Shown in pieces: positions 1 to 64,000 of a stretch of DNA of 64,000 nucleotides. The translations under genes and the position numbers were made by a program. The stretch spans positions 16,764-80,763 of the forward strand of contig CAAGLJ010000076.1 of the NCBI GenBank assembly GCA_900770785.1. The letters are read 5' to 3'. The notes under the pieces are model-generated. The model saw nothing but the letters and a program-made list of their open reading frames with translations. It did not search any database and had not been told where the DNA came from. The DNA comes from Lachnospiraceae bacterium. Lineage in GTDB: Bacteria > Bacillota > Clostridia > Lachnospirales > Lachnospiraceae. Each line of letters begins with the position of its first letter. Position 1 is the first letter of the stretch.

Positions 1-484
1 AACCAGAAGTGGTGACTTGGATCCTGCAGTTATTGAATTTATTGCTAAAAAAGAGAATAAATCCATTGATGAGGTGATGAAGATATTGAATAAAGAATCC
101 GGTGTATTAGGTTTATCTGGTGGATTCTCTTCTGACTTCAGAGATTTGGAGGAAGCTCGCACAAAGGGCGATGCAGCAGGCATAAGAGCTTTAGAGGCCT
201 TTGCTTACCGTGTGGCAAAATATATTGGCGCCTATATAGCTGCCATGGATGGTGTTGATGGAATCTGCTTCACCGCGGGAGTAGGTGAAAACAGTTCGCT
301 GGTTCGTTCCATGATTGTGGAAAAATATCTTACCTTCATCGGCATAAAACTGGATCAGGATGCAAACAATAAGCGGGGAGAGGATATCGTTATTTCTGCT
401 AATGAGCAGGGTCCCAAGGTTATGGTTATCCCTACCAACGAAGAATTGATGATTGCAAGAGATACCTATGCTTTAACAAAATAG
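1..484 (+). CDS. ackA: acetate kinase, C-terminal part. The 5' end of the gene lies upstream of the window.
   Basis: The translation carries the conserved C-terminal region of acetate/propionate kinases (GICFTAGVGENS, VIPTNEELMIARDT). The frame is open to the window edge, so the gene is truncated by the window. Confidence 0.85.
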   Translation, partial: TRSGDLDPAVIEFIAKKENKSIDEVMKILNKESGVLGLSGGFSSDFRDLEEARTKGDAAGIRALEAFAYRVAKYIGAYIAAMDGVDGICFTAGVGENSSLVRSMIVEKYLTFIGIKLDQDANNKRGEDIVISANEQGPKVMVIPTNEELMIARDTYALTK

Positions 485-562
485 AGCTTATAACAATTTG
501 TGGGTAACAGGGTAAATACTTTGTTACCCCATCATCATATTATAAGAGAAAAGGGTGAAACA

Positions 563-1060
563 ATGAATTTATCTCAGATTTTTAACCAGCAGCACAAAAG
601 AGAGGAAAGAGAACTGGAATTTCCGCTAAAATGCTTTGGTGATATGAAGGTAATACAGGCTTCCCCTTTATTTTTATCTATGGAAAATACAGGTAAAGGA
701 AAGGCCAAAATCAAAGGAAGCTGTGAGCTGATTTTCAGCATTCCCTGTGACCGGTGCCTTACGCCTGTGGAAACAAAGCTCCCTCTGGAATTTTCCAGAG
801 TGGTATACGCTCCGGATATGGATATACCCAAGGAGGAAGAAGACCAGCAATTTGTAGAGGAGTATGAGCTGAATCTGGAAAGGCTTCTTGAAGAGGAATT
901 ACAGCTTTTATGGCCAACGAAGACTCTTTGCAGTGAGGATTGTAAAGGAATCTGTATGAAGTGCGGACAGAACCGGAATGAAGGCAGCTGTGACTGTGAT
1001 GATTTTGTACCTGATATACGCTTTGCCAATTTGATGGATATTTTCAATGGAAAGAAATAG
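563..1060 (+). CDS. DUF177/YceD-family protein, the conserved partner gene upstream of rpmF
   Basis: Cys-rich C-terminus (CxxC ... CxC) typical of DUF177. The gene sits immediately upstream of rpmF-plsX, as in other Firmicutes. ATG at 563 with a GGGTGA Shine-Dalgarno. The ORF-track start at 500 is a GTG without an RBS. Confidence 0.7.
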   Translation: MNLSQIFNQQHKREERELEFPLKCFGDMKVIQASPLFLSMENTGKGKAKIKGSCELIFSIPCDRCLTPVETKLPLEFSRVVYAPDMDIPKEEEDQQFVEEYELNLERLLEEELQLLWPTKTLCSEDCKGICMKCGQNRNEGSCDCDDFVPDIRFANLMDIFNGKK

Positions 1061-1245
1061 CATAAGAGCTTTGCCTGCAAAGGCAGAATGTTAAAAAACT
1101 GTTGAAAAGCAGAAAAAAATATTGACAAAGTGGGAGACAGTATGTATAATAACTCAAGTGTGGTCATGTTATGTTCACATAAGTAAGAGTTTAAGAAAGT
1201 GTAGTACATTTTCTTCGAATAGAATTGTTGTAAGGAGGTGTAACG

Positions 1246-1425
1246 ATGTCTATTTGTCCTAAGAATAAATCTTCCAAATCCAGAAGAGATAAGAGAAGAG
1301 CAAACTGGAAAATGAGTGCTCCTACATTGGTTAAATGTAGTAAATGTGGTGCTTTAATGATGCCTCACCGGGTTTGTAAAAAATGTGGTTCTTACAACAA
1401 AAAAGAAATCATTGCAGTTGATTAA
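1246..1425 (+). CDS. rpmF: 50S ribosomal protein L32
   Basis: 59-aa product MSICPKNKSSKSRRDKRRANWK...CSKCG...CKKCG with the L32 zinc-ribbon Cys pairs. A perfect AGGAGG sits 8 nt upstream. The gene is below the ORF-track size cutoff. Confidence 0.85.
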   Translation: MSICPKNKSSKSRRDKRRANWKMSAPTLVKCSKCGALMMPHRVCKKCGSYNKKEIIAVD

Positions 1426-1445
1426 TTAAAAATGTTGGGAAATGA

Positions 1446-1528
1446 AGAGTCTTATGAAAATAAGGCTCTTATTTTTCGTATAAGATGTAAAATCCGGCGA
1501 TAAGCTTTACTTACGCCGGATTTTTATT
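1446..1528 (+). terminator. Two tandem rho-independent terminator hairpins after rpmF
   Basis: GAGTCTTAT..ATAAGGCTC hairpin followed by TTATTTTT (1446-1477). CCGGCG..CGCCGG hairpin followed by TTTTTATT (1493-1528). Confidence 0.6.
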
Positions 1529-1696
1529 ATGGTGGCCTGGCGGCCCACGCTTGTGGGAAAGATGAGGATGGAAGCAACGCGGGGTGGCCTGCATAAATGT
1601 ACTAAAAGTTAAGCCTTATCTTCCTCCATAAAAACTGCTTGATTTTTATAAAGTGGTTTAGTATATTAGGTTATAGAGTAAAAAAGGAAGAGAGAA

Positions 1697-2722
1697 GTGT
1701 CACAAATGGTAAAAGTAGCACTTGACGCAATGGGAGGGGATAATGCCCCCGGTGCCATTGTAAAAGGAGCCGTTGATGCACTTGCAGCAAGCAGTGACGT
1801 TAAGGTTTTTCTTGTGGGAAAGGAAGAGGTCATTAAGAAGGAGCTTTCCGTATACTCTTATGATAAGAACCGAATAGAAGTGGTGAATGCCAATGAGGTT
1901 ATTGAGATGGCTGAGCCTCCGGTGATGGCTATCCGTAAGAAAAAGGATTCCTCTATTGTGAAGGCCTTGCAGCTGGTTAAGGAAGGAAACTGTGATGCCT
2001 TTGTTTCTGCCGGAAGTTCCGGTGCAGTACTGGTAGGCGGACAGTTGATCGTAGGACGAATCAAAGGTGTGGAGAGACCGCCGCTGGCTCCCTTAATTCC
2101 TACCTTGAAAGGAGCTTCTCTTTTGGTAGACTGTGGTGCCAATGTGGATGCAAGACCTTCTCATCTGGTGCAGTTTGCAAAAATGGGTTCTGTATATATG
2201 GAAAATGTTTTGGGTATTGCTAATCCTAAGGTCGCCATTGTCAATATTGGTGCAGAAGAAGAAAAGGGCAATGCTTTGGTGAAAGAAACCTTCCCTTTAT
2301 TAAAGGAAGCACCCGGAATTAATTTTATTGGCAGCATTGAAGCCAGGGATATTCCCAAAGGATATGCGGATGTAATCGTCTGCGAGGCCTTTGTAGGAAA
2401 CGTGATTCTGAAGCTCTATGAAGGTGTTGGCGGAGCTCTTATTCAGACGGTAAAGCAGGGAATGATGACTTCCCTGAGAAGTAAGATAGGAGCCCTTCTG
2501 GTCAAGCCTGCCTTGAAGGAAAGCCTGAAAAGTTTCCAGCTGGAGGAGCATGGAGGAGCACCGCTTCTGGGGCTGAAGGGACTGGTAGTAAAGACTCATG
2601 GCAGTTCTGAAGCGATAGAGATTAAGAATACCATTTTACAGTGTCAGACGTTTAAGAATCAGAATATTAATGAAAAGATTAAAAATATCATCGCAAAGGA
2701 AGAAGAATCTTCTCAGGGATGA
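1697..2722 (+). CDS. plsX: phosphate acyltransferase PlsX
   Basis: The N-terminus VALDAMGGDNAP and the overall PlsX signature are present. Start is GTG 1697; an alternative ATG lies at 1706. Confidence 0.9.
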   Translation: MSQMVKVALDAMGGDNAPGAIVKGAVDALAASSDVKVFLVGKEEVIKKELSVYSYDKNRIEVVNANEVIEMAEPPVMAIRKKKDSSIVKALQLVKEGNCDAFVSAGSSGAVLVGGQLIVGRIKGVERPPLAPLIPTLKGASLLVDCGANVDARPSHLVQFAKMGSVYMENVLGIANPKVAIVNIGAEEEKGNALVKETFPLLKEAPGINFIGSIEARDIPKGYADVIVCEAFVGNVILKLYEGVGGALIQTVKQGMMTSLRSKIGALLVKPALKESLKSFQLEEHGGAPLLGLKGLVVKTHGSSEAIEIKNTILQCQTFKNQNINEKIKNIIAKEEESSQG

Positions 2723-2758
2723 AATATCCATAAATAATGGAAAGAAAGGAACAATACA

Positions 2759-2989
2759 ATGGAATTTGAAAAATTAAAAAAAGTAATTGCTGAGGTTTTA
2801 AGTGTGGATCCGGATGAGATTACCATGGAGTCTACCTTTGCAGACGATTTAGGAGCAGATTCTTTGGATGTTTTTCAGATCATTATGGGATTGGAAGAAG
2901 AATTTGACATTGAAATTTCACCGGAGAAAGCAGAGAATATTACTACGGTTGAAGAAGCAGTAGAATTGATTAAAGCTGCAATTAACTAG
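2759..2989 (+). CDS. acpP: acyl carrier protein
   Basis: 76 aa with the DSLD phosphopantetheine attachment motif ([13 protein letters not shown]). Confidence 0.9.
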
Positions 2990-3005
2990 CTATAAGTAGC
3001 AATCG

Positions 3006-3028
3006 AAAGCCCGTTAAGGGCTTTTTCG
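3006..3028 (+). terminator. rho-independent terminator after acpP
   Basis: AAAGCCC-gttaa-GGGCTTT hairpin with a trailing T-run. Confidence 0.7.
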
Positions 3029-3087
3029 AGTTAAAGCCGGGTAGAAAATCATGATGGACAAAAGGGACAGAAGCATAAAGCTGCAGC

Positions 3088-3804
3088 ATGGAGGTTAGGA
3101 TGAGAACGGAGTATTCTCTTGAGGAATTGGAAAAACGAATTGGATATCGATTTGGGAAGAGGGAACTTTTAAAACAGGCATTGACCCATAGTTCTCATGC
3201 TAATGAACAAAAGATTAGAAAAAGTGGTGATTATGAGCGGCTGGAGTTTTTGGGGGATGCTGTGCTGGAGCTGTTAACCAGTGAGTACCTCTTTCATAAG
3301 CATCCCGAAATGCCGGAGGGAAAGTTGACCAGACTCCGGTCCTCCATCGTATGTGAACCGGCTCTGGCCCAGTGTGCAAAAACCATTGAGCTGGGTATGT
3401 TCATGCTTCTGGGAAAGGGAGAGGAGGCCACAGGAGGAAGACTGAGGGAATCCATTACCTCAGATGTTCTTGAGGCTCTGATTGGTGCGATTTATCTGGA
3501 TGGGGGCTTTGAAGCTGCCAGAGATTTTGCCAAACGTTTTATTTTGTCTGGCTCGGACAACCGTATTTTTTTCCATGACAGTAAGACGATTTTACAGGAA
3601 ATGATTCAGACAAAGCCTAATCAGCAGCTGGTATATAAGCTGCTGGAGGAAAAGGGACCGGATCACAATAAGGAATTTACGGTAGAGGCTTTATTGAATG
3701 ACAGCCGGGTAGGCTTTGGCAGGGGACGAACCAAAAAGTCGGCAGAGCAGCAGGCTGCTTATGAGGCTATTCTGCTGTTGAAGCAGCAGAAGGAATATCA
3801 ATAG
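3088..3804 (+). CDS. rnc: ribonuclease III
   Basis: RNase III signature ERLEFLGDAVLEL and a C-terminal dsRBD. Confidence 0.9.
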   Translation: MEVRMRTEYSLEELEKRIGYRFGKRELLKQALTHSSHANEQKIRKSGDYERLEFLGDAVLELLTSEYLFHKHPEMPEGKLTRLRSSIVCEPALAQCAKTIELGMFMLLGKGEEATGGRLRESITSDVLEALIGAIYLDGGFEAARDFAKRFILSGSDNRIFFHDSKTILQEMIQTKPNQQLVYKLLEEKGPDHNKEFTVEALLNDSRVGFGRGRTKKSAEQQAAYEAILLLKQQKEYQ

Positions 3805-3819
3805 AAATGGATTGGAAAA

Positions 3820-6800
3820 ATGTATTTAAAACGGATAGAGGTACAGGGATTTAAGTCCTTTGCAAATAAAATTACCTTTCAGTTTCATAATGGTATCACC
3901 GGAATTGTGGGTCCTAATGGAAGTGGAAAAAGTAACGTTGCGGATGCCGTTCGCTGGGTACTGGGTGAGCAGAGAATCAAACAGCTTCGCGGTGCTTCTA
4001 TGCAGGATGTTATCTTTTCTGGAACGGAAACCAGAAAACCTTTAAGCTACGCCTATGTGGCAATTACTCTGGATAACAGTGATCACCAGCTGGCAATAGA
4101 TTATGATGAGGTAACGGTTGCCAGACGTTTGTATCGTTCAGGAGAAAGTGAATATCTGATTAATGGTGCAGCCTGCCGGTTAAAGGATGTGAATGAGCTT
4201 TTTTACGATACGGGCATTGGTAAGGAAGGCTACTCCATCATTGGTCAGGGACAGATTGATAAGATTCTAAGTGGAAAGCCGGAGGAAAAAAGAGAACTTT
4301 TTGACGAGGCGGCAGGTATTGTCAAGTTTAAACGCCGTAAAGCAGCGGCACAGAAGAAGCTTGAAGATGAGAAACAGAATCTGATTCGTGTGAACGATAT
4401 TTTATCAGAACTGGAGAAGCAAACAGGGCCCCTGGAAAGGCAGTCAGAAAAAGCCAAAATCTATTTAAAGAAGAAAGAGGAACTGAAAACTCTGGATGTG
4501 AATATGTTTCTTTTGGAAAATATTCATATTAAGGAACAACTGGAAAAGGTAGAAAATTCTCTGCAAATTGCTTCTGAGGATTTGGAAGGTGCGAATTCGG
4601 CTTATGAAGGAATCAAAGAGGAGTACGACCAGATTCAGGGGAAAATAGAAGTTTTAGAAAAGGAGATTGATTGTACCAGAGAAAGTCTTACCGATACCAG
4701 CGTACTGAGAGGCAAGCTGGAAGGAGAAATTAAGGTTTTACAGGAGCAGATTCACTTTGCAAAATCGAATGAAGAACATCTGAAAAGCCGACGGAGTCAG
4801 GTGCAGTCTTCTCTTGAAGCAAAGGAAGAGGAACTTCAGGAAATTCTGAAGGTGAAAGAGGCCATTGATGCAGATGCTCTTCAGGCAGGAAAACGTAAGG
4901 AGGATGCCAGTGGGCAGCTGACGTTGCTGCAGGGACAGATTGAAACCATCAACAGTAATATAGAGGTGGGGAAAAATACGATTATCAATGCTCTTAACGA
5001 AAGGGCCACCATCAAATCCCAGATGGAAAGATACGATACCATGCTGGAACAGATGCAGATCCGCAGAGCAGAGCTGACCTCCAGACTGGTTTCTGTCAAA
5101 TCGGATGAGGAAAAGCAGGAACACCATATTCAGGATCTGGAAAAGGAATTTGAGTCCATTCAGGATAAAATAACAGCCTTAAACCATGCCCAGGCCAGGA
5201 AGGAAGAAGAACTGGATGGAATCAGAGAGGAACTGTCCGGGCAGGATCAGGCCCTCAGAGATACGCAGGTTCGCTACCATCAGGAAAAATCAAGACTGGA
5301 TGCACTGTCCAACCTGACAGAGCGATATGAAGGCTATGGCGGAAGCGTTAAGCGGGTAATGGAGCTTAAGGAGAAAGAGGATGGTATTATCGGCGTAGTT
5401 GCCGATATTATTAAGGTAGAGAAAAAATACGAGACGGCTATTGAAACGGCTCTGGGAGGAAATATCCAGAATATTGTTACTGAGGATGAAGATACGGCTA
5501 AGAAAATGATAGGCTTTCTCAAGGCGCACAAGGCTGGCCGGGCCACCTTTTTACCCCTGTCCAGTATTCAGCATCCCCAGGATTTTAAAACGCCCCAGGT
5601 ATTGAAGGAAAAGGGTGTTTTGGGTATGGCCAATGAACTGGTACAGATCGATTCCAGATATAAGAATGTTGCCAAAGCGATGTTAGGCAGAATCGTGGTG
5701 GTGGAACATGTGGATGATGCGGTGAAAATCGCCCGTAAATACAACTACGGAATTCGTATGGTAACTATTGAGGGTGAGCTTCTGGTACCCGGTGGTGCAA
5801 TCAGCGGCGGTGCCTTTAAGAACAACAGCAACCTGTTGGGAAGACGTCGTGAGATGGAGGAGCTTAATCAGAAGGTCAGGCAATATTTAAAGGATATTGA
5901 CCAGCTGCTAAACAGCATAGAAGAGACCAAAGAAAAAAGAAACAGGTACAGGCTGGAGCTGGAGCAGATTAAGGCTGATTTACAGGAGGAATTTATACAT
6001 CAGAATACTGCCCGTTTAAATGTTATTGCAGCGAGGAAAAAGCAGGAGGAAACCCAAAGCGGAGCGGGCTGCCTTATGGCAGAGGTTTCGGATATCGAAA
6101 AACAAATTACGGAGATTTCCGGCAATAAACAACAGATTCTAAAAGAACTGGAAGAATCTCAGCTGCTGGAGAAAAATGTGGAAGGCCAGATTGAAGAGTT
6201 TCAGCACCAGCTGGAAGAACTGCGTAAACAGGAATCGGAGCAGATGGCTCTTGTATCAGAGCAGGAGGTAGAAGTAGAAAAGATTTTCCAGCGCAAAGGC
6301 TTTGAACAGCAAAATCTGGATCGTGTAACCGGTGAAGTGGAAAACTTTCGCACAGAACTGGAAGAGATTATCCAGGCGCTGCAATCAGGTGAAGAAGAAA
6401 TTATCCGTAAAAATCAGTCTATTGCACAGATTAATGAGACCATTAGTGCTTCTCATACTTCCCAGTCAGATGGAGAGAGTCGTCTTAAGGATATGCTTTC
6501 CGAAAAGGAAGAACTTGGCAAAAAGCAGAAGAACTTTTTTGTTACCAGAGAGGAAATGGAAACGAAAATTACGGCTCTGGATAAAGAGGTTTATCGTCTG
6601 GGCAGCCAGAAGGAGCGCTATCAGGAGGCTATACAGACGCAGATTGATTATATGTGGAATGAGTATGAGATTACCCTCCATGATGCAGCTAATATGCGGG
6701 ATGAGAGCCTTACTGATCTGACGGTGATGAAACGGGATATAGGTGCCCTGAAGGATGCCATCAAAAAACTGGGGGATGTAAATGTAAATGCCATTGAAGA

Positions 6801-7380
6801 TTATAAGAATCTGATGGAGCGGTATAGCTTTTTAAAGACTCAGCATGACGATTTGGTGGAAGCTGAAAAAACGCTGCAGGGTATCGTGGAAGAGCTGGAT
6901 ACGGCAATGCGAAAGCAGTTTAAAGAAAAGTTTGGCCAGATATCTACCCAGTTTGATAAAGTCTTTAAGGAGCTTTTTGGCGGCGGCAAGGGAACTTTGG
7001 AGTTGATGGAGGATGAGGATATTCTGGAGGCAGGAATTCGCATCGTTGCCCAGCCTCCGGGAAAGAAGCTGCAGAACATGATGCAGATGTCTGGTGGAGA
7101 AAAGGCATTGACCGCAATAGCGCTTTTGTTTGCTATCCAGAACCTGAAGCCATCCCCCTTCTGTCTTCTGGATGAAATTGAAGCCGCACTGGATGAAAAT
7201 AATGTGGCAAGATATGCAAGGTATTTACATAAACTGACTAAGCACACACAGTTTATTGTGATTACACACAGAAGAGGAACCATGGAGAGGGCGGACCGAC
7301 TGTATGGGATTACCATGCAGGAAAAGGGGGTATCTACCCTGGTCAGTGTCAATCTGATTGAGGGAGAACTGGATAAATAG
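3820..7380 (+). CDS. smc: chromosome segregation protein SMC
   Basis: 1186 aa. N-terminal Walker A GPNGSGKSN, long coiled coils, hinge, and C-terminal signature LSGGEKALTAIALLFAI plus Walker B LLDEIEAALD. Confidence 0.95.
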   Translation: MYLKRIEVQGFKSFANKITFQFHNGITGIVGPNGSGKSNVADAVRWVLGEQRIKQLRGASMQDVIFSGTETRKPLSYAYVAITLDNSDHQLAIDYDEVTVARRLYRSGESEYLINGAACRLKDVNELFYDTGIGKEGYSIIGQGQIDKILSGKPEEKRELFDEAAGIVKFKRRKAAAQKKLEDEKQNLIRVNDILSELEKQTGPLERQSEKAKIYLKKKEELKTLDVNMFLLENIHIKEQLEKVENSLQIASEDLEGANSAYEGIKEEYDQIQGKIEVLEKEIDCTRESLTDTSVLRGKLEGEIKVLQEQIHFAKSNEEHLKSRRSQVQSSLEAKEEELQEILKVKEAIDADALQAGKRKEDASGQLTLLQGQIETINSNIEVGKNTIINALNERATIKSQMERYDTMLEQMQIRRAELTSRLVSVKSDEEKQEHHIQDLEKEFESIQDKITALNHAQARKEEELDGIREELSGQDQALRDTQVRYHQEKSRLDALSNLTERYEGYGGSVKRVMELKEKEDGIIGVVADIIKVEKKYETAIETALGGNIQNIVTEDEDTAKKMIGFLKAHKAGRATFLPLSSIQHPQDFKTPQVLKEKGVLGMANELVQIDSRYKNVAKAMLGRIVVVEHVDDAVKIARKYNYGIRMVTIEGELLVPGGAISGGAFKNNSNLLGRRREMEELNQKVRQYLKDIDQLLNSIEETKEKRNRYRLELEQIKADLQEEFIHQNTARLNVIAARKKQEETQSGAGCLMAEVSDIEKQITEISGNKQQILKELEESQLLEKNVEGQIEEFQHQLEELRKQESEQMALVSEQEVEVEKIFQRKGFEQQNLDRVTGEVENFRTELEEIIQALQSGEEEIIRKNQSIAQINETISASHTSQSDGESRLKDMLSEKEELGKKQKNFFVTREEMETKITALDKEVYRLGSQKERYQEAIQTQIDYMWNEYEITLHDAANMRDESLTDLTVMKRDIGALKDAIKKLGDVNVNAIEDYKNLMERYSFLKTQHDDLVEAEKTLQGIVEELDTAMRKQFKEKFGQISTQFDKVFKELFGGGKGTLELMEDEDILEAGIRIVAQPPGKKLQNMMQMSGGEKALTAIALLFAIQNLKPSPFCLLDEIEAALDENNVARYARYLHKLTKHTQFIVITHRRGTMERADRLYGITMQEKGVSTLVSVNLIEGELDK

Positions 7381-7426
7381 AGTATGAATAAGGTTCCTGT
7401 GATGGGAAAGCTGCGGGGGCAGCGGA

Positions 7427-8386
7427 ATGGAGACTAAGATGGAAAAAGAAGGATTTTTTGGCAGGCTGAAAAAAGGGCTTGCCAAAACCAGAGACAATAT
7501 TGTAAGAAGTATAGATGCAGTTTTTTATGATGCCTCCTGCATAGATGAGGACTTCTATGAGGAGCTGGAAGAAATTTTGATCATGGGGGATATCGGCATT
7601 AATGCTACCCAGGCAATTCTGGACAGGCTGCGGGTACAGATTAGAGAGAATCTGCTGACCCAACCCTCCCAGTGCAAGGAACTGTTGATCAATACCATAA
7701 AGGAGCAGATGCATGTAGAGGAAACTGCCTATGCCTTTGAGGAAGAACAGTCCATTGTCATGATTATCGGAGTAAACGGAGTGGGAAAGACCACTACGGT
7801 TGGAAAACTGGCTGCCAAATTAAAGGGGCAGGGGAAAAAGGTTCTGATTGCTGCGGCAGACACCTTTCGTGCTGCTGCGGGAGAGCAGCTGGAGGAATGG
7901 AGCCATCGTGCGGGAGTGGATATGATTGGCGGAACCGAAGGAGGAGACCCTGCCAGTGTGATTTATGATGCAGTAAGTGCAGCCAAAGCAAGAAAGGTGG
8001 ATGTACTGCTTTGTGATACGGCAGGAAGGCTGCACAATAAAAAGAATCTGATGGAAGAATTGAAAAAGATGAACCGTATCATTGACCGGGAATTTCCTGA
8101 TGCACACAGAGAAAATCTGGTAGTATTGGATGCTACCACAGGACAGAATGCCTTGAATCAGGCCCGGGAATTTGGGGCGGTGGCTGAGCTTACGGGAATC
8201 GTGCTTACAAAGATGGATGGGACGGCCAAGGGCGGAATTGCCATTGCTATTCAGTCAGAACTGGGAGTTCCCGTAAAATATATTGGTGTGGGAGAATCGA
8301 TTGAGGATTTACAGAAATTTAATTCAGACGAATTTGTAGATGCCTTATTTGATGTGCCAGGCTCAAGTCAAGAGGGTGAAAATTAA
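7427..8386 (+). CDS. ftsY: signal recognition particle receptor FtsY (short form)
   Basis: SRP-GTPase NG domain: GVNGVGKTTT, DTAGR, TKMDG. Confidence 0.9.
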   Translation: METKMEKEGFFGRLKKGLAKTRDNIVRSIDAVFYDASCIDEDFYEELEEILIMGDIGINATQAILDRLRVQIRENLLTQPSQCKELLINTIKEQMHVEETAYAFEEEQSIVMIIGVNGVGKTTTVGKLAAKLKGQGKKVLIAAADTFRAAAGEQLEEWSHRAGVDMIGGTEGGDPASVIYDAVSAAKARKVDVLLCDTAGRLHNKKNLMEELKKMNRIIDREFPDAHRENLVVLDATTGQNALNQAREFGAVAELTGIVLTKMDGTAKGGIAIAIQSELGVPVKYIGVGESIEDLQKFNSDEFVDALFDVPGSSQEGEN

Positions 8387-8408
8387 ACAGCAGAATGTGA
8401 GGAAAAAG

Positions 8409-9620
8409 ATGCTTACTCTGGAAAGATTTGAAGAAGCCACTGAGGTGGTCAAAAAGGTAACCCTGGAAACGAAACTGGTTTACAGCGATTACTTTAGCGA
8501 TACTACAGGAAACAGGGTTTATTTAAAACCGGAAAATATGCAGTTTACAGGGGCCTATAAGGTACGCGGGGCCTACTACAAGATGAGTACACTGACAGAA
8601 GAAGAGCGGCAGAGAGGAATTATTACCGCATCTGCCGGAAATCATGCTCAGGGAGTGGCCTATGCGGCAAAATGCTATGGAGTGAAGGCAATCATCGTTA
8701 TGCCTACTACCACTCCTTTGATGAAAGTGAACCGCACCAAAAGCTATGGTGCCCAGGTGGTTCTTTGTGGTGATGTCTATGATGAAGCCTGCGCCCATGC
8801 CTATGAGCTGGCTGAGAAAAATGGATATACCTTCATCCATCCCTTTGATGATGAGGCAGTGGCAACGGGGCAGGGAACCATTGCCATGGAAATTGTGAAG
8901 GAGCTTCCTCTGGTGGACTATATTCTTTGTCCCATCGGGGGAGGCGGACTGGCAACTGGAGTCTCCACTCTGGCAAAACTATTAAATTCCAAAATTAAGG
9001 TGATTGGTGTAGAGCCTGCTGGGGCCAATTGTATGGAGGAATCTCTGAAGCAGGGTAAAGTAACTACATTGTCGACGGTCAATACGATTGCTGACGGAAC
9101 CGCGGTAAAAACTCCGGGAAGTACTATTTTTCCGTATATACAAAAGAACCTGGATGGAATCATTACCGTAGAGGACAGCGAGCTGGTGGTAGCCTTTCTG
9201 GATATGGTGGAGAACCATAAAATGGTGGTGGAAAATTCCGGACTGCTGACCGTAGCCGCTTTAAAAAAGCTGGAGGTAAAGGGGAAAAAAGTAGTTTCTA
9301 TTCTAAGCGGAGGAAATATGGATGTAATTACCATGTCCTCTGTGGTTCAGCAGGGACTTATTTTAAGGGACAGAATCTTTACGGTTTCCGTATTGCTGCC
9401 TGATAAGCCGGGAGAACTCAGCCGGGTAGCCAGCGTGGTGGCACAGGAAAGCGGTAATGTAATCAAGCTGGAACACAATCAGTTTGTCAGCATAAACCGC
9501 AATGCGGCCGTAGAACTTCGTATTACACTGGAGGCCTTTGGTACTGAACATAAGCAGCAGATTATTAATTCTCTGGAAAAAGAGGGCTATCAGCCCAAGG
9601 TAGTGAGGACGAATATATAG
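8409..9620 (+). CDS. ilvA: threonine ammonia-lyase (threonine dehydratase) with a single C-terminal ACT domain
   Basis: PLP-fold motifs (FTGAYKVRGAY, SAGNHAQGVA, GGGGL) plus a C-terminal ACT domain. ATG at 8409 has a GAGG RBS. The ORF-track start at 8340 would overlap ftsY. Confidence 0.85.
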   Translation: MLTLERFEEATEVVKKVTLETKLVYSDYFSDTTGNRVYLKPENMQFTGAYKVRGAYYKMSTLTEEERQRGIITASAGNHAQGVAYAAKCYGVKAIIVMPTTTPLMKVNRTKSYGAQVVLCGDVYDEACAHAYELAEKNGYTFIHPFDDEAVATGQGTIAMEIVKELPLVDYILCPIGGGGLATGVSTLAKLLNSKIKVIGVEPAGANCMEESLKQGKVTTLSTVNTIADGTAVKTPGSTIFPYIQKNLDGIITVEDSELVVAFLDMVENHKMVVENSGLLTVAALKKLEVKGKKVVSILSGGNMDVITMSSVVQQGLILRDRIFTVSVLLPDKPGELSRVASVVAQESGNVIKLEHNQFVSINRNAAVELRITLEAFGTEHKQQIINSLEKEGYQPKVVRTNI

Positions 9621-9698
9621 CAATACTGAAAAAGCAAATTTTAGCTGACAAAAAACAAAACAGAACGACCAGCGTTGATTTACGGTTATATTTTTGAG

Positions 9699-9730
9699 GA
9701 ATCTGCCTAAAATATAGGCAGATTCTTTTT
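9699..9730 (+). terminator. rho-independent terminator after ilvA
   Basis: GAATCTGCCT-aaaatat-AGGCAGATTC hairpin followed by TTTTT. Confidence 0.75.
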
Positions 9731-9786
9731 GGCAAGAATAATATGGAAACCACTTATTTATTTGAGCAACGCGCATGAGGATTAAT

Positions 9787-10659
9787 ATGGCAGAAAAAAG
9801 AACAGGGAAAAGAAATCCGGTAAAAAAATATATGGTATTACTGGCAGCAAGTTTATTGTATGGTATAGCTGTAAGCATGTTTTTGGATCCTAATAATATT
9901 GCACCGGGAGGTGTAACCGGTCTGGCCATGATTGTCAACCGATTGATTCCGGTAGAGACCGGCACCCTGATTCTTATTTTAAATATACCCATTCTTTGTC
10001 TGGGACTATGGAAATTTGGTCTTCGGTTTCTTATTTCCACTATTTACACTACTCTGTTTTGTTCAATATTTACCAATTATTTTGCCAGGTTTGAGCCTAT
10101 AACCCAGGATCCTCTGCTTGCGGCTGTTATTGGCGGTTCTCTGGCAGCCGTTGCTTTGGGGCTGGTTTTCAAATTCGGGGCCACAACAGGGGGAATGGAC
10201 ATTGTGGTAAAGGCTCTGCGTATTCGCTTACCCCATTTAAAAACAGGAAGACTGTTCATGATTTGTGACCTCACTGTGGTTGCCCTATCTGCCATTGCTT
10301 TTCATAATATGGATGCTGCCTTCTATGCAGCCATCAGTGTAATGCTGATGAGTGTGGTTTTTGATGTGGTATTGTATGGTGCTGATGGGGCAAAGCTGAT
10401 TTATATTATCAGTGACCGCTGGCAGGAAATAGGCACAAGGATTCTGGAGGAACTGGTAATTGGAGTAACTTACCTGGAAGGGGAAGGGGCGTACAGTAAA
10501 AGGAATAAAAGAGTAATTATGTGTGTGGTTCGTAAAACACTTGCCCCTCAGGTGGAAGAAATCGTAAAAGAAGAGGATGGGGATGCTTTTATGATTATCT
10601 CCAGTGCGGCGGAAATCTACGGAGAGGGTTACAAAAATATTTTCAGTGAAAAAATATAA
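9787..10659 (+). CDS. YitT-family membrane protein (DUF161 + C-terminal DUF2179)
   Basis: Multi-TM N-terminal part with GGxTG-like motifs and a soluble C-terminal domain typical of YitT/YqfU. GAGGA RBS 6 nt before ATG 9787. Confidence 0.7.
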   Translation: MAEKRTGKRNPVKKYMVLLAASLLYGIAVSMFLDPNNIAPGGVTGLAMIVNRLIPVETGTLILILNIPILCLGLWKFGLRFLISTIYTTLFCSIFTNYFARFEPITQDPLLAAVIGGSLAAVALGLVFKFGATTGGMDIVVKALRIRLPHLKTGRLFMICDLTVVALSAIAFHNMDAAFYAAISVMLMSVVFDVVLYGADGAKLIYIISDRWQEIGTRILEELVIGVTYLEGEGAYSKRNKRVIMCVVRKTLAPQVEEIVKEEDGDAFMIISSAAEIYGEGYKNIFSEKI

Positions 10660-10692
10660 GATGACCAAATGAAGAAGAGAGGGGAGATAAGA

Positions 10693-12276
10693 ATGAAGAT
10701 TACCGTAAAAAACAGGGAAAAAAAAGAGATTGAGAGCAAAGAAGGGCAGAGCATTCTTGAGGCCCTGCAGGAGAATGGAGTATATGTTCCGGCTCTATGT
10801 GCAGGAAGAGGAACCTGTGGTAAATGTAAGGTGAAGATTCTGGAGGGAGAGGTCAGTTCTCTGGAAGAAGCTTCAGAAAGACGGGAAGAAATCCGGCTTG
10901 CCTGTAAGACCTGCCCTTTAACCGATGTTGTGTTGGAATTGCTGGAAGATGCCGAGGAAAATATGGTCGTAGAAGTGGCGGACAAAAAGCTGGGGAAAGC
11001 TGCTGAAAAGCCATTGGGAGAAACGGGCCGCTTCAATGAAGCGGATATAAGCAGGAAAAATTTTATTGCTGTGGATATAGGAACCACCACCATTGCCATG
11101 GCTCTGGTGGATGGACAGACAGGAGAGATTATAGATACATATGCAGCCTTAAATCGTCAAAGAATGCATGGAGCAGACGTAATCAGCAGAATTGCTGCCG
11201 CCAACGAAGGATTGCTTACACAGCTTAAGCAGCTGATCGTGGAGGATTTACTGTTAGGAATCAGGAAGCTTACACAAGAGGGAGATAAGCCCATTGCAAA
11301 GGTGGTTATTGCTGCTAATACCACCATGGTTCACCTGCTGATGGGATACTCCTGTGAATCACTGGGAAGACATCCCTTTTTAAGCGAACATCTGGGATTG
11401 ATTCAGACTACTTTGGGAGAAATAGTGCAGGAAGGTCAGTTTCAGACAGGAGGGAAAGAAAGCTGTCCTGCCACGGATGTAATTATCCTTCCTGGAATCT
11501 CCGCCTTTGTAGGCAGTGACATTACTGCTGATCTGCTGATTTGCCCTGGCTTTGAAGAAGAGGGAATTTCCCTGCTTCTGGATATGGGAACCAATGGGGA
11601 AATGGTAATTGGAAATAGAGAAAGACTGGTAGCTGCTTCCACAGCAGCAGGCCCTGCCTTTGAAGGAGGAAACATTACCTGTGGAACGGGAAGTATTCCG
11701 GGAGCCATTAACCAGGTGAAAATACTGAATCGCAGGGCAGTTATCGGAACCATAGGAGGAAAGCAGCCCCCTGCAGGAATCTGCGGAACCGGTATTATTG
11801 AAGCTATTGCTCAGTTGAAGCAGAGTCGGCTCATGGATAAGGAGGGAGCCCTTCAGGCACCTTATTCCAACACAGGATATCCCCTGTGGAGCAGTCCTTC
11901 CGGTGAAAAAATTGCCATCTATCAGCAGGATATTCGACAGCTTCAATTAGCCAAGGGAGCTATCCGGGCAGGAATGGAGCAGTTGATGGAAGCCTTTGGC
12001 TGTAGGCCAAAAGAGGTGGACAAGGTATATTTGGCCGGAGGCTTCGGAACGAAGCTTCCCGTTGAAGCGGCCATACAAATCGGTCTCTTTCCGGAAGAAT
12101 TTAAAGAAAAAATTATTGCCATTGGAAACGGAGCCTTGCAGGGGGCTATGGCCTATGGAAGCATGTTACAGATAAAGGAAGGGCAGCTTAAGGAAATCAA
12201 GAAAAGAGTGGAAGGGCTTAATCTTGCTCTGGCAGAAGGCTTCGAGGAAAGGTATTTGAAGTATCTGAATTTTTAA
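10693..12276 (+). CDS. ASKHA-fold ATPase with N-terminal plant-type 2Fe-2S ferredoxin domain (DUF4445/RACo-like corrinoid-activation family)
   Basis: N-terminal CAGRGTCGKCKV ferredoxin Cys cluster. This is followed by the sugar-kinase/actin-like phosphate-1 motif (IAVDIGTTTIAMALVD) and DUF4445-like C-terminal half. Confidence 0.7.
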   Translation: MKITVKNREKKEIESKEGQSILEALQENGVYVPALCAGRGTCGKCKVKILEGEVSSLEEASERREEIRLACKTCPLTDVVLELLEDAEENMVVEVADKKLGKAAEKPLGETGRFNEADISRKNFIAVDIGTTTIAMALVDGQTGEIIDTYAALNRQRMHGADVISRIAAANEGLLTQLKQLIVEDLLLGIRKLTQEGDKPIAKVVIAANTTMVHLLMGYSCESLGRHPFLSEHLGLIQTTLGEIVQEGQFQTGGKESCPATDVIILPGISAFVGSDITADLLICPGFEEEGISLLLDMGTNGEMVIGNRERLVAASTAAGPAFEGGNITCGTGSIPGAINQVKILNRRAVIGTIGGKQPPAGICGTGIIEAIAQLKQSRLMDKEGALQAPYSNTGYPLWSSPSGEKIAIYQQDIRQLQLAKGAIRAGMEQLMEAFGCRPKEVDKVYLAGGFGTKLPVEAAIQIGLFPEEFKEKIIAIGNGALQGAMAYGSMLQIKEGQLKEIKKRVEGLNLALAEGFEERYLKYLNF

Positions 12277-12285
12277 AACAGGATA

Positions 12286-12323
12286 GGTGTCAAGAAAAAA
12301 CACTTGACACCTCCTCTGTTTTT
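12286..12323 (+). terminator. rho-independent terminator whose 3' arm overlaps the -35 of the next promoter
   Basis: GGTGTCAAG-aaaaaaca-CTTGACACC hairpin followed by CTCTGTTTTT. Confidence 0.7.
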
Positions 12324-12332
12324 CGGTATGAT
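12304..12332 (+). promoter_or_regulatory. sigma-A type promoter for ylxM-ffh: TTGACA, 17-nt spacer, TATGAT
   Basis: TTGACA at 12304-12309, 17-nt spacer, TATGAT at 12327-12332. Confidence 0.55.
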
Positions 12333-12411
12333 AGCAGGGTGCGAAGAAGCAGGGGGGACTATGTCCTGTAGCGGATTCGCAGGAACACCAATCAAAGAAA
12401 TACAGGTGACT

Positions 12412-12726
12412 ATGGAAAAAATCGTAGAACAGGGGCTTTTATATGATTTCTACGGAGAGCTTCTGACCAAACGCCAGAGACAAATTTATGAGGATGCGGT
12501 TTTTCAGGATATGTCCTTAAGTGAGATAGCCCAGGAGCACGGTATCAGCAGACAGGGAGTACACGACCTGATTAAGCGATGCGACAGACAGCTTAGGGCT
12601 TATGAGGAAAAGCTGGGGCTTTTAGGCCGCTTTTGCCGCATTAAGGATATGGCAGAAAGGATAGAAAGTCAGGCTTCTCAGGAGGAAATACGGAGACTGG
12701 CAGCACAAATTTTAGAGGAACTTTAA
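12412..12726 (+). CDS. ylxM: YlxM/UPF0122 putative helix-turn-helix protein, the conserved partner of ffh
   Basis: Strong similarity to Bacillus YlxM (LYDFYGELLTKRQ...SLSEIAQEHGISRQGVHDLIKR). Start is ATG 12412. The upstream part of the ORF-track model would run through the terminator and promoter. Confidence 0.7.
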   Translation: MEKIVEQGLLYDFYGELLTKRQRQIYEDAVFQDMSLSEIAQEHGISRQGVHDLIKRCDRQLRAYEEKLGLLGRFCRIKDMAERIESQASQEEIRRLAAQILEEL

Positions 12727-12729
12727 TTT

Positions 12730-14073
12730 ATGGCATTTGAAAGTTTAACCGACAAGCTACAAAATGTATTCAAGAATCTTCGGAGCAAGGGACGTCTTAC
12801 GGAGGCAGATGTAAAGCAGGCTCTCCGGGAAGTGAAGATGGCTCTTCTGGAGGCAGACGTTAATTTTAAAGTGGTTAAGCAGTTCGTGAAGTCAGTGGAG
12901 GAGCGGGCAGTCGGGACGGATATTCTGAATGGTCTGAATCCCGGTCAGATGGTAATCAAAATCGTTAATGAAGAGATGATTAACCTGATGGGCTCCGAGA
13001 CCACAGAGATTCAGATGCAGCCCGGTAAGTCCATTACCACCATTATGATGTGTGGTCTTCAGGGTGCAGGTAAAACCACAACTACGGCAAAAATTGCCGG
13101 AAAGCTGATTAAGAAAGGAAAGAAGCCTTTACTGGTGGCCTGTGACGTTTATCGTCCGGCGGCAATCAAGCAGCTGCAGGTAAACGGAGAAAAGATGGGC
13201 GTGGAAGTATTTTCCATGGGAGATAACCATGATCCGGTAAACATTGCCAAGGCAGCTTTGGAGTATGCTCAGAAAAATGGACATAATGTAGTCATCCTGG
13301 ATACTGCAGGCCGTCTTCATGTGGATGAGGACATGATGCAGGAGCTGGAGAGAATTAAAGAACAGGTAACCGTTCACCAGACCCTTTTGGTGGTGGATGC
13401 CATGACCGGGCAGGATGCAGTAAATGTGGCAGGCGAGTTCCATGCAAAGCTTAAAATCGACGGTGTGATCCTTACCAAGATGGATGGTGATGCCAGAGGT
13501 GGTGCGGCTTTGTCCATAAAAGCAGTAACCGGAATCCCCGTTTTATATGTAGGTATGGGAGAAAAGCTCTCCGATTTGGAACAGTTCTATCCAGACCGGA
13601 TGGCTGGCAGAATCCTGGGGATGGGGGATGTACTCACCTTAATTGATAAGGCTCAGGAAAGCCTTGATATTGACGAGCAGAAGGGCAAAGAAATGTCCTC
13701 CCGCTTCAAAAAGGGCAAGTTTGATTTTGAGGATTACCTGGAAAGCATGAAGCAGATGCGTAAGATGGGAGGCTTAAGCAGTATCCTGAGCATGATGCCG
13801 GGGATAGGTGCCAAAATGGGGGATATCGAAGCTATGATTGATGAAAAGCAGCTGGCCCGCATGGAGGCAATAGTGTTGTCCATGACCCCGGAGGAAAGAC
13901 AGAAGCCGAAACTTTTAAATCCCAGCCGAAAGCATAGAATTGCCAAAGGTGCGGGAGTGGATATTGCGGTAGTAAACCGCTTTATCAAACAGTTTGAACA
14001 GAGCCAGAAAATGATGAAACAGATGCCTGGCCTGATGGGTGGAAGAAAAGGAAAATTCCGTTTTCCTTTTTAA
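12730..14073 (+). CDS. ffh: signal recognition particle protein Ffh
   Basis: NG domain (GLQGAGKTTT, DTAGR, TKMDGD) and a Met-rich M domain at the C-terminus. Confidence 0.95.
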   Translation: MAFESLTDKLQNVFKNLRSKGRLTEADVKQALREVKMALLEADVNFKVVKQFVKSVEERAVGTDILNGLNPGQMVIKIVNEEMINLMGSETTEIQMQPGKSITTIMMCGLQGAGKTTTTAKIAGKLIKKGKKPLLVACDVYRPAAIKQLQVNGEKMGVEVFSMGDNHDPVNIAKAALEYAQKNGHNVVILDTAGRLHVDEDMMQELERIKEQVTVHQTLLVVDAMTGQDAVNVAGEFHAKLKIDGVILTKMDGDARGGAALSIKAVTGIPVLYVGMGEKLSDLEQFYPDRMAGRILGMGDVLTLIDKAQESLDIDEQKGKEMSSRFKKGKFDFEDYLESMKQMRKMGGLSSILSMMPGIGAKMGDIEAMIDEKQLARMEAIVLSMTPEERQKPKLLNPSRKHRIAKGAGVDIAVVNRFIKQFEQSQKMMKQMPGLMGGRKGKFRFPF

Positions 14074-14149
14074 CAGGATGAATTGTCCTGCATAAATAAA
14101 GAAAAGATACGGAGGAAAAACCTCCCTGATAAGAAAGGAGTCATGAAAA

Positions 14150-14395
14150 ATGGCAGTTAAAATCAGATTAAGAAGAATGGGTTACAAGAAACATCCTATG
14201 TACAGAATCGTAGTAGCAGATTCCAGAGTGGCAAGAGACGGAAAATGTATTGATGAAATCGGAACCTACAATCCTAATGCTAATCCCAGCGAATTCAAGG
14301 TTGATGAAGAACTGGCAAAGAAATGGCTGGCAAATGGCGCACAGCCCACTGAAACCGTTAGCAAAATTCTCAAACTGGCAGGTATCCTGAAATAA
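14150..14395 (+). CDS. rpsP: 30S ribosomal protein S16
   Basis: [11 protein letters not shown]...YRIVVADSR is a canonical S16 N-terminus. Confidence 0.9.
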
Positions 14396-14431
14396 TCATT
14401 CAAATGAAAAAGACGCTTTTGGAGGTGGATT

Positions 14432-14659
14432 ATGAAAGAATTAGTTGAAGTTATCGCAAAAGCACTTGTGGATAATCCAGACGAAGTAGTCGTAACAGAG
14501 AAAAATGACGGAAGAAACATTACCGTAGAATTGCACGTAGCACCTTCCGATATGGGGAAGGTTATTGGTAAGCAGGGACGTATTGCCAAGGCAATTCGTA
14601 CTGTAGTAAAGGCTGCCTCTGTAGGAGAAAAAGCAAAGGTAGATGTAGATATTATCTAA
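14432..14659 (+). CDS. KH-domain RNA-binding protein (YlqC family)
   Basis: 75 aa with a GKVIGKQGRIAKAIR KH motif, located between rpsP and rimM as in Bacillus. Confidence 0.8.
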   Translation: MKELVEVIAKALVDNPDEVVVTEKNDGRNITVELHVAPSDMGKVIGKQGRIAKAIRTVVKAASVGEKAKVDVDII

Positions 14660-14797
14660 TGTTTTAAAGATTATCAGTGATAAAGGGATGCTTTGGTGTC
14701 CCTTTTCTGTTACTCTGAAGGTGATGCTTTCAGGGAAACAAATAAAAAGCAAGAGACAGGACGCAGAATACTGCCAAAGCAGCCAAGGAGAGGGCAT

Positions 14798-15304
14798 ATG
14801 GAAGAAAGATTTCAGGTAGGAGTGATTACCTCTACGCATGGGATCAAAGGAGAGGTGAAGGTTTTTCCTACTACCGACGATCCGGCACGATTTAAGAAAA
14901 AGATGGAGCTGATTCTGGAGACGGGAAAAGAGGAAAGGATTCTGATTGTAGAAAGCGTGAAGTTTTTTAAGCAGTTTGCTATTCTCAAATTTTCAGGAAT
15001 TGACGACATTAATGATATAGAATGTTATAAGGGTAAGCCGCTTTTTGTAACCAGAAAAAATGCAGTACCCTTGAAACAGGACGAGTATTACATTGCAGAT
15101 TTGCTGGGTATGGAGGTTTATGAGGATACGGATGTACGTCTGGGCGTTTTGAGAGATGTGTTGGAAACCGGTGCAAATGATGTTTATGATATTACTTTGG
15201 AGAACGGAACCTCCCTTTTGCTTCCTGCCATCAAGGAGTGTATTTTGGAAATCAATGTCGAGGAACGCAGAATGACGGTTCATGTAATGGAAGGGCTTCG
15301 CTGA
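14798..15304 (+). CDS. rimM: ribosome maturation factor RimM
   Basis: RimM N-terminal beta-barrel (VGVITSTHGIKGEVKV) plus PRC barrel. ATG at 14798 has an AAGGAGAGGG RBS. Confidence 0.85.
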   Translation: MEERFQVGVITSTHGIKGEVKVFPTTDDPARFKKKMELILETGKEERILIVESVKFFKQFAILKFSGIDDINDIECYKGKPLFVTRKNAVPLKQDEYYIADLLGMEVYEDTDVRLGVLRDVLETGANDVYDITLENGTSLLLPAIKECILEINVEERRMTVHVMEGLR

Positions 15305-15428
15305 CAGAAAGGCCTGGTGGATTTGTCAAGGTGAACCGATTTGAGGAGCTTGCACTGGCAAAAGAAGAGCAGTAGTATTTATTTGGGCAGTATCGCAGGT
15401 GAAATTTGCGATATACGTGGAGATTAGC

Positions 15429-16151
15429 ATGAATTTTCATATTTTAACCCTGTTTCCGGATATGGTGATACAGGGCCTGAATACCAGTATTATTGGAAGA
15501 GCCTGTTTAGCAGGTTTATTATCTGTTGAGGCAGTGGATATTCGCCAATTTACGATGGACAAGCATAAGAAGGTGGATGATTATCCATATGGAGGAGGGG
15601 CAGGAATGCTGATGCAGGCCCAGCCTGTTTATGATGCCTATTTGTCCATTTTGAAAAAAATAAAAAGAGATAACCCTCCCAGAGTGGTTTATTTGACCCC
15701 CCAGGGACAGGTTTTTCGCCAGTCTATGGCCTGTGAACTGGCCAGAGAGCAGGATATAATTCTTCTTTGTGGGCATTACGAAGGAATCGATGAAAGGGTA
15801 CTGGAGGAAATCGTTACAGATTATATTTCTATTGGAGACTATGTACTTACGGGAGGGGAGCTTCCGGCTATGGTGATGGTGGATGCCATTTCCAGAATGG
15901 TTCCCGGAGTGCTTGGCAATCAGGAGTCACCGGAAACGGAATCCTTTGGGAACGGGCTTCTGGAATATCCCCAATACACTCGTCCAGAAGAATGGAATGG
16001 CAAAAAGGTTCCCCAGGTACTGCTTAGCGGTCATCATAAAAATATTGAAAGCTGGAGGCAGGAACAGGCATTGGAACGAACCAGAATCCGAAGGCCTGAT
16101 TTATATAGTCAGTATGTGAAGAACAGTCAGGAGAAGCAGCACAGAGGCTGA
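15429..16151 (+). CDS. trmD: tRNA (guanine37-N1)-methyltransferase TrmD
   Basis: ILTLFPDM N-terminus, SPOUT knot motifs ([22 protein letters not shown]). Confidence 0.9.
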
Positions 16152-16283
16152 AAAAGGCAGAAGAAAATCTATCTTTTGCTTGCACTCATCCTGAGAGTAT
16201 GGTATACTGTCAAAGTTGTAAAGAATCGATGGTCCTCTGTTGCAAGAATGGCATTATGAACATCCTGAGAAAAGGAGAAAGAA
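16152..16283 (+). promoter_or_regulatory. rplS promoter and structured 5' leader (candidate L19 autoregulatory leader)
   Basis: Extended -10 (TGgTATACT) is followed by about 90 nt containing the repeated CATCCTGAGA segment that can pair. L19 leaders are known in Firmicutes. Confidence 0.3.
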
Positions 16284-16631
16284 ATGAACGAAATTATCAG
16301 AAGCATTGAAGCAGAACAGTTAAAAGCGAATATTGAAGAGTTTGCAGTAGGCGATACCATTAAAGTATATGGTAAGATTAAAGAAGGCAACCGGGAAAGA
16401 ATCCAGGTTTTTGAAGGCGTGGTTTTAAAGAGACAGGGCGGAAGCAACAGAGAGACCTTTACCGTTAGAAAGACTTCCAATGGTGTAGGTGTTGAGAAGA
16501 CCTGGCCTTTACATTCTCCTAACGTAGAAAAAATTGAAGTAGTAAGAAGAGGTAAGGTAAGAAGAGCAAAACTGAACTACTTAAGAGAGCGTGTAGGTAA
16601 GAAAGCTAAGGTTAAAGAACTGGTTCGCTAA
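16284..16631 (+). CDS. rplS: 50S ribosomal protein L19
   Basis: Canonical L19 sequence ([28 protein letters not shown]). Confidence 0.9.
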
Positions 16632-16652
16632 TAAGTGTTTAGAAAAGTTTTC

Positions 16653-16692
16653 AGGCTGTTTCATGTTTAGTGAGACAGCCTGTTTCTTTTTT
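16653..16692 (+). terminator. rho-independent terminator after rplS
   Basis: CAGGCTGT..ACAGCCTG stem followed by TTTCTTTTTT. Confidence 0.7.
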
Positions 16693-16730
16693 GTCCTTGA
16701 CATGGTATACTATAAAGCTGTAAACGGTAA

Positions 16731-17324
16731 TTGTGGAGATTGCTAATGAGAAGAGGACGCGGACTGAATTTTAACCGAAAAAGAAGGAATATAAATGCCC
16801 AGGTGATTCGTGAAACAGCAAGCTGGGTGATGCATGGGACAGCTGCCATATTCCTGGCCTTTTTTCTGGTCTATTTTATAGGTATGCGGACCAGCGTTAT
16901 CGGTGTCTCCATGGAGGATACCCTCCACAGTGGACAGCAGATTCTGGTCAATCGCCTTTCCTATCTTATTTTCAGCCCGGACGTGGGAGATATTGTGGTT
17001 TTTCAGCCCGGAGGCAATCGAAACAGCCATTATTATGTAAAAAGGGTGGTGGCGGTTCCTGGAGATCATGTGCTGATCAAAGATGGCAAGCTCTATGTCA
17101 ATGGAAGTATAGTGGATTATGGCTACGATAAAATAATGGATCCGGGAATAGCAGAGAATGAGCTTACTCTGGATGAAGATGAGTTTTTTGTAATGGGAGA
17201 TAATTGCAATAGCAGTGAAGACAGCCGTTCTGGGAATATAGGGCCGGTGAGCCGGGAAATGATAGAAGGAAGGGTCTGGTTTCACTTTAACAGTAAGGAT
17301 TCCTTTTTGGGATTTGTACGATAG
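16731..17324 (+). CDS. lepB: signal peptidase I
   Basis: N-terminal TM segment, catalytic Ser region VIGVSMEDTL, Lys box YVKRVVAVPGD, GDNCNSSEDSR. Confidence 0.85.
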   Translation: MWRLLMRRGRGLNFNRKRRNINAQVIRETASWVMHGTAAIFLAFFLVYFIGMRTSVIGVSMEDTLHSGQQILVNRLSYLIFSPDVGDIVVFQPGGNRNSHYYVKRVVAVPGDHVLIKDGKLYVNGSIVDYGYDKIMDPGIAENELTLDEDEFFVMGDNCNSSEDSRSGNIGPVSREMIEGRVWFHFNSKDSFLGFVR

Positions 17325-17340
17325 TTGAATGGAGGGTTAG

Positions 17341-18186
17341 ATGAATTATCAGTGGTATCCTGGTCATATGACAAAGGCAAGACGTATGATGCAGGAAGAT
17401 ATAAAATTAATCGATTTGTTAATCGAGCTGGTGGATGCCAGAATTCCTTTAAGCAGCCGCAATCCTGATATTAATCAGCTGGGGCAGGGAAAGGGAAGAA
17501 TGGTTCTCTTAAACAAATCGGATTTGGCAGACCCGAAGGCAAATCAGAGGTGGATGGAATATTTCAAAAATCAGGGGATAACCGTAGTGGAGGTAAACTC
17601 CAAAAACAGAACCGGAATGAAAAATATCCAGCATGCTGTTGAAGAGGCCTGCCGGGAAAAAAGAGAACGAGACAGGAAGAAAGGAATTATTAACCGGCCG
17701 GTGAGGGCTATGGTAGTGGGTATTCCTAATGTGGGCAAATCCACTTTTATTAATGCCTATGCTGGGAAGGCCTGTACCAAAACCGGAAATAAACCTGGAG
17801 TAACCAAGGGAAAACAATGGATTCGTCTGGGAAAGAGTTTGGAGCTTTTAGACACCCCGGGTATTTTATGGCCCAAATTTGAAGATCAGCAGGTAGGAAT
17901 GAGGCTGGCTTTCATTGGCTCAATCAAAGATGAAATCCTGATTGAAGAGGAGCTGGCTCTGGATTTGTTAAACTATTTGAAGGACAGCTATCCCACCGCA
18001 ATAGAGGGACGCTATGGTTTTGGGCAAAAGGAAGAGGCCTTGGAAACTCTGGAAGAGATAGCAAAAATTCGTGGCTGCTATAAGAAGGGGCAGGAGTTGG
18101 ATTATAGCAAGGCAGCCTCTATTCTGATGGATGATTTCAGGAGTGCAAGATTGGGAAGGATGACTCTGGAAGAACCCGAAAATTAA
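17341..18186 (+). CDS. rbgA: ribosome biogenesis GTPase A (YlqF/RbgA), circularly permuted GTPase
   Basis: WYPGHMTKA start, permuted G motifs (LNKSDL ... GIPNVGKST ... DTPG). Confidence 0.9.
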   Translation: MNYQWYPGHMTKARRMMQEDIKLIDLLIELVDARIPLSSRNPDINQLGQGKGRMVLLNKSDLADPKANQRWMEYFKNQGITVVEVNSKNRTGMKNIQHAVEEACREKRERDRKKGIINRPVRAMVVGIPNVGKSTFINAYAGKACTKTGNKPGVTKGKQWIRLGKSLELLDTPGILWPKFEDQQVGMRLAFIGSIKDEILIEEELALDLLNYLKDSYPTAIEGRYGFGQKEEALETLEEIAKIRGCYKKGQELDYSKAASILMDDFRSARLGRMTLEEPEN

Positions 18187-18203
18187 GGGAAGAAGGAAAA
18201 AAT

Positions 18204-18743
18204 ATGAAGAAGATAATAAAAGAAATTTTCAGTACCAGCCTTTATTTATTAGTGGTACTCATAGCCTGCTATCTGGTGGTTCGGTATGTGGGACAGCGTA
18301 CACAGGTAATCGGCAGTTCCATGGAAACTACTTTAAGTGATGGGGACAACCTGATTGTGGATAAAATCAGCTATCGATTCGGTGAGCCCAGGCGTTATGA
18401 CATCATCGTTTTTCCTTATCAGTATGATAAAAGTACCTTCTATATCAAACGGATTATCGGTATGCCGGGAGAAACGGTTTACATCGACCCCAGAGGAACG
18501 ATTTATATTAATGGAGAGGCATTGCAGGAATCCTACGGAAGAGAGATTATCCAGTCTGCCGGATTGGCAGAAGAGGAAATCACTTTGGGTGAAGATGAGT
18601 ATTTTGTACTGGGAGATAACCGGAACAACAGCAGTGACAGCAGAGATCCCAATGTGGGCAATATTCATAAAGAGGATATTCTGGGAAAAGCCTGGATAAG
18701 AATCTGGCCTTTATCCAAAATGGAGGTTCTGGATCATCAGTAA
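18204..18743 (+). CDS. lepB: signal peptidase I (second paralog)
   Basis: VIGSSMETTL, YIKRIIGMPGE, GDNRNNSSDSR. Confidence 0.85.
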   Translation: MKKIIKEIFSTSLYLLVVLIACYLVVRYVGQRTQVIGSSMETTLSDGDNLIVDKISYRFGEPRRYDIIVFPYQYDKSTFYIKRIIGMPGETVYIDPRGTIYINGEALQESYGREIIQSAGLAEEEITLGEDEYFVLGDNRNNSSDSRDPNVGNIHKEDILGKAWIRIWPLSKMEVLDHQ

Positions 18744-18810
18744 AGTCCAGACCTCTTTTTTATAAAATCAGCTATTAAAGGAAGGTTATTGCCGGAAAGC
18801 AGGAATACCA

Positions 18811-19590
18811 GTGGAAGAAAAAATTGGAATAGTCAGAAAGAAGTTTGCTGAAGCAGGAATGGAAGAGCTACAGGGATTAATACAGCTTTATGAAAGAGAT
18901 GAAAGAGCCGGAGTGAAACAGGAGATAAAGAAGGCGGTAAAAAAGCTGGATACCTATGAAAAGGAAAAGGAAAGAACCAAAGCCTTATGGGAGTATGAGA
19001 ATTGCTACAGTGAGTATGCGTATATTTGTGGTATTGATGAGGTGGGAAGAGGTCCGCTGGCAGGTCCAGTAGTGGCGGGAGCAGTCATCCTGCCCAGGAA
19101 TTGTGGGATTTTATATATTAATGATTCCAAAAAACTCAGCAAGAGCAGGCGGGAAGAGCTGTACGAGCAGATTATGGAGCAGGCTGTGGCCGCAGCAGTA
19201 GGTTTTGCCAGTCCGGAAAGAATAGATGAAATCAACATTCTCCAGGCCACCTATGAAGCTATGCGGGAGGCTATCAGCAAATTATCGGTTTCACCCGATA
19301 TACTATTAAATGATGCGGTGACCATTCCTCAGATAGAATGCAGGCAGATACCCATAATTAAAGGAGACAGCAAAAGCATTTCTATCGCCGCAGCCAGTAT
19401 TATTGCCAAAGTAACCAGAGATCGCCTGATGGTGGAATATGATCGGATTTTCCCGGAATATGGTTTTGCTTCTCATAAAGGGTATGGAGCAGCCAGCCAT
19501 ATTGAGGCTTTGAAAAAATATGGACCGACTCCTATCCATCGACGCTCTTTCATTAAAAATTTTACTTCTGATTTGGATAAAGGGGAGTAG
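18811..19590 (+). CDS. rnhB: ribonuclease HII with an N-terminal extension of about 70 aa
   Basis: Catalytic core CGIDEVGRGPLAGPVV, DSK, and the conserved C-terminal part. GTG start at 18811; the true start could be internal. Confidence 0.8.
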   Translation: MEEKIGIVRKKFAEAGMEELQGLIQLYERDERAGVKQEIKKAVKKLDTYEKEKERTKALWEYENCYSEYAYICGIDEVGRGPLAGPVVAGAVILPRNCGILYINDSKKLSKSRREELYEQIMEQAVAAAVGFASPERIDEINILQATYEAMREAISKLSVSPDILLNDAVTIPQIECRQIPIIKGDSKSISIAAASIIAKVTRDRLMVEYDRIFPEYGFASHKGYGAASHIEALKKYGPTPIHRRSFIKNFTSDLDKGE

Positions 19591-19592
19591 CT

Positions 19593-21230
19593 ATGGCTAT
19601 AGATTTATTGAACAGCTTTTTGCAAAAAGGCCAATCCGTAGCGGCACAGGCCAAAAGTGACAGTACTCATAAGACCACTCAGGCTCCGCAAAATATGCAG
19701 ATCATGCGGGCTATACGTGCCTTGCAGGCGGGACAGACGATACAGGGAGAGGTTCTTTCTGTGAAAGGGGATGAGGTACAGCTGGCGGTTTTGAATCAGA
19801 TGATTCTGGATGCCAGACTGGAGCAGAGTATGAATCTTACCCCCGGAACCCTGATGGCCTTTCAGATTAAAAGCAATAACAGTGCAGGACTGTCCCTGAT
19901 GCCTTTATTTACGAATACGGCAGTAGATCCTAATGCTATGAAGGCTTTGGATATGGCAGGAATACCCTTAAATGACAGAACACTGGAAATGGTTCAGACC
20001 CTGATGCAAAGGGGACTTCCCATAGACCGCCAGTCTTTGCAGGAGGTTTATCGGGAGCTGGTGGCTTTTAAGGATGCCAGGCCGGCGGATATTATTTCTC
20101 TCAGACAAATGAATATGCCGGTTACAGCAGAAAATTTACAGCAATTATCGCTTTATGAAAATAACCAGCACTTTCTTTCCGATACCTTTACGGAGATTGG
20201 AAAGAGTCTGGAAAACCAGTTGGCTGACTGGATACAGTCCGGGGACCTCCAGACCGCCCGGACTTTTCTGGGGCAGCTTCGGCAGATTTTTGGAGAGGTC
20301 ATACAAAAAGAGCAGCCATTACAGACGGCACCTCCCGTACAGGAAGAGGGAAAGATGACCTTACCCCAGACAGAGGGGAAAGAAGTTCCTGTTCAGACTT
20401 TGGCAGAGGAAATACCGGTTCCTGAGAAAAATATGGTTATCAGCGAGAAGGCTTTTATCCAAAATGAAAACATCATAAAAGGGGAGCCGCAAAGTCCTAC
20501 CCAAGACAGGACAGCGGAGGGAAAAGAGCCGACTGTCCTTCAAAATAACAGCTGGGACAGATTATTAAATCTGCTCTCCCAGCCCAGGTCAGCTTCCAAG
20601 ACAGTAGCAACATTCCACAAACTTTGGGAGCAGGAAATTAAGCCACAGCTGATGCTGGAGCCGGAACAGGTAATGGAAAAGGAAATGGTACAGGAATTTT
20701 ACGAAAGGCTGTCCCGGCAGGTACAGCAGCTGGAATCCCTGGCAAATGAACATACCGGCTCTGCTGCACCCTTAGCCAAAGCGGTTCAGAATACCGCAGC
20801 CAATCTGGATTTTATGAATCAGATGAATCAGCTTCATGCCTATATTCAGCTGCCTTTAAAGCTGGCAAACCAGGAAGCAAAAGGAGAACTGTATGTGTTT
20901 ACCAATAAACGGTCTATGGCCCGGGAAGAGGGCAGAGTAACCGCCCTGCTGCATCTGGATATGGAGCATTTGGGAAGTATGGATATTTTTGTGGCACTGG
21001 AGAATCAGAAGGTAAGTACCCAGTTTTACCTGGAAAGAGAAGAATATCTGAACTTTTTGGAACAGCATATGGACAAGCTCACCAGCCGCCTGAATAAACG
21101 CGGTTATGAATGTAGTATGAAAACCTGTCTCAGACAGGAGGGAGAAGAAAGGTCGGTAGTGGAGCAGATTATTACCGGGCAGAGTCAGCCGGTTTTATTG
21201 TCCACACAGGCCTTCGATATGAGGGCATAG
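19593..21230 (+). CDS. YlqG-like hypothetical protein with Gln-rich middle region and FliK-like (hook-length-control-like) C-terminal domain
   Basis: Position between rnhB and the FlhB C-domain homolog mirrors B. subtilis rnhB-ylqG-ylqH. No enzymatic motifs. The C-terminal 120 aa resemble the FliK C-terminal fold. Confidence 0.5.
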   Translation: MAIDLLNSFLQKGQSVAAQAKSDSTHKTTQAPQNMQIMRAIRALQAGQTIQGEVLSVKGDEVQLAVLNQMILDARLEQSMNLTPGTLMAFQIKSNNSAGLSLMPLFTNTAVDPNAMKALDMAGIPLNDRTLEMVQTLMQRGLPIDRQSLQEVYRELVAFKDARPADIISLRQMNMPVTAENLQQLSLYENNQHFLSDTFTEIGKSLENQLADWIQSGDLQTARTFLGQLRQIFGEVIQKEQPLQTAPPVQEEGKMTLPQTEGKEVPVQTLAEEIPVPEKNMVISEKAFIQNENIIKGEPQSPTQDRTAEGKEPTVLQNNSWDRLLNLLSQPRSASKTVATFHKLWEQEIKPQLMLEPEQVMEKEMVQEFYERLSRQVQQLESLANEHTGSAAPLAKAVQNTAANLDFMNQMNQLHAYIQLPLKLANQEAKGELYVFTNKRSMAREEGRVTALLHLDMEHLGSMDIFVALENQKVSTQFYLEREEYLNFLEQHMDKLTSRLNKRGYECSMKTCLRQEGEERSVVEQIITGQSQPVLLSTQAFDMRA

Positions 21231-21236
21231 AGGATA

Positions 21237-21599
21237 GTGAGAGGAAGAATGGAAAAAAAGGAAAAATTAAAGCAGGCCATAGCCCTGGAATATGATCCTG
21301 CGGAGGATGCCCCCAAGATTATTGCCTCGGGAAGAGGACTCCTTGCAGAGAGAATCATTGAAAGGGCCAAAGAGGCCAGTGTTCCCATTCATCAGGATGA
21401 TCAGCTGGCCAACACCCTTTCCCGTCTGGATATCGGAGATATGATTCCGCCACAGCTGTATGAAGTGGTTGCAGAAATTCTGGTTTTCGTAGATGCTATG
21501 GATAAAATCAGAAGCAAAGGCTTTGATACCAGACCGTCCAAAGACCCTTCACCGGGTAAAGGACAAAACCGTTCCCGGGGAAGAACGGGAAAACTTTAG
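21237..21599 (+). CDS. FlhB C-terminal domain homolog (YlqH/EscU-YscU family small protein)
   Basis: ALEYDPAEDAPKIIASGRGLLAERIIERAKEASVPIHQDDQLA...IPPQLYEVVAEILVFV matches the FlhB/EscU autocleavage domain, with the NPTH site replaced. Confidence 0.7.
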   Translation: MRGRMEKKEKLKQAIALEYDPAEDAPKIIASGRGLLAERIIERAKEASVPIHQDDQLANTLSRLDIGDMIPPQLYEVVAEILVFVDAMDKIRSKGFDTRPSKDPSPGKGQNRSRGRTGKL

Positions 21600-21635
21600 C
21601 CGTTATAAAGAAGGCCGGAAGAGAGGCAAAAGCAG

Positions 21636-21989
21636 ATGAATAGACGAAAGCTGGGCTTCTCCTATGAGAAAATTGCCTGTCAGTATCTTGAGGAACAGGG
21701 CTTAAAGATTTTGGAAATGAATTATCATATTCGCCAGGGAGAAGTGGATATTATTGCCAGAGAAGGGAATGTACTGGTCTTTCTTGAGGTAAAATACAGA
21801 AGGGATGAGCGTTATGGGCATCCTGCGGAGGCGGTTACTCCAGCCAAACAAAAGAAGATATGTCTGGTGGCAAAACACTATTGCTACAACAGACATTTCG
21901 ATGGAGCAGTAAGATTCGATCTGGTCAGTCTTTGCGGTGAGGAAATTATCTGGTATAGGGATGCATTTCCCTATACAGGGGATGATTAA
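21636..21989 (+). CDS. YraN family (UPF0102) endonuclease-like protein
   Basis: 117 aa, YLEEQGLKILEMNYHIRQGEVDIIAREGNVLVFLEVKYR is a typical YraN/PD-(D/E)xK-like core. Confidence 0.8.
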   Translation: MNRRKLGFSYEKIACQYLEEQGLKILEMNYHIRQGEVDIIAREGNVLVFLEVKYRRDERYGHPAEAVTPAKQKKICLVAKHYCYNRHFDGAVRFDLVSLCGEEIIWYRDAFPYTGDD

Positions 21990-22054
21990 GCAGAAGACTA
22001 TGCCGGAAGACAATATGTTTTTTCAGTGTAAAAGGCTTTGAAATGGAGGTAGGA

Positions 22055-22897
22055 ATGAAGATAGCAAAGGGGCAAAGGATGCTTCCCCAGTCCCGAACAC
22101 AGGGGGAGACAGAGTATTTGATTTTTCCGAAACTGGAAAAGACCAAAGTGGTGGAGCACCTTTTTTCCACACGATTGGGCGGTGTCAGTAAGGAGCATTT
22201 AAGCTCCATGAATTTAAGCTTTACCCGGGGAGACCGGGAAGAATATGTGAGGGAAAATTATCGTCGGATAGCTGCTGTACTTAACTGCCAAGTCGACGAT
22301 TTTGTTTTTTCTCACCAGACCCATACCACAAATGTAAGAGTCGTAACCTCTCAGGATAAGGGAAAGGGACTGACAAAGCCTTTGGATTATCAGGATGTGG
22401 ACGGTCTGGTAACAAAGGAAGAAGGGCTGGTGCTTTCCACTTTTTATGCAGACTGTGTGCCCCTGTTTTTCGTAGACCCTGCAGCCAGAGTAATCGGCCT
22501 AAGCCATTCCGGCTGGCGGGGGACGGTAGGACGCATAGGGGCAAAAACCATAGAGCTGATGGTAGAGCAGGGAGCAGACCGAAAGAATATACGGGCAGCT
22601 ATCGGCCCTTCTATCTGCCAAAGCTGCTATGAGGTTGGTGAAGATGTAGCCCAGTCTTTTATGACGCAGTTTGGAGGGCAGGAAGAAGAAATTCTTGTAT
22701 CTAAGGGGAAGGGGAAATACCTGCTGGATCTTTGGAAGGCCAATAAGATTGTGTTGGATGAAGCAGGGATATTGCCTGAACACATGGAAATAACCAATCT
22801 CTGTACCTGCTGTAATCCCCAGTATCTGTTTTCCCACAGGGCAAGTAAGGGGATGAGGGGCAATATGGGAGCCTTTTTGAAATTAAAAAAATCTTAA
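22055..22897 (+). CDS. pgeF: peptidoglycan editing factor PgeF / YfiH (DUF152 laccase-domain purine nucleoside-processing enzyme)
   Basis: LFSTRLGGVS, HQTHTTNV, YADCVPL, CQSCYEV, His/Cys ligand set of the YfiH family. ATG 22055 has a GGAGG RBS. Confidence 0.8.
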   Translation: MKIAKGQRMLPQSRTQGETEYLIFPKLEKTKVVEHLFSTRLGGVSKEHLSSMNLSFTRGDREEYVRENYRRIAAVLNCQVDDFVFSHQTHTTNVRVVTSQDKGKGLTKPLDYQDVDGLVTKEEGLVLSTFYADCVPLFFVDPAARVIGLSHSGWRGTVGRIGAKTIELMVEQGADRKNIRAAIGPSICQSCYEVGEDVAQSFMTQFGGQEEEILVSKGKGKYLLDLWKANKIVLDEAGILPEHMEITNLCTCCNPQYLFSHRASKGMRGNMGAFLKLKKS

Positions 22898-23005
22898 TAT
22901 TTGTAATCCCTTTCTCTTAAAGAAGGGGGGATACAATAAAGAGGAATGAAGGAAAAGATAAGAGTGGGAAAAACGTACAAATCTATTCATAAAAGAGGAT
23001 AAAAC

Positions 23006-23698
23006 ATGAACAGAATTCTGGTATGTGATGATGAGAGAGAAATTGTAGATGCTATTGAGATTTATCTGCTGCAGGAAGGATATCAGGTAGTAAAAGCCTA
23101 TAATGGCGAAGAAGCACTGGAAATTTTGAAAAAGGAAGAGATACATCTTTTGATCATGGATATTATGATGCCCGGGCTGGATGGAATTCGCACCACCATG
23201 AAGATTCGTGAAAACAGCAGTATTCCTATTATTTTTCTGTCTGCCAAATCCCAGGATGCAGATAAAATACTGGGTCTCAATATCGGTGCGGATGATTATA
23301 TTACCAAGCCCTTTAATCCTCTGGAGCTGGTAGCCAGAGCAAAGTCACAGTTAAGGCGCTATACTCAGCTGGGTAATCTGGCGGTAGAGAATAAGCAGAT
23401 TTATCAGGCAGGGGGGCTTGTGATTAATGATGATACCAAAGAGGTTACAGTGGATGGCGAAGGGGTAAAGCTTACACCCATTGAGTATAATATTCTTCTT
23501 TTACTGGTGAAGAATCAGGGAAGGGTATTTTCCATTCAGCAGATTTATGAAAACATATGGGAAGAAGAAGCCATAGGAGCGGATAATACGGTGGCAGTAC
23601 ATATTCGGCATATTCGTGAAAAAATTGAGATAAATCCCAGGGAGCCCCGTTATCTTAAGGTAGTATGGGGAGTTGGATACAAAATAGAGAAGCAGTAG
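23006..23698 (+). CDS. OmpR-family response regulator
   Basis: Receiver domain (ILVCDDE...DIMMPGLDG...SAKS) plus winged-helix trans_reg_C. Confidence 0.9.
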   Translation: MNRILVCDDEREIVDAIEIYLLQEGYQVVKAYNGEEALEILKKEEIHLLIMDIMMPGLDGIRTTMKIRENSSIPIIFLSAKSQDADKILGLNIGADDYITKPFNPLELVARAKSQLRRYTQLGNLAVENKQIYQAGGLVINDDTKEVTVDGEGVKLTPIEYNILLLLVKNQGRVFSIQQIYENIWEEEAIGADNTVAVHIRHIREKIEINPREPRYLKVVWGVGYKIEKQ

Positions 23699-23716
23699 AG
23701 GAAAGGTTTGGAAGTG

Positions 23717-26209
23717 ATGAGGAAAAAGAGTTTAAGCAGCAAAAAAAGAGAGTTTCTTTTGTTTTTGGAAAGGATACTGGTGGTGCTGATGGCAGTCAGT
23801 ATGTCGGTTGTTTTTGTGAATTCCTTTCTCACCATTTCTACATCCTATGGAACCGATTATCACTACACAGTATCCCTGCTGGAGAGGGAAAGGGAGTTTG
23901 AGGACAAAAGTATTTTCCAGACACTGGCAAAGGGAAACATGGAGCAGATTACCCGATATGTGGTGATCCGGCATCAGCTGGAAACCAACGGGAAATATGA
24001 TCCTCATAAGGTGATTGACATTGCAGAATTTGCCAATCGCTCAGACACTGTCGTTAAGGAACAGCCTACCGCCAGATTTTATCTGGATGATTTGATTAAA
24101 TGGGGCAATTACGGTTTTACCTACAATAAAGTCATTGGCAGCTGGAGCGAGTTGAACAGACTGTTTGCCGGCAACAAAGCTGTCTATACGAAAGAAACCT
24201 TACCGGGAGTGGAAGAGTATAATGGGGGCAGTGAGGAGAATGCCTTTTCGTTGGGACTTGAGCATACGGAGGATGAACAGTATGCCATGGAACTTCTGGT
24301 TTCACGTTATAAAACGGTGGATGGAAAGGATTTGATGCAGTGTGCCACAAATGTGGAGGAATATGAAGAACTGAAGGATAGCCTGATTCTGTCAGCCAAA
24401 AGTCTTTTTAATAACTATACAGAGTATATGAAGATGCAGCAGCAGTATGCACAGGGTAATACCAATATGGGCTATTGTTTTCGGATTCAGGGAGAGAAGG
24501 GGCTGATATATTATACCAGCAGCGATTTGGATTTGGCCAATAAAACGGTTGATGATATTACTGCCGGCATCAAAGAACTGGGAGGAAAATTTCTCTATTT
24601 TAATCCGGACAAGCTGCAGATTAATACTAACATGAATTTTACGGCTGCACAGATTAGAAATATCATGAAAGAATATGAGTATTCTTTTGGCGATAACACC
24701 AGAGTCTGGTTTTGGATAGATACAGACTACCCCGTGCAGGATGACTTTTATTATGCCAGAGAGACCCTGAACCGCTTTCTTCCCTATTTTTGGATATTAA
24801 CTGCCTGTGGAGCCGGAGCCTTTGTGCTGTCAATACTTATTCTGGTATATCTTGGTTATAAGGAGGGAAGAAAAGCAGGAGGGGACAAAGAAACAGGCTG
24901 GGTAATTTTAAAACAGGACAGGCTGTATCTGGAGATATGGGCATTACTGGTGCTTATTCCCCAAGTTGGTCTGCTTCGTCTCTCCCTGAGTCTGATGGGG
25001 GGCTATAGGGCCGGGACAATCAGTTATAACTGGCTGCCGGTAGCATTTGGTCTGTTTGCCTTTATTATAAATGAATGTGGAATACGATTCTATTTCAGTC
25101 TCCTGCGGCGAATTAAAGCAAGGGCAGTATGGAGGACAACCCTTCTTTACAAAATCATAGTGGAAGGAAAGAGATTCATACTCAGAACCTGTGATAATGG
25201 AAGTCTGGTAGCCAGAACCTGGATTCCCTACCTTATTTTTCTTATGATAAACCTGATTCTTGTACTTCTTGGCGTAGGCGGTGTGATTGGTGCATTCATA
25301 CTGGATATGCTGGTGGGAATCTATCTTTATCGCAATAGCAGTGATCGGGAAAAGATTATTCAAGGCATTGAAATGATAAAAGACGGAAAAGTCAGGCACC
25401 GGATTGATACTACCCATTTGCATGGGGAAAATCTCAAGCTGGCAAACTCGGTAAACAGCATTGGAACGGGAATTCATAAGGCTGTGGAAACCAGCATGAA
25501 GGATGAAAAGCTGAAAACGGATTTGATCACGAATGTATCTCATGACATTAAAACTCCTCTGACTTCCATTATTACGTATGTAGATCTGTTGAAGAGAGAG
25601 AATATTTCAGACGGCAGGATAGCTTCTTATTTGGATATCCTTGACAATAAATCACAGCGCTTGAAGCAGCTGATTGATGATTTGGTGGAGGCCTCTAAAA
25701 TTTCTTCCGGCAATATCAGTATCCAGTTGGAAACCATTGATTTTGTGGAGCTGGTACGACAGGCTTTAGGAGAATTCTGTGAGAAATTTGAGGACAGACA
25801 GCTTCAGGTGGTGACGAGACTTCCTGACAGTCCCATGCTTGCTCAGGCTGACAGCAGCCAGCTATGGAGAGTGTTGGAGAATCTTTTCCAGAATATTTCC
25901 AAATATGCTATGGTGGGTACCAGGGTCTATGTGGAAATGGAGGAGATTGAAGAGGAAAAAGAAAAAAAGGTCAGATTTTCCGCTAAGAATATTTCTGACC
26001 GCTTCCTGGAAGTACAGGCAGAAGAGCTGACGGAACGTTTTATTCGGGGGGATCAATCCCGACAGACGGAGGGCAGTGGTCTGGGGCTGTCTATTGCCAA
26101 GAACCTGATAGAAGCCCAGGGAGGCAGGTTTGAGATTCAGGTAGATGGAGATCTGTTTAAGGCAATCATTACCTTTCCATTAGAAGAGTGTGAAAAGAAA
26201 TCTGAATAA
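23717..26209 (+). CDS. sensor histidine kinase with about 340-aa extracytoplasmic domain and multi-TM region
   Basis: HisKA H-box SHDIKTPLTSI, HATPase_c N, G1 and G2 boxes. N-terminal TM segment and a large periplasmic-type domain before further TM helices. Confidence 0.85.
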   Translation: MRKKSLSSKKREFLLFLERILVVLMAVSMSVVFVNSFLTISTSYGTDYHYTVSLLEREREFEDKSIFQTLAKGNMEQITRYVVIRHQLETNGKYDPHKVIDIAEFANRSDTVVKEQPTARFYLDDLIKWGNYGFTYNKVIGSWSELNRLFAGNKAVYTKETLPGVEEYNGGSEENAFSLGLEHTEDEQYAMELLVSRYKTVDGKDLMQCATNVEEYEELKDSLILSAKSLFNNYTEYMKMQQQYAQGNTNMGYCFRIQGEKGLIYYTSSDLDLANKTVDDITAGIKELGGKFLYFNPDKLQINTNMNFTAAQIRNIMKEYEYSFGDNTRVWFWIDTDYPVQDDFYYARETLNRFLPYFWILTACGAGAFVLSILILVYLGYKEGRKAGGDKETGWVILKQDRLYLEIWALLVLIPQVGLLRLSLSLMGGYRAGTISYNWLPVAFGLFAFIINECGIRFYFSLLRRIKARAVWRTTLLYKIIVEGKRFILRTCDNGSLVARTWIPYLIFLMINLILVLLGVGGVIGAFILDMLVGIYLYRNSSDREKIIQGIEMIKDGKVRHRIDTTHLHGENLKLANSVNSIGTGIHKAVETSMKDEKLKTDLITNVSHDIKTPLTSIITYVDLLKRENISDGRIASYLDILDNKSQRLKQLIDDLVEASKISSGNISIQLETIDFVELVRQALGEFCEKFEDRQLQVVTRLPDSPMLAQADSSQLWRVLENLFQNISKYAMVGTRVYVEMEEIEEEKEKKVRFSAKNISDRFLEVQAEELTERFIRGDQSRQTEGSGLGLSIAKNLIEAQGGRFEIQVDGDLFKAIITFPLEECEKKSE

Positions 26210-26239
26210 AGAATATCCTACAGCATCCTGAATTCATGT

Positions 26240-26268
26240 GGAGAATACCCGGAATACGGGTATTCTCC
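26240..26268. terminator. bidirectional terminator between the convergent HK and prs-like genes
   Basis: Perfect 12-bp inverted repeat GGAGAATACCCG-gaata-CGGGTATTCTCC. Confidence 0.7.
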
Positions 26269-26348
26269 GGCGTGATTTCGATATATTTTAAGCATATGCC
26301 TTTAAACTTTCCGGGGAAGTACTTTCTGGTACGGCCTTATAAGCTTCT

Positions 26349-27542
26349 TTACGCATCCTCATCCAGTGGCAATCTCTTGTTATAGCGATCCAGTGCCTTA
26401 CGGATTTTTTCAGCAGGGGTATAAACGTTTTCCATAGAAACGTCGTGATTCATAAAATCAATGATGGAAGCGATAAATTTGCTCATGTTCGCCTGTAAAT
26501 AGTAAGGACGTTCGTAAATTTCCGGTGGCAGATAGTTTAAATTCGTGGTAATTACCTTTTCAAAATATCCCTTTTCATAGGCTTCATCAAAAGCCTCCAG
26601 TCCGTTGGTAAACAGACCGAAGGTACAGCAGATAAATACCCGGTTTGCACGCATTTCCTTTAATTGCCTTGCGGTATCAATCATACTTTCTCCGGAAGAA
26701 ATCATATCGTCCAGAATAATTACGTCCTTACCTTCCAGGTTGTCCCCCAAAAATTCGTGGGAGATAATGGGATTTTTGCCATTGACGATGGTGGTATAAT
26801 CCCTGCGTTTATAGAACATTCCCGTATTTACGCCTAAAACGTTGGCAAAGAAAACGGTACGGTTCAATGCACCCTCATCAGGACTGATGACCACAAGGTG
26901 ATCCTTGTCAATAATCAGATCCTTTTCCTTATTCAACAGGCCACGAATAAACTGATAGGGGGTAATATAGTTATCAAAGCCCTTTAAGGGAATGGCATTA
27001 CATACCCTGGGGTCATGGGCATCAAAGGTGATAAAGTTGTTGATTCCCATAGAATAAAGCTCTTCCAGCATAAATGCACAGTCCAAAGATTCACGATTAG
27101 AACGTTTATGCTGCCTTCCTTCATAGAGAAAGGGCATAATGACGTTAATCCGCTTGGCTTTTCCTGTGGCAGCGGCAATAATTCGTTTCAAATCCTGATA
27201 GTGGTCATCAGGAGATTTGTGGTTGGTATAGCCGTTAATGGTATAGGTGACACTGTGATTGCAAACATCTACCAGAATATATAAGTCTTTACCGCGAATA
27301 GATTCATAGAATATTCCTTTTGCCTCACCACTCCCGAAACGGGGGCAGTCTGCCTGAGTCAGATAGGAATCTTCGGTGTAGCCTTCCCAGGAAGGGGTAT
27401 TTTTAAAGGTATTCTTAAGATGCTTACGAAATTCAACCAGATAGGAATTTATTTCATCTCCAAGCTCTTTGGCAGAATCCATAACCACCAGCTTTAAGGG
27501 AGCAACGGGTAATTTGTTCTCCAACATGTGTAAATTAGGCAT
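26349..27542 (-). CDS. ribose-phosphate pyrophosphokinase family protein, long form (about 397 aa) with an inserted segment in the N-terminal domain
   Basis: PRTase fold with the PRPP-binding loop VIILDDMISSGESM, flexible-loop region and the N-terminal prs domain. It is longer than canonical Prs (about 315 aa). Confidence 0.75.
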   Translation of the reverse strand: MPNLHMLENKLPVAPLKLVVMDSAKELGDEINSYLVEFRKHLKNTFKNTPSWEGYTEDSYLTQADCPRFGSGEAKGIFYESIRGKDLYILVDVCNHSVTYTINGYTNHKSPDDHYQDLKRIIAAATGKAKRINVIMPFLYEGRQHKRSNRESLDCAFMLEELYSMGINNFITFDAHDPRVCNAIPLKGFDNYITPYQFIRGLLNKEKDLIIDKDHLVVISPDEGALNRTVFFANVLGVNTGMFYKRRDYTTIVNGKNPIISHEFLGDNLEGKDVIILDDMISSGESMIDTARQLKEMRANRVFICCTFGLFTNGLEAFDEAYEKGYFEKVITTNLNYLPPEIYERPYYLQANMSKFIASIIDFMNHDVSMENVYTPAEKIRKALDRYNKRLPLDEDA

Positions 27543-27583
27543 AGTAAACCTCCATAGGGTCTGTCTGAAACTTTTTCACTATT

Positions 27584-27612
27584 ACTATAAACTTGAAGGT
27601 CTGTAGTGTCAA
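27584..27612 (-). promoter_or_regulatory. sigma-A promoter of the prs-like gene (minus strand TTGACA, 17 nt, TATAGT)
   Basis: The reverse complement reads TTGACActacagaccttcaagttTATAGT, about 45 nt upstream of the GGAGG RBS and ATG. Confidence 0.5.
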
Positions 27613-27709
27613 GATTAAGGTGACAGGATTCGTCTTTTCGAGTAGAATTAGGATTAGTGGAAAAAATGGGGGCAGAAACAGAGGATGCCCTTAGAAAGTG
27701 AGAAGATAA

Positions 27710-29131
27710 GTGAAAAAGCATGAGCATAGAGTGACACAGATTTTAGAAGGAAGCATTGCCCAGGAGATGGGAATTGAAGCAGGAGACGTACTGCTGGCGA
27801 TAAATGACAGACAGGTTCAGGATATCTTTGATTATCAATATCTGGTTGAGGATAGCTATGTGGAGGTTCTGATCCGTAAGCCGGACGGAGAAGAGTGGCT
27901 TCTGGAAATCGACAAGGATGCGGATGAAGACCTGGGGATGAGCTTTGAGCAGGGATTGATGGATGAATACCGGACCTGTACCAATAAATGTATTTTCTGC
28001 TTCATAGACCAGATGCCGCCGGGAATGCGGGATACATTATATTTTAAGGATGATGATTCCCGGCTTTCTTTTTTACAGGGAAATTATATTACACTGACGA
28101 ATATGTCAGAGGATGATGTAGAGAGAATTATCAAGTACCATTTGGCCCCCATCAATATTTCCTTTCAGACCACCAACCCGGAGCTCAGAAAGCTGATGCT
28201 GAAAAATCGCTTTGCAGGAGATGCCCTGAAAAAAGTGGACCGTTTTTTTGAAGAGAGAATTGAAATGAATGGTCAGATTGTACTTTGCAAAGGGATTAAC
28301 GATGGAAAAGAGCTGGAAAGAAGTATAGGGGATTTGTTCAGGTATCTTCCGCATTTAAGAAGTGTTTCTGTGGTGCCGGTAGGGCTGTCCAAATTCAGGG
28401 AGGGACTTTATCCATTGGAGCCTTTTACCAGAGAAGATGCCAGGGAGGTTTTGGAAATCATACACCGCTGGCAGAAAAAGGCGAAGGAAGAATTTGGCCT
28501 TCATTTTGTCCATGCCAGTGATGAATGGTATCTTCTGGCAGAAGAAGAGCTGCCCCGGGAGGATAACTATGACGGCTATTTGCAGCTGGAAAACGGAGTG
28601 GGTATGCTAAGGCTGTTTATGGATGAATTTGAAGAAGCCATGCAGGAGCTTAAGGAAAAGGCCCGAAAGAAGGCTTTCCAGGAAACAAATTTCCCCAGCG
28701 GGCAGTTGGAAAGGACAGGGAAAATAAAACTGCTGAAAAAGGAAGAGGAGATATCCGCCCTGACGGGACGTTTAAGCTATCCCATCATTAAGGCCATGGC
28801 AGACCGGCTGATGAGCGAGGTGGAGGGACTGACCATCCATGTACACGCCATTCGCAATGACTATTTTGGAGAAAGAATTACCGTCAGCGGCCTTCTGACC
28901 GGAACCGATATTATGGCCCAGGGAAAAGAACTTCCACTAGGGACAAGGCTGCTGCTTCCGGAGAATGTGCTGCGAAGCAATGAAGAGGTTCTGCTGGATG
29001 ATTATACCCTCAAGGACTTGGAAACTGCTTTACAAGTCCCTATAGATATTGTAAAATCAAGCGGATATGACTTTGTTGAAAAGGTAATGAAGCCGATAGG
29101 GCTGGCGGACGAAAAAGGAATTGCTGATTAA
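27710..29131 (+). CDS. PDZ + radical-SAM-like + DUF512 protein, the conserved gene upstream of der in Clostridia
   Basis: N-terminal PDZ (GIEAGDVLLAINDRQV), CTNKCIFC CxxxCxxC cluster, DUF512 C-terminal half. GTG start. Confidence 0.75.
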   Translation: MKKHEHRVTQILEGSIAQEMGIEAGDVLLAINDRQVQDIFDYQYLVEDSYVEVLIRKPDGEEWLLEIDKDADEDLGMSFEQGLMDEYRTCTNKCIFCFIDQMPPGMRDTLYFKDDDSRLSFLQGNYITLTNMSEDDVERIIKYHLAPINISFQTTNPELRKLMLKNRFAGDALKKVDRFFEERIEMNGQIVLCKGINDGKELERSIGDLFRYLPHLRSVSVVPVGLSKFREGLYPLEPFTREDAREVLEIIHRWQKKAKEEFGLHFVHASDEWYLLAEEELPREDNYDGYLQLENGVGMLRLFMDEFEEAMQELKEKARKKAFQETNFPSGQLERTGKIKLLKKEEEISALTGRLSYPIIKAMADRLMSEVEGLTIHVHAIRNDYFGERITVSGLLTGTDIMAQGKELPLGTRLLLPENVLRSNEEVLLDDYTLKDLETALQVPIDIVKSSGYDFVEKVMKPIGLADEKGIAD

Positions 29132-29168
29132 AGTGATGAAATAGATAGAGAAGCAAAATGGAGGAAGT

Positions 29169-30509
29169 ATGAGCGCAAAAAAAGGGAAACCCATTGTAGC
29201 GGTTGTTGGACGTCCCAATGTGGGCAAGTCCACTCTGTTTAATGCACTGGCAGGGGAAAAGATTGCTATTGTGAAGGATACACCGGGAATTACCCGGGAC
29301 AGGATTTATGCAGATGTAAATTGGCTGGATCGCAGCTTTACGCTTATTGATACAGGAGGTATTGAGCCGGACAGCAAGGACATTATTCTATCCCAGATGC
29401 GGGAGCAGGCAGAGATTGCCATGGCTACGGCAGATGTGATTATTTTCCTTGTAGACGTAAAGCAGGGGCTTGTGGATGCGGATTCCAAGGTGGCTGATAT
29501 GCTGCGGCGCTCCAGAAAGCCGGTAGTTCTGGTTGTAAATAAAGTGGATAATTTTGATAAGTTTATGGCAGACACCTATGAATTTTATAATCTGGGCATA
29601 GGTGAGCCGGTTCCCATTTCTGCTGCCAACCGCCTGGGAATAGGAGATATGCTGGATATTGTTTCTTCTCATTTTCCGAAGGAGCAGTCAAAAGAGGAGG
29701 AGGATGACCGTCCAAGAATTGCCATAGTGGGTAAGCCCAATGTAGGAAAATCTTCCTTAATTAATAAGCTTCTGGGAGAAAACAGGCTGATCGTTTCGGA
29801 TATCGCAGGAACCACCCGGGATGCGGTAGACACAGAGGTGGTTCATAACGGGAAAGAATATATCTTTATTGATACTGCTGGACTTCGACGAAAGAACAAA
29901 ATCAAGGAAGAGCTGGAGCATTATATGATTATCCGTACCGTCAGTGCTGTAGAGCGTGCAGATGTAGTGGTTCTGGTGATCGATGCAGGCGAAGGCGTAA
30001 CGGAGCAGGATGCCAAAATTGCCGGAATTGCCCATGAGCGGGGGAAGGGAATGATTATTGCGGTGAACAAATGGGACAGCATCGTCAAGGACGATAAAAC
30101 CATTTATAAATTTACCCGAAAGATTCAGGAGACCCTTTCCTTTATGCAGTATGCGGAAATGATTTTTATCTCTGCCCTTACCGGACAGAGGCTGCCAAAG
30201 CTCTTTGATACTATTGATGCGGTAATCGAAAACTGTACTCTTCGTATTTCCACGGGTGTGTTAAATGAAATTATGACAGAAGCGGTGGCTATGCAGCAGC
30301 CTCCTTCCGATAAAGGAAAACGGCTTCGCCTTTACTATATTACGCAGGCTTCCGTTAAGCCGCCAACCTTCGTTATTTTTGTAAATGATAAGGAACTGAT
30401 GCATTTTTCTTATACCCGATATATCGAAAATCAGATTCGAAATGCCTTTGGGTTCAGAGGAACGCCTCTGAAATTTATTATTCGAGAGAGAAAGGACAAT
30501 CAGAAGTAA
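29169..30509 (+). CDS. der: ribosome-associated GTPase Der (EngA), tandem G domains + KH-like
   Basis: Two GTP-binding domains: [17 protein letters not shown] and [17 protein letters not shown]. Confidence 0.95.
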
Positions 30510-30510
30510 A

Positions 30511-31167
30511 ATGATTCGTTTGGCTTGTTTACTTGTAGGTTATGTATTCGGTCTGTTCCAGACAGCATATTTTTATGGAAGGCTGCATGGTATAGATATA
30601 CGAACCAGGGGAAGCGGTAACGCGGGGACTACCAATACCTTAAGGGTACTGGGAGCCAAAGCCGGGGCCATCGTGCTGGTTGGAGATATTTTAAAAACGG
30701 TGCTGGCCATTACTGTGGCAAGATTATGGTTGATCCCCCAAGCTCCTCAGATGGAATATTTACTGGTGCTTTATACAGCAGCCGGAGCCATTTTAGGGCA
30801 CAATTATCCCTTTTATATGGGTTTTAAAGGAGGAAAGGGGATTGCTGCTACAGCGGGGCTTTTGATTGCCTTCAAGCCTTCCTTTCTGCTGCTGGGAATA
30901 GTGCTTTTTTTTGGAGCATTTTTTCTGACCCATTATGTATCGCTGGGTTCACTTTTAGTATATGCGGGATTCGTAATCCAGTTGATTATCGTAGGGCAGC
31001 AAGGAGGCTTTGGAACCGTCAGTCAGGGTATCCTCAATGAAATGTATGTGGTTGCCATTTTACTGATGGCAATGGCCTACTGGAAGCATCGGGAAAACAT
31101 TAAACGGTTATTGACCCACAGTGAAAGAAAAACCTATTTATTGAAGAAGAAGGATGAAAAGGCTTAA
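30511..31167 (+). CDS. plsY: glycerol-3-phosphate acyltransferase PlsY
   Basis: Multi-TM protein, GSGNAGTTN motif. Confidence 0.9.
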   Translation: MIRLACLLVGYVFGLFQTAYFYGRLHGIDIRTRGSGNAGTTNTLRVLGAKAGAIVLVGDILKTVLAITVARLWLIPQAPQMEYLLVLYTAAGAILGHNYPFYMGFKGGKGIAATAGLLIAFKPSFLLLGIVLFFGAFFLTHYVSLGSLLVYAGFVIQLIIVGQQGGFGTVSQGILNEMYVVAILLMAMAYWKHRENIKRLLTHSERKTYLLKKKDEKA

Positions 31168-31187
31168 GCCATAAGGAGGTATTGGAA

Positions 31188-32198
31188 ATGGCAAAGACAG
31201 GTGTGATCGGAGCAGGAAGCTGGGGAATTGCGCTGGCAAAGCTCTTACATGATAATGGACATGAGGTGACGGTGTGGAGTATTTTACCGGATGAAATTGA
31301 GATGCTGAAAAAAAATCATGAGCATTTGGATAAGCTCCCTGGTGTAAAATTACCGGAGGACATGGAATTTACCACAGATTTGAAAGAGGCGGCAGAAGGA
31401 AAGGATGTATTGGTTCTGGCCGTTCCTTCTCCCTTTATCAGAAATACAGCCCATTCCTTAAAGGAGGTAGTGGCAGATAACCAGATTATTGTTAATGTGG
31501 CAAAAGGAATTGAAGAGGCCACTTTGATGACTTTGTCGCAGGTAATTGAAGAAGAAGTGCCTCAGGCCAGGGTGGCGGTACTTTCCGGGCCTTCTCATGC
31601 GGAAGAGGTGGGAAGAGGCCTTCCGACGACCATTGTAGTAGGCTCAAAGGATAAGGAAACAGCAGAATATCTGCAAAATATTTTTATGAATCAGGTATTC
31701 AGAGTATATATCAGCCCGGATGTATGTGGTATCGAACTGGGAGCAGCACTGAAAAATGTGGTAGCCCTGGCTGCCGGAATTGCCGACGGACTGGGTTATG
31801 GGGATAATACCAAAGCAGCTTTGATTACCAGAGGAATTGCAGAAATTGCCCGCCTGGGAGTGGCTATGGGAGGAAAACCGGAAACCTTCAGCGGCTTATC
31901 CGGAATTGGTGACCTCATCGTTACCTGTGCCAGTAAGCATTCCAGAAATCGTAAGGCTGGCGTACTGATGGGACAGGGAAAAACCATGGAAGAGGCTATG
32001 GCAGAGGTGAAAATGGTGGTGGAAGGAGTATATTCTGCCAAAGCAGCTAACAGACTTGCCTTAAAATACCAGGTTTCCATGCCGATTATTGAACAGGTAA
32101 ATGCGGTTTTATTTGAGAATAAGCCGGCGGCAGAGGCAGTGAAAGACTTGATGCTTCGGGACAAGAAGCTGGAGAATTCTGATTTACCATGGTCATAA
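31188..32198 (+). CDS. gpsA: NAD(P)H-dependent glycerol-3-phosphate dehydrogenase
   Basis: Rossmann GAGSWG, catalytic region. AGGAGG RBS 7 nt before ATG 31188. Confidence 0.9.
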   Translation: MAKTGVIGAGSWGIALAKLLHDNGHEVTVWSILPDEIEMLKKNHEHLDKLPGVKLPEDMEFTTDLKEAAEGKDVLVLAVPSPFIRNTAHSLKEVVADNQIIVNVAKGIEEATLMTLSQVIEEEVPQARVAVLSGPSHAEEVGRGLPTTIVVGSKDKETAEYLQNIFMNQVFRVYISPDVCGIELGAALKNVVALAAGIADGLGYGDNTKAALITRGIAEIARLGVAMGGKPETFSGLSGIGDLIVTCASKHSRNRKAGVLMGQGKTMEEAMAEVKMVVEGVYSAKAANRLALKYQVSMPIIEQVNAVLFENKPAAEAVKDLMLRDKKLENSDLPWS

Positions 32199-32237
32199 CA
32201 TTTACCATGGTCATAACATGGACCATGGTTATAGTAT
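32184..32237. repeat. three tandem 18-bp direct repeats (TTACCATGGTCATAACAT x2 plus a degenerate third copy) overlapping the gpsA stop codon
   Basis: Direct reading: copies 32184-32201 and 32202-32219 are identical. 32220-32237 (GGACCATGGTTATAGTAT) matches 13/18. Each unit contains a CCATGG palindrome. Confidence 0.8.
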
Positions 32238-32277
32238 GGGTTGGAGTTTCTAAGAAAAGTTTTTCAGGAGGAAAGAG

Positions 32278-33096
32278 ATGGATACAACTTTTGAATTTCA
32301 GGGAACACAGGAATATGTAGCTTCCAGAGAACTGCTGTCAGCAGTAAATGTGGCCATCGCCTTGCAGAAGCCGCTGTTGATTAAAGGAGAACCGGGAACC
32401 GGAAAAACCAGGCTGGCGGAAGCAGTAGCCAAGTCCTTAAATAAGAGACTGATTATCTGGAATATTAAGTCTACTACCAAGGCTCAGGATGGTCTTTATG
32501 TATATGATACCATTCAGCGTCTATACGATGGACAGTTTGGTGAAAATGATGTCCATGATATTGCACAGTACATTAAGCTGGGTAAGCTGGGAGAGGCCTT
32601 CGCCTCCAAAGAGCAGGTTATCCTGCTGATTGATGAAATTGATAAGGCAGATTTGGAATTCCCCAACGACCTTTTATGGGAGCTTGACCAGATGGAGTTT
32701 TACATTCACGAGACGAGAGAAACCATTCGGGCCAGGCATCGTCCCATAGTGATTATTACTTCCAATGCAGAGAAGGAGCTGCCGGATGCTTTTTTAAGGC
32801 GTTGTATTTTTCATTATATTGATTTTCCGGACAGAGAATTAATGGAAGAAATCGTTAAGGTACATTTTCCTCAGGTGGATGACCTTCTGCTAAAAAATGC
32901 CATGGACGTTTTCTATGAGATTCGCAGTCTTCGTGATATCCGAAAAAAGCCCAGCACCTCAGAATTGATTGACTGGATAAATGCTTTGCAGATTGGGGGA
33001 ATCCCTGCAGAGAAGATTAAGCAGGAGTTGCCTTTTATTGGGGCTATTGTTAAAAAGGATGAGGATATACAAGCAGCCCGTCAGACCAATTACTGA
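32278..33096 (+). CDS. AAA+ ATPase of the CoxD/CbbQ/MoxR-like (AAA_5) group
   Basis: Walker A GEPGTGKT, Walker B LLIDEIDKA, sensor motifs. The 272-aa size is typical of the CbbQ/CoxD subgroup. Confidence 0.8.
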   Translation: MDTTFEFQGTQEYVASRELLSAVNVAIALQKPLLIKGEPGTGKTRLAEAVAKSLNKRLIIWNIKSTTKAQDGLYVYDTIQRLYDGQFGENDVHDIAQYIKLGKLGEAFASKEQVILLIDEIDKADLEFPNDLLWELDQMEFYIHETRETIRARHRPIVIITSNAEKELPDAFLRRCIFHYIDFPDRELMEEIVKVHFPQVDDLLLKNAMDVFYEIRSLRDIRKKPSTSELIDWINALQIGGIPAEKIKQELPFIGAIVKKDEDIQAARQTNY

Positions 33097-33150
33097 TTAT
33101 TAATGAAAAGAGTGAAAAGCTGCCGGAAGGACAGCGGAAGGTAGGGATAA

Positions 33151-34356
33151 ATGTTTATCGACTTTTTCTATGGACTGAAGGGGGCAGGACTGAAGGTTAC
33201 ACTGGGAGAATGGCTTACTCTTCAGCAGGCTTTGAGTATGGATCTGGCGGGAAGCAGTCTTACCGGGTTTTACTATCTTGCCCGCATGATTTTAGTGAAA
33301 AGTGAAACCGACTATGACAAGTTTGATATGGTATTTGAGTCTGTTTTTAAAGGGGCTGCCATGGAAACTGAGGTGGGAAAAAATATGCTGAAATGGCTGG
33401 ATAAGCCAGAGATGAATGATTTACTCCAGGAAAGCGACAGAGACTGGTTGAATAAGCTGGAGGAAATCAATGTGGATAAGGATGATGTGGAAGAAAGGTT
33501 CCGGCAGCGTCTGAAGGACCAGGACAGCGAACACAATGGCGGTTCCTATTGGATAGGCACCATGGGAAAGACCTCTTTTGGCAATACCGGAGGTAATGTG
33601 GGTGGTGTTCGTGTAGGAGGCAAAACCGGATACCAGTCAGCCTTTTCTGTTGTGGGAGAAAGAAAGTACCGTGATTTTCGAGATGACCGGGTGATGGATA
33701 ACCGGCAGTTTCAGCAGGCTCTGCGTCGCCTGCGTCAGTTTTCGGCCAGACTGGATATTCCTAAAACAGAGCTGGATTTAAATGGTACTGTAGATGAGAC
33801 CTGCAATCATGGGGGAATGCTCCATATTGTGATGGAAAAGCCACGGAAGAATTCAGTAAAGCTGCTGCTTCTGATGGATTCAGGGGGAACCATGATTCCT
33901 TATACTACGTTGTTGAATGATCTGTTTCAGTCGGTAACGAAAACCAATCATTTTAAAGAGGTAAAGGTTTATTTTTTCCATAACTGTATTTACAGTAAGC
34001 TGTATAAGACACCAGAATGTGAGAATGGAGACTGGATTGATACGGAGTGGATGTTTAGTAATCTGGACAGTGATTATAAGGTAATTATTGTGGGCGATGC
34101 GGCTATGGCGCCGGAGGAGCTTTACTCTGACAGCGGAAATTACCGGGGACCTAATGGCGGCTTAAGTGGCATGGAGTGGCTTGAGTTGGTAAAGAAGCAT
34201 TACAAAAAGGTGGTCTGGATGAATCCTAAGATGGCTCCGGGTCATGCTCCCTGGAGAGAAGCGGAGACCGCAATCAAGCAGGTATTTCCCATGTATAAGC
34301 TGACGGTGGATGGTTTGAATCAGGCCATGACCAGACTGATGGTGAACAGGTTATAG
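33151..34356 (+). CDS. VWA-domain protein of the CoxE-like family, partner of the preceding AAA+ ATPase
   Basis: The N-terminal 150 aa match the CoxE N-terminal region. The C-terminal vWA fold (LLLMDSGGTM ... IVGDAAMAP) provides the MIDAS-like D-x-S-x-S/T. Confidence 0.7.
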   Translation: MFIDFFYGLKGAGLKVTLGEWLTLQQALSMDLAGSSLTGFYYLARMILVKSETDYDKFDMVFESVFKGAAMETEVGKNMLKWLDKPEMNDLLQESDRDWLNKLEEINVDKDDVEERFRQRLKDQDSEHNGGSYWIGTMGKTSFGNTGGNVGGVRVGGKTGYQSAFSVVGERKYRDFRDDRVMDNRQFQQALRRLRQFSARLDIPKTELDLNGTVDETCNHGGMLHIVMEKPRKNSVKLLLLMDSGGTMIPYTTLLNDLFQSVTKTNHFKEVKVYFFHNCIYSKLYKTPECENGDWIDTEWMFSNLDSDYKVIIVGDAAMAPEELYSDSGNYRGPNGGLSGMEWLELVKKHYKKVVWMNPKMAPGHAPWREAETAIKQVFPMYKLTVDGLNQAMTRLMVNRL

Positions 34357-34418
34357 GTGAAGGAAAAGAAAAGGGGCTGCTTTAGCAGCCGAAGAATAAG
34401 AAGAACAGGGAGGGACAT

Positions 34419-35642
34419 ATGAAGATATTTGAAGAGCTGAAGGCAAGAGGCTTGCTTGCCCAGCTGACCGATGAAGAGGAAATCAGAGATTTAATTAATG
34501 AGGGAAAGGCTACCTTCTATATTGGTTTTGATCCTACGGCGGACAGTTTGCACGTGGGCCACTTTATGGCACTGTGCCTGATGAAGCGCCTTCAGGAAGC
34601 CGGAAATAAGCCCATTGCCCTGATTGGCGGCGGTACCGGTATGATTGGAGACCCTTCCGGCAGAAGCGATATGCGAAGTATGATGACCAGAGAGCAGATT
34701 GACCATAACTGTGAATGCTTCAAAAAGCAGATGAGCCGCTTTATCGATTTTTCCGAAGGGAAGGCTTTAATGGTAAATAATGCGGACTGGCTGCTGGATT
34801 TAAATTATGTAGAGCTTTTGCGTGACGTGGGAGTACATTTCAGTGTAAACCGCATGCTGTCTGCGGAGTGCTACAAGCAGCGTATGGAAAAGGGTCTGAG
34901 CTTTCTGGAATTTAATTACATGATTATGCAAAGCTACGACTTTCTGGCTCTTTATGAGAAATATGGCTGTAATATGCAGTTTGGAGGAGATGATCAGTGG
35001 AGCAATATGCTGGGCGGTACAGAATTGATTCGCCGTAAGCTGGGCAAGAATGCCTATGCCATGACCATCACCCTGTTGTTAAACTCTGAAGGTAAGAAGA
35101 TGGGCAAGACACAAAAAGGTGCAGTATGGTTAGATCCCAATAAGACCTCACCTTTTGAATTCTACCAGTACTGGAGAAATGTGGCCGATGCGGATGTGTT
35201 AAAATGTATCCGTATGCTGACCTTTTTGCCTCTTGAGGAAATTGAAAAGATGGATGCCTGGGAAGGAAGCCAGTTGAATCAGGCAAAAGAAATTCTGGCT
35301 TATGAATTGACCAAGCTGGTTCATGGTGAGGAAGAGGCCATAAAGGCTCAGGAAAGTGCAAGAGCTTTATTTGCCAGTGGTGTAGCAGCGGATATGCCTA
35401 CAGCAACACTTCGGGCTGAGGACTTTACCGACGGGCAGATTGATATTTTAACCATGTTGGTAAAATCAGGTCTGGTGCCCTCTAAATCGGAAGCACGAAG
35501 AGCCATAGAGCAGGGCGGCGTTACTGTAGATGGAGAAAAGGTGACGGATATCAAGACCATGTATAAAGCCGCTTCTCTGGAAGGAGAAGGGCTTGTATTA
35601 AAGCGTGGAAAGAAGAATTTCAGAAAAGTACAGTACCTGTAG
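34419..35642 (+). CDS. tyrS: tyrosine--tRNA ligase
   Basis: HVGH (class I HIGH), KMGKT (KMSKS), C-terminal S4 domain. GGGAGGG RBS. Confidence 0.95.
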
Positions 35643-35646
35643 TATT

Positions 35647-35700
35647 AAAACTCAGGGGGTGCTGATTCGATTCAGCCTTCCCTGAGTTTTCTGTAATTTT
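35647..35700 (+). terminator. rho-independent terminator after tyrS
   Basis: AAAACTCAGGG ... CCCTGAGTTTT long hairpin followed by T-rich run. Confidence 0.8.
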
Positions 35701-35761
35701 TTTTGACAGCCAACTTTGTTTAAAGTATAAACTGAATGGATTAAAGAGGGGAGAAAATATA

Positions 35762-36256
35762 GTGAACATATTGAAAGAGCTGGCAGGTAAAATTAATGGG
35801 CAGATTGTATTAAGAACAGCATTAGATGAAGAAAACTGCTCTTTTTTATGGAATGAACCGGCAACCATTGAAGAGATCGAAGCCTTTGAGAAAAAGCACC
35901 AGTGCAGCTTTCCAGAAGCCTACAAAGAGTTTTTGTTAATTTCCAATGGGGCCACTCTGTTTAAAACAGAATCCGGCAGCAATGGATATCAATTATTAAG
36001 CCTTAAGGAAATGGAAGAAGAAACTCAGGAAATCAGAGAGGATGGTTATATTATTTCTGATAAATGCTATTGCTTTATCAAATTTCTATTTAATGGAGAC
36101 GTCCTGTTTCTGGATCTGGATAAAAAGTTTAATTATATTCTGGACGGTAATATGAGAAGGCACTCCTATAAATGGGAATATATCAATTCGGACATCAATA
36201 CATTTTTTGAACATTTATGCCAGTGTAATGGAGCAACGTATTGGAGATGGCAATAA
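35762..36256 (+). CDS. SMI1/KNR4 (SUKH-1 superfamily) protein, immunity-protein-like
   Basis: IEEIEAFEKKHQCSFPEAYKEFLLISNG...F is the signature N-terminal region of SMI1_KNR4/SUKH domains. GTG start with a GAGGGGAG RBS. Confidence 0.65.
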   Translation: MNILKELAGKINGQIVLRTALDEENCSFLWNEPATIEEIEAFEKKHQCSFPEAYKEFLLISNGATLFKTESGSNGYQLLSLKEMEEETQEIREDGYIISDKCYCFIKFLFNGDVLFLDLDKKFNYILDGNMRRHSYKWEYINSDINTFFEHLCQCNGATYWRWQ

Positions 36257-36304
36257 TATTTTACCCCCTGTCCGGCCGCAAGCTGAAGGACAGGGGATAT
36301 CTTC

Positions 36305-36667
36305 TTATCTTTCCGGTACGATTTCCAACCAGTAGCCATCAGGGTCCTGAATGAAATAAATTCCCATTTCAGGATTTTCATAGCAGATACAGCCCATTTC
36401 TTCATGGAGCTTATGAGCGGCGTCAAAGTCATCGGTACGAAAGGCAAGATGAAATTCGCATTCACCCAAATCATATTTTCCGGGGTGTTCCTCAAGCCAG
36501 GTTAACTCCAGTTCAAAGTCGCTTTCTTCATTACCTACATAAACAATAATAAAACCCTTGCCGTTTTTTCGCCGTTTTTCGGTCAGCCCCAGTGCTTTTT
36601 CATAAAAAGCAAGAGAGGCTTCCAGATTGGAAACATTATAATTTTCATGTATCATTTTGAATTTCAT
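36305..36667 (-). CDS. VOC-family (glyoxalase/bleomycin-resistance/dioxygenase fold) protein
   Basis: 120 aa with paired beta-alpha-beta-beta-beta modules and metal ligands H/E (HENYNV ... HLAFR ... E). Confidence 0.8.
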   Translation of the reverse strand: MKFKMIHENYNVSNLEASLAFYEKALGLTEKRRKNGKGFIIVYVGNEESDFELELTWLEEHPGKYDLGECEFHLAFRTDDFDAAHKLHEEMGCICYENPEMGIYFIQDPDGYWLEIVPER

Positions 36668-37353
36668 TGATATTCCTCCGTATATTCTATAATTTCGCGA
36701 TATTCAGGATATTCACTGAGAAATTGTTTGATTACTTCGGGCTGTTCCCAATAATGCATGGGAAAAACCTTCCCAACTCTTACTTTTTTCAAAAAGTAGA
36801 GAATTCCTCTGGCATAATCCTTTCCCTGTCTGGGATCCAGAGGAAGAAAAGCAAGGTCAATTTCTTCTCCCTGTATCAAATCAATTTCGTGTCGATAGTT
36901 TCCCGTCATTTGTTTATTATATTGTTCAGATTCCTCTTCCCATACCCAGTCGTTTAAATCTCCGGCATGGTAGATTTTCCCTTCCGGGCAGCTCAGCAGA
37001 AAAGCAACTCCTTCATCTGTAGAGAGCAGTGTTTTCAAGCTGGTCTGACAGGGCAGAGTATAGGTCTCGTGAAAAGTCACCTTAACTACCGGAATATCCG
37101 CAGGATAGCGTTTGGGGGAGATATCTTTGGATAAAACAGCAGTAATCCGATGAAAGCCTTCTTTTTTTAAAAGAGTAAAGATTTCCGGATTGTAATGATC
37201 CGCATGCTGGTGACTGGAAAAAACAAGGACAGGCTTATCCTTGTCCATCCGGGGAAGCTCCCCTTTAAAATAATCGAAGATGTAGTAGCAGTGACTGGTT
37301 TCTACCAGAAAACTGCTGTGAAAAATATAATTTACTTTCATATTGTACTCCAT
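36664..37353 (-). CDS. MBL-fold metallo-hydrolase
   Basis: HxHxDH motif SSHQHADHY, downstream His/Asp ligands. Overlaps the VOC gene by 4 nt (operon). Confidence 0.8.
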   Translation of the reverse strand: MEYNMKVNYIFHSSFLVETSHCYYIFDYFKGELPRMDKDKPVLVFSSHQHADHYNPEIFTLLKKEGFHRITAVLSKDISPKRYPADIPVVKVTFHETYTLPCQTSLKTLLSTDEGVAFLLSCPEGKIYHAGDLNDWVWEEESEQYNKQMTGNYRHEIDLIQGEEIDLAFLPLDPRQGKDYARGILYFLKKVRVGKVFPMHYWEQPEVIKQFLSEYPEYREIIEYTEEYQ

Positions 37354-37497
37354 GTATATCTCAGGTTTTGCTTTTTTCTATTGTAACATGTATCTTTTCC
37401 CAGGAACAGCAAAATCTTTTCCGGCTTCAGACAAGACCGCAAGCCAATGGAGGAACGGCAGGATAAATCATAGGGTTTGGTCAAATAGCTGCAAGCT

Positions 37498-37527
37498 ATT
37501 GATTATTAATCAATAGTCTGCTAAGAT
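37498..37527 (+). promoter_or_regulatory. perfect 17-bp palindrome ATTGATTATTAATCAAT overlapping the -35 of the padR promoter (TTGATT, 17 nt, TAAGAT); candidate PadR operator
   Basis: Palindrome read directly at 37498-37514. It lies in the divergent region between the MBL/VOC operon and padR. Confidence 0.45.
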
Positions 37528-37564
37528 ATGATGGAGTCGAAATGTCATAAAATATTGAAGGAAG

Positions 37565-37882
37565 ATGGAAATGAATGCACAATTAAAAAAGGGGGTTCTG
37601 GAGCTTATGGTTTTGCAGGAAATCAGTAAGCGGGATTTATATGGCTATGAGCTGGCCAGAATCTTAAATGAGTATTATACGGACGTGGATGTCAGCTCCT
37701 TTTATACGATTTTGCGGCGTTTGAAGGGAAAAGAATACGTCAGCTGCTATGAGGGAAGCATTTCCAGCGGACCCAGGCGTAAATATTATCAGCTTACTGA
37801 AAGGGGAAGGGAGTACCTGGAAAAACAGCTGGTGGAATGGAAGAATATGCAGCAAATTCAACACAAACTCAGCCTGTGTTAA
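37565..37882 (+). CDS. PadR-family transcriptional regulator
   Basis: Winged-HTH with the conserved LKKGVLELMVL...YGYEL...GTLYPILRRL-like pattern (SFYTILRRL). Confidence 0.85.
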   Translation: MEMNAQLKKGVLELMVLQEISKRDLYGYELARILNEYYTDVDVSSFYTILRRLKGKEYVSCYEGSISSGPRRKYYQLTERGREYLEKQLVEWKNMQQIQHKLSLC

Positions 37883-37915
37883 AAATGGGATACGAAAGAA
37901 AGGAAGTAGATACCA

Positions 37916-40900
37916 ATGAGAAAGCATTTATTAAAAAGCCTTGCTTTTTTGCTTTTAGGGGTAATGATAAGCCTGGAGTGTTTGTCTGGCTATGCCACAA
38001 TTAACAGTCATGCCGCAGGAAATACACAGAGCAGTTATTATCTGTATCCTTTTGAGGAAGCAGTGGAAGCATTGGAACAGCTGGCCAGTGAGCAGGAGAT
38101 TCAGGCAGCAGTTTATCTGGCAGATGAGGTGAATATGAAGGCTCTGCCGGAAGAAAGCAGTGAGACGGTGAGAGTACTGGCATCCGGTGACGTAGTACGG
38201 ATTATTGGAGTGGGTCAGGATGCAGACTACGGTATATGGTATGAGGCGGTCTTTCAACAGGAAACAGAAAAGGTTGTAGGCTATATCAGCCGTTCCTATC
38301 TGGCCTGTACACAGATCGAATTTATGGAATGGGAAAGTAATTATGTACGAAGTGCAACGGTCTTTCGACGTATGGCACGTGCGGTAAGCTACCCGGATGT
38401 GGAGCAGTTTCCTGAGTCCTATCAGGATGCCTTGTATCAATTAAAGCAGCAGCATCCGAACTGGATTTTTGTCAAAATGAATACGGGAATTTCATGGAAA
38501 ACCTTAGTAAGCAATCAGTTGGGAGAAAGAAGCCTTATTTATGCTCCCACCTCCCCGGATGGATGGAAAAATGGTATGTATGGAACGAATTGGGCCTATG
38601 CTTCTGAGGGGATACTGAAATATTATCTTGATCCAAGAAATTTTTTGGATGATAATGGGATTTTTCAGTTTGAGCTTTTAGGATATTCAGAGGAATATCA
38701 TACTGTGGAAGCAGTTAATCATATTTTAAATGGTACATTCATGTACAATGCCACCATTGAAAATGGAAAAACCTATGCCCAGAATTTCGTGGAGCTGGGA
38801 CAATCCACACAGGTAAGCCCCTTCCTCATGGCATCACGAATCCGACAGGAGCAGGGAGCCCAGGGGAACAGTGCATTAATTTCCGGAACCTATACCGGAT
38901 TTGAAGGCTACTATAACTATTATAATATTGGTGCCAGTGGAAAGACGGACAAAGAGATCATAGAAAGCGGTCTTGCCAGGGCAAAAAAAGAAGGCTGGAA
39001 CAGCCGCTACAAAGCCCTGGAAGCAGGGGCAAATTTTCTGGGAAGCTCATATATCAAGCATGGACAGGATACCCTGTATCTTCAAAAATTTGATGTAGAC
39101 AGTCGTTATGACGGTGTTTTCTGGCATCAATATATGCAAAATATTGAAGCACCCTATAAGGAGAGCTTGTCCGTAAAAAGAGCGTATGAGAAAGCAGGTC
39201 TTATTGACTCAGCCTATATTTTCCGAATACCGGTTTATGAAGGTATGCCTTCTTCTGCCAGTGTACTGCCCGGACAGGAGGATAAGATTACTTTAAGCAG
39301 TACAGAAATTGATAATCTGCAGGTAGATGCACAGGTAACGCTGCACCCCTTTATCAATGGAGAAGAGGCAGAAGGAATAGAATGGGAGTTTATCAGTTCA
39401 GATACTGCCGTTGCTACTGTGGATGCACAGGGGGTAGTAACTGCACTTAAACCGGGAGAAACCCTTATTACCTGTAGAAAAAAAGAGGACATGGACAACA
39501 CCATAGAGGGAACCTGCAGAATTACGGTAATTAAAGCAGATGTGGATATCAGTAAGCTGACCATTCCGCAGCTGGAACCAATCACCTATAATTCCAGGGC
39601 TGTATTAGGCGATATTTCCTTGCCGGAGGGCTACAGCTGGGCAAATCCTGAGTTGGTTCCTACAGTAAAACAGACTGCCTATGCAGTGGAATATAATTTA
39701 GATGACAGCAAGTATAACAGTATTATGCTGGATATTCCTTTAACTGTAAATAAAGCAATTCCTGAGATTACTGTACCCACAGGCTTACAGGGAGGGGCAA
39801 CAAGAGATTTGTCCAGTGTACAGCTGCCTAAGGGCTATTACTGGATGGAGCCTGAAGCAAAGCTACCGGGTACCGTTGGAACGGCGACCTTCCGGGCAGG
39901 TTATAACCCGGATATAGAAAATTATGAATCGGTAGAAAATATTAACCTTACAGTGCAAGTGATTTGTGATAAGCATAATTTTGGTGAATGGCGGATCACA
40001 GAAGCAACCTGTGATGTTGACGGAATAAAGGTAAGAAGCTGTACAATCTGTGGAGAAAAAGAGGAAATTGTTCTTCCGGCCACAGGCCATTCTTATGAAG
40101 CAGAGGTGATAAAGGAGGCTACTGAGAAGCAGGAAGGGGAACGTCTCTATACCTGTGTAAACTGCCGGCACAGCTATACTGAAAGTATTCCCAGATTACC
40201 GGCAAAGCATGAACATAGCTATCAAAAAGAGGTTGTGAAAAAAGCTTCCTGTACAACGGAAGGCCTTCTTAGATACACCTGCAGCTGTGGGGATACCTAT
40301 GAGGAAGTGATTCTGGCTACGGGACACAGTATGAAAGAAGGAAGCTGTACCATATGCGGATACAAGGAGAGCAGCGGTACAGGAACCTCCGGTACTGGAA
40401 GTGTTACAAATCAGGGTGGAAGTACGAACAGCACAAACACGAGTCAGGGAGGAAATACGACTGCCGGGGGAAATACAGGCCAGGGCAGTGGAACGACTTC
40501 TGGTGAGAACACGAATCAGGGGAGTGGTACAGCTTCCGGTGGGAACACGAGCCAGGGAGGAAATACGACTGCCGGGGGAAATACAGGCCAGAGCAGCGGA
40601 ACAACTTCTGGTGGGAACACGAACCAGAACGGGGGTACGACTACTGGAGGTAGTACATCAGGCAATACCAACAGTGGGAACGCATCTGGAAACAGTACAG
40701 CAAATAGTGGAACAGGAGCTGGAAGCACAGGCAGCACCGCAGCAGGAAATACTACAACCAGCCAAAGTACAGGCAGTACCGCAGCAGGAAATACTACAAC
40801 CAGCCAAAGTACAAGCGGTACAACAACGGGAAATGCTGCGACCAGCAAAAACACAGGTACAGCAGAAGGTGCAGCAAACAGTGCAGCCGGAAATACAACA

Positions 40901-41878
40901 GCCCCAGCAGGGAATACTACTTCGGGAAGCACCGGTAATACCAGGGCTGATGTGACAGCTGCGCCAGCCAATGCGGAGGAACAAATCATAGCCGATGCGG
41001 TAAAACAGGTTAAGCAGGAAAATGGCAGCACCGCACCGGCTAAGGAAGAAAAGGTGATTATTGCCTTAAATGGTAACAATACCAGAATTTCGGACAAGGT
41101 TGTGGATACAGCCGTCAGTCATGGAGTAGATTTGGAACTGGAATTACCTAATACATTAGTATGGATAATTGATGCCAGGAGTCTTACTGGAGCCCTGACT
41201 GGTGAAATTGACATGGATGCCCGGTTTATAGAGGGAATTCTGGACAGGAAATGGATTGAAGCTACAGCAAAAGGAAGAGATTATCTTGAACTACAGCTGG
41301 CTCATACTGGAGATTTTGGCTTTACGGCAGACCTTATTATACCGGTAGAGGAAAAATATATTGGAAAAACGGCAAATCTGTTCTACTTTAATGAAGAAAC
41401 AGGAATGCTGGAATTTCAGATGGCGTCTGGAGTAAGTGAAGAGGCGGAGGTGATTTTTACCTTTACTCATGCATCAGATTATCTGATCGTCTTTGCAGAT
41501 GGCTCTATGGCAGAGGAAACTTTTCCTGCAAATACTCAGGAAATAGAAGTTTCTGAGGATGCATCAGCTGTGACTGGAACAGTAGAAAAAGAAGAAAATA
41601 ATTCTTTGAAGATACTGGTGCTTATTACCCTGATTATTATGCTGTTAGCAGTATTTCCCGTAATTTGGGGGCTTTGGCTAAATCACAGGAAACAGGATAA
41701 AATATATAATGACCAAAAAGAAGAAATATCTGACGGAGAAGAGGACTTTTTTCAGGAGCTTGCAGCCAGTGCCAGAAAGGAGATTAGGGAAGAGAAAAAA
41801 AGACAGGAAGAAAAGAAAAGTCTCAGTGAAGATGAGTACTTTGATGAGGATGTAGATGACTACCGGGAGCGTTCTTAG
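37916..41878 (+). CDS. large cell-surface protein. Contains a signal peptide, SH3b-like domain, putative peptidoglycan-hydrolase-like domain (tentative glucosaminidase-type), Ig-like Big_2 repeats, Cys-rich CxxCG...ATGHS repeats, about 190-aa Gly/Thr/Ser/Asn low-complexity linker, C-terminal TM anchor and acidic tail.
   Basis: N-terminal signal-like hydrophobic segment. Repeated LP(E/K)GYxWxxPE and CTICG/CSCG...ATGHS units. Tandem nucleotide repeats at 40380-40960. C-terminal ILVLITLIIMLLAVFPVIWGLWL helix followed by a charged tail. Confidence 0.8.
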   Translation: MRKHLLKSLAFLLLGVMISLECLSGYATINSHAAGNTQSSYYLYPFEEAVEALEQLASEQEIQAAVYLADEVNMKALPEESSETVRVLASGDVVRIIGVGQDADYGIWYEAVFQQETEKVVGYISRSYLACTQIEFMEWESNYVRSATVFRRMARAVSYPDVEQFPESYQDALYQLKQQHPNWIFVKMNTGISWKTLVSNQLGERSLIYAPTSPDGWKNGMYGTNWAYASEGILKYYLDPRNFLDDNGIFQFELLGYSEEYHTVEAVNHILNGTFMYNATIENGKTYAQNFVELGQSTQVSPFLMASRIRQEQGAQGNSALISGTYTGFEGYYNYYNIGASGKTDKEIIESGLARAKKEGWNSRYKALEAGANFLGSSYIKHGQDTLYLQKFDVDSRYDGVFWHQYMQNIEAPYKESLSVKRAYEKAGLIDSAYIFRIPVYEGMPSSASVLPGQEDKITLSSTEIDNLQVDAQVTLHPFINGEEAEGIEWEFISSDTAVATVDAQGVVTALKPGETLITCRKKEDMDNTIEGTCRITVIKADVDISKLTIPQLEPITYNSRAVLGDISLPEGYSWANPELVPTVKQTAYAVEYNLDDSKYNSIMLDIPLTVNKAIPEITVPTGLQGGATRDLSSVQLPKGYYWMEPEAKLPGTVGTATFRAGYNPDIENYESVENINLTVQVICDKHNFGEWRITEATCDVDGIKVRSCTICGEKEEIVLPATGHSYEAEVIKEATEKQEGERLYTCVNCRHSYTESIPRLPAKHEHSYQKEVVKKASCTTEGLLRYTCSCGDTYEEVILATGHSMKEGSCTICGYKESSGTGTSGTGSVTNQGGSTNSTNTSQGGNTTAGGNTGQGSGTTSGENTNQGSGTASGGNTSQGGNTTAGGNTGQSSGTTSGGNTNQNGGTTTGGSTSGNTNSGNASGNSTANSGTGAGSTGSTAAGNTTTSQSTGSTAAGNTTTSQSTSGTTTGNAATSKNTGTAEGAANSAAGNTTAPAGNTTSGSTGNTRADVTAAPANAEEQIIADAVKQVKQENGSTAPAKEEKVIIALNGNNTRISDKVVDTAVSHGVDLELELPNTLVWIIDARSLTGALTGEIDMDARFIEGILDRKWIEATAKGRDYLELQLAHTGDFGFTADLIIPVEEKYIGKTANLFYFNEETGMLEFQMASGVSEEAEVIFTFTHASDYLIVFADGSMAEETFPANTQEIEVSEDASAVTGTVEKEENNSLKILVLITLIIMLLAVFPVIWGLWLNHRKQDKIYNDQKEEISDGEEDFFQELAASARKEIREEKKRQEEKKSLSEDEYFDEDVDDYRERS
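40380..40960 (+). repeat. in-frame tandem nucleotide repeats (period about 113 bp, plus 39-bp units) encoding the GGNT/SGTT low-complexity linker
   Basis: Near-identical copies, e.g. CAGGGAGGAAATACGACTGCCGGGGGAAATACAGGCCAG at 40440 and 40553, and ACCGCAGCAGGAAATACTACAACCAGCCAAAGTACA at 40738 and 40777. Confidence 0.8.
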
Positions 41879-41975
41879 AAAGAAGGATTGAAATAATCTG
41901 TGATATTTTATACAATGGTGGCAGCAGGTGGCTGTTGCCACCATTATTTTTTGTGTTAGGAGAGGAGCAAAACTA

Positions 41976-43073
41976 ATGAAGAGAAAGTTAAGCAAACTGT
42001 TTTTTTTGCTGACGATTGCAGTATGCATTGCAGGCTGTGGTGATAAGGGAGGGGCAGCTGACGCCCAGGAAGCAGCGGCTTCAAAGCAGGAGGCGGCCGT
42101 GGGAGAAGACACGGAACAAGTGGCTGAGGATGTTATTCCGGAAGGAATGTACCGCAGTGAGCTGACCAATGAATTAATTTCTGAGGAAATAAAGAACCAG
42201 AGACCTATTGCGGCAATGGTGGATAATGAGAAGACTGCTCTGCCGCACTTTGGTATCAGTCAGGCAGACGTTGTATATGAGATGATGAACAGCACCAAGA
42301 ATAATCGGATTACCCGTTTAATGGTATTGGTGAAGGACTGGGGAAATATTGAACAGCTGGGAAGCATTCGTTCCCTTCGCCCTACCAATATTCTTTTGGC
42401 CGGAGAGTGGGATGCGGTTATCTGCCATGACGGCGGTCCTTTTTATAATGATCCCTATCTGGCTGAAAAGCATATTCAGAATTTCAGCGGAAATTTTTCA
42501 CGTGTGAAGAATGGTAAGGCATACGAATTTACCGAATATATTTTACAGGGAGATCTGGAGAAGAATTTTGAAAGCACAGGCTATTCTACAGAATATACGG
42601 AATACTATCCAGGGGCCCATTTCCAGTTTGCGACTGAGGCAAATCCCATCGATTTTTCTGACAGCGAAGAAGCCTTGGAGGCCAATACAGTAATTCTGCC
42701 CTTTGAACATAATGGTTCCTATCTGAAGTATGATGAGAGCAGCGGACTGTATAAGTACTATGAGTACGGCAGTGCCCATGTGGATGCTGGAAATAACAAT
42801 GAACAGACGGCTTTTAAAAATGTATTGATTCAGTACTGTACCTTCAGTCAGTATGATGAGAATGGATATATGATTTTCAACTGTATTGACAGAGACAAAC
42901 CGGGCTATTATATAACCAATGGCAAAGCCATTCCGGTAACCTGGACGAAGTCAGGTTCAACAGACATTACCCGCTATTATGATGAAGCAGGAAATGAGAT
43001 TACGATTAATACCGGTAAAACCTATATTGCTTTCGTTCCCGATGATAACTGGGAAGATTTACAAATTAAATAA
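41976..43073 (+). CDS. DUF3048-family lipoprotein (YerB-like)
   Basis: Lipobox LTIAVCIAGCG, then PIAAMVDNEKTALPHFGISQADVVYEMM..TRLMVLV, characteristic of DUF3048 N-terminal domain. AGGAGAGGAG RBS before ATG 41976. Confidence 0.65.
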   Translation: MKRKLSKLFFLLTIAVCIAGCGDKGGAADAQEAAASKQEAAVGEDTEQVAEDVIPEGMYRSELTNELISEEIKNQRPIAAMVDNEKTALPHFGISQADVVYEMMNSTKNNRITRLMVLVKDWGNIEQLGSIRSLRPTNILLAGEWDAVICHDGGPFYNDPYLAEKHIQNFSGNFSRVKNGKAYEFTEYILQGDLEKNFESTGYSTEYTEYYPGAHFQFATEANPIDFSDSEEALEANTVILPFEHNGSYLKYDESSGLYKYYEYGSAHVDAGNNNEQTAFKNVLIQYCTFSQYDENGYMIFNCIDRDKPGYYITNGKAIPVTWTKSGSTDITRYYDEAGNEITINTGKTYIAFVPDDNWEDLQIK

Positions 43074-43083
43074 TTCGGTAAAA

Positions 43084-43121
43084 AGGGCTGTATGCTAAAA
43101 GGGCAGACAGTCCTTTTTTTG
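43084..43121 (+). terminator. rho-independent terminator
   Basis: AGGGCTGT..ACAGTCCT hairpin followed by TTTTTTT. Confidence 0.65.
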
Positions 43122-43255
43122 TCTTCATTACGCCTGCCTTCTCTCTTTTGGTATTTCTTCACAGTTTTGGCATATACATATAACAGGCTATGCAGAGATA
43201 ACCCCTTTGCTCGCAGGTGGCTCGGATTTTCTTCAGGAAGAACAAGGAGGGAGAT

Positions 43256-44743
43256 ATGGATCATTTAAATGGAAATACATACGATTTATACAAGGATATA
43301 CAGCTTCGGACAGGAGGAGAAATCTATCTGGGAGTAGTTGGGCCGGTAAGAACCGGAAAATCTACTTTTATTAAACGATTTATGGAGCTTCTGGTGCTGC
43401 CGGGCATGGAAACGGAAGAGGAAAGAATACGTGCAAGAGATGAACTTCCGCAAAGTGCAGGAGGAAAGACGATTACTACAACAGAGCCCAAGTTTATTCC
43501 TCAGAAGGCAGCTGACATTCATCTGTCAGAGGATATTCGGGTAAAGGTAAGGCTGATTGACTGTGTCGGATTTATGGTAGATGGAGCAACAGGACATATG
43601 GAAGAAGACAGGGAACGAATGGTAAAAACACCCTGGTTTTCCGAGGCAATTCCTTTTACTAAAGCGGCCCAGATAGGAACCCAGAAAGTTATTTCGGATC
43701 ATTCTACCCTGGGGCTGGTGGTAACCACCGATGGAACCATCGGAGAATTGGACAGAAAACAGTATCTTGCTGCAGAAGAGCATACGATTACTGAGTTGAA
43801 AAAATTACAGAAGCCCTTTCTGGTGCTGGTGAATTCCAGTCGGCCTTATGGAGAAGAAGCACGCCAGACGGCAGAAGAAATCAGAGAGAAATATGGAGCC
43901 ACCGCATTGGTAATGAACTGTATGCAAATGAAGATTGAGGACATTTACCAGTGCATGCGTGAGGTGCTTCAGGAATTTCCCGTATCCAGTATGGAATTTT
44001 TTGTACCCAAATGGGTGGAAAGTCTGTCCAATACCCACCCTCTTAAGGCAGATATTATTGAGCATATCCGCAGCTATATGGAAAAGATTAAGAAGATGAA
44101 GGATATTCTTAAGGAAGAGCCGGATATGGTCAGCAATTTTGTCACCAGATGTACCTGTGGAGAAATTTCCATGGCTACCGGAAAAGTGATTTTTTATCTG
44201 GATGTGGATGAAAAGTATTACTATGATATGCTGAGTGACATAACAGGAGAGTCTCTCGACAGCCAATACCAGCTTCTGGAGCTTTTAAAGGGATACAGAA
44301 GCAGAAAACAGGAGTACGAGAGGGTGCTAAGGGCGGTAGAGGATGTAAGAAGCAGAGGCTATGGGGTAGTTATGCCTGACCGGGAGGAAATTCTTTTGGA
44401 AGAGCCTCAGGTAGTCAGACATGGCAGTAAGTTTGGAGTAAAAATCAGAGCGGAAAGCCCCTCTGTTCATATGATACGTGCCAATGTAGTAACCGAAATC
44501 GCCCCTATTGTGGGAAATGAACAGCAGGCTTTGGACTTGATTCAGTATATTAAGAGTGAGCGAGAAACCGAAAAAGGCATCTGGGAGACTAATATTTTCG
44601 GGAAAACAGTAGAACAGCTGATTTTTGACGGAATACAGAATAAAATTTCGGGAATTGGAGAGGAGAGCCAGATAAACCTGCAGGAAACCATGCAAAAAAT
44701 TCTGAATGAAAGTAAGGGCGGCATGATTTTCATCATTATCTGA
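43256..44743 (+). CDS. spoIVA: stage IV sporulation protein A (spore coat morphogenetic ATPase)
   Basis: N-terminus DIQLRTGGEIYLGVVGPVRTGKSTFIKRFMELLVLP is nearly identical to Bacillus/Clostridium SpoIVA (Walker A GPVRTGKST). Length 495 aa. AGGAGGG RBS. Confidence 0.9.
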   Translation: MDHLNGNTYDLYKDIQLRTGGEIYLGVVGPVRTGKSTFIKRFMELLVLPGMETEEERIRARDELPQSAGGKTITTTEPKFIPQKAADIHLSEDIRVKVRLIDCVGFMVDGATGHMEEDRERMVKTPWFSEAIPFTKAAQIGTQKVISDHSTLGLVVTTDGTIGELDRKQYLAAEEHTITELKKLQKPFLVLVNSSRPYGEEARQTAEEIREKYGATALVMNCMQMKIEDIYQCMREVLQEFPVSSMEFFVPKWVESLSNTHPLKADIIEHIRSYMEKIKKMKDILKEEPDMVSNFVTRCTCGEISMATGKVIFYLDVDEKYYYDMLSDITGESLDSQYQLLELLKGYRSRKQEYERVLRAVEDVRSRGYGVVMPDREEILLEEPQVVRHGSKFGVKIRAESPSVHMIRANVVTEIAPIVGNEQQALDLIQYIKSERETEKGIWETNIFGKTVEQLIFDGIQNKISGIGEESQINLQETMQKILNESKGGMIFIII

Positions 44744-44797
44744 TTCACCCGTTTAGTTTGGAAAATAGATATATACAAAAAGAATTCACTTATGGTA

Positions 44798-44833
44798 AAA
44801 TAGTAGCGTTATCAAAATGACGCTACTATTTTT
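44798..44833 (+). terminator. rho-independent terminator after spoIVA
   Basis: AAATAGTAGCG-ttatcaaaatga-CGCTACTATTT followed by TTTTG. Confidence 0.75.
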
Positions 44834-44862
44834 GTGTTCAAAAAGGGAGGCTTAAACAAAGG

Positions 44863-45870
44863 ATGGCGAAGCAGGAGCTTTACGAGGTTCAGTATACAAC
44901 ACCCAACAAAAAAGTAGTTAAAACATACCTGCCTGCCCTGAAAAAGCCGACGGGACGTTCAGGACAAAAGGGGAAGGTCACCTGGGGAGTGATTTTCCAG
45001 ATTATCGGTATTTTGGGTTTGCAGTACTTGCCGGAAATGGCGGCAGAGGGGGCTGCACTGATGAGTCTTTTGACCAGGTTTCTCCTTTATGGCGGACTGC
45101 TGGCATTCGGTTTTTTACGGGTAAGACAGGGGAAACTGGCTCTGGGCCGGATGGACAGATATTTTCGTTATATGAAGGTATTTGAAAATCAGCCATATGC
45201 CTCCATAGAGGAACTGGCAGGAAAGGTGGCCAAGAAGCCCAGAGTGGTAGTCAAGGATTTGGAATATATGATGGATGCAGGCTGGTTTCTGGAAGCCCAT
45301 CTGGATCAGAAACGGAATTATTTTATGCTGACTAATCAGGCCTATCAGCAATTTAATGAGGCGGAAAAGGGAAGGATAATCCGGGAGCAGGAGCAGCAGG
45401 AAAAACAGTTTGAGGAAAGTGATCCTACAGTCAAAGAGCTTTCCCAGATGCTTAATGAAGGAAAAGAATATATTAAAGAGATACATAGACTGAATGAAGG
45501 CATTATGGGAGAAGAGGTCAGCAAAAAGCTGTATGTGATAGAGGATGTGGTAAGCAGTATTTTTGAACAGGTAAGAAGAAGGCCGGAGAAGATGCCGGAT
45601 TTACGTAAATTTATGCAGTATTATCTTCCAACGACGGTGAAAGTAATCAGAACCTATCGGGATTTTGAAAATGAAAGCCTGCCAAGCAGCCAGCTGGAGG
45701 AAAGTAAAAAAGAAATTGAAGAAACCCTGGATAAAGTACAGGCAGCCTTCGTCAAACTAAGGGAGAAGCTGTTTGCTGAGGACATTATGGATGTGTCTAC
45801 GGATCTGGATGTGCTGGAAGCCATGATGTCCCAGGAGGGGCTGATTTCTGAGGACTTTAGGCCAGAATAA
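44863..45870 (+). CDS. XpaC-like membrane protein (5-bromo-4-chloroindolyl phosphate hydrolysis protein family), partner of TelA
   Basis: Two N-terminal TM helices followed by a charged helical C-terminal domain. It is adjacent to telA/yaaN, as xpaC-yaaN is in B. subtilis. Confidence 0.5.
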   Translation: MAKQELYEVQYTTPNKKVVKTYLPALKKPTGRSGQKGKVTWGVIFQIIGILGLQYLPEMAAEGAALMSLLTRFLLYGGLLAFGFLRVRQGKLALGRMDRYFRYMKVFENQPYASIEELAGKVAKKPRVVVKDLEYMMDAGWFLEAHLDQKRNYFMLTNQAYQQFNEAEKGRIIREQEQQEKQFEESDPTVKELSQMLNEGKEYIKEIHRLNEGIMGEEVSKKLYVIEDVVSSIFEQVRRRPEKMPDLRKFMQYYLPTTVKVIRTYRDFENESLPSSQLEESKKEIEETLDKVQAAFVKLREKLFAEDIMDVSTDLDVLEAMMSQEGLISEDFRPE

Positions 45871-45937
45871 AAGCAGGCAGCCAGGGAATTATTTAAAGTG
45901 AATACAAAAGAGTGGATAAGAAAGAGAGGACAGGCAG

Positions 45938-47092
45938 ATGGACAAATTTACGGATGCAGAAATTTTGGAATCGGCACCAACCCTTACCTTCGAGCCCTTT
46001 GCAGAGGAAAAGGCTTTACCCGATCCTGAAAAGCCAGAAGAGCTGGTCGAGATCAAGAAGGAGCTGGAGGAGCCTGCATTAACCGATGAAGAAAAGAAAA
46101 TGGTGCAGGAATTCAGTGAAAAAATTGATTTGAAAAACTCCAATCAGATACTTCAGTATGGTGCCGGTGCACAAAAAAAGATTGCTGATTTTTCCCAGTC
46201 TGCACTGGATAATGTAAGAACCAGAGATTTAGGAGAAGTGGGCGACCTTCTGGCAGGGGTAGTAGGGGAGTTAAAAGAGTTTGATGTTGAAGAGGACAAA
46301 GGCTTTTTGGGAATCTTCAAAAAAGCCGGGAACAGGCTGGATACTTTGAAAGCAAGATACAGCAAGGCAGAAGCCAATGTGAATAATATGGTTCAGGTAC
46401 TGGAGGGACATCAGATCCAGCTGATGAAAGATACTGCCATGCTGGATAAAATGTACGATATCAACAAAAACTATTTTAAAGAGCTGAATATGTATATTCT
46501 TGCCGGCAAGAAGAAAATTGAACAGACTAAAAATGTAGATTTGCCCACACTAATGGAAAAAGCCAAAGCCAGTGGACAGGCAGAGGATGCCCAGGAAGTA
46601 AATGATATGAAGGCTATGGTAGACCGGTTCGAGAAAAAGATCCATGATCTGGAGCTGACGAAAACCATTTCTTTGCAGATGGCACCCCAGATTCGTATGA
46701 TTCAGCACAATGATGTGGTAATGGCAGAAAAAATCCAATCCACACTGGTAAATACCATTCCCCTGTGGAAAAGCCAGATGGTTCTGGCACTGGGCATGAA
46801 TCGTTCAGTGGAGGCAGCAAAGGCTCAGCAGGCAGTCAACGATGTAACCAATGAGCTGCTGCGCAAAAATGCAGCCATCCTGCATCAGTCTTCGGTAGAA
46901 ACTGCCAGGGCCGCAGAACAGAGCATTGTGGATATCAATACGCTGACTGAAACCAATCAGCTGCTGATTCAGACACTGGATGAGGTTATGCAGATTCAAA
47001 CCGAAGGAAAACAGAAAAGACAGCAGGCAGAGGTGGAACTGAACCGTATTGAAAGCACACTGAAAGAGCGCCTGTTACAGATGAGAGGATAA
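45938..47092 (+). CDS. TelA/YaaN-family toxic anion resistance protein
   Basis: 384 aa, all-helical, with conserved TelA blocks (ILQYGAGAQKKIADFS, KARYSKAEANVNNMV). Confidence 0.8.
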   Translation: MDKFTDAEILESAPTLTFEPFAEEKALPDPEKPEELVEIKKELEEPALTDEEKKMVQEFSEKIDLKNSNQILQYGAGAQKKIADFSQSALDNVRTRDLGEVGDLLAGVVGELKEFDVEEDKGFLGIFKKAGNRLDTLKARYSKAEANVNNMVQVLEGHQIQLMKDTAMLDKMYDINKNYFKELNMYILAGKKKIEQTKNVDLPTLMEKAKASGQAEDAQEVNDMKAMVDRFEKKIHDLELTKTISLQMAPQIRMIQHNDVVMAEKIQSTLVNTIPLWKSQMVLALGMNRSVEAAKAQQAVNDVTNELLRKNAAILHQSSVETARAAEQSIVDINTLTETNQLLIQTLDEVMQIQTEGKQKRQQAEVELNRIESTLKERLLQMRG

Positions 47093-47112
47093 GAGAAGAG
47101 AAGGAGAAAAGA

Positions 47113-47949
47113 ATGAGTCAGGTATATGATAAATTAGTAAGCTGTTTAAACAGTATCAGAAGTAAAATTGATTTTGTTCCCGATGTAGCCATTGTACTGG
47201 GCTCCGGACTGGGCGACTATGGGAATGAAATCCGCGTGGAAGCGGAGCTTCCCTATGGAGAAATTGAAGGCTTTCCCGTATCCACTGTACCAGGCCATGC
47301 GGGAAAATTTATTTTTGGCTATGTAGGGGACGTTAAAGTGGTATGTATGCAGGGAAGGGTTCACTATTACGAAGGCTATCCCGTTTCAGATGTGGTTTTG
47401 CCTACCCGTCTGATGAAAATGCTGGGAGCAAAGATTCTCTTTTTGACCAATGCATCAGGCGGAATCAATCCTTCCTTTACGGCGGGTGATTTTATGATGT
47501 TAACGGATCACATCTCCATTTTTGCACCCAATCCGCTTATTGGCCCTAATCTGGACCAGTTAGGAACACGCTTCCCGGATATGACTTCTGTTTATGATAA
47601 GGAGCTGCAGGACATACTGGTGGAAACTGCGGTAGAAAATGGAATTGAGTTAAAAAAGGGCGTCTATGCCCAGCTGACCGGTCCTTCCTTTGAATCACCG
47701 GCAGAAATTCAACTTTTACACAAGCTGGAGGTGGACGCAGTAGGGATGTCTACTGTAGTGGAAGCCATTGCGGCTAATCACATGGGAATGAAAATTTGCG
47801 GTATCTCCTGCGTATGCAATCTGGCTGCCGGCATGAGTCCCAATCCATTGACCCATGAGGAGGTTCAGGAAGCAGCAAAAGTGGCAGCCCCCAAGTTTAA
47901 AAAGCTGCTTACCGAGGCGGTAATTAAATTTGGACAAAGATGTCTGTAA
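47113..47949 (+). CDS. punA: purine nucleoside phosphorylase (PNP/MTAP family 2, PunA-type)
   Basis: GSGLG, GHAGKFIFGYVG, MQGRVHYYEGY, TNASGGIN, VGMSTVVEAIAA, the conserved trimeric-PNP blocks. Confidence 0.8.
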   Translation: MSQVYDKLVSCLNSIRSKIDFVPDVAIVLGSGLGDYGNEIRVEAELPYGEIEGFPVSTVPGHAGKFIFGYVGDVKVVCMQGRVHYYEGYPVSDVVLPTRLMKMLGAKILFLTNASGGINPSFTAGDFMMLTDHISIFAPNPLIGPNLDQLGTRFPDMTSVYDKELQDILVETAVENGIELKKGVYAQLTGPSFESPAEIQLLHKLEVDAVGMSTVVEAIAANHMGMKICGISCVCNLAAGMSPNPLTHEEVQEAAKVAAPKFKKLLTEAVIKFGQRCL

Positions 47950-47970
47950 TACTTTGGGATGGAGGAAAAA

Positions 47971-49245
47971 ATGAACATTCGTTTTTATCATACACGTATT
48001 ATGCCCATGAAGGTGGCAGGAGAAATAATAGAAGGTGAAGTGTGGGTACAGAATAATCGCCTTTATTTTGTGGGAGAAGAAAAAGACTGTCCGAAGCCGC
48101 TTTCCTGGGACAGAGAGATTGACTGTAAGGGAAATCTGCTTATGCCGGGCTTTAAAAATGCTCATACCCATTCGGCAATGACCGTATTTCGTTCCCTCTG
48201 TGATGATTATAATCTGCAGGACTGGCTTACCCAGGAAATTTTCCCCAGAGAGGACAAGATGACGGGAGAAGATTGTTACCTGTTGACAAAGCTTGCCATT
48301 TTAGAGTATCTTACCAGTGGTATTACTGCTATTGCAGATATGTACCTGACTCCGGAGACCATAGCCGATGCCTGTCACGAGATGGGTATGCGCTGTGTTC
48401 TGGTCAGCGGTCTGAATAAGTTTGGTCCTCCTCTTAATGTTATGGAAGAAAGGTATAATAAGCTGAACGGGAAGTATGAGCTGGTAACTTATAAAATGGG
48501 CGTTCACGCAGAGTACACCTGTTCCCGGGAAGTGCTGGAATCGGTATCAGAGTTGATTCATCAATATAAGGCACCGCTTTTTGTACATATGTCGGAAACG
48601 AAGGCTGAGGTGGACGGCTGTATTGAGCGTTATGGGATGACGCCTCCCGCCCTTTTTGAATCTCTAGGTCTTTTTGATTTCGGCGGTTGTATTTATCATG
48701 GTGTACATGCTACTTTGGAGGATATGGAAATTCTCAGGCGCCATAATATCAGTGTAATTACCAATCCTGCTTCCAATGCCAAGCTGGCAAGCGGAATTGC
48801 GCCTGTGGGAGAATATTTAAGACAGGGAATCAGAGTAGGAATTGGTACAGACGGTGCTTCCAGTAATAACTGTCTGGATATGTTCAGGGAAATGTTTATG
48901 GTGACAGCACTGGCTAAGCTGAAGGAAAATGATCCGGCGGCAGTGGATGCGCTTAAGGTACTCAACATGGCTACCGTAAACGGTGCCCTTTCCATGGAGC
49001 TGGATGAGGCAGACATCCTGGCAGAAGGCAAGCTGGCAGACATGATTATGATAGATCTTCATCAGCCCAATATGCAGCCTGTCAATAATATTGGCAAGAA
49101 TCTGGTTTACAGCGGCAGCAAGATGAATGTGAAAATGACCATGATTAATGGGCAAATTTTGTATGAAGACGGAAAATTTGCTCCCCAGGTCGATCCGGAG
49201 GAAATCTATGCACAGGCCAATATCATTTTGAAGCGTCTGCGTTAA
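47971..49245 (+). CDS. amidohydrolase-family nucleoside/nucleobase deaminase (MtaD/SsnA-like chlorohydrolase)
   Basis: LLMPGFKNAHTHSAMT metal-binding HxH, downstream His and Asp (GTDGASSNN) ligands. GGAGG RBS before ATG 47971. Confidence 0.75.
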   Translation: MNIRFYHTRIMPMKVAGEIIEGEVWVQNNRLYFVGEEKDCPKPLSWDREIDCKGNLLMPGFKNAHTHSAMTVFRSLCDDYNLQDWLTQEIFPREDKMTGEDCYLLTKLAILEYLTSGITAIADMYLTPETIADACHEMGMRCVLVSGLNKFGPPLNVMEERYNKLNGKYELVTYKMGVHAEYTCSREVLESVSELIHQYKAPLFVHMSETKAEVDGCIERYGMTPPALFESLGLFDFGGCIYHGVHATLEDMEILRRHNISVITNPASNAKLASGIAPVGEYLRQGIRVGIGTDGASSNNCLDMFREMFMVTALAKLKENDPAAVDALKVLNMATVNGALSMELDEADILAEGKLADMIMIDLHQPNMQPVNNIGKNLVYSGSKMNVKMTMINGQILYEDGKFAPQVDPEEIYAQANIILKRLR

Positions 49246-49332
49246 TGAAATTTCAGGCTATGCTTATAGCTTTCAATATATAGGGGAAATTCCCCAATTA
49301 TTTCATTCTCTATGAGATTAGGAGGTAGTAAA

Positions 49333-50700
49333 ATGTTAGAAAAGTTTTTCCATTTAAAGGAAAACAGGACGGATGTAAGAACGGAGGTTATGGCAGGTAT
49401 AACCACATTTATGACCATGGCTTATATCCTGGCGGTTAACCCCAGCATCCTTTCTGCAACTGGAATGGATGCAAATGCAGTACTGATTGCCACTGCACTG
49501 GCTTCCTTTGTAGGAACCATCTGTATGGCATTTTTTGCAAACTATCCTTTTGCACTGGCTCCCGGTATGGGTTTAAATGCGTATTTTGCCTATACCGTTG
49601 TTCTGGGCATGGGATACAGCTGGCAAATTGCTTTAATGGCAGTATTCGTTGAAGGTATCATCTTCATCGTTCTTTCTTTGACCAACGTAAGAGAAGCAAT
49701 TTTCAATGCCATTCCTTTAACCCTGAAAGCGGCGGTCAGCGTAGGTATTGGTCTGTTCATTGCTTTTATTGGTCTGCAGAATGCCAAAATTATTATTAAC
49801 AGTGATGCAACCCTGGTTACCTACCAGACCTTTAAGACGGATTTTTCTTCTGTGGGTATGGGGGCTCTTCTTACTTTAATTGGAGTTATCATTACAGCCA
49901 TTTTTCTGGTGAAAAGGGTAAAAGGCGGAATTCTTTTTGGTATTCTGGCAACCTGGATTCTGGGTATTCTGGCAGAGCTTATGGGACTTTATGTTCCCAA
50001 CCCTGAACTGGGAATGTACAGCACCATTCCTACAGCCTTTATCAGCTTTGATTTCAGTTCTTTTGGTACTACCTGTGGACAGGTATTCAAGGCTGATTTT
50101 GGCAGCATTGATTTCGTCAACTTTGCAGTAGTAGTATTTGCCTTTCTCTTTGTAGATATCTTCGACACCCTGGGAACCTTAATTGGTGTGGCAAGTAAAG
50201 CAGATATGCTGGATAAGGAAGGTAAGCTGCCAAGAATCAAGGGAGCCCTGATGGCGGACGCTGTGGCAACCACTGTAGGTGCAATTTTTGGTACTTCTAC
50301 AACGACTACTTATGTGGAAAGTGCTTCCGGTGTTACGGCAGGCGGAAGAACCGGTCTTACGGCAGTAGTAACCGGTATTCTGTTCCTTCTGGCAATGTTC
50401 TTTTCTCCTTTGTTTTTGACGATTCCTTCTTTTGCAGTAGCTCCTGCATTAATTATTGTAGGCTTCTATATGATGGGATCTGTAGCTAAGATTAATTTTG
50501 AAGATATGGCAGAGGCGATTCCCGCCTTCCTTTGTATCCTATTCATGCCTATGGCATACAGCATTTCTGAGGGTATTGCAGTTGGTGTGATTTCCTGGAC
50601 CTTAATCAATCTGATTTGCGGAAAAGCAAAAGAGAAGAAAATCAGTGGTTTGATGTATGCACTGGCGCTTATCTTTATTGTTAAATATATTTTCCTGTAA
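49333..50700 (+). CDS. NCS2/AzgA-family purine (guanine/hypoxanthine) permease
   Basis: About 13 TM helices, with N-terminal FHLKENRTDVRTEVMAGITTFMTMAYILAVNP as in PbuG/AzgA. Confidence 0.85.
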   Translation: MLEKFFHLKENRTDVRTEVMAGITTFMTMAYILAVNPSILSATGMDANAVLIATALASFVGTICMAFFANYPFALAPGMGLNAYFAYTVVLGMGYSWQIALMAVFVEGIIFIVLSLTNVREAIFNAIPLTLKAAVSVGIGLFIAFIGLQNAKIIINSDATLVTYQTFKTDFSSVGMGALLTLIGVIITAIFLVKRVKGGILFGILATWILGILAELMGLYVPNPELGMYSTIPTAFISFDFSSFGTTCGQVFKADFGSIDFVNFAVVVFAFLFVDIFDTLGTLIGVASKADMLDKEGKLPRIKGALMADAVATTVGAIFGTSTTTTYVESASGVTAGGRTGLTAVVTGILFLLAMFFSPLFLTIPSFAVAPALIIVGFYMMGSVAKINFEDMAEAIPAFLCILFMPMAYSISEGIAVGVISWTLINLICGKAKEKKISGLMYALALIFIVKYIFL

Positions 50701-50723
50701 TAAGGATAGGAAGAACGCTCAAA

Positions 50724-52472
50724 ATGAATAATGTAAAAGCAGGAACTTTGTGCATTTGCACAAGGTTCTTGTTTATTACAGATATGTGCAGAAAGAGGGA
50801 GGTGGACAGATATTTGTTTATTACAGGAATAATAGTGCTGCTGATTCTGGCTGTATTTTATCGTGGAGTAATGGAGGAAAAGAAAAAACACATTAACTTA
50901 AGAAAAACTTTACAGGAAGGGTATGGTAAAGTAAACGAAAGAAAATGGCAGCCAGGGGAGTTGGAGCGGATTTCTTTTTATGGTAAAAGAGGGAATGAAG
51001 CTATGAGTATCGACAGCCAGACCTGGAATGATCTGGATATGGATGAAGTATTTAAGCAGATGGCCTATACCGGCTCTTCTCTGGGAGACGATTATTTGTA
51101 TGCTCTGCTTCATCAGTCTGGAAAGAGTGTGGAAGAACTAAAACGGCTGGAAGAAAAAATTGCTTTTTACCAGACAAGGGAAAAAGAAAGACTGGATTTA
51201 CAGCTTCTTTTTATTGAACTTGGCAGAATGAAAAAATATTCTCTTTCTCAATACCTGGATTATATGGAAGAAAAAAAGGCTGAGGGAAATGGAAAGCATC
51301 ATCTGGGTAATATCTTATTGCTGCTCTCCCCTTTACTCATGTTTTTTTCTGCCGGTATTGGCCTGTCTGCCTTTTTTCTTTGTCTCTTTATTAATGTATA
51401 TACGTATTTTAAAAATAAAGCAGATATGGAAGCCTATCTGGTTAGCTTTCGCTATATTCTTACCATGCTGGACATGGCCGAAAGAATAGAAAAGCGGTTA
51501 GACCCAGTATGGAACACAGATAAGGAAAGCCTTAGAGAAGTCATAAGTATTTTTCAGGGATTTCGCAAAAATTCCTTTCTTCTCATGTCCCGGGGGAGAA
51601 TGGCAGGACAGGGAGTTGAATTGATCCTGGACTATCTCAGGATGTGTTTCCATCTGGATATGATCAAGTTTAACTCCATGCTTTTGCAGCTTCAAAAGGA
51701 TATGAAACAGGTCTGGAAAATTTATGAGCTTTTAGGGGAATTGGACAGTTGTCTTGCCATAGGTGCCTACCGTGCTTATTTACCGGTATATTGTATTCCG
51801 GATTTTTGGAAAAAAAAGGAAATGGATATGGTGGAAGGATATCATCCCCTGCTAAAGAAGGCAGTAAGTAATTCTCTGCATATGGAAAAGAATATTCTGC
51901 TGACGGGTTCCAATGCCTCTGGAAAATCCACCTTTTTAAAGACTATTGGGCTGAATGTTCTCCTTGCCCAGACCATTCATACCTGTACAGCAAAGAACTT
52001 TAGGCTTCCTTTATGCAGGCTGTATACCTCGCTGTCCTTAAAGGACAGTCTGTTTAAGCAGGAAAGCTATTATATGGCAGAGATTAAGGCCATTAAAAGA
52101 ATTTTGGATTCGGCAGCCGGGGGAGGACAGGTAGTCTGCATGGTAGATGAGGTTTTACGAGGAACCAACACCAGGGAGAGGATTGCCGCATCTGCACAGA
52201 TTCTGTTAAAGATGTATAGAATGGGGATACTTTGTCTTGCGGCTACTCACGACAGGGAATTAACTGAAATATTGGAAGGGGAATACGAGAATTATCATTT
52301 TCAGGAGGAACTGGCAGGAGGAGATGTAAAATTTTCCTATCGGCTTAAGTCTGGAAGAGCAGACAGCAGTAATGCCATAGGGCTTTTGGAAGAGCTGGGC
52401 TATGGCAGTGAGGTAACGGTGGGCGCACGCCGGATGATAGAAGAATTCGAGAAAAAGGGAGAGTGGAAATGA
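50724..52472 (+). CDS. MutS-domain (domains III + V) ABC-type ATPase with internal transmembrane helices, not a canonical MutS1/MutS2
   Basis: Walker A GSNASGKSTFLKTIG, ABC signature/Walker B VVCMVDEVLRGTNTRER, H-loop AATHD. Hydrophobic helices at about aa 30-46 and 195-225. No mismatch-binding or Smr domain. Confidence 0.75.
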   Translation: MNNVKAGTLCICTRFLFITDMCRKREVDRYLFITGIIVLLILAVFYRGVMEEKKKHINLRKTLQEGYGKVNERKWQPGELERISFYGKRGNEAMSIDSQTWNDLDMDEVFKQMAYTGSSLGDDYLYALLHQSGKSVEELKRLEEKIAFYQTREKERLDLQLLFIELGRMKKYSLSQYLDYMEEKKAEGNGKHHLGNILLLLSPLLMFFSAGIGLSAFFLCLFINVYTYFKNKADMEAYLVSFRYILTMLDMAERIEKRLDPVWNTDKESLREVISIFQGFRKNSFLLMSRGRMAGQGVELILDYLRMCFHLDMIKFNSMLLQLQKDMKQVWKIYELLGELDSCLAIGAYRAYLPVYCIPDFWKKKEMDMVEGYHPLLKKAVSNSLHMEKNILLTGSNASGKSTFLKTIGLNVLLAQTIHTCTAKNFRLPLCRLYTSLSLKDSLFKQESYYMAEIKAIKRILDSAAGGGQVVCMVDEVLRGTNTRERIAASAQILLKMYRMGILCLAATHDRELTEILEGEYENYHFQEELAGGDVKFSYRLKSGRADSSNAIGLLEELGYGSEVTVGARRMIEEFEKKGEWK

Positions 52473-52945
52473 AGGTAACGATTTATACGGACGGGGCAGC
52501 AAGAGGAAATCCTGATGGGCCTGGAGGATATGGCTGTGTACTTCATTACATGGATACTCAGGGAAAACTCCATGTGAGAGAATTTTCCGCCGGCTATAAA
52601 AAGACTACCAATAACCGGATGGAAATGCTGGCAGTAATTGTGGGGCTGGAGGCCTTAACAAAGCCCTGTCAGGTAACGGTAGTGTCGGACTCAAAATATG
52701 TAACCGATGCCTTCAATCAGCACTGGTTGGAAAACTGGCAGAAGAATCAGTGGAAAACCAGTACCAGAAAGCCGGTAAAGAACAAGATGCTGTGGCTGCG
52801 TATGCTAAAGGCTATGGAGCCGCATCAGGTGAGCTTTACCTGGATTAAGGGGCATGCCGGACATCCGGAAAATGAACGCTGTGACCAGCTGGCAACGAGT
52901 GCAGCGGATGGTACGGATCTGCTGGAGGATGATCTGGGCGATTAG
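52469..52945 (+). CDS. rnhA: ribonuclease HI
   Basis: RNase H fold with catalytic DEDD residues (TDGAARGNPDGPGGYG, RMEMLAV, DSKYV, WIKGHAGHPENERCDQLA). The ATG overlaps the stop of the upstream gene (ATGA). Confidence 0.85.
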   Translation: MKVTIYTDGAARGNPDGPGGYGCVLHYMDTQGKLHVREFSAGYKKTTNNRMEMLAVIVGLEALTKPCQVTVVSDSKYVTDAFNQHWLENWQKNQWKTSTRKPVKNKMLWLRMLKAMEPHQVSFTWIKGHAGHPENERCDQLATSAADGTDLLEDDLGD

Positions 52946-53065
52946 GGTATTTCGGGAAGGAATACAGGCAGGGACTGTCTCCATGAAATCTATATCGAAA
53001 AAAAGATAATAGTTGCACTCCATTTTTTTTAGTGATATGATAGTTAGGAAAGGTAAGGTGAGGAT

Positions 53066-53227
53066 ATGGCAAACTTAATTGCTTTTTTAAATGTATTTTG
53101 TTCCTATTTGTTATTATTCGGTATTATCGGTGTTCTCGCTGTTGTGGCAGTTTTTATTGGGATCAGACTGAGGAAGAATAAGGATTTAAAGGATGCTTCC
53201 GGTAAGTCTTTGGCGGATAATGTATAA
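53066..53227 (+). CDS. small hydrophobic protein (53 aa, single TM) upstream of nrdD
   Basis: ATG with a GGTGAGG RBS, product MANLIAFLNVFCSYLLLFGIIGVLAVVAVFIGIRLRKNKDLKDASGKSLADNV, followed by a hairpin/T-run. It is below the ORF-track cutoff. Confidence 0.35.
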   Translation: MANLIAFLNVFCSYLLLFGIIGVLAVVAVFIGIRLRKNKDLKDASGKSLADNV

Positions 53228-53256
53228 TTGAACAGAGAGCAACAGACTGAATAGAG

Positions 53257-53293
53257 GAATGGCTATTACGAGCAGAATGGCCATTCTTTTTTT
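53257..53293 (+). terminator. hairpin + T-run terminator after the small ORF
   Basis: GAATGGC ... GCCATTC stem (inner palindrome AGAATGGCCATTCT) followed by TTTTTTT. Confidence 0.5.
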
Positions 53294-53318
53294 GGGGAAA
53301 TTTTCAGAAAGGTTATCG

Positions 53319-53347
53319 TTGACAGATGAGGAGAGGACGGCTATACT
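53319..53347 (+). promoter_or_regulatory. sigma-A promoter for nrdDG (TTGACA, 17 nt, TATACT)
   Basis: Exact consensus hexamers at 53319-53324 and 53342-53347 with a 17-nt spacer. Confidence 0.6.
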
Positions 53348-53357
53348 AGTAAATACA

Positions 53358-53374
53358 CCACAATATCTTGTGAT
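53358..53374 (+). promoter_or_regulatory. candidate NrdR box (ccACAATATCTTGTGat) immediately downstream of the -10
   Basis: Near-palindrome CACAATATCTTGTG resembles the NrdR-box consensus acaCwAtATaTwGtgt found upstream of nrd operons. Confidence 0.4.
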
Positions 53375-53463
53375 TTAAGAAGCTGAGAAACCATATTCTG
53401 TATGTAGGTCTGGCCAAAGAATTTGGTTTTTATAGATACAAATCATGAAAAGAGGGAAGGGAA

Positions 53464-55656
53464 ATGAGTAGTTTGGTTGCAGAGAAAGCTGCTGATGAGG
53501 CGGTTGATTATGGCAGTGAATACCGCCCTGAGAAGTCGGTTAAGGTGATTAAGAAGGATGGAAGTACAGAGGACTTTAACGTTCAGAAGGTGATTAATGC
53601 CATTGGTAAAAGTGCTTATCGTGCACTGACTAAATTTACAGAGGAAGAGAAGCGGCATATCTGTACATATGTGGTGGAAAAGGTGGAGGATTTGGAGAAT
53701 CCTGAGATTCCTATTTCCATTATGCATAATATTGTGGAAAGTGCCTTGGAAGAAGTTAAGCCTGTTGTTGCCAAAAGCTACCGCGATTACCGTAACTATA
53801 AGCAGGATTTCGTACGTATGCTGGATGATGTGTATAAGAAAAGCCAGTCCATTATGTATGTAGGGGATAAGGAGAATGCCAATACCGACTCCGCTCTCGT
53901 ATCGACGAAGAGAAGCCTGGTATTCAACCAGTTGAATAAAGAATTATACCAGAAATTTTTTATGACCACAGAAGAGATTCAGGCCTGCCGTGACGGCTAT
54001 ATTTATGTGCATGATATGTCAGCCAGAAGAGATACCATGAACTGTTGCCTTTTTGATGTGGAGAATGTATTGTCCGGCGGCTTTGAGATGGGGAACATCT
54101 GGTATAATGAGCCCAAGACTCTGGACGTTGCCTTTGATGTTATCGGTGATATCGTTTTAAGTGCAGCAAGCCAGCAGTACGGCGGTTTTACCGTCCCCAG
54201 TGTGGACAATATTCTGGAACCCTATGCCGAAAAGTCTTATGAGAAGCTGAAGAAGAAGTATCTTTCTCTGGGAGTCAGTGAGGAAGCGGCTGAAGCTGAG
54301 GCCATGAAGGATGTGGAGAAGGAGATGGAGCAGGGCTTCCAGGGCTGGGAATACAAGTTTAATACCGTTGCCAGCAGTCGTGGAGATTACCCTTTTATTA
54401 CCGTTACAGCAGGAACAGGAACGGGTAAGTTTGCCCAGATGGCTACCATCGTCATGCTGAGAGTAAGAAAGGGCGGTCAGGGAAAGAAGGAGTGCAAAAA
54501 GCCGGTACTCTTTCCTAAGATTGTTTTTCTTTATGACGAGAATCTGCATGGACCGGGCAAACCCCTGGAGGCTGTTTTTGAAGCAGGTGTAGAATGCTCT
54601 GCAAAGACCATGTATCCGGACTGGTTAAGCCTTACCGGTAAGGGGTATGTGGCAAGTATCTATAAGCAGTATGGAAAAATTATTTCGCCCATGGGCTGCC
54701 GTGCCTTCCTTTCTCCCTGGTATGAGAGGGGAGGTATGCATCCGGCAGACGAAAAGGACAGTCCTGTTTTTGTAGGCCGTTTTAATATTGGTGCGGTATC
54801 CCTGCATTTGCCGATGATTCTGGCAAAGGCAAGGCAGGAAAGCAGAGATTTTTATGAGGTACTGGACTATTATCTCAATCTGATCCGCCAGCTGCATATC
54901 CGAACCTATGCCTATTTAGGAGAAATGAGAGCTTCAACCAATCCTCTGGCTTACTGTGAGGGAGGATTTTACGGGGGACACCTGAAGCTCTCAGATAAAA
55001 TTAAACCTTTATTAAAGAGTGCAACAGCTTCCTTTGGCATTACCGCACTGAATGAGCTGCAGATGCTGTATAATGGCAAGTCTCTGGTAGAGGATGGAGC
55101 CTTTGCAATAGAGGTGCTGGAGTATATTAATAAAAGAATTATTGAGTTCAAAGAAGAAGATGGCAATCTATATGCTATTTACGGAACACCGGCAGAGAAT
55201 CTCTGTGGCTTACAGGTGCAGCAGTTCAGAAAGAAGTACGGCATTGTGGAAGGGGTTTCTGACAGAGAATATGTGAGCAACAGCTTCCATTGTCATGTGA
55301 CCGAGGACATTACCCCTATCCAGAAGCAGGATTTGGAGAACCGGTTCTGGAATTTGAGCAATGGCGGTAAGATTCAGTATGTGAAGTATCCTATCGATTA
55401 CAATATTGAAGCCATTAAGACCCTGATTCATCGTGCAATGGATATGGGGTTCTATGAGGGTGTTAATCTTAGTCTTGCTTATTGTGACGACTGCGGGCAT
55501 CAGGAGCTGGAGATGGATGTATGCCCTGTATGTGGAAGCAGCAATCTGACCAAGATTGATCGGATGAATGGTTATTTATCTTATTCCAGAGTACATGGAG
55601 ATACCAGATTAAATGATGCAAAAATGGTTGAAATTGCAGAAAGGAAGTCTATGTAA
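53464..55656 (+). CDS. nrdD: anaerobic ribonucleoside-triphosphate reductase
   Basis: 730 aa. The C-terminal Zn ribbon (CDDCGHQ...CPVCGSS) is immediately followed by the glycyl-radical-type tail (RMNGYLSYSR). N-terminal ATP-cone-like region. Confidence 0.95.
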   Translation: MSSLVAEKAADEAVDYGSEYRPEKSVKVIKKDGSTEDFNVQKVINAIGKSAYRALTKFTEEEKRHICTYVVEKVEDLENPEIPISIMHNIVESALEEVKPVVAKSYRDYRNYKQDFVRMLDDVYKKSQSIMYVGDKENANTDSALVSTKRSLVFNQLNKELYQKFFMTTEEIQACRDGYIYVHDMSARRDTMNCCLFDVENVLSGGFEMGNIWYNEPKTLDVAFDVIGDIVLSAASQQYGGFTVPSVDNILEPYAEKSYEKLKKKYLSLGVSEEAAEAEAMKDVEKEMEQGFQGWEYKFNTVASSRGDYPFITVTAGTGTGKFAQMATIVMLRVRKGGQGKKECKKPVLFPKIVFLYDENLHGPGKPLEAVFEAGVECSAKTMYPDWLSLTGKGYVASIYKQYGKIISPMGCRAFLSPWYERGGMHPADEKDSPVFVGRFNIGAVSLHLPMILAKARQESRDFYEVLDYYLNLIRQLHIRTYAYLGEMRASTNPLAYCEGGFYGGHLKLSDKIKPLLKSATASFGITALNELQMLYNGKSLVEDGAFAIEVLEYINKRIIEFKEEDGNLYAIYGTPAENLCGLQVQQFRKKYGIVEGVSDREYVSNSFHCHVTEDITPIQKQDLENRFWNLSNGGKIQYVKYPIDYNIEAIKTLIHRAMDMGFYEGVNLSLAYCDDCGHQELEMDVCPVCGSSNLTKIDRMNGYLSYSRVHGDTRLNDAKMVEIAERKSM

Positions 55657-55658
55657 TT

Positions 55659-56168
55659 ATGCGGTACCATGATATCACAAAGGATGATATGCTTAATGGA
55701 GACGGGCTGAGAGTCGTTCTCTGGGTGGCAGGCTGTACACATTGCTGTAAAGAATGCCAGAATCCGTTAACCTGGGACCCGGATGGAGGCTTGCTTTTTG
55801 ATGAGTCGGCAAAGCAGGAAATTTTTGAACAGCTGGATAAAAGCTACATTTCCGGAATTACGTTTTCAGGAGGAGATCCGTTACATCCTGCCAACAGTCT
55901 GGAGGTTAAGGAGCTTATGGCAGAGATTAAGGAAAAGTATCCTGATAAAACTATCTGGCTATATACCGGCGGCAAGTGGGAAGCTATCCGTCAGATGCCC
56001 TTAATGCAATATGTGGATGTTTGTGTAGATGGTGAGTTTAAGATTGAGCTTATGGACAGTAAGCTTATGTGGAAGGGAAGCTCAAATCAGAGAGTAATTG
56101 ATGTACAGGCATCCCTCAGCTTACAAAATGGCGAGGCTCCTGTTTTACATTGTGGTGATTATCGGTGA
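55659..56168 (+). CDS. nrdG: anaerobic ribonucleotide reductase activating protein (radical SAM)
   Basis: GCTHCCKEC cluster, NrdG family, overlaps nrdD by a few nt. Confidence 0.9.
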   Translation: MRYHDITKDDMLNGDGLRVVLWVAGCTHCCKECQNPLTWDPDGGLLFDESAKQEIFEQLDKSYISGITFSGGDPLHPANSLEVKELMAEIKEKYPDKTIWLYTGGKWEAIRQMPLMQYVDVCVDGEFKIELMDSKLMWKGSSNQRVIDVQASLSLQNGEAPVLHCGDYR

Positions 56169-56239
56169 ATATAAACAAAAGCAGGGAAGGTGTCAGGAAA
56201 TTTCCGACACCTTTACCTTATTTAGCAGGGGAGGAAATT

Positions 56240-56755
56240 ATGCAGCGTATGGCTCAGTTTTTTAAGGTAAGTCTTGAAGAGTTTGAAAAGGGAATAAAAG
56301 ATTGTCTGGGGGAAGTGGCAGAAGAAAAAGTCAGGGAGATGTATGACAATATCCACCTGCCTAGGAGAGCGACGAAAGGGAGTGCAGGATATGATTTTTT
56401 TGCACCCTTTGGCTTTATGCTTAAACCCGGTGAGAGCATCAAAATTCCTACGGGAATAAGGGTGAAGATGGAAGAAAACTGGGTGCTGAATCTGTATCCC
56501 AGAAGCGGACTCGGATTTAAATACCGTTTGCAGCTGAATAATACGGTGGGGATTATTGACAGTGATTATTATTATTCCGACAATGAGGGACATATTTTCT
56601 CCCGGCTTACCAATGATTCCAAAGAAGAGAAAATCGTTGAGTTAAAACAAGGAGAAGGATTTATGCAGGGAATCTTTATGGAATATGGGATTACCGTCGA
56701 TGATGAAGCAGATGGAATCCGCAATGGAGGTTTTGGAAGTACCAGTAGTTTGTAA
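56240..56755 (+). CDS. dut: dUTP diphosphatase (trimeric dUTPase family) with about 40-aa N-terminal extension
   Basis: Motifs GSAGYDF, RSGLG, GIIDSDYY, and a C-terminal GGFGSTS motif V. GGGGAGG RBS 7 nt before ATG 56240. The ORF-track GTG at 56165 overlaps nrdG and is less likely. Confidence 0.75.
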   Translation: MQRMAQFFKVSLEEFEKGIKDCLGEVAEEKVREMYDNIHLPRRATKGSAGYDFFAPFGFMLKPGESIKIPTGIRVKMEENWVLNLYPRSGLGFKYRLQLNNTVGIIDSDYYYSDNEGHIFSRLTNDSKEEKIVELKQGEGFMQGIFMEYGITVDDEADGIRNGGFGSTSSL

Positions 56756-56905
56756 ATTGTAACTGTTCAGAGCCAAGCAAAATTTCATAAAGCAGGTGTA
56801 AAATATTTGTATTTTTAAGACTGCTTTTGAAATTTTATTTGGCGGATATGCCACACCGACATGCGAAGCATTTTGGAGGTATGTTCTGAACAGTTATTGT
56901 AAATT
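56750..56905. repeat. imperfect inverted repeat of about 20 bp (TTGTAAATTGTAACTGTTCAGAGC / GTTCTGAACAGTTATTGTAAATTT) bracketing about 110 bp of AT-rich non-coding DNA between dut and degV
   Basis: Read directly. The core AACTGTTCAGA / TCTGAACAGTT is a perfect 11-bp inverted repeat. The left arm overlaps the dut stop codon. Confidence 0.6.
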
Positions 56906-57027
56906 TAGAAAAAGTTTAGATTTAAGGGATTTCCTGTAATACTTAAAAGTGATAGACTGATACGGGAATAGAAATAAATGGCATTTTACCATGAGAAAAA
57001 ATAGATTAAGAATTATTGGAGGTTACT

Positions 57028-57897
57028 GTGGATAGCTTTAAAATCGTTACTGATTCAACAACTGATTTACCTGAGGAGTACATTAAAGAAAATAATCTTC
57101 CCATTGTATATCTTTCCTATATTATTGATGGTGAGACTTATACCGGTGATAAACAGTTGGATGTAAAAGAGTTTTATCAGAAAATGCGGCAGGGAATAAT
57201 GCCTACTACATCACAGGCCAATCCCGAGAATGTGCGGAAGGTACTGGAGGAAGTGCTTAAAGAGAATAAAAGTATACTCTGTCTGGCCTTTTCCTCCGGA
57301 TTGAGTGGTACCTGCAATAGCTTTCGTATTGCAGCAGAAGAATTAATGGAAGAGAATAAAGACTATAAGATTATCGTCGTTGACACGCTGGCTGCATCTT
57401 TAGGGGAGGGACTGCTGGTGCATAAGGCACTACAGCTACAGAAAGAAGGGAAGTCACTGGAGGAGACAGCTCAGTGGATAGAAGCACACAAGCTCCACCT
57501 TGTGCACACCTTTACGGTAGATGATTTATTTCATCTCCATCGGGGTGGCAGAGTAAGCAAGGCAACAGCCATAGTGGGAAGTATGATTAATATTAAGCCC
57601 ATACTTCATGTGGATAATGAAGGCCATCTCACAGCGGTTTCCAAAGTGCGGGGAAGGAAGAAGGCTCTGAACAGTCTGGTTGATTATATGGAGGAAAAGA
57701 TGGGCAGTTTCAGGGAAAAAAATGACATTATCTTTATCAGCCACGGAGATTGCCCTGACGATGCAAATCTGGTGAAAACTGAGATTGAAAAGCGGTTCGG
57801 AATCAAGAGCTTTTTACTGAATGAGGTTGGACCTACCATCGGAGCACATTCCGGCCCTGGTACGGTTGCACTATTCTTTTTGGGCGAAAGTCGATAA
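57028..57897 (+). CDS. DegV-family fatty-acid-binding protein (EDD fold)
   Basis: IVTDSTTDLP N-terminus and the DegV fold throughout. GTG 57028 with a GGAGG RBS is preferred over the ORF-track TTG 57016. Confidence 0.85.
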   Translation: MDSFKIVTDSTTDLPEEYIKENNLPIVYLSYIIDGETYTGDKQLDVKEFYQKMRQGIMPTTSQANPENVRKVLEEVLKENKSILCLAFSSGLSGTCNSFRIAAEELMEENKDYKIIVVDTLAASLGEGLLVHKALQLQKEGKSLEETAQWIEAHKLHLVHTFTVDDLFHLHRGGRVSKATAIVGSMINIKPILHVDNEGHLTAVSKVRGRKKALNSLVDYMEEKMGSFREKNDIIFISHGDCPDDANLVKTEIEKRFGIKSFLLNEVGPTIGAHSGPGTVALFFLGESR

Positions 57898-58119
57898 TAA
57901 AGGCTGCTGTAAATTCTGACTGGAGTTTTGTAAAAACTTCAAAAGCAGAGTTTGCAGCAGTTTTTTACATTGAAGATATTGAAGTGGGTGGACTTGTTTA
58001 ACGGTAAAAAATACCTGCAGGCAGGAACAGGGAAGATTTTGTCACATATCATAGAGGTAAGAAGAAAAAGGAGAGAAAAGACATAGTAAATTTTTATTAT
58101 ATGTCAGCAATCAACCAAT

Positions 58120-58320
58120 ATGGAAATGAATATGACAAGAAGCCAGAATATACCTGGCTTTTCCACCAGCTTTCATCCTGATGAGTTCCCTCTGGGAATG
58201 GCATATGTACCACTTCAGGAATCCATCAATATGTATGAAAATCTGGAAAAAGCATACCGGATAGGTACAGTTTTTCCCAGTCTGGATAAACCATTTACCG
58301 GAAGGAGATGTGTGCGATGA
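58120..58320 (+). CDS. cotJA: spore coat protein CotJA
   Basis: Small Pro/Tyr-rich protein (MAYVPLQESINMYEN...GTVFPSL) resembling CotJA. It lies immediately upstream of cotJB-cotJC. Confidence 0.6.
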   Translation: MEMNMTRSQNIPGFSTSFHPDEFPLGMAYVPLQESINMYENLEKAYRIGTVFPSLDKPFTGRRCVR

Positions 58321-58577
58321 AATGTGAAAAGGACAGATTACTTGAAGAAATCGGTATATTGGATTTTGTGGTAGTTGAGCTGGTTCTTTTTCTGGATACC
58401 CATCCCTGCCATCAGGAAGCCATGCATTACTTCGATTATTATAATCAGTTGAAAAAAGAAAAAGAAAGAGAGTACAGTGCCCTGTACGGGCCTCTTACCT
58501 TGGATCATGCCAGAGGGGGAACCAAGGAATTTTTATGGACGGTTCAGCCCTGGCCCTGGGAAGGAGGAGAAGAATAA
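58308..58577 (+). CDS. cotJB: spore coat protein CotJB
   Basis: LLEEIGILDFVVVELVLFLDTHP...YGPL...PWPWE closely matches B. subtilis CotJB. Confidence 0.75.
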   Translation: MCAMKCEKDRLLEEIGILDFVVVELVLFLDTHPCHQEAMHYFDYYNQLKKEKEREYSALYGPLTLDHARGGTKEFLWTVQPWPWEGGEE

Positions 58578-59183
58578 ATGTGGGATTATGAAAAGCGATT
58601 ACAGTATCCGGTAAACATCAGTAAACCAAATGCAAAGCTGGCACAATATATTATTTCTCAATACGGCGGACCGGATGGCGAATTGGGGGCATCTATACGA
58701 TACCTGTCCCAGCGTTATGCCACTCCATATCGGGAGGTGGCTGGTTTATTGACAGATATTGGAACGGAAGAATTAGGGCATTTCGAGATGGTGGGAACGA
58801 TCGTACACCAGTTGACCCGGAATTTGAGTATGGAAGAGATTGAGGATTCAGGTTTTGGGCCGTACTATATTGACCATACTCTGGGTATCTGGCCGCAGGC
58901 TGCAGGTGGAGTACCCTTTAATGCCAATCAGTTTCAATCCAAAGGGGATGTGATTACGGATTTAACGGAAGATTTGGCTGCGGAGCAGAAAGCCCGTTCC
59001 ACCTATGACAACATCCTGCGTGTGGTAAAAGACCCTGAAGTAGCAGATCCTATCCGCTTTTTAAGACAGAGGGAAATTATCCATTTCCAGCGTTTTGGTG
59101 AGGCCTTAAGGCGGGTACAGGAGGATTTGGATCCAAAGAACTTTTACCAGTATAATCCCGATTTTGACCGCTGTAAAAAATAG
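58578..59183 (+). CDS. cotJC: spore coat protein CotJC (manganese-catalase-like ferritin fold)
   Basis: MWDYEKRLQYPVNISKPNAKLAQYIISQYGGPDGELGASIRYLSQRY is a near-canonical CotJC N-terminus. Confidence 0.85.
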   Translation: MWDYEKRLQYPVNISKPNAKLAQYIISQYGGPDGELGASIRYLSQRYATPYREVAGLLTDIGTEELGHFEMVGTIVHQLTRNLSMEEIEDSGFGPYYIDHTLGIWPQAAGGVPFNANQFQSKGDVITDLTEDLAAEQKARSTYDNILRVVKDPEVADPIRFLRQREIIHFQRFGEALRRVQEDLDPKNFYQYNPDFDRCKK

Positions 59184-59349
59184 AAATTTATATGAAAAGA
59201 GTAAGCTCCCCCGGTCATTTGGCCGGGGGATGGTCGATTAGAACCAGATTGCTGTTAAAAAAATAACATAATAATCATATACCTCTTGATTTCCTTCCAG
59301 GTTTGTGTAAAAATGAAAATATTGTAAAAAAGTATTATGGAGGGAATTT

Positions 59350-60831
59350 ATGCGAGGAATAGACACACAGGTTAGAGTGACCAGAAGACGCATTTTTAAA
59401 GAGGTGGCAAACCTGGCTTACCATTCAGAGAACCTGAAGGATGATATTGAAGCCTTACCCTATAAAATCGTAAACTATGATGAGCCTACTCATCGGGAAA
59501 GTATCTATCGGGAAAGAGCCATAATTCGAGAGAGAATCCGATTGGCTATGGGGCTTTCCCTGAGACCGGAGAATGTTCCGGTGCATCTGACCCAGGGGCT
59601 GGAGGAGAGCAATATCTCTGAAAAATATTATGAACCCCCTTTAATGCAGGTTATCCCGTCTGCCTGCAATGCCTGTCCGGTTAATCGGTATGAGGTAACC
59701 AATAAATGTATGGGCTGCGTTGCACATCCCTGTTACGAGGTCTGCCCCAAGGATGCCATTTCCATGATTAGCGGCAAGTCCTTTATTGACCAGGAAAAAT
59801 GTATTAAATGCGGTAAATGCAAGGCTGTTTGTCCTTATGACGCCATTACCCATCAGGTACGTCCCTGTGCTGCTGTATGTGGAGTGAATGCGATAAAAAG
59901 TGATAAAGTGGACAGAGCGGTGATTGATGAAAACCTTTGTGTTTCCTGTGGTCAATGTATGGTCAGCTGCCCCTTTGGTGCCATCGCTGATAAATCACAG
60001 ATTTTCCAGCTGATTCGTGCCCTTCAGTCAGGACGTGAGATTATTGCCCAGGTGGCACCGGCCTTTGTAGGCCAGTTTGGGCCGGATGTTACTCCGAATA
60101 TGCTCAAAACCGCCTTAAAGGAACTGGGCTTTGCGGAAGTATACGAAACGGCTATTGGTGCAGACATGGGCTGTATGGCAGAAGCAGAGCATTATGTACA
60201 TGAGGTTGCCACAGGAAAACTGCCTTTTCTGCTGACCTCCTGCTGTCCCTCCTGGTCGGCTATGGCCAAGAAGTTTTTTCCGGAGACTATAGACAATATT
60301 TCCAACGCCCTCACGCCCATGGTAGCTACGGCAAGAACGATTAAAGAAAAACACCCGGATGCTTCTGTTGTATTCATTGGGCCCTGTGCTTCCAAGAAGC
60401 TGGAGGCATCACGAAGAACGGTGCGTTCCGATGTGGACTTTGTAATTACCTTTGAAGAGCTTGTAGGCATGTTTGAAGCTAAGGAGATTATTCTTAATCA
60501 GATTCAGGCAGAAGATGAGATGAAGGATGCCACAGGAGCAGGACGCGGCTATGGTGTGGCCGGCGGAGTTGCCAGTGCTATTGAAAAGTGTATTCGGGAA
60601 TATTACCCGGAGACAGAGGTTCGTATTGAACACGCTGAAAGTCTGGCAGAATGTAAGAAAATTCTGATGATGGCAAAGGCAGGCAAGAAGAATGGCTGTC
60701 TGATTGAAGGTATGGCCTGTCCCGGCGGCTGTGTTGCGGGTGCAGGAACCAATATTGCTATTACGCAGGCAAATAAGGAAGTAAGCGGCTTTGTAAAAGC
60801 AGCCAAACAGCCTATTCCTGATAAACAATAG
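59350..60831 (+). CDS. [FeFe]-hydrogenase-family protein (H-cluster domain preceded by ferredoxin-like 4Fe-4S domains) with non-canonical L2/L3 motifs
   Basis: Several CxxCxxCxxxCP ferredoxin motifs. L1-like TSCCPSW. L2 position reads GPCASKK instead of MPCxxK. L3 reads EGMACPGGCVAGAGT instead of ExMACxxGCxxGGGQP. Confidence 0.7.
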   Translation: MRGIDTQVRVTRRRIFKEVANLAYHSENLKDDIEALPYKIVNYDEPTHRESIYRERAIIRERIRLAMGLSLRPENVPVHLTQGLEESNISEKYYEPPLMQVIPSACNACPVNRYEVTNKCMGCVAHPCYEVCPKDAISMISGKSFIDQEKCIKCGKCKAVCPYDAITHQVRPCAAVCGVNAIKSDKVDRAVIDENLCVSCGQCMVSCPFGAIADKSQIFQLIRALQSGREIIAQVAPAFVGQFGPDVTPNMLKTALKELGFAEVYETAIGADMGCMAEAEHYVHEVATGKLPFLLTSCCPSWSAMAKKFFPETIDNISNALTPMVATARTIKEKHPDASVVFIGPCASKKLEASRRTVRSDVDFVITFEELVGMFEAKEIILNQIQAEDEMKDATGAGRGYGVAGGVASAIEKCIREYYPETEVRIEHAESLAECKKILMMAKAGKKNGCLIEGMACPGGCVAGAGTNIAITQANKEVSGFVKAAKQPIPDKQ

Positions 60832-60855
60832 AGAAAGAAAGTAGGAAACATATAT

Positions 60856-62319
60856 ATGAGTAAAATCAGAACAAGGTTTGCCCCCAGCCCCACTGGAAGA
60901 ATGCACGTGGGAAATTTAAGAACGGCTCTTTATGCCTATTTGATTGCCAAGCATGAAGGGGGAGATTTTCTTCTCCGTATAGAAGATACGGATCAGGAAA
61001 GATATGTGGAAGGTGCCATTGATATTATTTATCGTACCCTGGAAAAAACAGGGCTGATTCATGATGAAGGCCCGGATAAGGACAAGGGTGTGGGACCCTA
61101 TGTGCAAAGTGAACGTCAGGCTAAGGGTATTTATCTGGAATATGCCAAAAAGCTGATTGAGAAAGGAGAGGCATATTATTGCTTCTGTGATAAAGAACGC
61201 CTAGAAACCTTAAGCCAAACCGTAGCAGGAAAGGAAATTAACGTTTACGACAAGCATTGTCTTAGTCTTTCCAAAGAAGAAGTAGAAGCCAGGCTGGCAG
61301 CCAAAATCCCCTATGTCATTCGTCAGAACAATCCGACTGTGGGAACCACTACCTTCCAGGATGAAATTTATGGGGATATTACGGTAGATAATGCAGAGCT
61401 GGACGATATGATTCTGATTAAATCTGACGGCTATCCCACCTATAACTTTGCCAATGTGGTGGACGACCATTTGATGGGGATAACCCATGTGGTCAGAGGA
61501 AATGAATACCTTTCCTCCTCACCCAAATATAACCGTTTGTACGAGGCCTTTGGATGGGAAGTTCCTACCTATGTACACTGCCCTTTAATTACCGACGAGG
61601 AACATCATAAGCTTTCCAAGCGTTCCGGTCATTCCTCCTATGAGGATTTGATTGAACAGGGCTTTATTACTGAGGCAGTAGTCAACTTTGTGGCTCTCTT
61701 AGGCTGGAGTCCTTCCGACAATCAGGAAATTTTCAGTCTGGAAGAATTAATAAAGGTTTTTGATTATCATCATATGTCAAAATCACCGGCAGTTTTTGAC
61801 TACACCAAGTTAAAATGGATGAATGGTGAGTACATTAAGGCAATGGACTTTGAAGCCTTTTATGAAAGAGCTCTGCCCTATTTGAGACAGGCGGTTTCCA
61901 AAGATCTGGATTTACACAAAATAGCAGAGATGGTAAAGACTCGTATAGAAGTCTTTCCAGACATCGTAGGGATGGTAGATTTCTTTGAAGCCTTACCGGA
62001 ATACGATACAGCTATGTATACTCATAAAAAGATGAAGACCAATGAGGCAACCTCTCTGGAGGTATTGCGAGAAGTTCTGCTCATTCTGGAAGAGCAGCAG
62101 GATTACAGCAATGATGCCCTCTATCAGACATTGGTTGAATATGTAGCAAAAAAGGAATGGAAAAACGGATATGTAATGTGGCCTATCAGGACGGCAGTAA
62201 GCGGCAGACAGACAACTCCTGCGGGGGCTACGGAAATTATGGAAATTTTGGGAAAAGAGGAATCCTTAAACAGAATCCGAAAGGGTATTGCAAAACTTGA
62301 GCAGGCAGTCACCCAGTAG
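60856..62319 (+). CDS. gltX: glutamate--tRNA ligase
   Basis: [20 protein letters not shown] (class I HIGH region) and KLSKR (KMSKS). Confidence 0.95.
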
Positions 62320-62356
62320 ATCCCAATGGGAAGCAATAACTCATGGAGAGGGGCCC

Positions 62357-64000
62357 ATGCTGGTTCTGGCAGGGCCCGGCTCCGGAAAGACCTTTGTGAT
62401 GATACAAAGGGTACAGTATTTAATTTCCCATTTCCATGTCGAACCATCTGCCATTCTGGTCATATCCTTTTCCCGTGCCTCAGCTGCAGAGCTTAAAGAA
62501 CGCTTTCAAAAACAGAGGGAGGTTCCATCAGAGGGGGTTAATTTTGCTACCTTCCATGCCTGTTTCTTTCATATACTGAAAACTACCCTTCACTATTCTG
62601 TTAAAGATATTATTACCCACGAGGAACAACGAAATATCATGAAAATTCTTCTGTCTGATCCTTTATATGAGGAAAGAGACTCAAGAGAAAAAGAGGAGGA
62701 GTATATCCGGCGATTTTCCTATTATAAAAATAAGGGCTTAAAGGTCATGGAGGAAAAAGAAAGTTTACACTTTTGTCGGCTTTTCCATGCCTATCAGAAG
62801 GAAATGCACAGTCGCCATAAACTGGATTTTGACGATATGGGTCTGCTTTGCCTGCAATTATTCCGAAATAATCCGGGGGTTCTTGCCGACTGGCAGAGCA
62901 AATATACCCACATTTTGATTGATGAATTTCAGGACATTAATCCCGTGCAGTTTCAGGTTATCCGTCTTCTTACGGAAAAAAGAAAAAACCTTTTTGTAGT
63001 AGGAGATGATGATCAGGCAATTTACAGCTTTCGGGGAGCAAGTCCCCAGATTATGCTGAATTTCGAGAAGCTCTATCCAGATACAAAAAAAGTCTTACTG
63101 GAAACGAATTTTCGCTGTAGTGGAAATATTGTGCAAAAATCGCTGGAAGTGATTGAGAAGAACAGGTTTCGCTTCCATAAAAGGATTGCTGCTTATCATT
63201 CCGATAAGGAGCCGGTTATGTTGAAGAAATTTGAAAATACCAGCGAAGAGTATAGTTATATCAGAAAACGGATTAATCAGCTTATCCAGCAGGGGGCAGG
63301 ACCTTCGGATATTACCTGTATCTTTCGAACGAATCAGAACATGCTGGGGCTGGCAGATTATTTTATTCGCCATCGGATTCCCTTTTCAATGAAGGAGCAG
63401 ACAGGCAGTATTTTTCAGCATTTTATTGCCCGTGATATTTTAAGCTATCTTCAGTTTTTTCTGGAAGGAAAAAAACGAAAGGATTTTTTCAGCATTATGA
63501 ATAAGCCCCTGCGCTATCTGTCCCGGAATGCCTGTTCTTCCCCTGTAATTTCCTGGGAAGAGCTGGAAAACTATTATCAGGCGAAACCCTATATGCAGGA
63601 AATAATCGGGGAGATAAAAAAGCATGAAAAATGGGTATTAAGGCTGGATTTGTACGGAGCTATTAACTATATCCGTAAAGTTATAGGCTACGAACAATAT
63701 ATAAAAGATGAGGGATTAAAACAGGGAATGGAATGGGAAGAGGCGGTGGAAATCCTGAATTTTCTTCAGAACAGCACCAGGGGAACAGCTTCACTTGAAC
63801 AATGGCGAAGGGATATAGAAGAGTATGAGGAAGCCTTAAAACAGGCGAAGGAGGAAAGCAGGGAGGGAATCCAACTGATTACCATGCACGCCTGCAAGGG
63901 GCTGGAGTACCTTTACGTCTTTTTACCGGATTGTAATGAAGGAAAAATACCTCATAAAAAGGCTCATAGTGAAGAAGAGCTGGAAGAGGAACGACGAATG
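62357..64000 (+). CDS. UvrD/Rep-family (SF1) DNA helicase, N-terminal about 548 aa. The gene continues past the window end. It is absent from the ORF track because no stop codon occurs in-window.
   Basis: Manual translation from ATG 62357 gives motif I LAGPGSGKTF, motif II ILIDEFQDINPVQ, motif III VVGDDDQAIYSFRGA, motif IV NFRCSG, motif V ITMHACKGLEY. GGAGAGGGG RBS just upstream. Confidence 0.8.
   Translation, partial: MLVLAGPGSGKTFVMIQRVQYLISHFHVEPSAILVISFSRASAAELKERFQKQREVPSEGVNFATFHACFFHILKTTLHYSVKDIITHEEQRNIMKILLSDPLYEERDSREKEEEYIRRFSYYKNKGLKVMEEKESLHFCRLFHAYQKEMHSRHKLDFDDMGLLCLQLFRNNPGVLADWQSKYTHILIDEFQDINPVQFQVIRLLTEKRKNLFVVGDDDQAIYSFRGASPQIMLNFEKLYPDTKKVLLETNFRCSGNIVQKSLEVIEKNRFRFHKRIAAYHSDKEPVMLKKFENTSEEYSYIRKRINQLIQQGAGPSDITCIFRTNQNMLGLADYFIRHRIPFSMKEQTGSIFQHFIARDILSYLQFFLEGKKRKDFFSIMNKPLRYLSRNACSSPVISWEELENYYQAKPYMQEIIGEIKKHEKWVLRLDLYGAINYIRKVIGYEQYIKDEGLKQGMEWEEAVEILNFLQNSTRGTASLEQWRRDIEEYEEALKQAKEESREGIQLITMHACKGLEYLYVFLPDCNEGKIPHKKAHSEEELEEERRM

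Follow-up and report, generated by a model that had tools for sequence, protein, structure and literature searches.

A MutS-family ATPase gene with a putative membrane anchor and rnhA form a probable core operon of Lachnospiraceae

The locus under study lies within a 64-kb stretch of DNA from an uncultured Lachnospiraceae bacterium (hereafter, the window) and comprises a gene for a MutS-family ATPase, here called MutSL, followed by rnhA, a small membrane protein gene and an intrinsic terminator which closes the unit (Table 1). An earlier note on this DNA had described two overlapping open reading frames, 50724..52472 (582 aa) and 52469..52945, joined through ATGA, and both proved to be real and correctly placed. 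With regard to the start of MutSL, the longest frame begins at ATG 50724; however, its homologs, as well as NCBI-annotated, near-identical proteins (552 aa) from metagenome-assembled genomes, begin around 30 residues further in, and for this reason we preferred TTG 50814, which has a GGAGG motif 11 nt upstream, as the likely start.

The Shine-Dalgarno sequence of rnhA falls within the 3' end of MutSL, and the stop codon of the latter overlaps the start codon of the former. A 4-nt ATGA overlap is a frequent operon junction and unremarkable when taken alone. Among the 37 species with orthologous MutSL-rnhA junctions, the two genes overlapped in 8, and the junction was no longer than 132 nt in 36. 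The 53-aa frame downstream is preceded by an SD-like sequence (GGTGAGGA), and homologous small frames were found 3' of rnhA, or of MutSL when rnhA was not present, at 76 of 112 loci, i.e., in 65 of 80 GTDB species; hence, the small frame accompanies MutSL more closely than rnhA does (37/80). The encoded protein gave no family match above threshold, and the Lachnospiraceae peptide carries no double-glycine leader. Folding of the terminator yielded -21.9 kcal/mol (z = -3.6), with none of 200 shuffled sequences being equally stable, and a predicted nrdD promoter (TTGACA-17-TATACT, 53319-53347) is located 3' of it. The earlier note had assumed a single promoter for the pair, yet no sigma-70-like site was detected upstream of MutSL, and its transcription may be shared with that of the purine-salvage genes. 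A search with Rfam at gathering thresholds of the 44-58 kb region around the pair returned no regulatory RNA match.

Table 1. Features of the MutSL-rnhA locus in the window.
Feature	Coordinates	Strand	Description
MutSL	50814..52472	+	MutS-family (MutS3-like) ATPase, putative membrane anchor; 552 aa from TTG 50814
MutSL layout			N-terminal TM helix, then domain-III-like helical core with TM hairpin, then domain V ATPase and C-terminal helix pair
ATGA stop/start overlap	52469..52472	+	TGA 52470-52472 over ATG 52469-52471
rnhA	52469..52945	+	complete E. coli-type RNase HI, 158 aa from ATG; own SD GGGAG at 52457-52461
Small membrane protein gene	53066..53227	+	53 aa, predicted single-pass, MANLIAFLNVFCSYLLLF…RLRKNKD…
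Intrinsic terminator	53253..53293	+	hairpin with U7 tail; closes the MutSL-rnhA-small-ORF unit

In the Pfam scan, MutS_V (PF00488) was the sole match in MutSL (aa 391-575, E 7e-26, 91.8 bits vs. a cutoff of 30.2), and MutS_I (PF01624), MutS_II, MutS_IV (PF05190) and Smr gave none. A comparable scan detected all five domains in the canonical MutS of related genomes. Hydropathy analysis predicted three transmembrane (TM) helices, namely one close to the N-terminus (~aa 31-48) and a hairpin (~aa 194-232), which match long helices in the AlphaFold model of the protein (pLDDT 86.7). These results confirmed the previous description of MutSL as a protein with only the MutS core and ATPase, plus TM helices, and devoid of mismatch-recognition, clamp and Smr domains. 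Walker A (GSNASGKST), Walker B (D475-E476), the S448-Y449-Y450…E453 motif and T508-H509-D510 were invariant among 18 homologs; the domain V motifs (Walker A, Walker B and His loop) were also invariant in a set of 60. The VDEVLRGT stretch, formerly taken for an ABC signature, corresponds instead to Walker B and the GT(N)T motif of MutS.

Both the domain V ATPase motifs and the fold place MutSL in the MutS family in the broad sense. When the model was used as a Foldseek query, MutS proteins were the best matches (~540 columns, TM-score 0.6, E 5e-17). At the profile level, the hhalign alignment of the MutSL family with canonical MutS was limited to domain V, and the N-terminal part alone gave a non-significant value (E = 0.38). 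Pfam matches to MutS_III were sub-threshold and covered residues ~80-320, a span within which the hairpin lies. Consequently, the TM hairpin seems to take the place in which the clamp (domain IV) is nested in canonical MutS, a modelled placement which relies on those sub-threshold matches and on the global Foldseek match, and not on a residue-level structural alignment.

Regarding the assignment of MutSL within the family, a mismatch-repair MutS1 was ruled out, given that domains I, II and IV are missing and that the scores against the NCBIfam MutS equivalogs were far below the cutoffs (118 bits for NF003810, cutoff 480; 99.1 bits for TIGR01070, cutoff 641.7). Similarly, MutS2 was discarded on the basis of the missing Smr match and of 83.5 bits against TIGR01069 (cutoff 400), and the KamC reactivase ATPase on the basis of 69.5 bits against NF052383 (cutoff 300). 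Judged on domain content, MutSL fits the uncharacterised MutS3 type, as it has domain V near the C-terminus, an optional domain III and neither domain I nor II. Lin, Nei and Ma (2007; PMC2190696) described the MutS3 subfamily as having a C-terminal MutSac (domain V) and at most a remnant of MutSd (domain III), without MutS-I and MutS-II, distributed patchily over taxa such as Staphylococcus and Bacteroidetes, and with a function that had never been studied. The domain content of MutSL is the same, and full-length relatives were found in Staphylococcus and Bacteroidota, the likeness being one of domain layout and taxa; by contrast, TM helices have 0 occurrences in that paper, and neither a link to RNase HI nor a small membrane partner figures there. 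Clustering at 50% identity (E ≤ 1e-30) divides proteins of the MutSL type into at least approximately 1,500 groups, and they are usually annotated as 'hypothetical' or, misleadingly, as 'DNA mismatch repair protein MutS'.

Compared with MutS1 from E. coli and Taq (PDB 1E3M, 1EWQ, 7OTO), MutSL shares Walker A and B, the S-x-x…E motif, the His loop and the C-terminal helix pair, and Foldseek could superpose domains III and V of the two in their overall fold; nevertheless, it is devoid of the mismatch-binding domain I, the connector domain II and the clamp domain IV, and has three predicted TM helices. MutS2/RqcU and KamC resemble it in having a domain III/V core without domain I, although MutSL carries neither Smr nor KOW and, unlike both of them, is predicted to be membrane-anchored. 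MutS2/RqcU and KamC show that the ATPase core of MutS can be turned to other targets besides mismatches, namely ribosome collisions and enzyme reactivation, respectively. The literature search returned no paper dealing with a membrane-anchored MutS paralog or with a MutS-RNase HI operon.

The product of rnhA scored 199.4 bits on the RNase HI equivalog NF001236 (cutoff 160) and 157 bits on Pfam RNase_H, in agreement with the earlier claim of a complete and translationally coupled RNase HI. Its alignment with E. coli RNase HI spans the whole protein (~50% identity), with TDG, NNRME, SDS, KGHAGH and NERCD (catalytic D/E/D/H/D) and the WKT..KPVKN basic protrusion being kept. In E. coli, rnhA stands as a single gene, divergent from dnaQ, whereas in the window it comes second in an operon with a MutS-paralog gene, to which it is translationally coupled. 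RNase HI orthologs were 74-99% identical in cases where the corresponding MutSL proteins were only 35-60% identical, and mean pairwise distances were 0.29 and 0.94, respectively; because of this far lower divergence, rnhA behaves like the gene of a housekeeping enzyme. An ordinary RNase HI of the housekeeping type is what fits the sequence evidence best. No second RNase H, no mutS and no mutL were found elsewhere in the window.

The order PNP-(cdd)-amidohydrolase-(permease)-MutSL-(rnhA)-(HAD/WYL/aminotransferase)-nrdD-nrdG-dut was shared by nearly all of the 80 Lachnospiraceae species compared, with SpoIVA upstream of the block in the window and at many other loci. At this site, rnhA was immediately 3' of MutSL in 37 species and missing behind it in the other 43. 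Cultured relatives which have both genes include Lachnospiraceae bacterium G11 and Butyrivibrio sp. CB08. In addition, the pair was kept in a second context, SpoIVA-NlpC/P60-MutSL-rnhA-mutS-mutL-miaA, in which the small frame is missing. On the MutSL tree, the species without rnhA are grouped in a small number of clades, and hence the two genes were probably paired in an ancestor, with repeated losses of rnhA thereafter. The pairing persisted over MutSL divergence down to ~35-40% identity, in at least two unrelated downstream and several upstream contexts. Wherever RNase HI was encountered in the sampled lineages, its gene followed MutSL, and the five rnhA orthologs that were looked up were all directly behind it. 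GC and GC3 of the region were ordinary, with no compositional anomaly. Altogether, we consider it likely that the MutSL-rnhA unit is a vertically inherited core operon of this gut-bacterial family. The earlier suggestion of a housekeeping rnhA fortuitously placed is therefore sustained in its first half, housekeeping being the best fit, while 'fortuitously' is too weak a term for an ancient and conserved placement.

Outside this family, full-length relatives of MutSL were found in Staphylococcus, Clostridium, Ruminococcus and Bacteroidota, many of them plasmid-borne. No RNase H was located beside those of C. perfringens, C. taeniosporum, C. estertheticum, R. albus, Staphylococcus and Spirosoma, nor was RNase HI found near a distant clade of MutSL proteins with two TM helices. 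Given that the non-Lachnospiraceae relatives examined never adjoin RNase H, MutSL does not need RNase HI. Thus, the expected co-localisation with rnhA in relatives was borne out in the 37 species and in the mutS-mutL context and failed in the remaining 43 and outside Lachnospiraceae, so that rnhA cannot be regarded as a required partner of MutSL.

The earlier note had read the pair as a two-gene ATPase-nuclease system against phages or plasmids, similar to Septu, Gabija or Lamassu, in which RNase HI would be an effector against RNA:DNA hybrids. A translationally coupled ATPase and nuclease gene pair does exist, MutSL is fast-evolving, some of its relatives are on plasmids, and a number of distant ones adjoin prophages. 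However, the likeness to Septu PtuAB, Gabija GajAB and Lamassu is a superficial one of layout, in which an ABC/P-loop ATPase gene is followed by a nuclease gene: the pair in the window is core-genomic, its nuclease is a slow-evolving rnhA equivalog of the housekeeping type, and half of the species keep the presumed sensor although the presumed effector is missing. The best PADLOC match of MutSL (21.8 bits) was confined to ~40 residues around the P-loop, with no model matching beyond them, and RNase HI had no PADLOC match. Among 2.9 million viral contigs, the seven matches obtained were apparently host flanks. Moreover, all through the family the locus occupies a fixed core-genome position, and its flanking genes are housekeeping ones. 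The suggested boundary for insertion of accessory genes turned out to be a family-wide syntenic core block of ordinary composition with almost no presence in viral contigs. A defence system at this locus was rejected by PADLOC, the viral-contig scan, phage and plasmid tblastn, and composition; the context already largely refutes such a reading, which we hold to be highly improbable.

The explanation that we favour, as probably correct, is that of a chromosomal, vertically inherited operon formed by MutSL, rnhA and the gene for the 53-aa membrane protein and ended by the terminator, in which coupling would serve co-expression and not defence. According to this proposal, MutSL would be a MutS paralog of the MutS3 type which keeps only domains III and V and which would be tethered to the membrane through the N-terminal TM helix and the TM hairpin, with all of its soluble parts being cytoplasmic, as the positive-inside rule predicts. 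Since its ATPase motifs are intact, MutSL is probably ATP-driven and, as all MutS proteins, probably a dimer. It is unlikely to scan DNA for mismatches because both DNA-contacting domains (I and IV) are missing; a target at or in the membrane would be more plausible and might, tentatively, involve the small membrane protein. For its part, RNase HI would remove RNA from RNA:DNA hybrids, encoded by what would have been the second, translationally coupled gene of the MutSL operon since an early ancestor, lost in several clades. The neighbourhood of rnhA would be one of DNA maintenance and nucleotide metabolism, with either mutS-mutL or nrdDG-dut downstream. A direct partnership between MutSL and RNase HI, either physical or mechanistic, is possible.

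Several observations go against a core operon and nothing else. The pair, with its short or overlapping junctions, outlasts several rearrangements, which is more than synteny by descent requires, and every sampled rnhA ortholog is attached to MutSL. Pairwise distances of MutSL and RNase HI were correlated (r = 0.46, Mantel p ~5e-4), a value which is confounded by physical linkage and which exceeds those of either protein with the NrdD or PNP controls (r = 0.20-0.26). Survival of rearrangements, attachment of rnhA and distance correlation together favour a functional link, which we take as putative. They would be accommodated by a functional module of MutSL and RNase HI, perhaps with the small membrane protein, for Lachnospiraceae-specific housekeeping genome maintenance, in which MutSL would recognise or hold DNA containing RNA:DNA hybrids near the membrane, for instance, where transcription, translation and insertion are coupled or where DNA is replicated or repaired, and would bring RNase HI there or activate it. 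Such a module would draw further on the varied contexts in which the pair is kept at low MutSL identity and on its adjacency to nrdDG-dut in the window and to mutS-mutL in some lineages; because those lineages place the pair immediately upstream of mutS-mutL, a DNA-related rather than a membrane-related role for MutSL can be argued. Even so, we regard this module as unlikely, given that MutSL is kept without rnhA in 43 of the 80 species and everywhere examined outside the family, that it is devoid of both DNA-binding domains of MutS, and that physical linkage alone can yield correlated distances.

Alternatively, MutSL and the small hydrophobic protein could form a membrane module, acting in peptide or bacteriocin immunity, in export or as an envelope-stress ATPase, into which rnhA would have been inserted as a passenger. 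The small frame accompanies MutSL in 65 of the 80 species regardless of rnhA, and the three predicted TM helices and fast evolution of MutSL are compatible with this idea. Its contexts elsewhere also point in this direction: on 12-kb plasmids of C. perfringens, a full-length homolog is flanked by a C39-peptidase ABC exporter/HlyD pair on one side and by the gene for a class II bacteriocin of the double-glycine type on the other; on plasmids of S. epidermidis, it precedes a 58-aa frame with two TM helices; and genes for a DUF2798 protein and a GT39 glycosyltransferase follow it in C. estertheticum and C. taeniosporum, respectively. Against this, the bacteriocin context belongs to a single plasmid type, the small proteins of different taxa are not demonstrably homologous, and many other neighbourhoods have no common theme; neither the Lachnospiraceae peptide, with no double-glycine leader and no family match, nor the absence of the small frame from the mutS-mutL context lends it strength, and we judge it quite unlikely. 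A further reading, in which MutSL with its clamp swapped for a membrane hairpin, RNase HI and the 53-aa protein would constitute a hitherto unrecognised, membrane-anchored module that surveys RNA:DNA hybrids or some other nucleic-acid structure at the cell membrane, seems to us quite improbable as well.

The pair fails as a defence candidate and should not be carried forward as such. What stays is a family-wide operon which ties a very common, uncharacterised MutS paralog to RNase HI in Lachnospiraceae, dominant bacteria of the gut. The leads to be pursued are the control or localisation of RNase HI by MutSL, the hairpin in replacement of the clamp and the 53-aa protein as a partner of MutSL, and automatic labelling of proteins of this type as mismatch-repair MutS is to be avoided. 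If the membrane surveillance module were true, it would represent a third job for the MutS ATPase core, in addition to mismatch repair and ribosome rescue.

The earlier note had read two overlapping genes here, a MutS-type ATPase gene (MutSL) and a complete RNase HI gene (rnhA), and this was borne out by the open reading frames, the Pfam and NCBIfam searches and sequence alignment. In this uncultured Lachnospiraceae bacterium, the stop codon of MutSL (TGA, 52470-52472) overlaps the ATG of rnhA (52469-52471), whose Shine-Dalgarno sequence (GGGAG) lies 5 nt upstream, inside the MutSL gene. TTG 50814 is the likely start of MutSL, because its homologs start some 30 residues after the first ATG, near-identical MAG proteins are annotated by NCBI at 552 aa (as 'hypothetical protein'), and GGAGG is found 11 nt upstream of this codon. 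GC and GC3 values of both genes were ordinary. The single promoter claimed for the pair was not found in a promoter search.

Features of the MutSL-rnhA unit and the adjoining nrdD promoter (window positions)
Feature	Position	Strand	Remarks
MutSL ORF	50724..52472	+	582 aa
RNase HI ORF (rnhA)	52469..52945	+	158 aa counted from ATG
Small ORF	53066..53227	+	53-aa single-pass membrane protein; directly 3' of rnhA; SD-like GGTGAGGA upstream
Intrinsic terminator hairpin, U7 tail	53253-53293	+	-21.9 kcal/mol, z = -3.6; strong; after small ORF
nrdD promoter	53319-53347	+	TTGACA-17-TATACT, 11/12 match, near-consensus; 3' of terminator

MutS domain V (aa 391-575, E 7e-26) was the only Pfam match in the MutSL ORF, and matches to the NCBIfam MutS, MutS2 and KamC models were confined to the C-terminal ~260 residues. 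With scores of 118 and 99 (MutS), 83.5 (MutS2) and 69.5 (KamC) bits, far under the cutoffs of 480 and 642, 400, and 300, respectively, an assignment as MutS1, MutS2 or KamC was ruled out. The motif VDEVLRGT, previously labelled as the signature, is the Walker B motif. MutS proteins dimerise, and MutSL very likely does so too and has ATPase activity, since its ATPase motifs do not vary across the family. The second protein scored 199 bits with the RNase HI equivalog model (cutoff 160) and aligned over its whole length with E. coli RNase HI, keeping the basic protrusion as well as the catalytic Asp/Glu/Asp/His/Asp residues; judged by these features, it is a regular RnhA.

Hydropathy analysis of MutSL predicted one transmembrane (TM) helix at the N-terminus and placed a TM hairpin at ~aa 194-232. 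A confident AlphaFold2 model (60-sequence alignment; mean pLDDT 86.7, pTM 0.84) retrieved MutS structures as the top Foldseek matches in the PDB (E 5e-17, TM-score 0.55-0.60), over ~540 columns and hence nearly all of the 551-residue model. At the profile level, alignment to canonical MutS was significant for domain V only. Several homologs gave sub-threshold Pfam MutS_III matches starting at an invariant I-D-x-x-T-W-N-D-L-D motif, one of them spanning residues 80-318 across the TM hairpin, and forcing hhalign on the N-terminal part of MutSL gave the same register, with a non-significant E of 0.38. We infer that TM1 and a linker precede domain III, which the TM hairpin splits into an N-part and a C-part, and that domain V follows; in this architecture the hairpin would occupy the site where clamp domain IV nests in MutS and, by the positive-inside rule, all soluble parts would be cytoplasmic. 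In domain layout and taxa, MutSL fits the published description of the MutS3 subfamily: a C-terminal ATPase domain with or without the core domain, absence of domains I and II, and a patchy distribution including Staphylococcus and Bacteroidetes, with function unstudied (Lin, Nei and Ma 2007, PMC2190696). Our literature search found no description of a membrane-anchored MutS paralog or of its operon with RNase HI.

In the window, the genes SpoIVA, XpaC-like, TelA, PNP, amidohydrolase, xanthine/uracil permease, MutSL, RNase HI, small ORF, NrdD, NrdG, dUTPase and DegV follow each other on one strand. A locus scan with one genome per GTDB species yielded 80 loci, nearly all from Lachnospiraceae or genera therein, and tblastn with the window's neighbour genes showed that nearly all share the block PNP-(cdd)-amidohydrolase-(permease)-MutSL-…-NrdD-NrdG-dUTPase. 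MutSL is a constant member of this block, and the interval between it and nrdD is variable, holding RNase HI, a HAD hydrolase, a WYL-WCX regulator and an aminotransferase in differing combinations. The position of MutSL is thus one of core-genome synteny and not an insertion hotspot for this gene, and the earlier idea of an accessory insertion was not supported. The hydrolase, the transcriptional regulator and the aminotransferase, all three missing from the window, form a variable set between rnhA or the small ORF and nrdD in L081-L086, L109-L112 and many of L001-L080 (loci from relatives, plasmids or viral records, with their own coordinates); likewise, many relatives carry a cytidine deaminase between PNP and the amidohydrolase that the window lacks. 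Elsewhere in the window, a 1320-aa ORF (37916-41878, + strand) had no Pfam match at E ≤ 1e-5, and at positions 40000-40999 within it GC is raised (0.51) and the AT skew is very strong (0.39).

Co-localisation of MutSL homologs with rnhA held in part. RNase HI was directly downstream of MutSL in 37 of the 80 species, with a junction of at most 132 nt in 36 of these 37 and an overlap in eight; in the other 43, no RNase HI was present within the 0.7-6 kb of sequence at hand, and MutSL was followed by the next genes of the block. In a neighbour-joining tree of MutSL, species without rnhA fell mostly into two large clades, with scattered further cases, and the deepest branches included species with the pair, a distribution suggesting that the pair is probably ancestral and was lost several times. 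More divergent MutSL proteins (35-41% identical) occur in another setting, with the order der-plsY-gpsA-SpoIVA-NlpC/P60-MutSL-RNase HI-MutS-MutL-MiaA; the pair has outlasted rearrangement of its surroundings. In the reverse look-up, five RNase HI orthologs (74-78% identical) were traced on long contigs, and each had a MutS_V gene directly in front of it. Conservation is much higher in RNase HI than in MutSL (identities of 74-99% versus 35-60%), mean pairwise distances being 0.29 for RNase HI, 0.94 for MutSL and 0.14 for NrdD. Pairwise distances of MutSL and RNase HI were correlated (r = 0.46, Mantel p ~5e-4), which could arise from physical linkage alone; those of either protein against NrdD or PNP gave r = 0.20-0.26.

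The small ORF had been overlooked in the earlier reading. A search with a profile of its peptide detected homologous ORFs at 76 of the 112 loci and in 65 of the 80 GTDB species (29 of the 37 with rnhA, 36 of the 43 without), placed directly after RNase HI or, where this is absent, directly after MutSL; thus, the conserved unit of the majority clade is MutSL-(rnhA)-small membrane protein, with the terminator at its end. The ORF matched no known family above threshold and was not found at the loci with the mutS-mutL context. Just downstream of the nrdD promoter, an imperfect palindrome, ACCACAATATCTTGTGA (~53357-53373, + strand), appears to resemble the consensus of an NrdR box.

In a 50%-clustered library, the MutSL family comprised 17,425 representatives at E ≤ 1e-3, of which 1,551 reached E ≤ 1e-30. 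A distant clade (32-34% identical) has the TM hairpin, lacks the N-terminal TM helix and occurs in unrelated contexts, RNase HI never standing alongside at the loci examined. Its gene appears in 'viral' contig collections because it sometimes directly adjoins prophage ends, as in L091 (2642-6968) and L092 (2759-5110), where the prophage genes are serine recombinases, and HNH plus terminase large subunit. Full-length relatives (26-33% identity over 94-99% of the protein) were found in C. perfringens, C. taeniosporum, C. estertheticum, Ruminococcus albus, Subdoligranulum, Bacteroidota and Staphylococcus, and no RNase H gene lay beside any examined outside Lachnospiraceae. In L. phytofermentans ISDg, the MutSL gene stands alone in yet another context. 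Therefore, MutSL is not dependent on RNase HI, and the pairing is a Lachnospiraceae feature. Relatives are frequent on staphylococcal plasmids (13 Staphylococcus plasmid records) and occur also on the chromosome, between yheS and tsaD, in a 'phage' record that clearly includes host DNA: L115 (MT880872.1, 'Staphylococcus phage PhiSepi-HH3'), in which the ordinary genes of the chromosome rex, yheS, tsaD-rimI-tsaB-tsaE and ilvD surround the homolog and stretch 1-11527 looks like host DNA. On S. epidermidis plasmids the homolog is followed by a 58-aa two-TM ORF, the same kind in two different plasmids (L117, 5971-7924; L122, 3971-5924). On 12-kb C. perfringens plasmids its neighbours are a C39-peptidase ABC exporter/HlyD pair on one side and, on the other, a double-glycine class II bacteriocin gene, a setting that hints at a role of the family related to membranes or peptides; in NZ_CP075915.1 (L113, 1-5514), the homolog is 33% identical and has the same TM layout.

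In the best-supported reading, the operon is inherited vertically: MutSL, an uncharacterised MutS paralog anchored in the membrane, is expressed together with an ordinary RNase HI and coupled to it in translation, in surroundings rich in genes of DNA maintenance and nucleotide metabolism. The two-gene ATPase and nuclease defence system proposed earlier failed every test applied: no defence model matched beyond the P-loop, the position is core-genome across the whole bacterial family, the neighbours are housekeeping genes, the supposed effector is a slow-evolving rnhA equivalog, and the supposed sensor is retained without it in half of the species. Within the operon reading, MutSL and RNase HI may cooperate, given that the pair was kept through rearrangements and adjoins mutS-mutL in some lineages, and that every rnhA ortholog sampled was attached to MutSL; however, MutSL is independent of rnhA elsewhere and lacks both DNA-contacting domains of MutS. 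The conservation of the small ORF and the plasmid contexts of relatives hint at an alternative, in which MutSL and the small hydrophobic protein would share a role related to the membrane.

The locus is a conserved core operon joining a member of a known, uncharacterised MutS paralog type to a housekeeping RNase HI, and its interest, which is modest, lies in the unexplained ancient linkage of MutSL and rnhA and in the unusual membrane-anchored MutS architecture.
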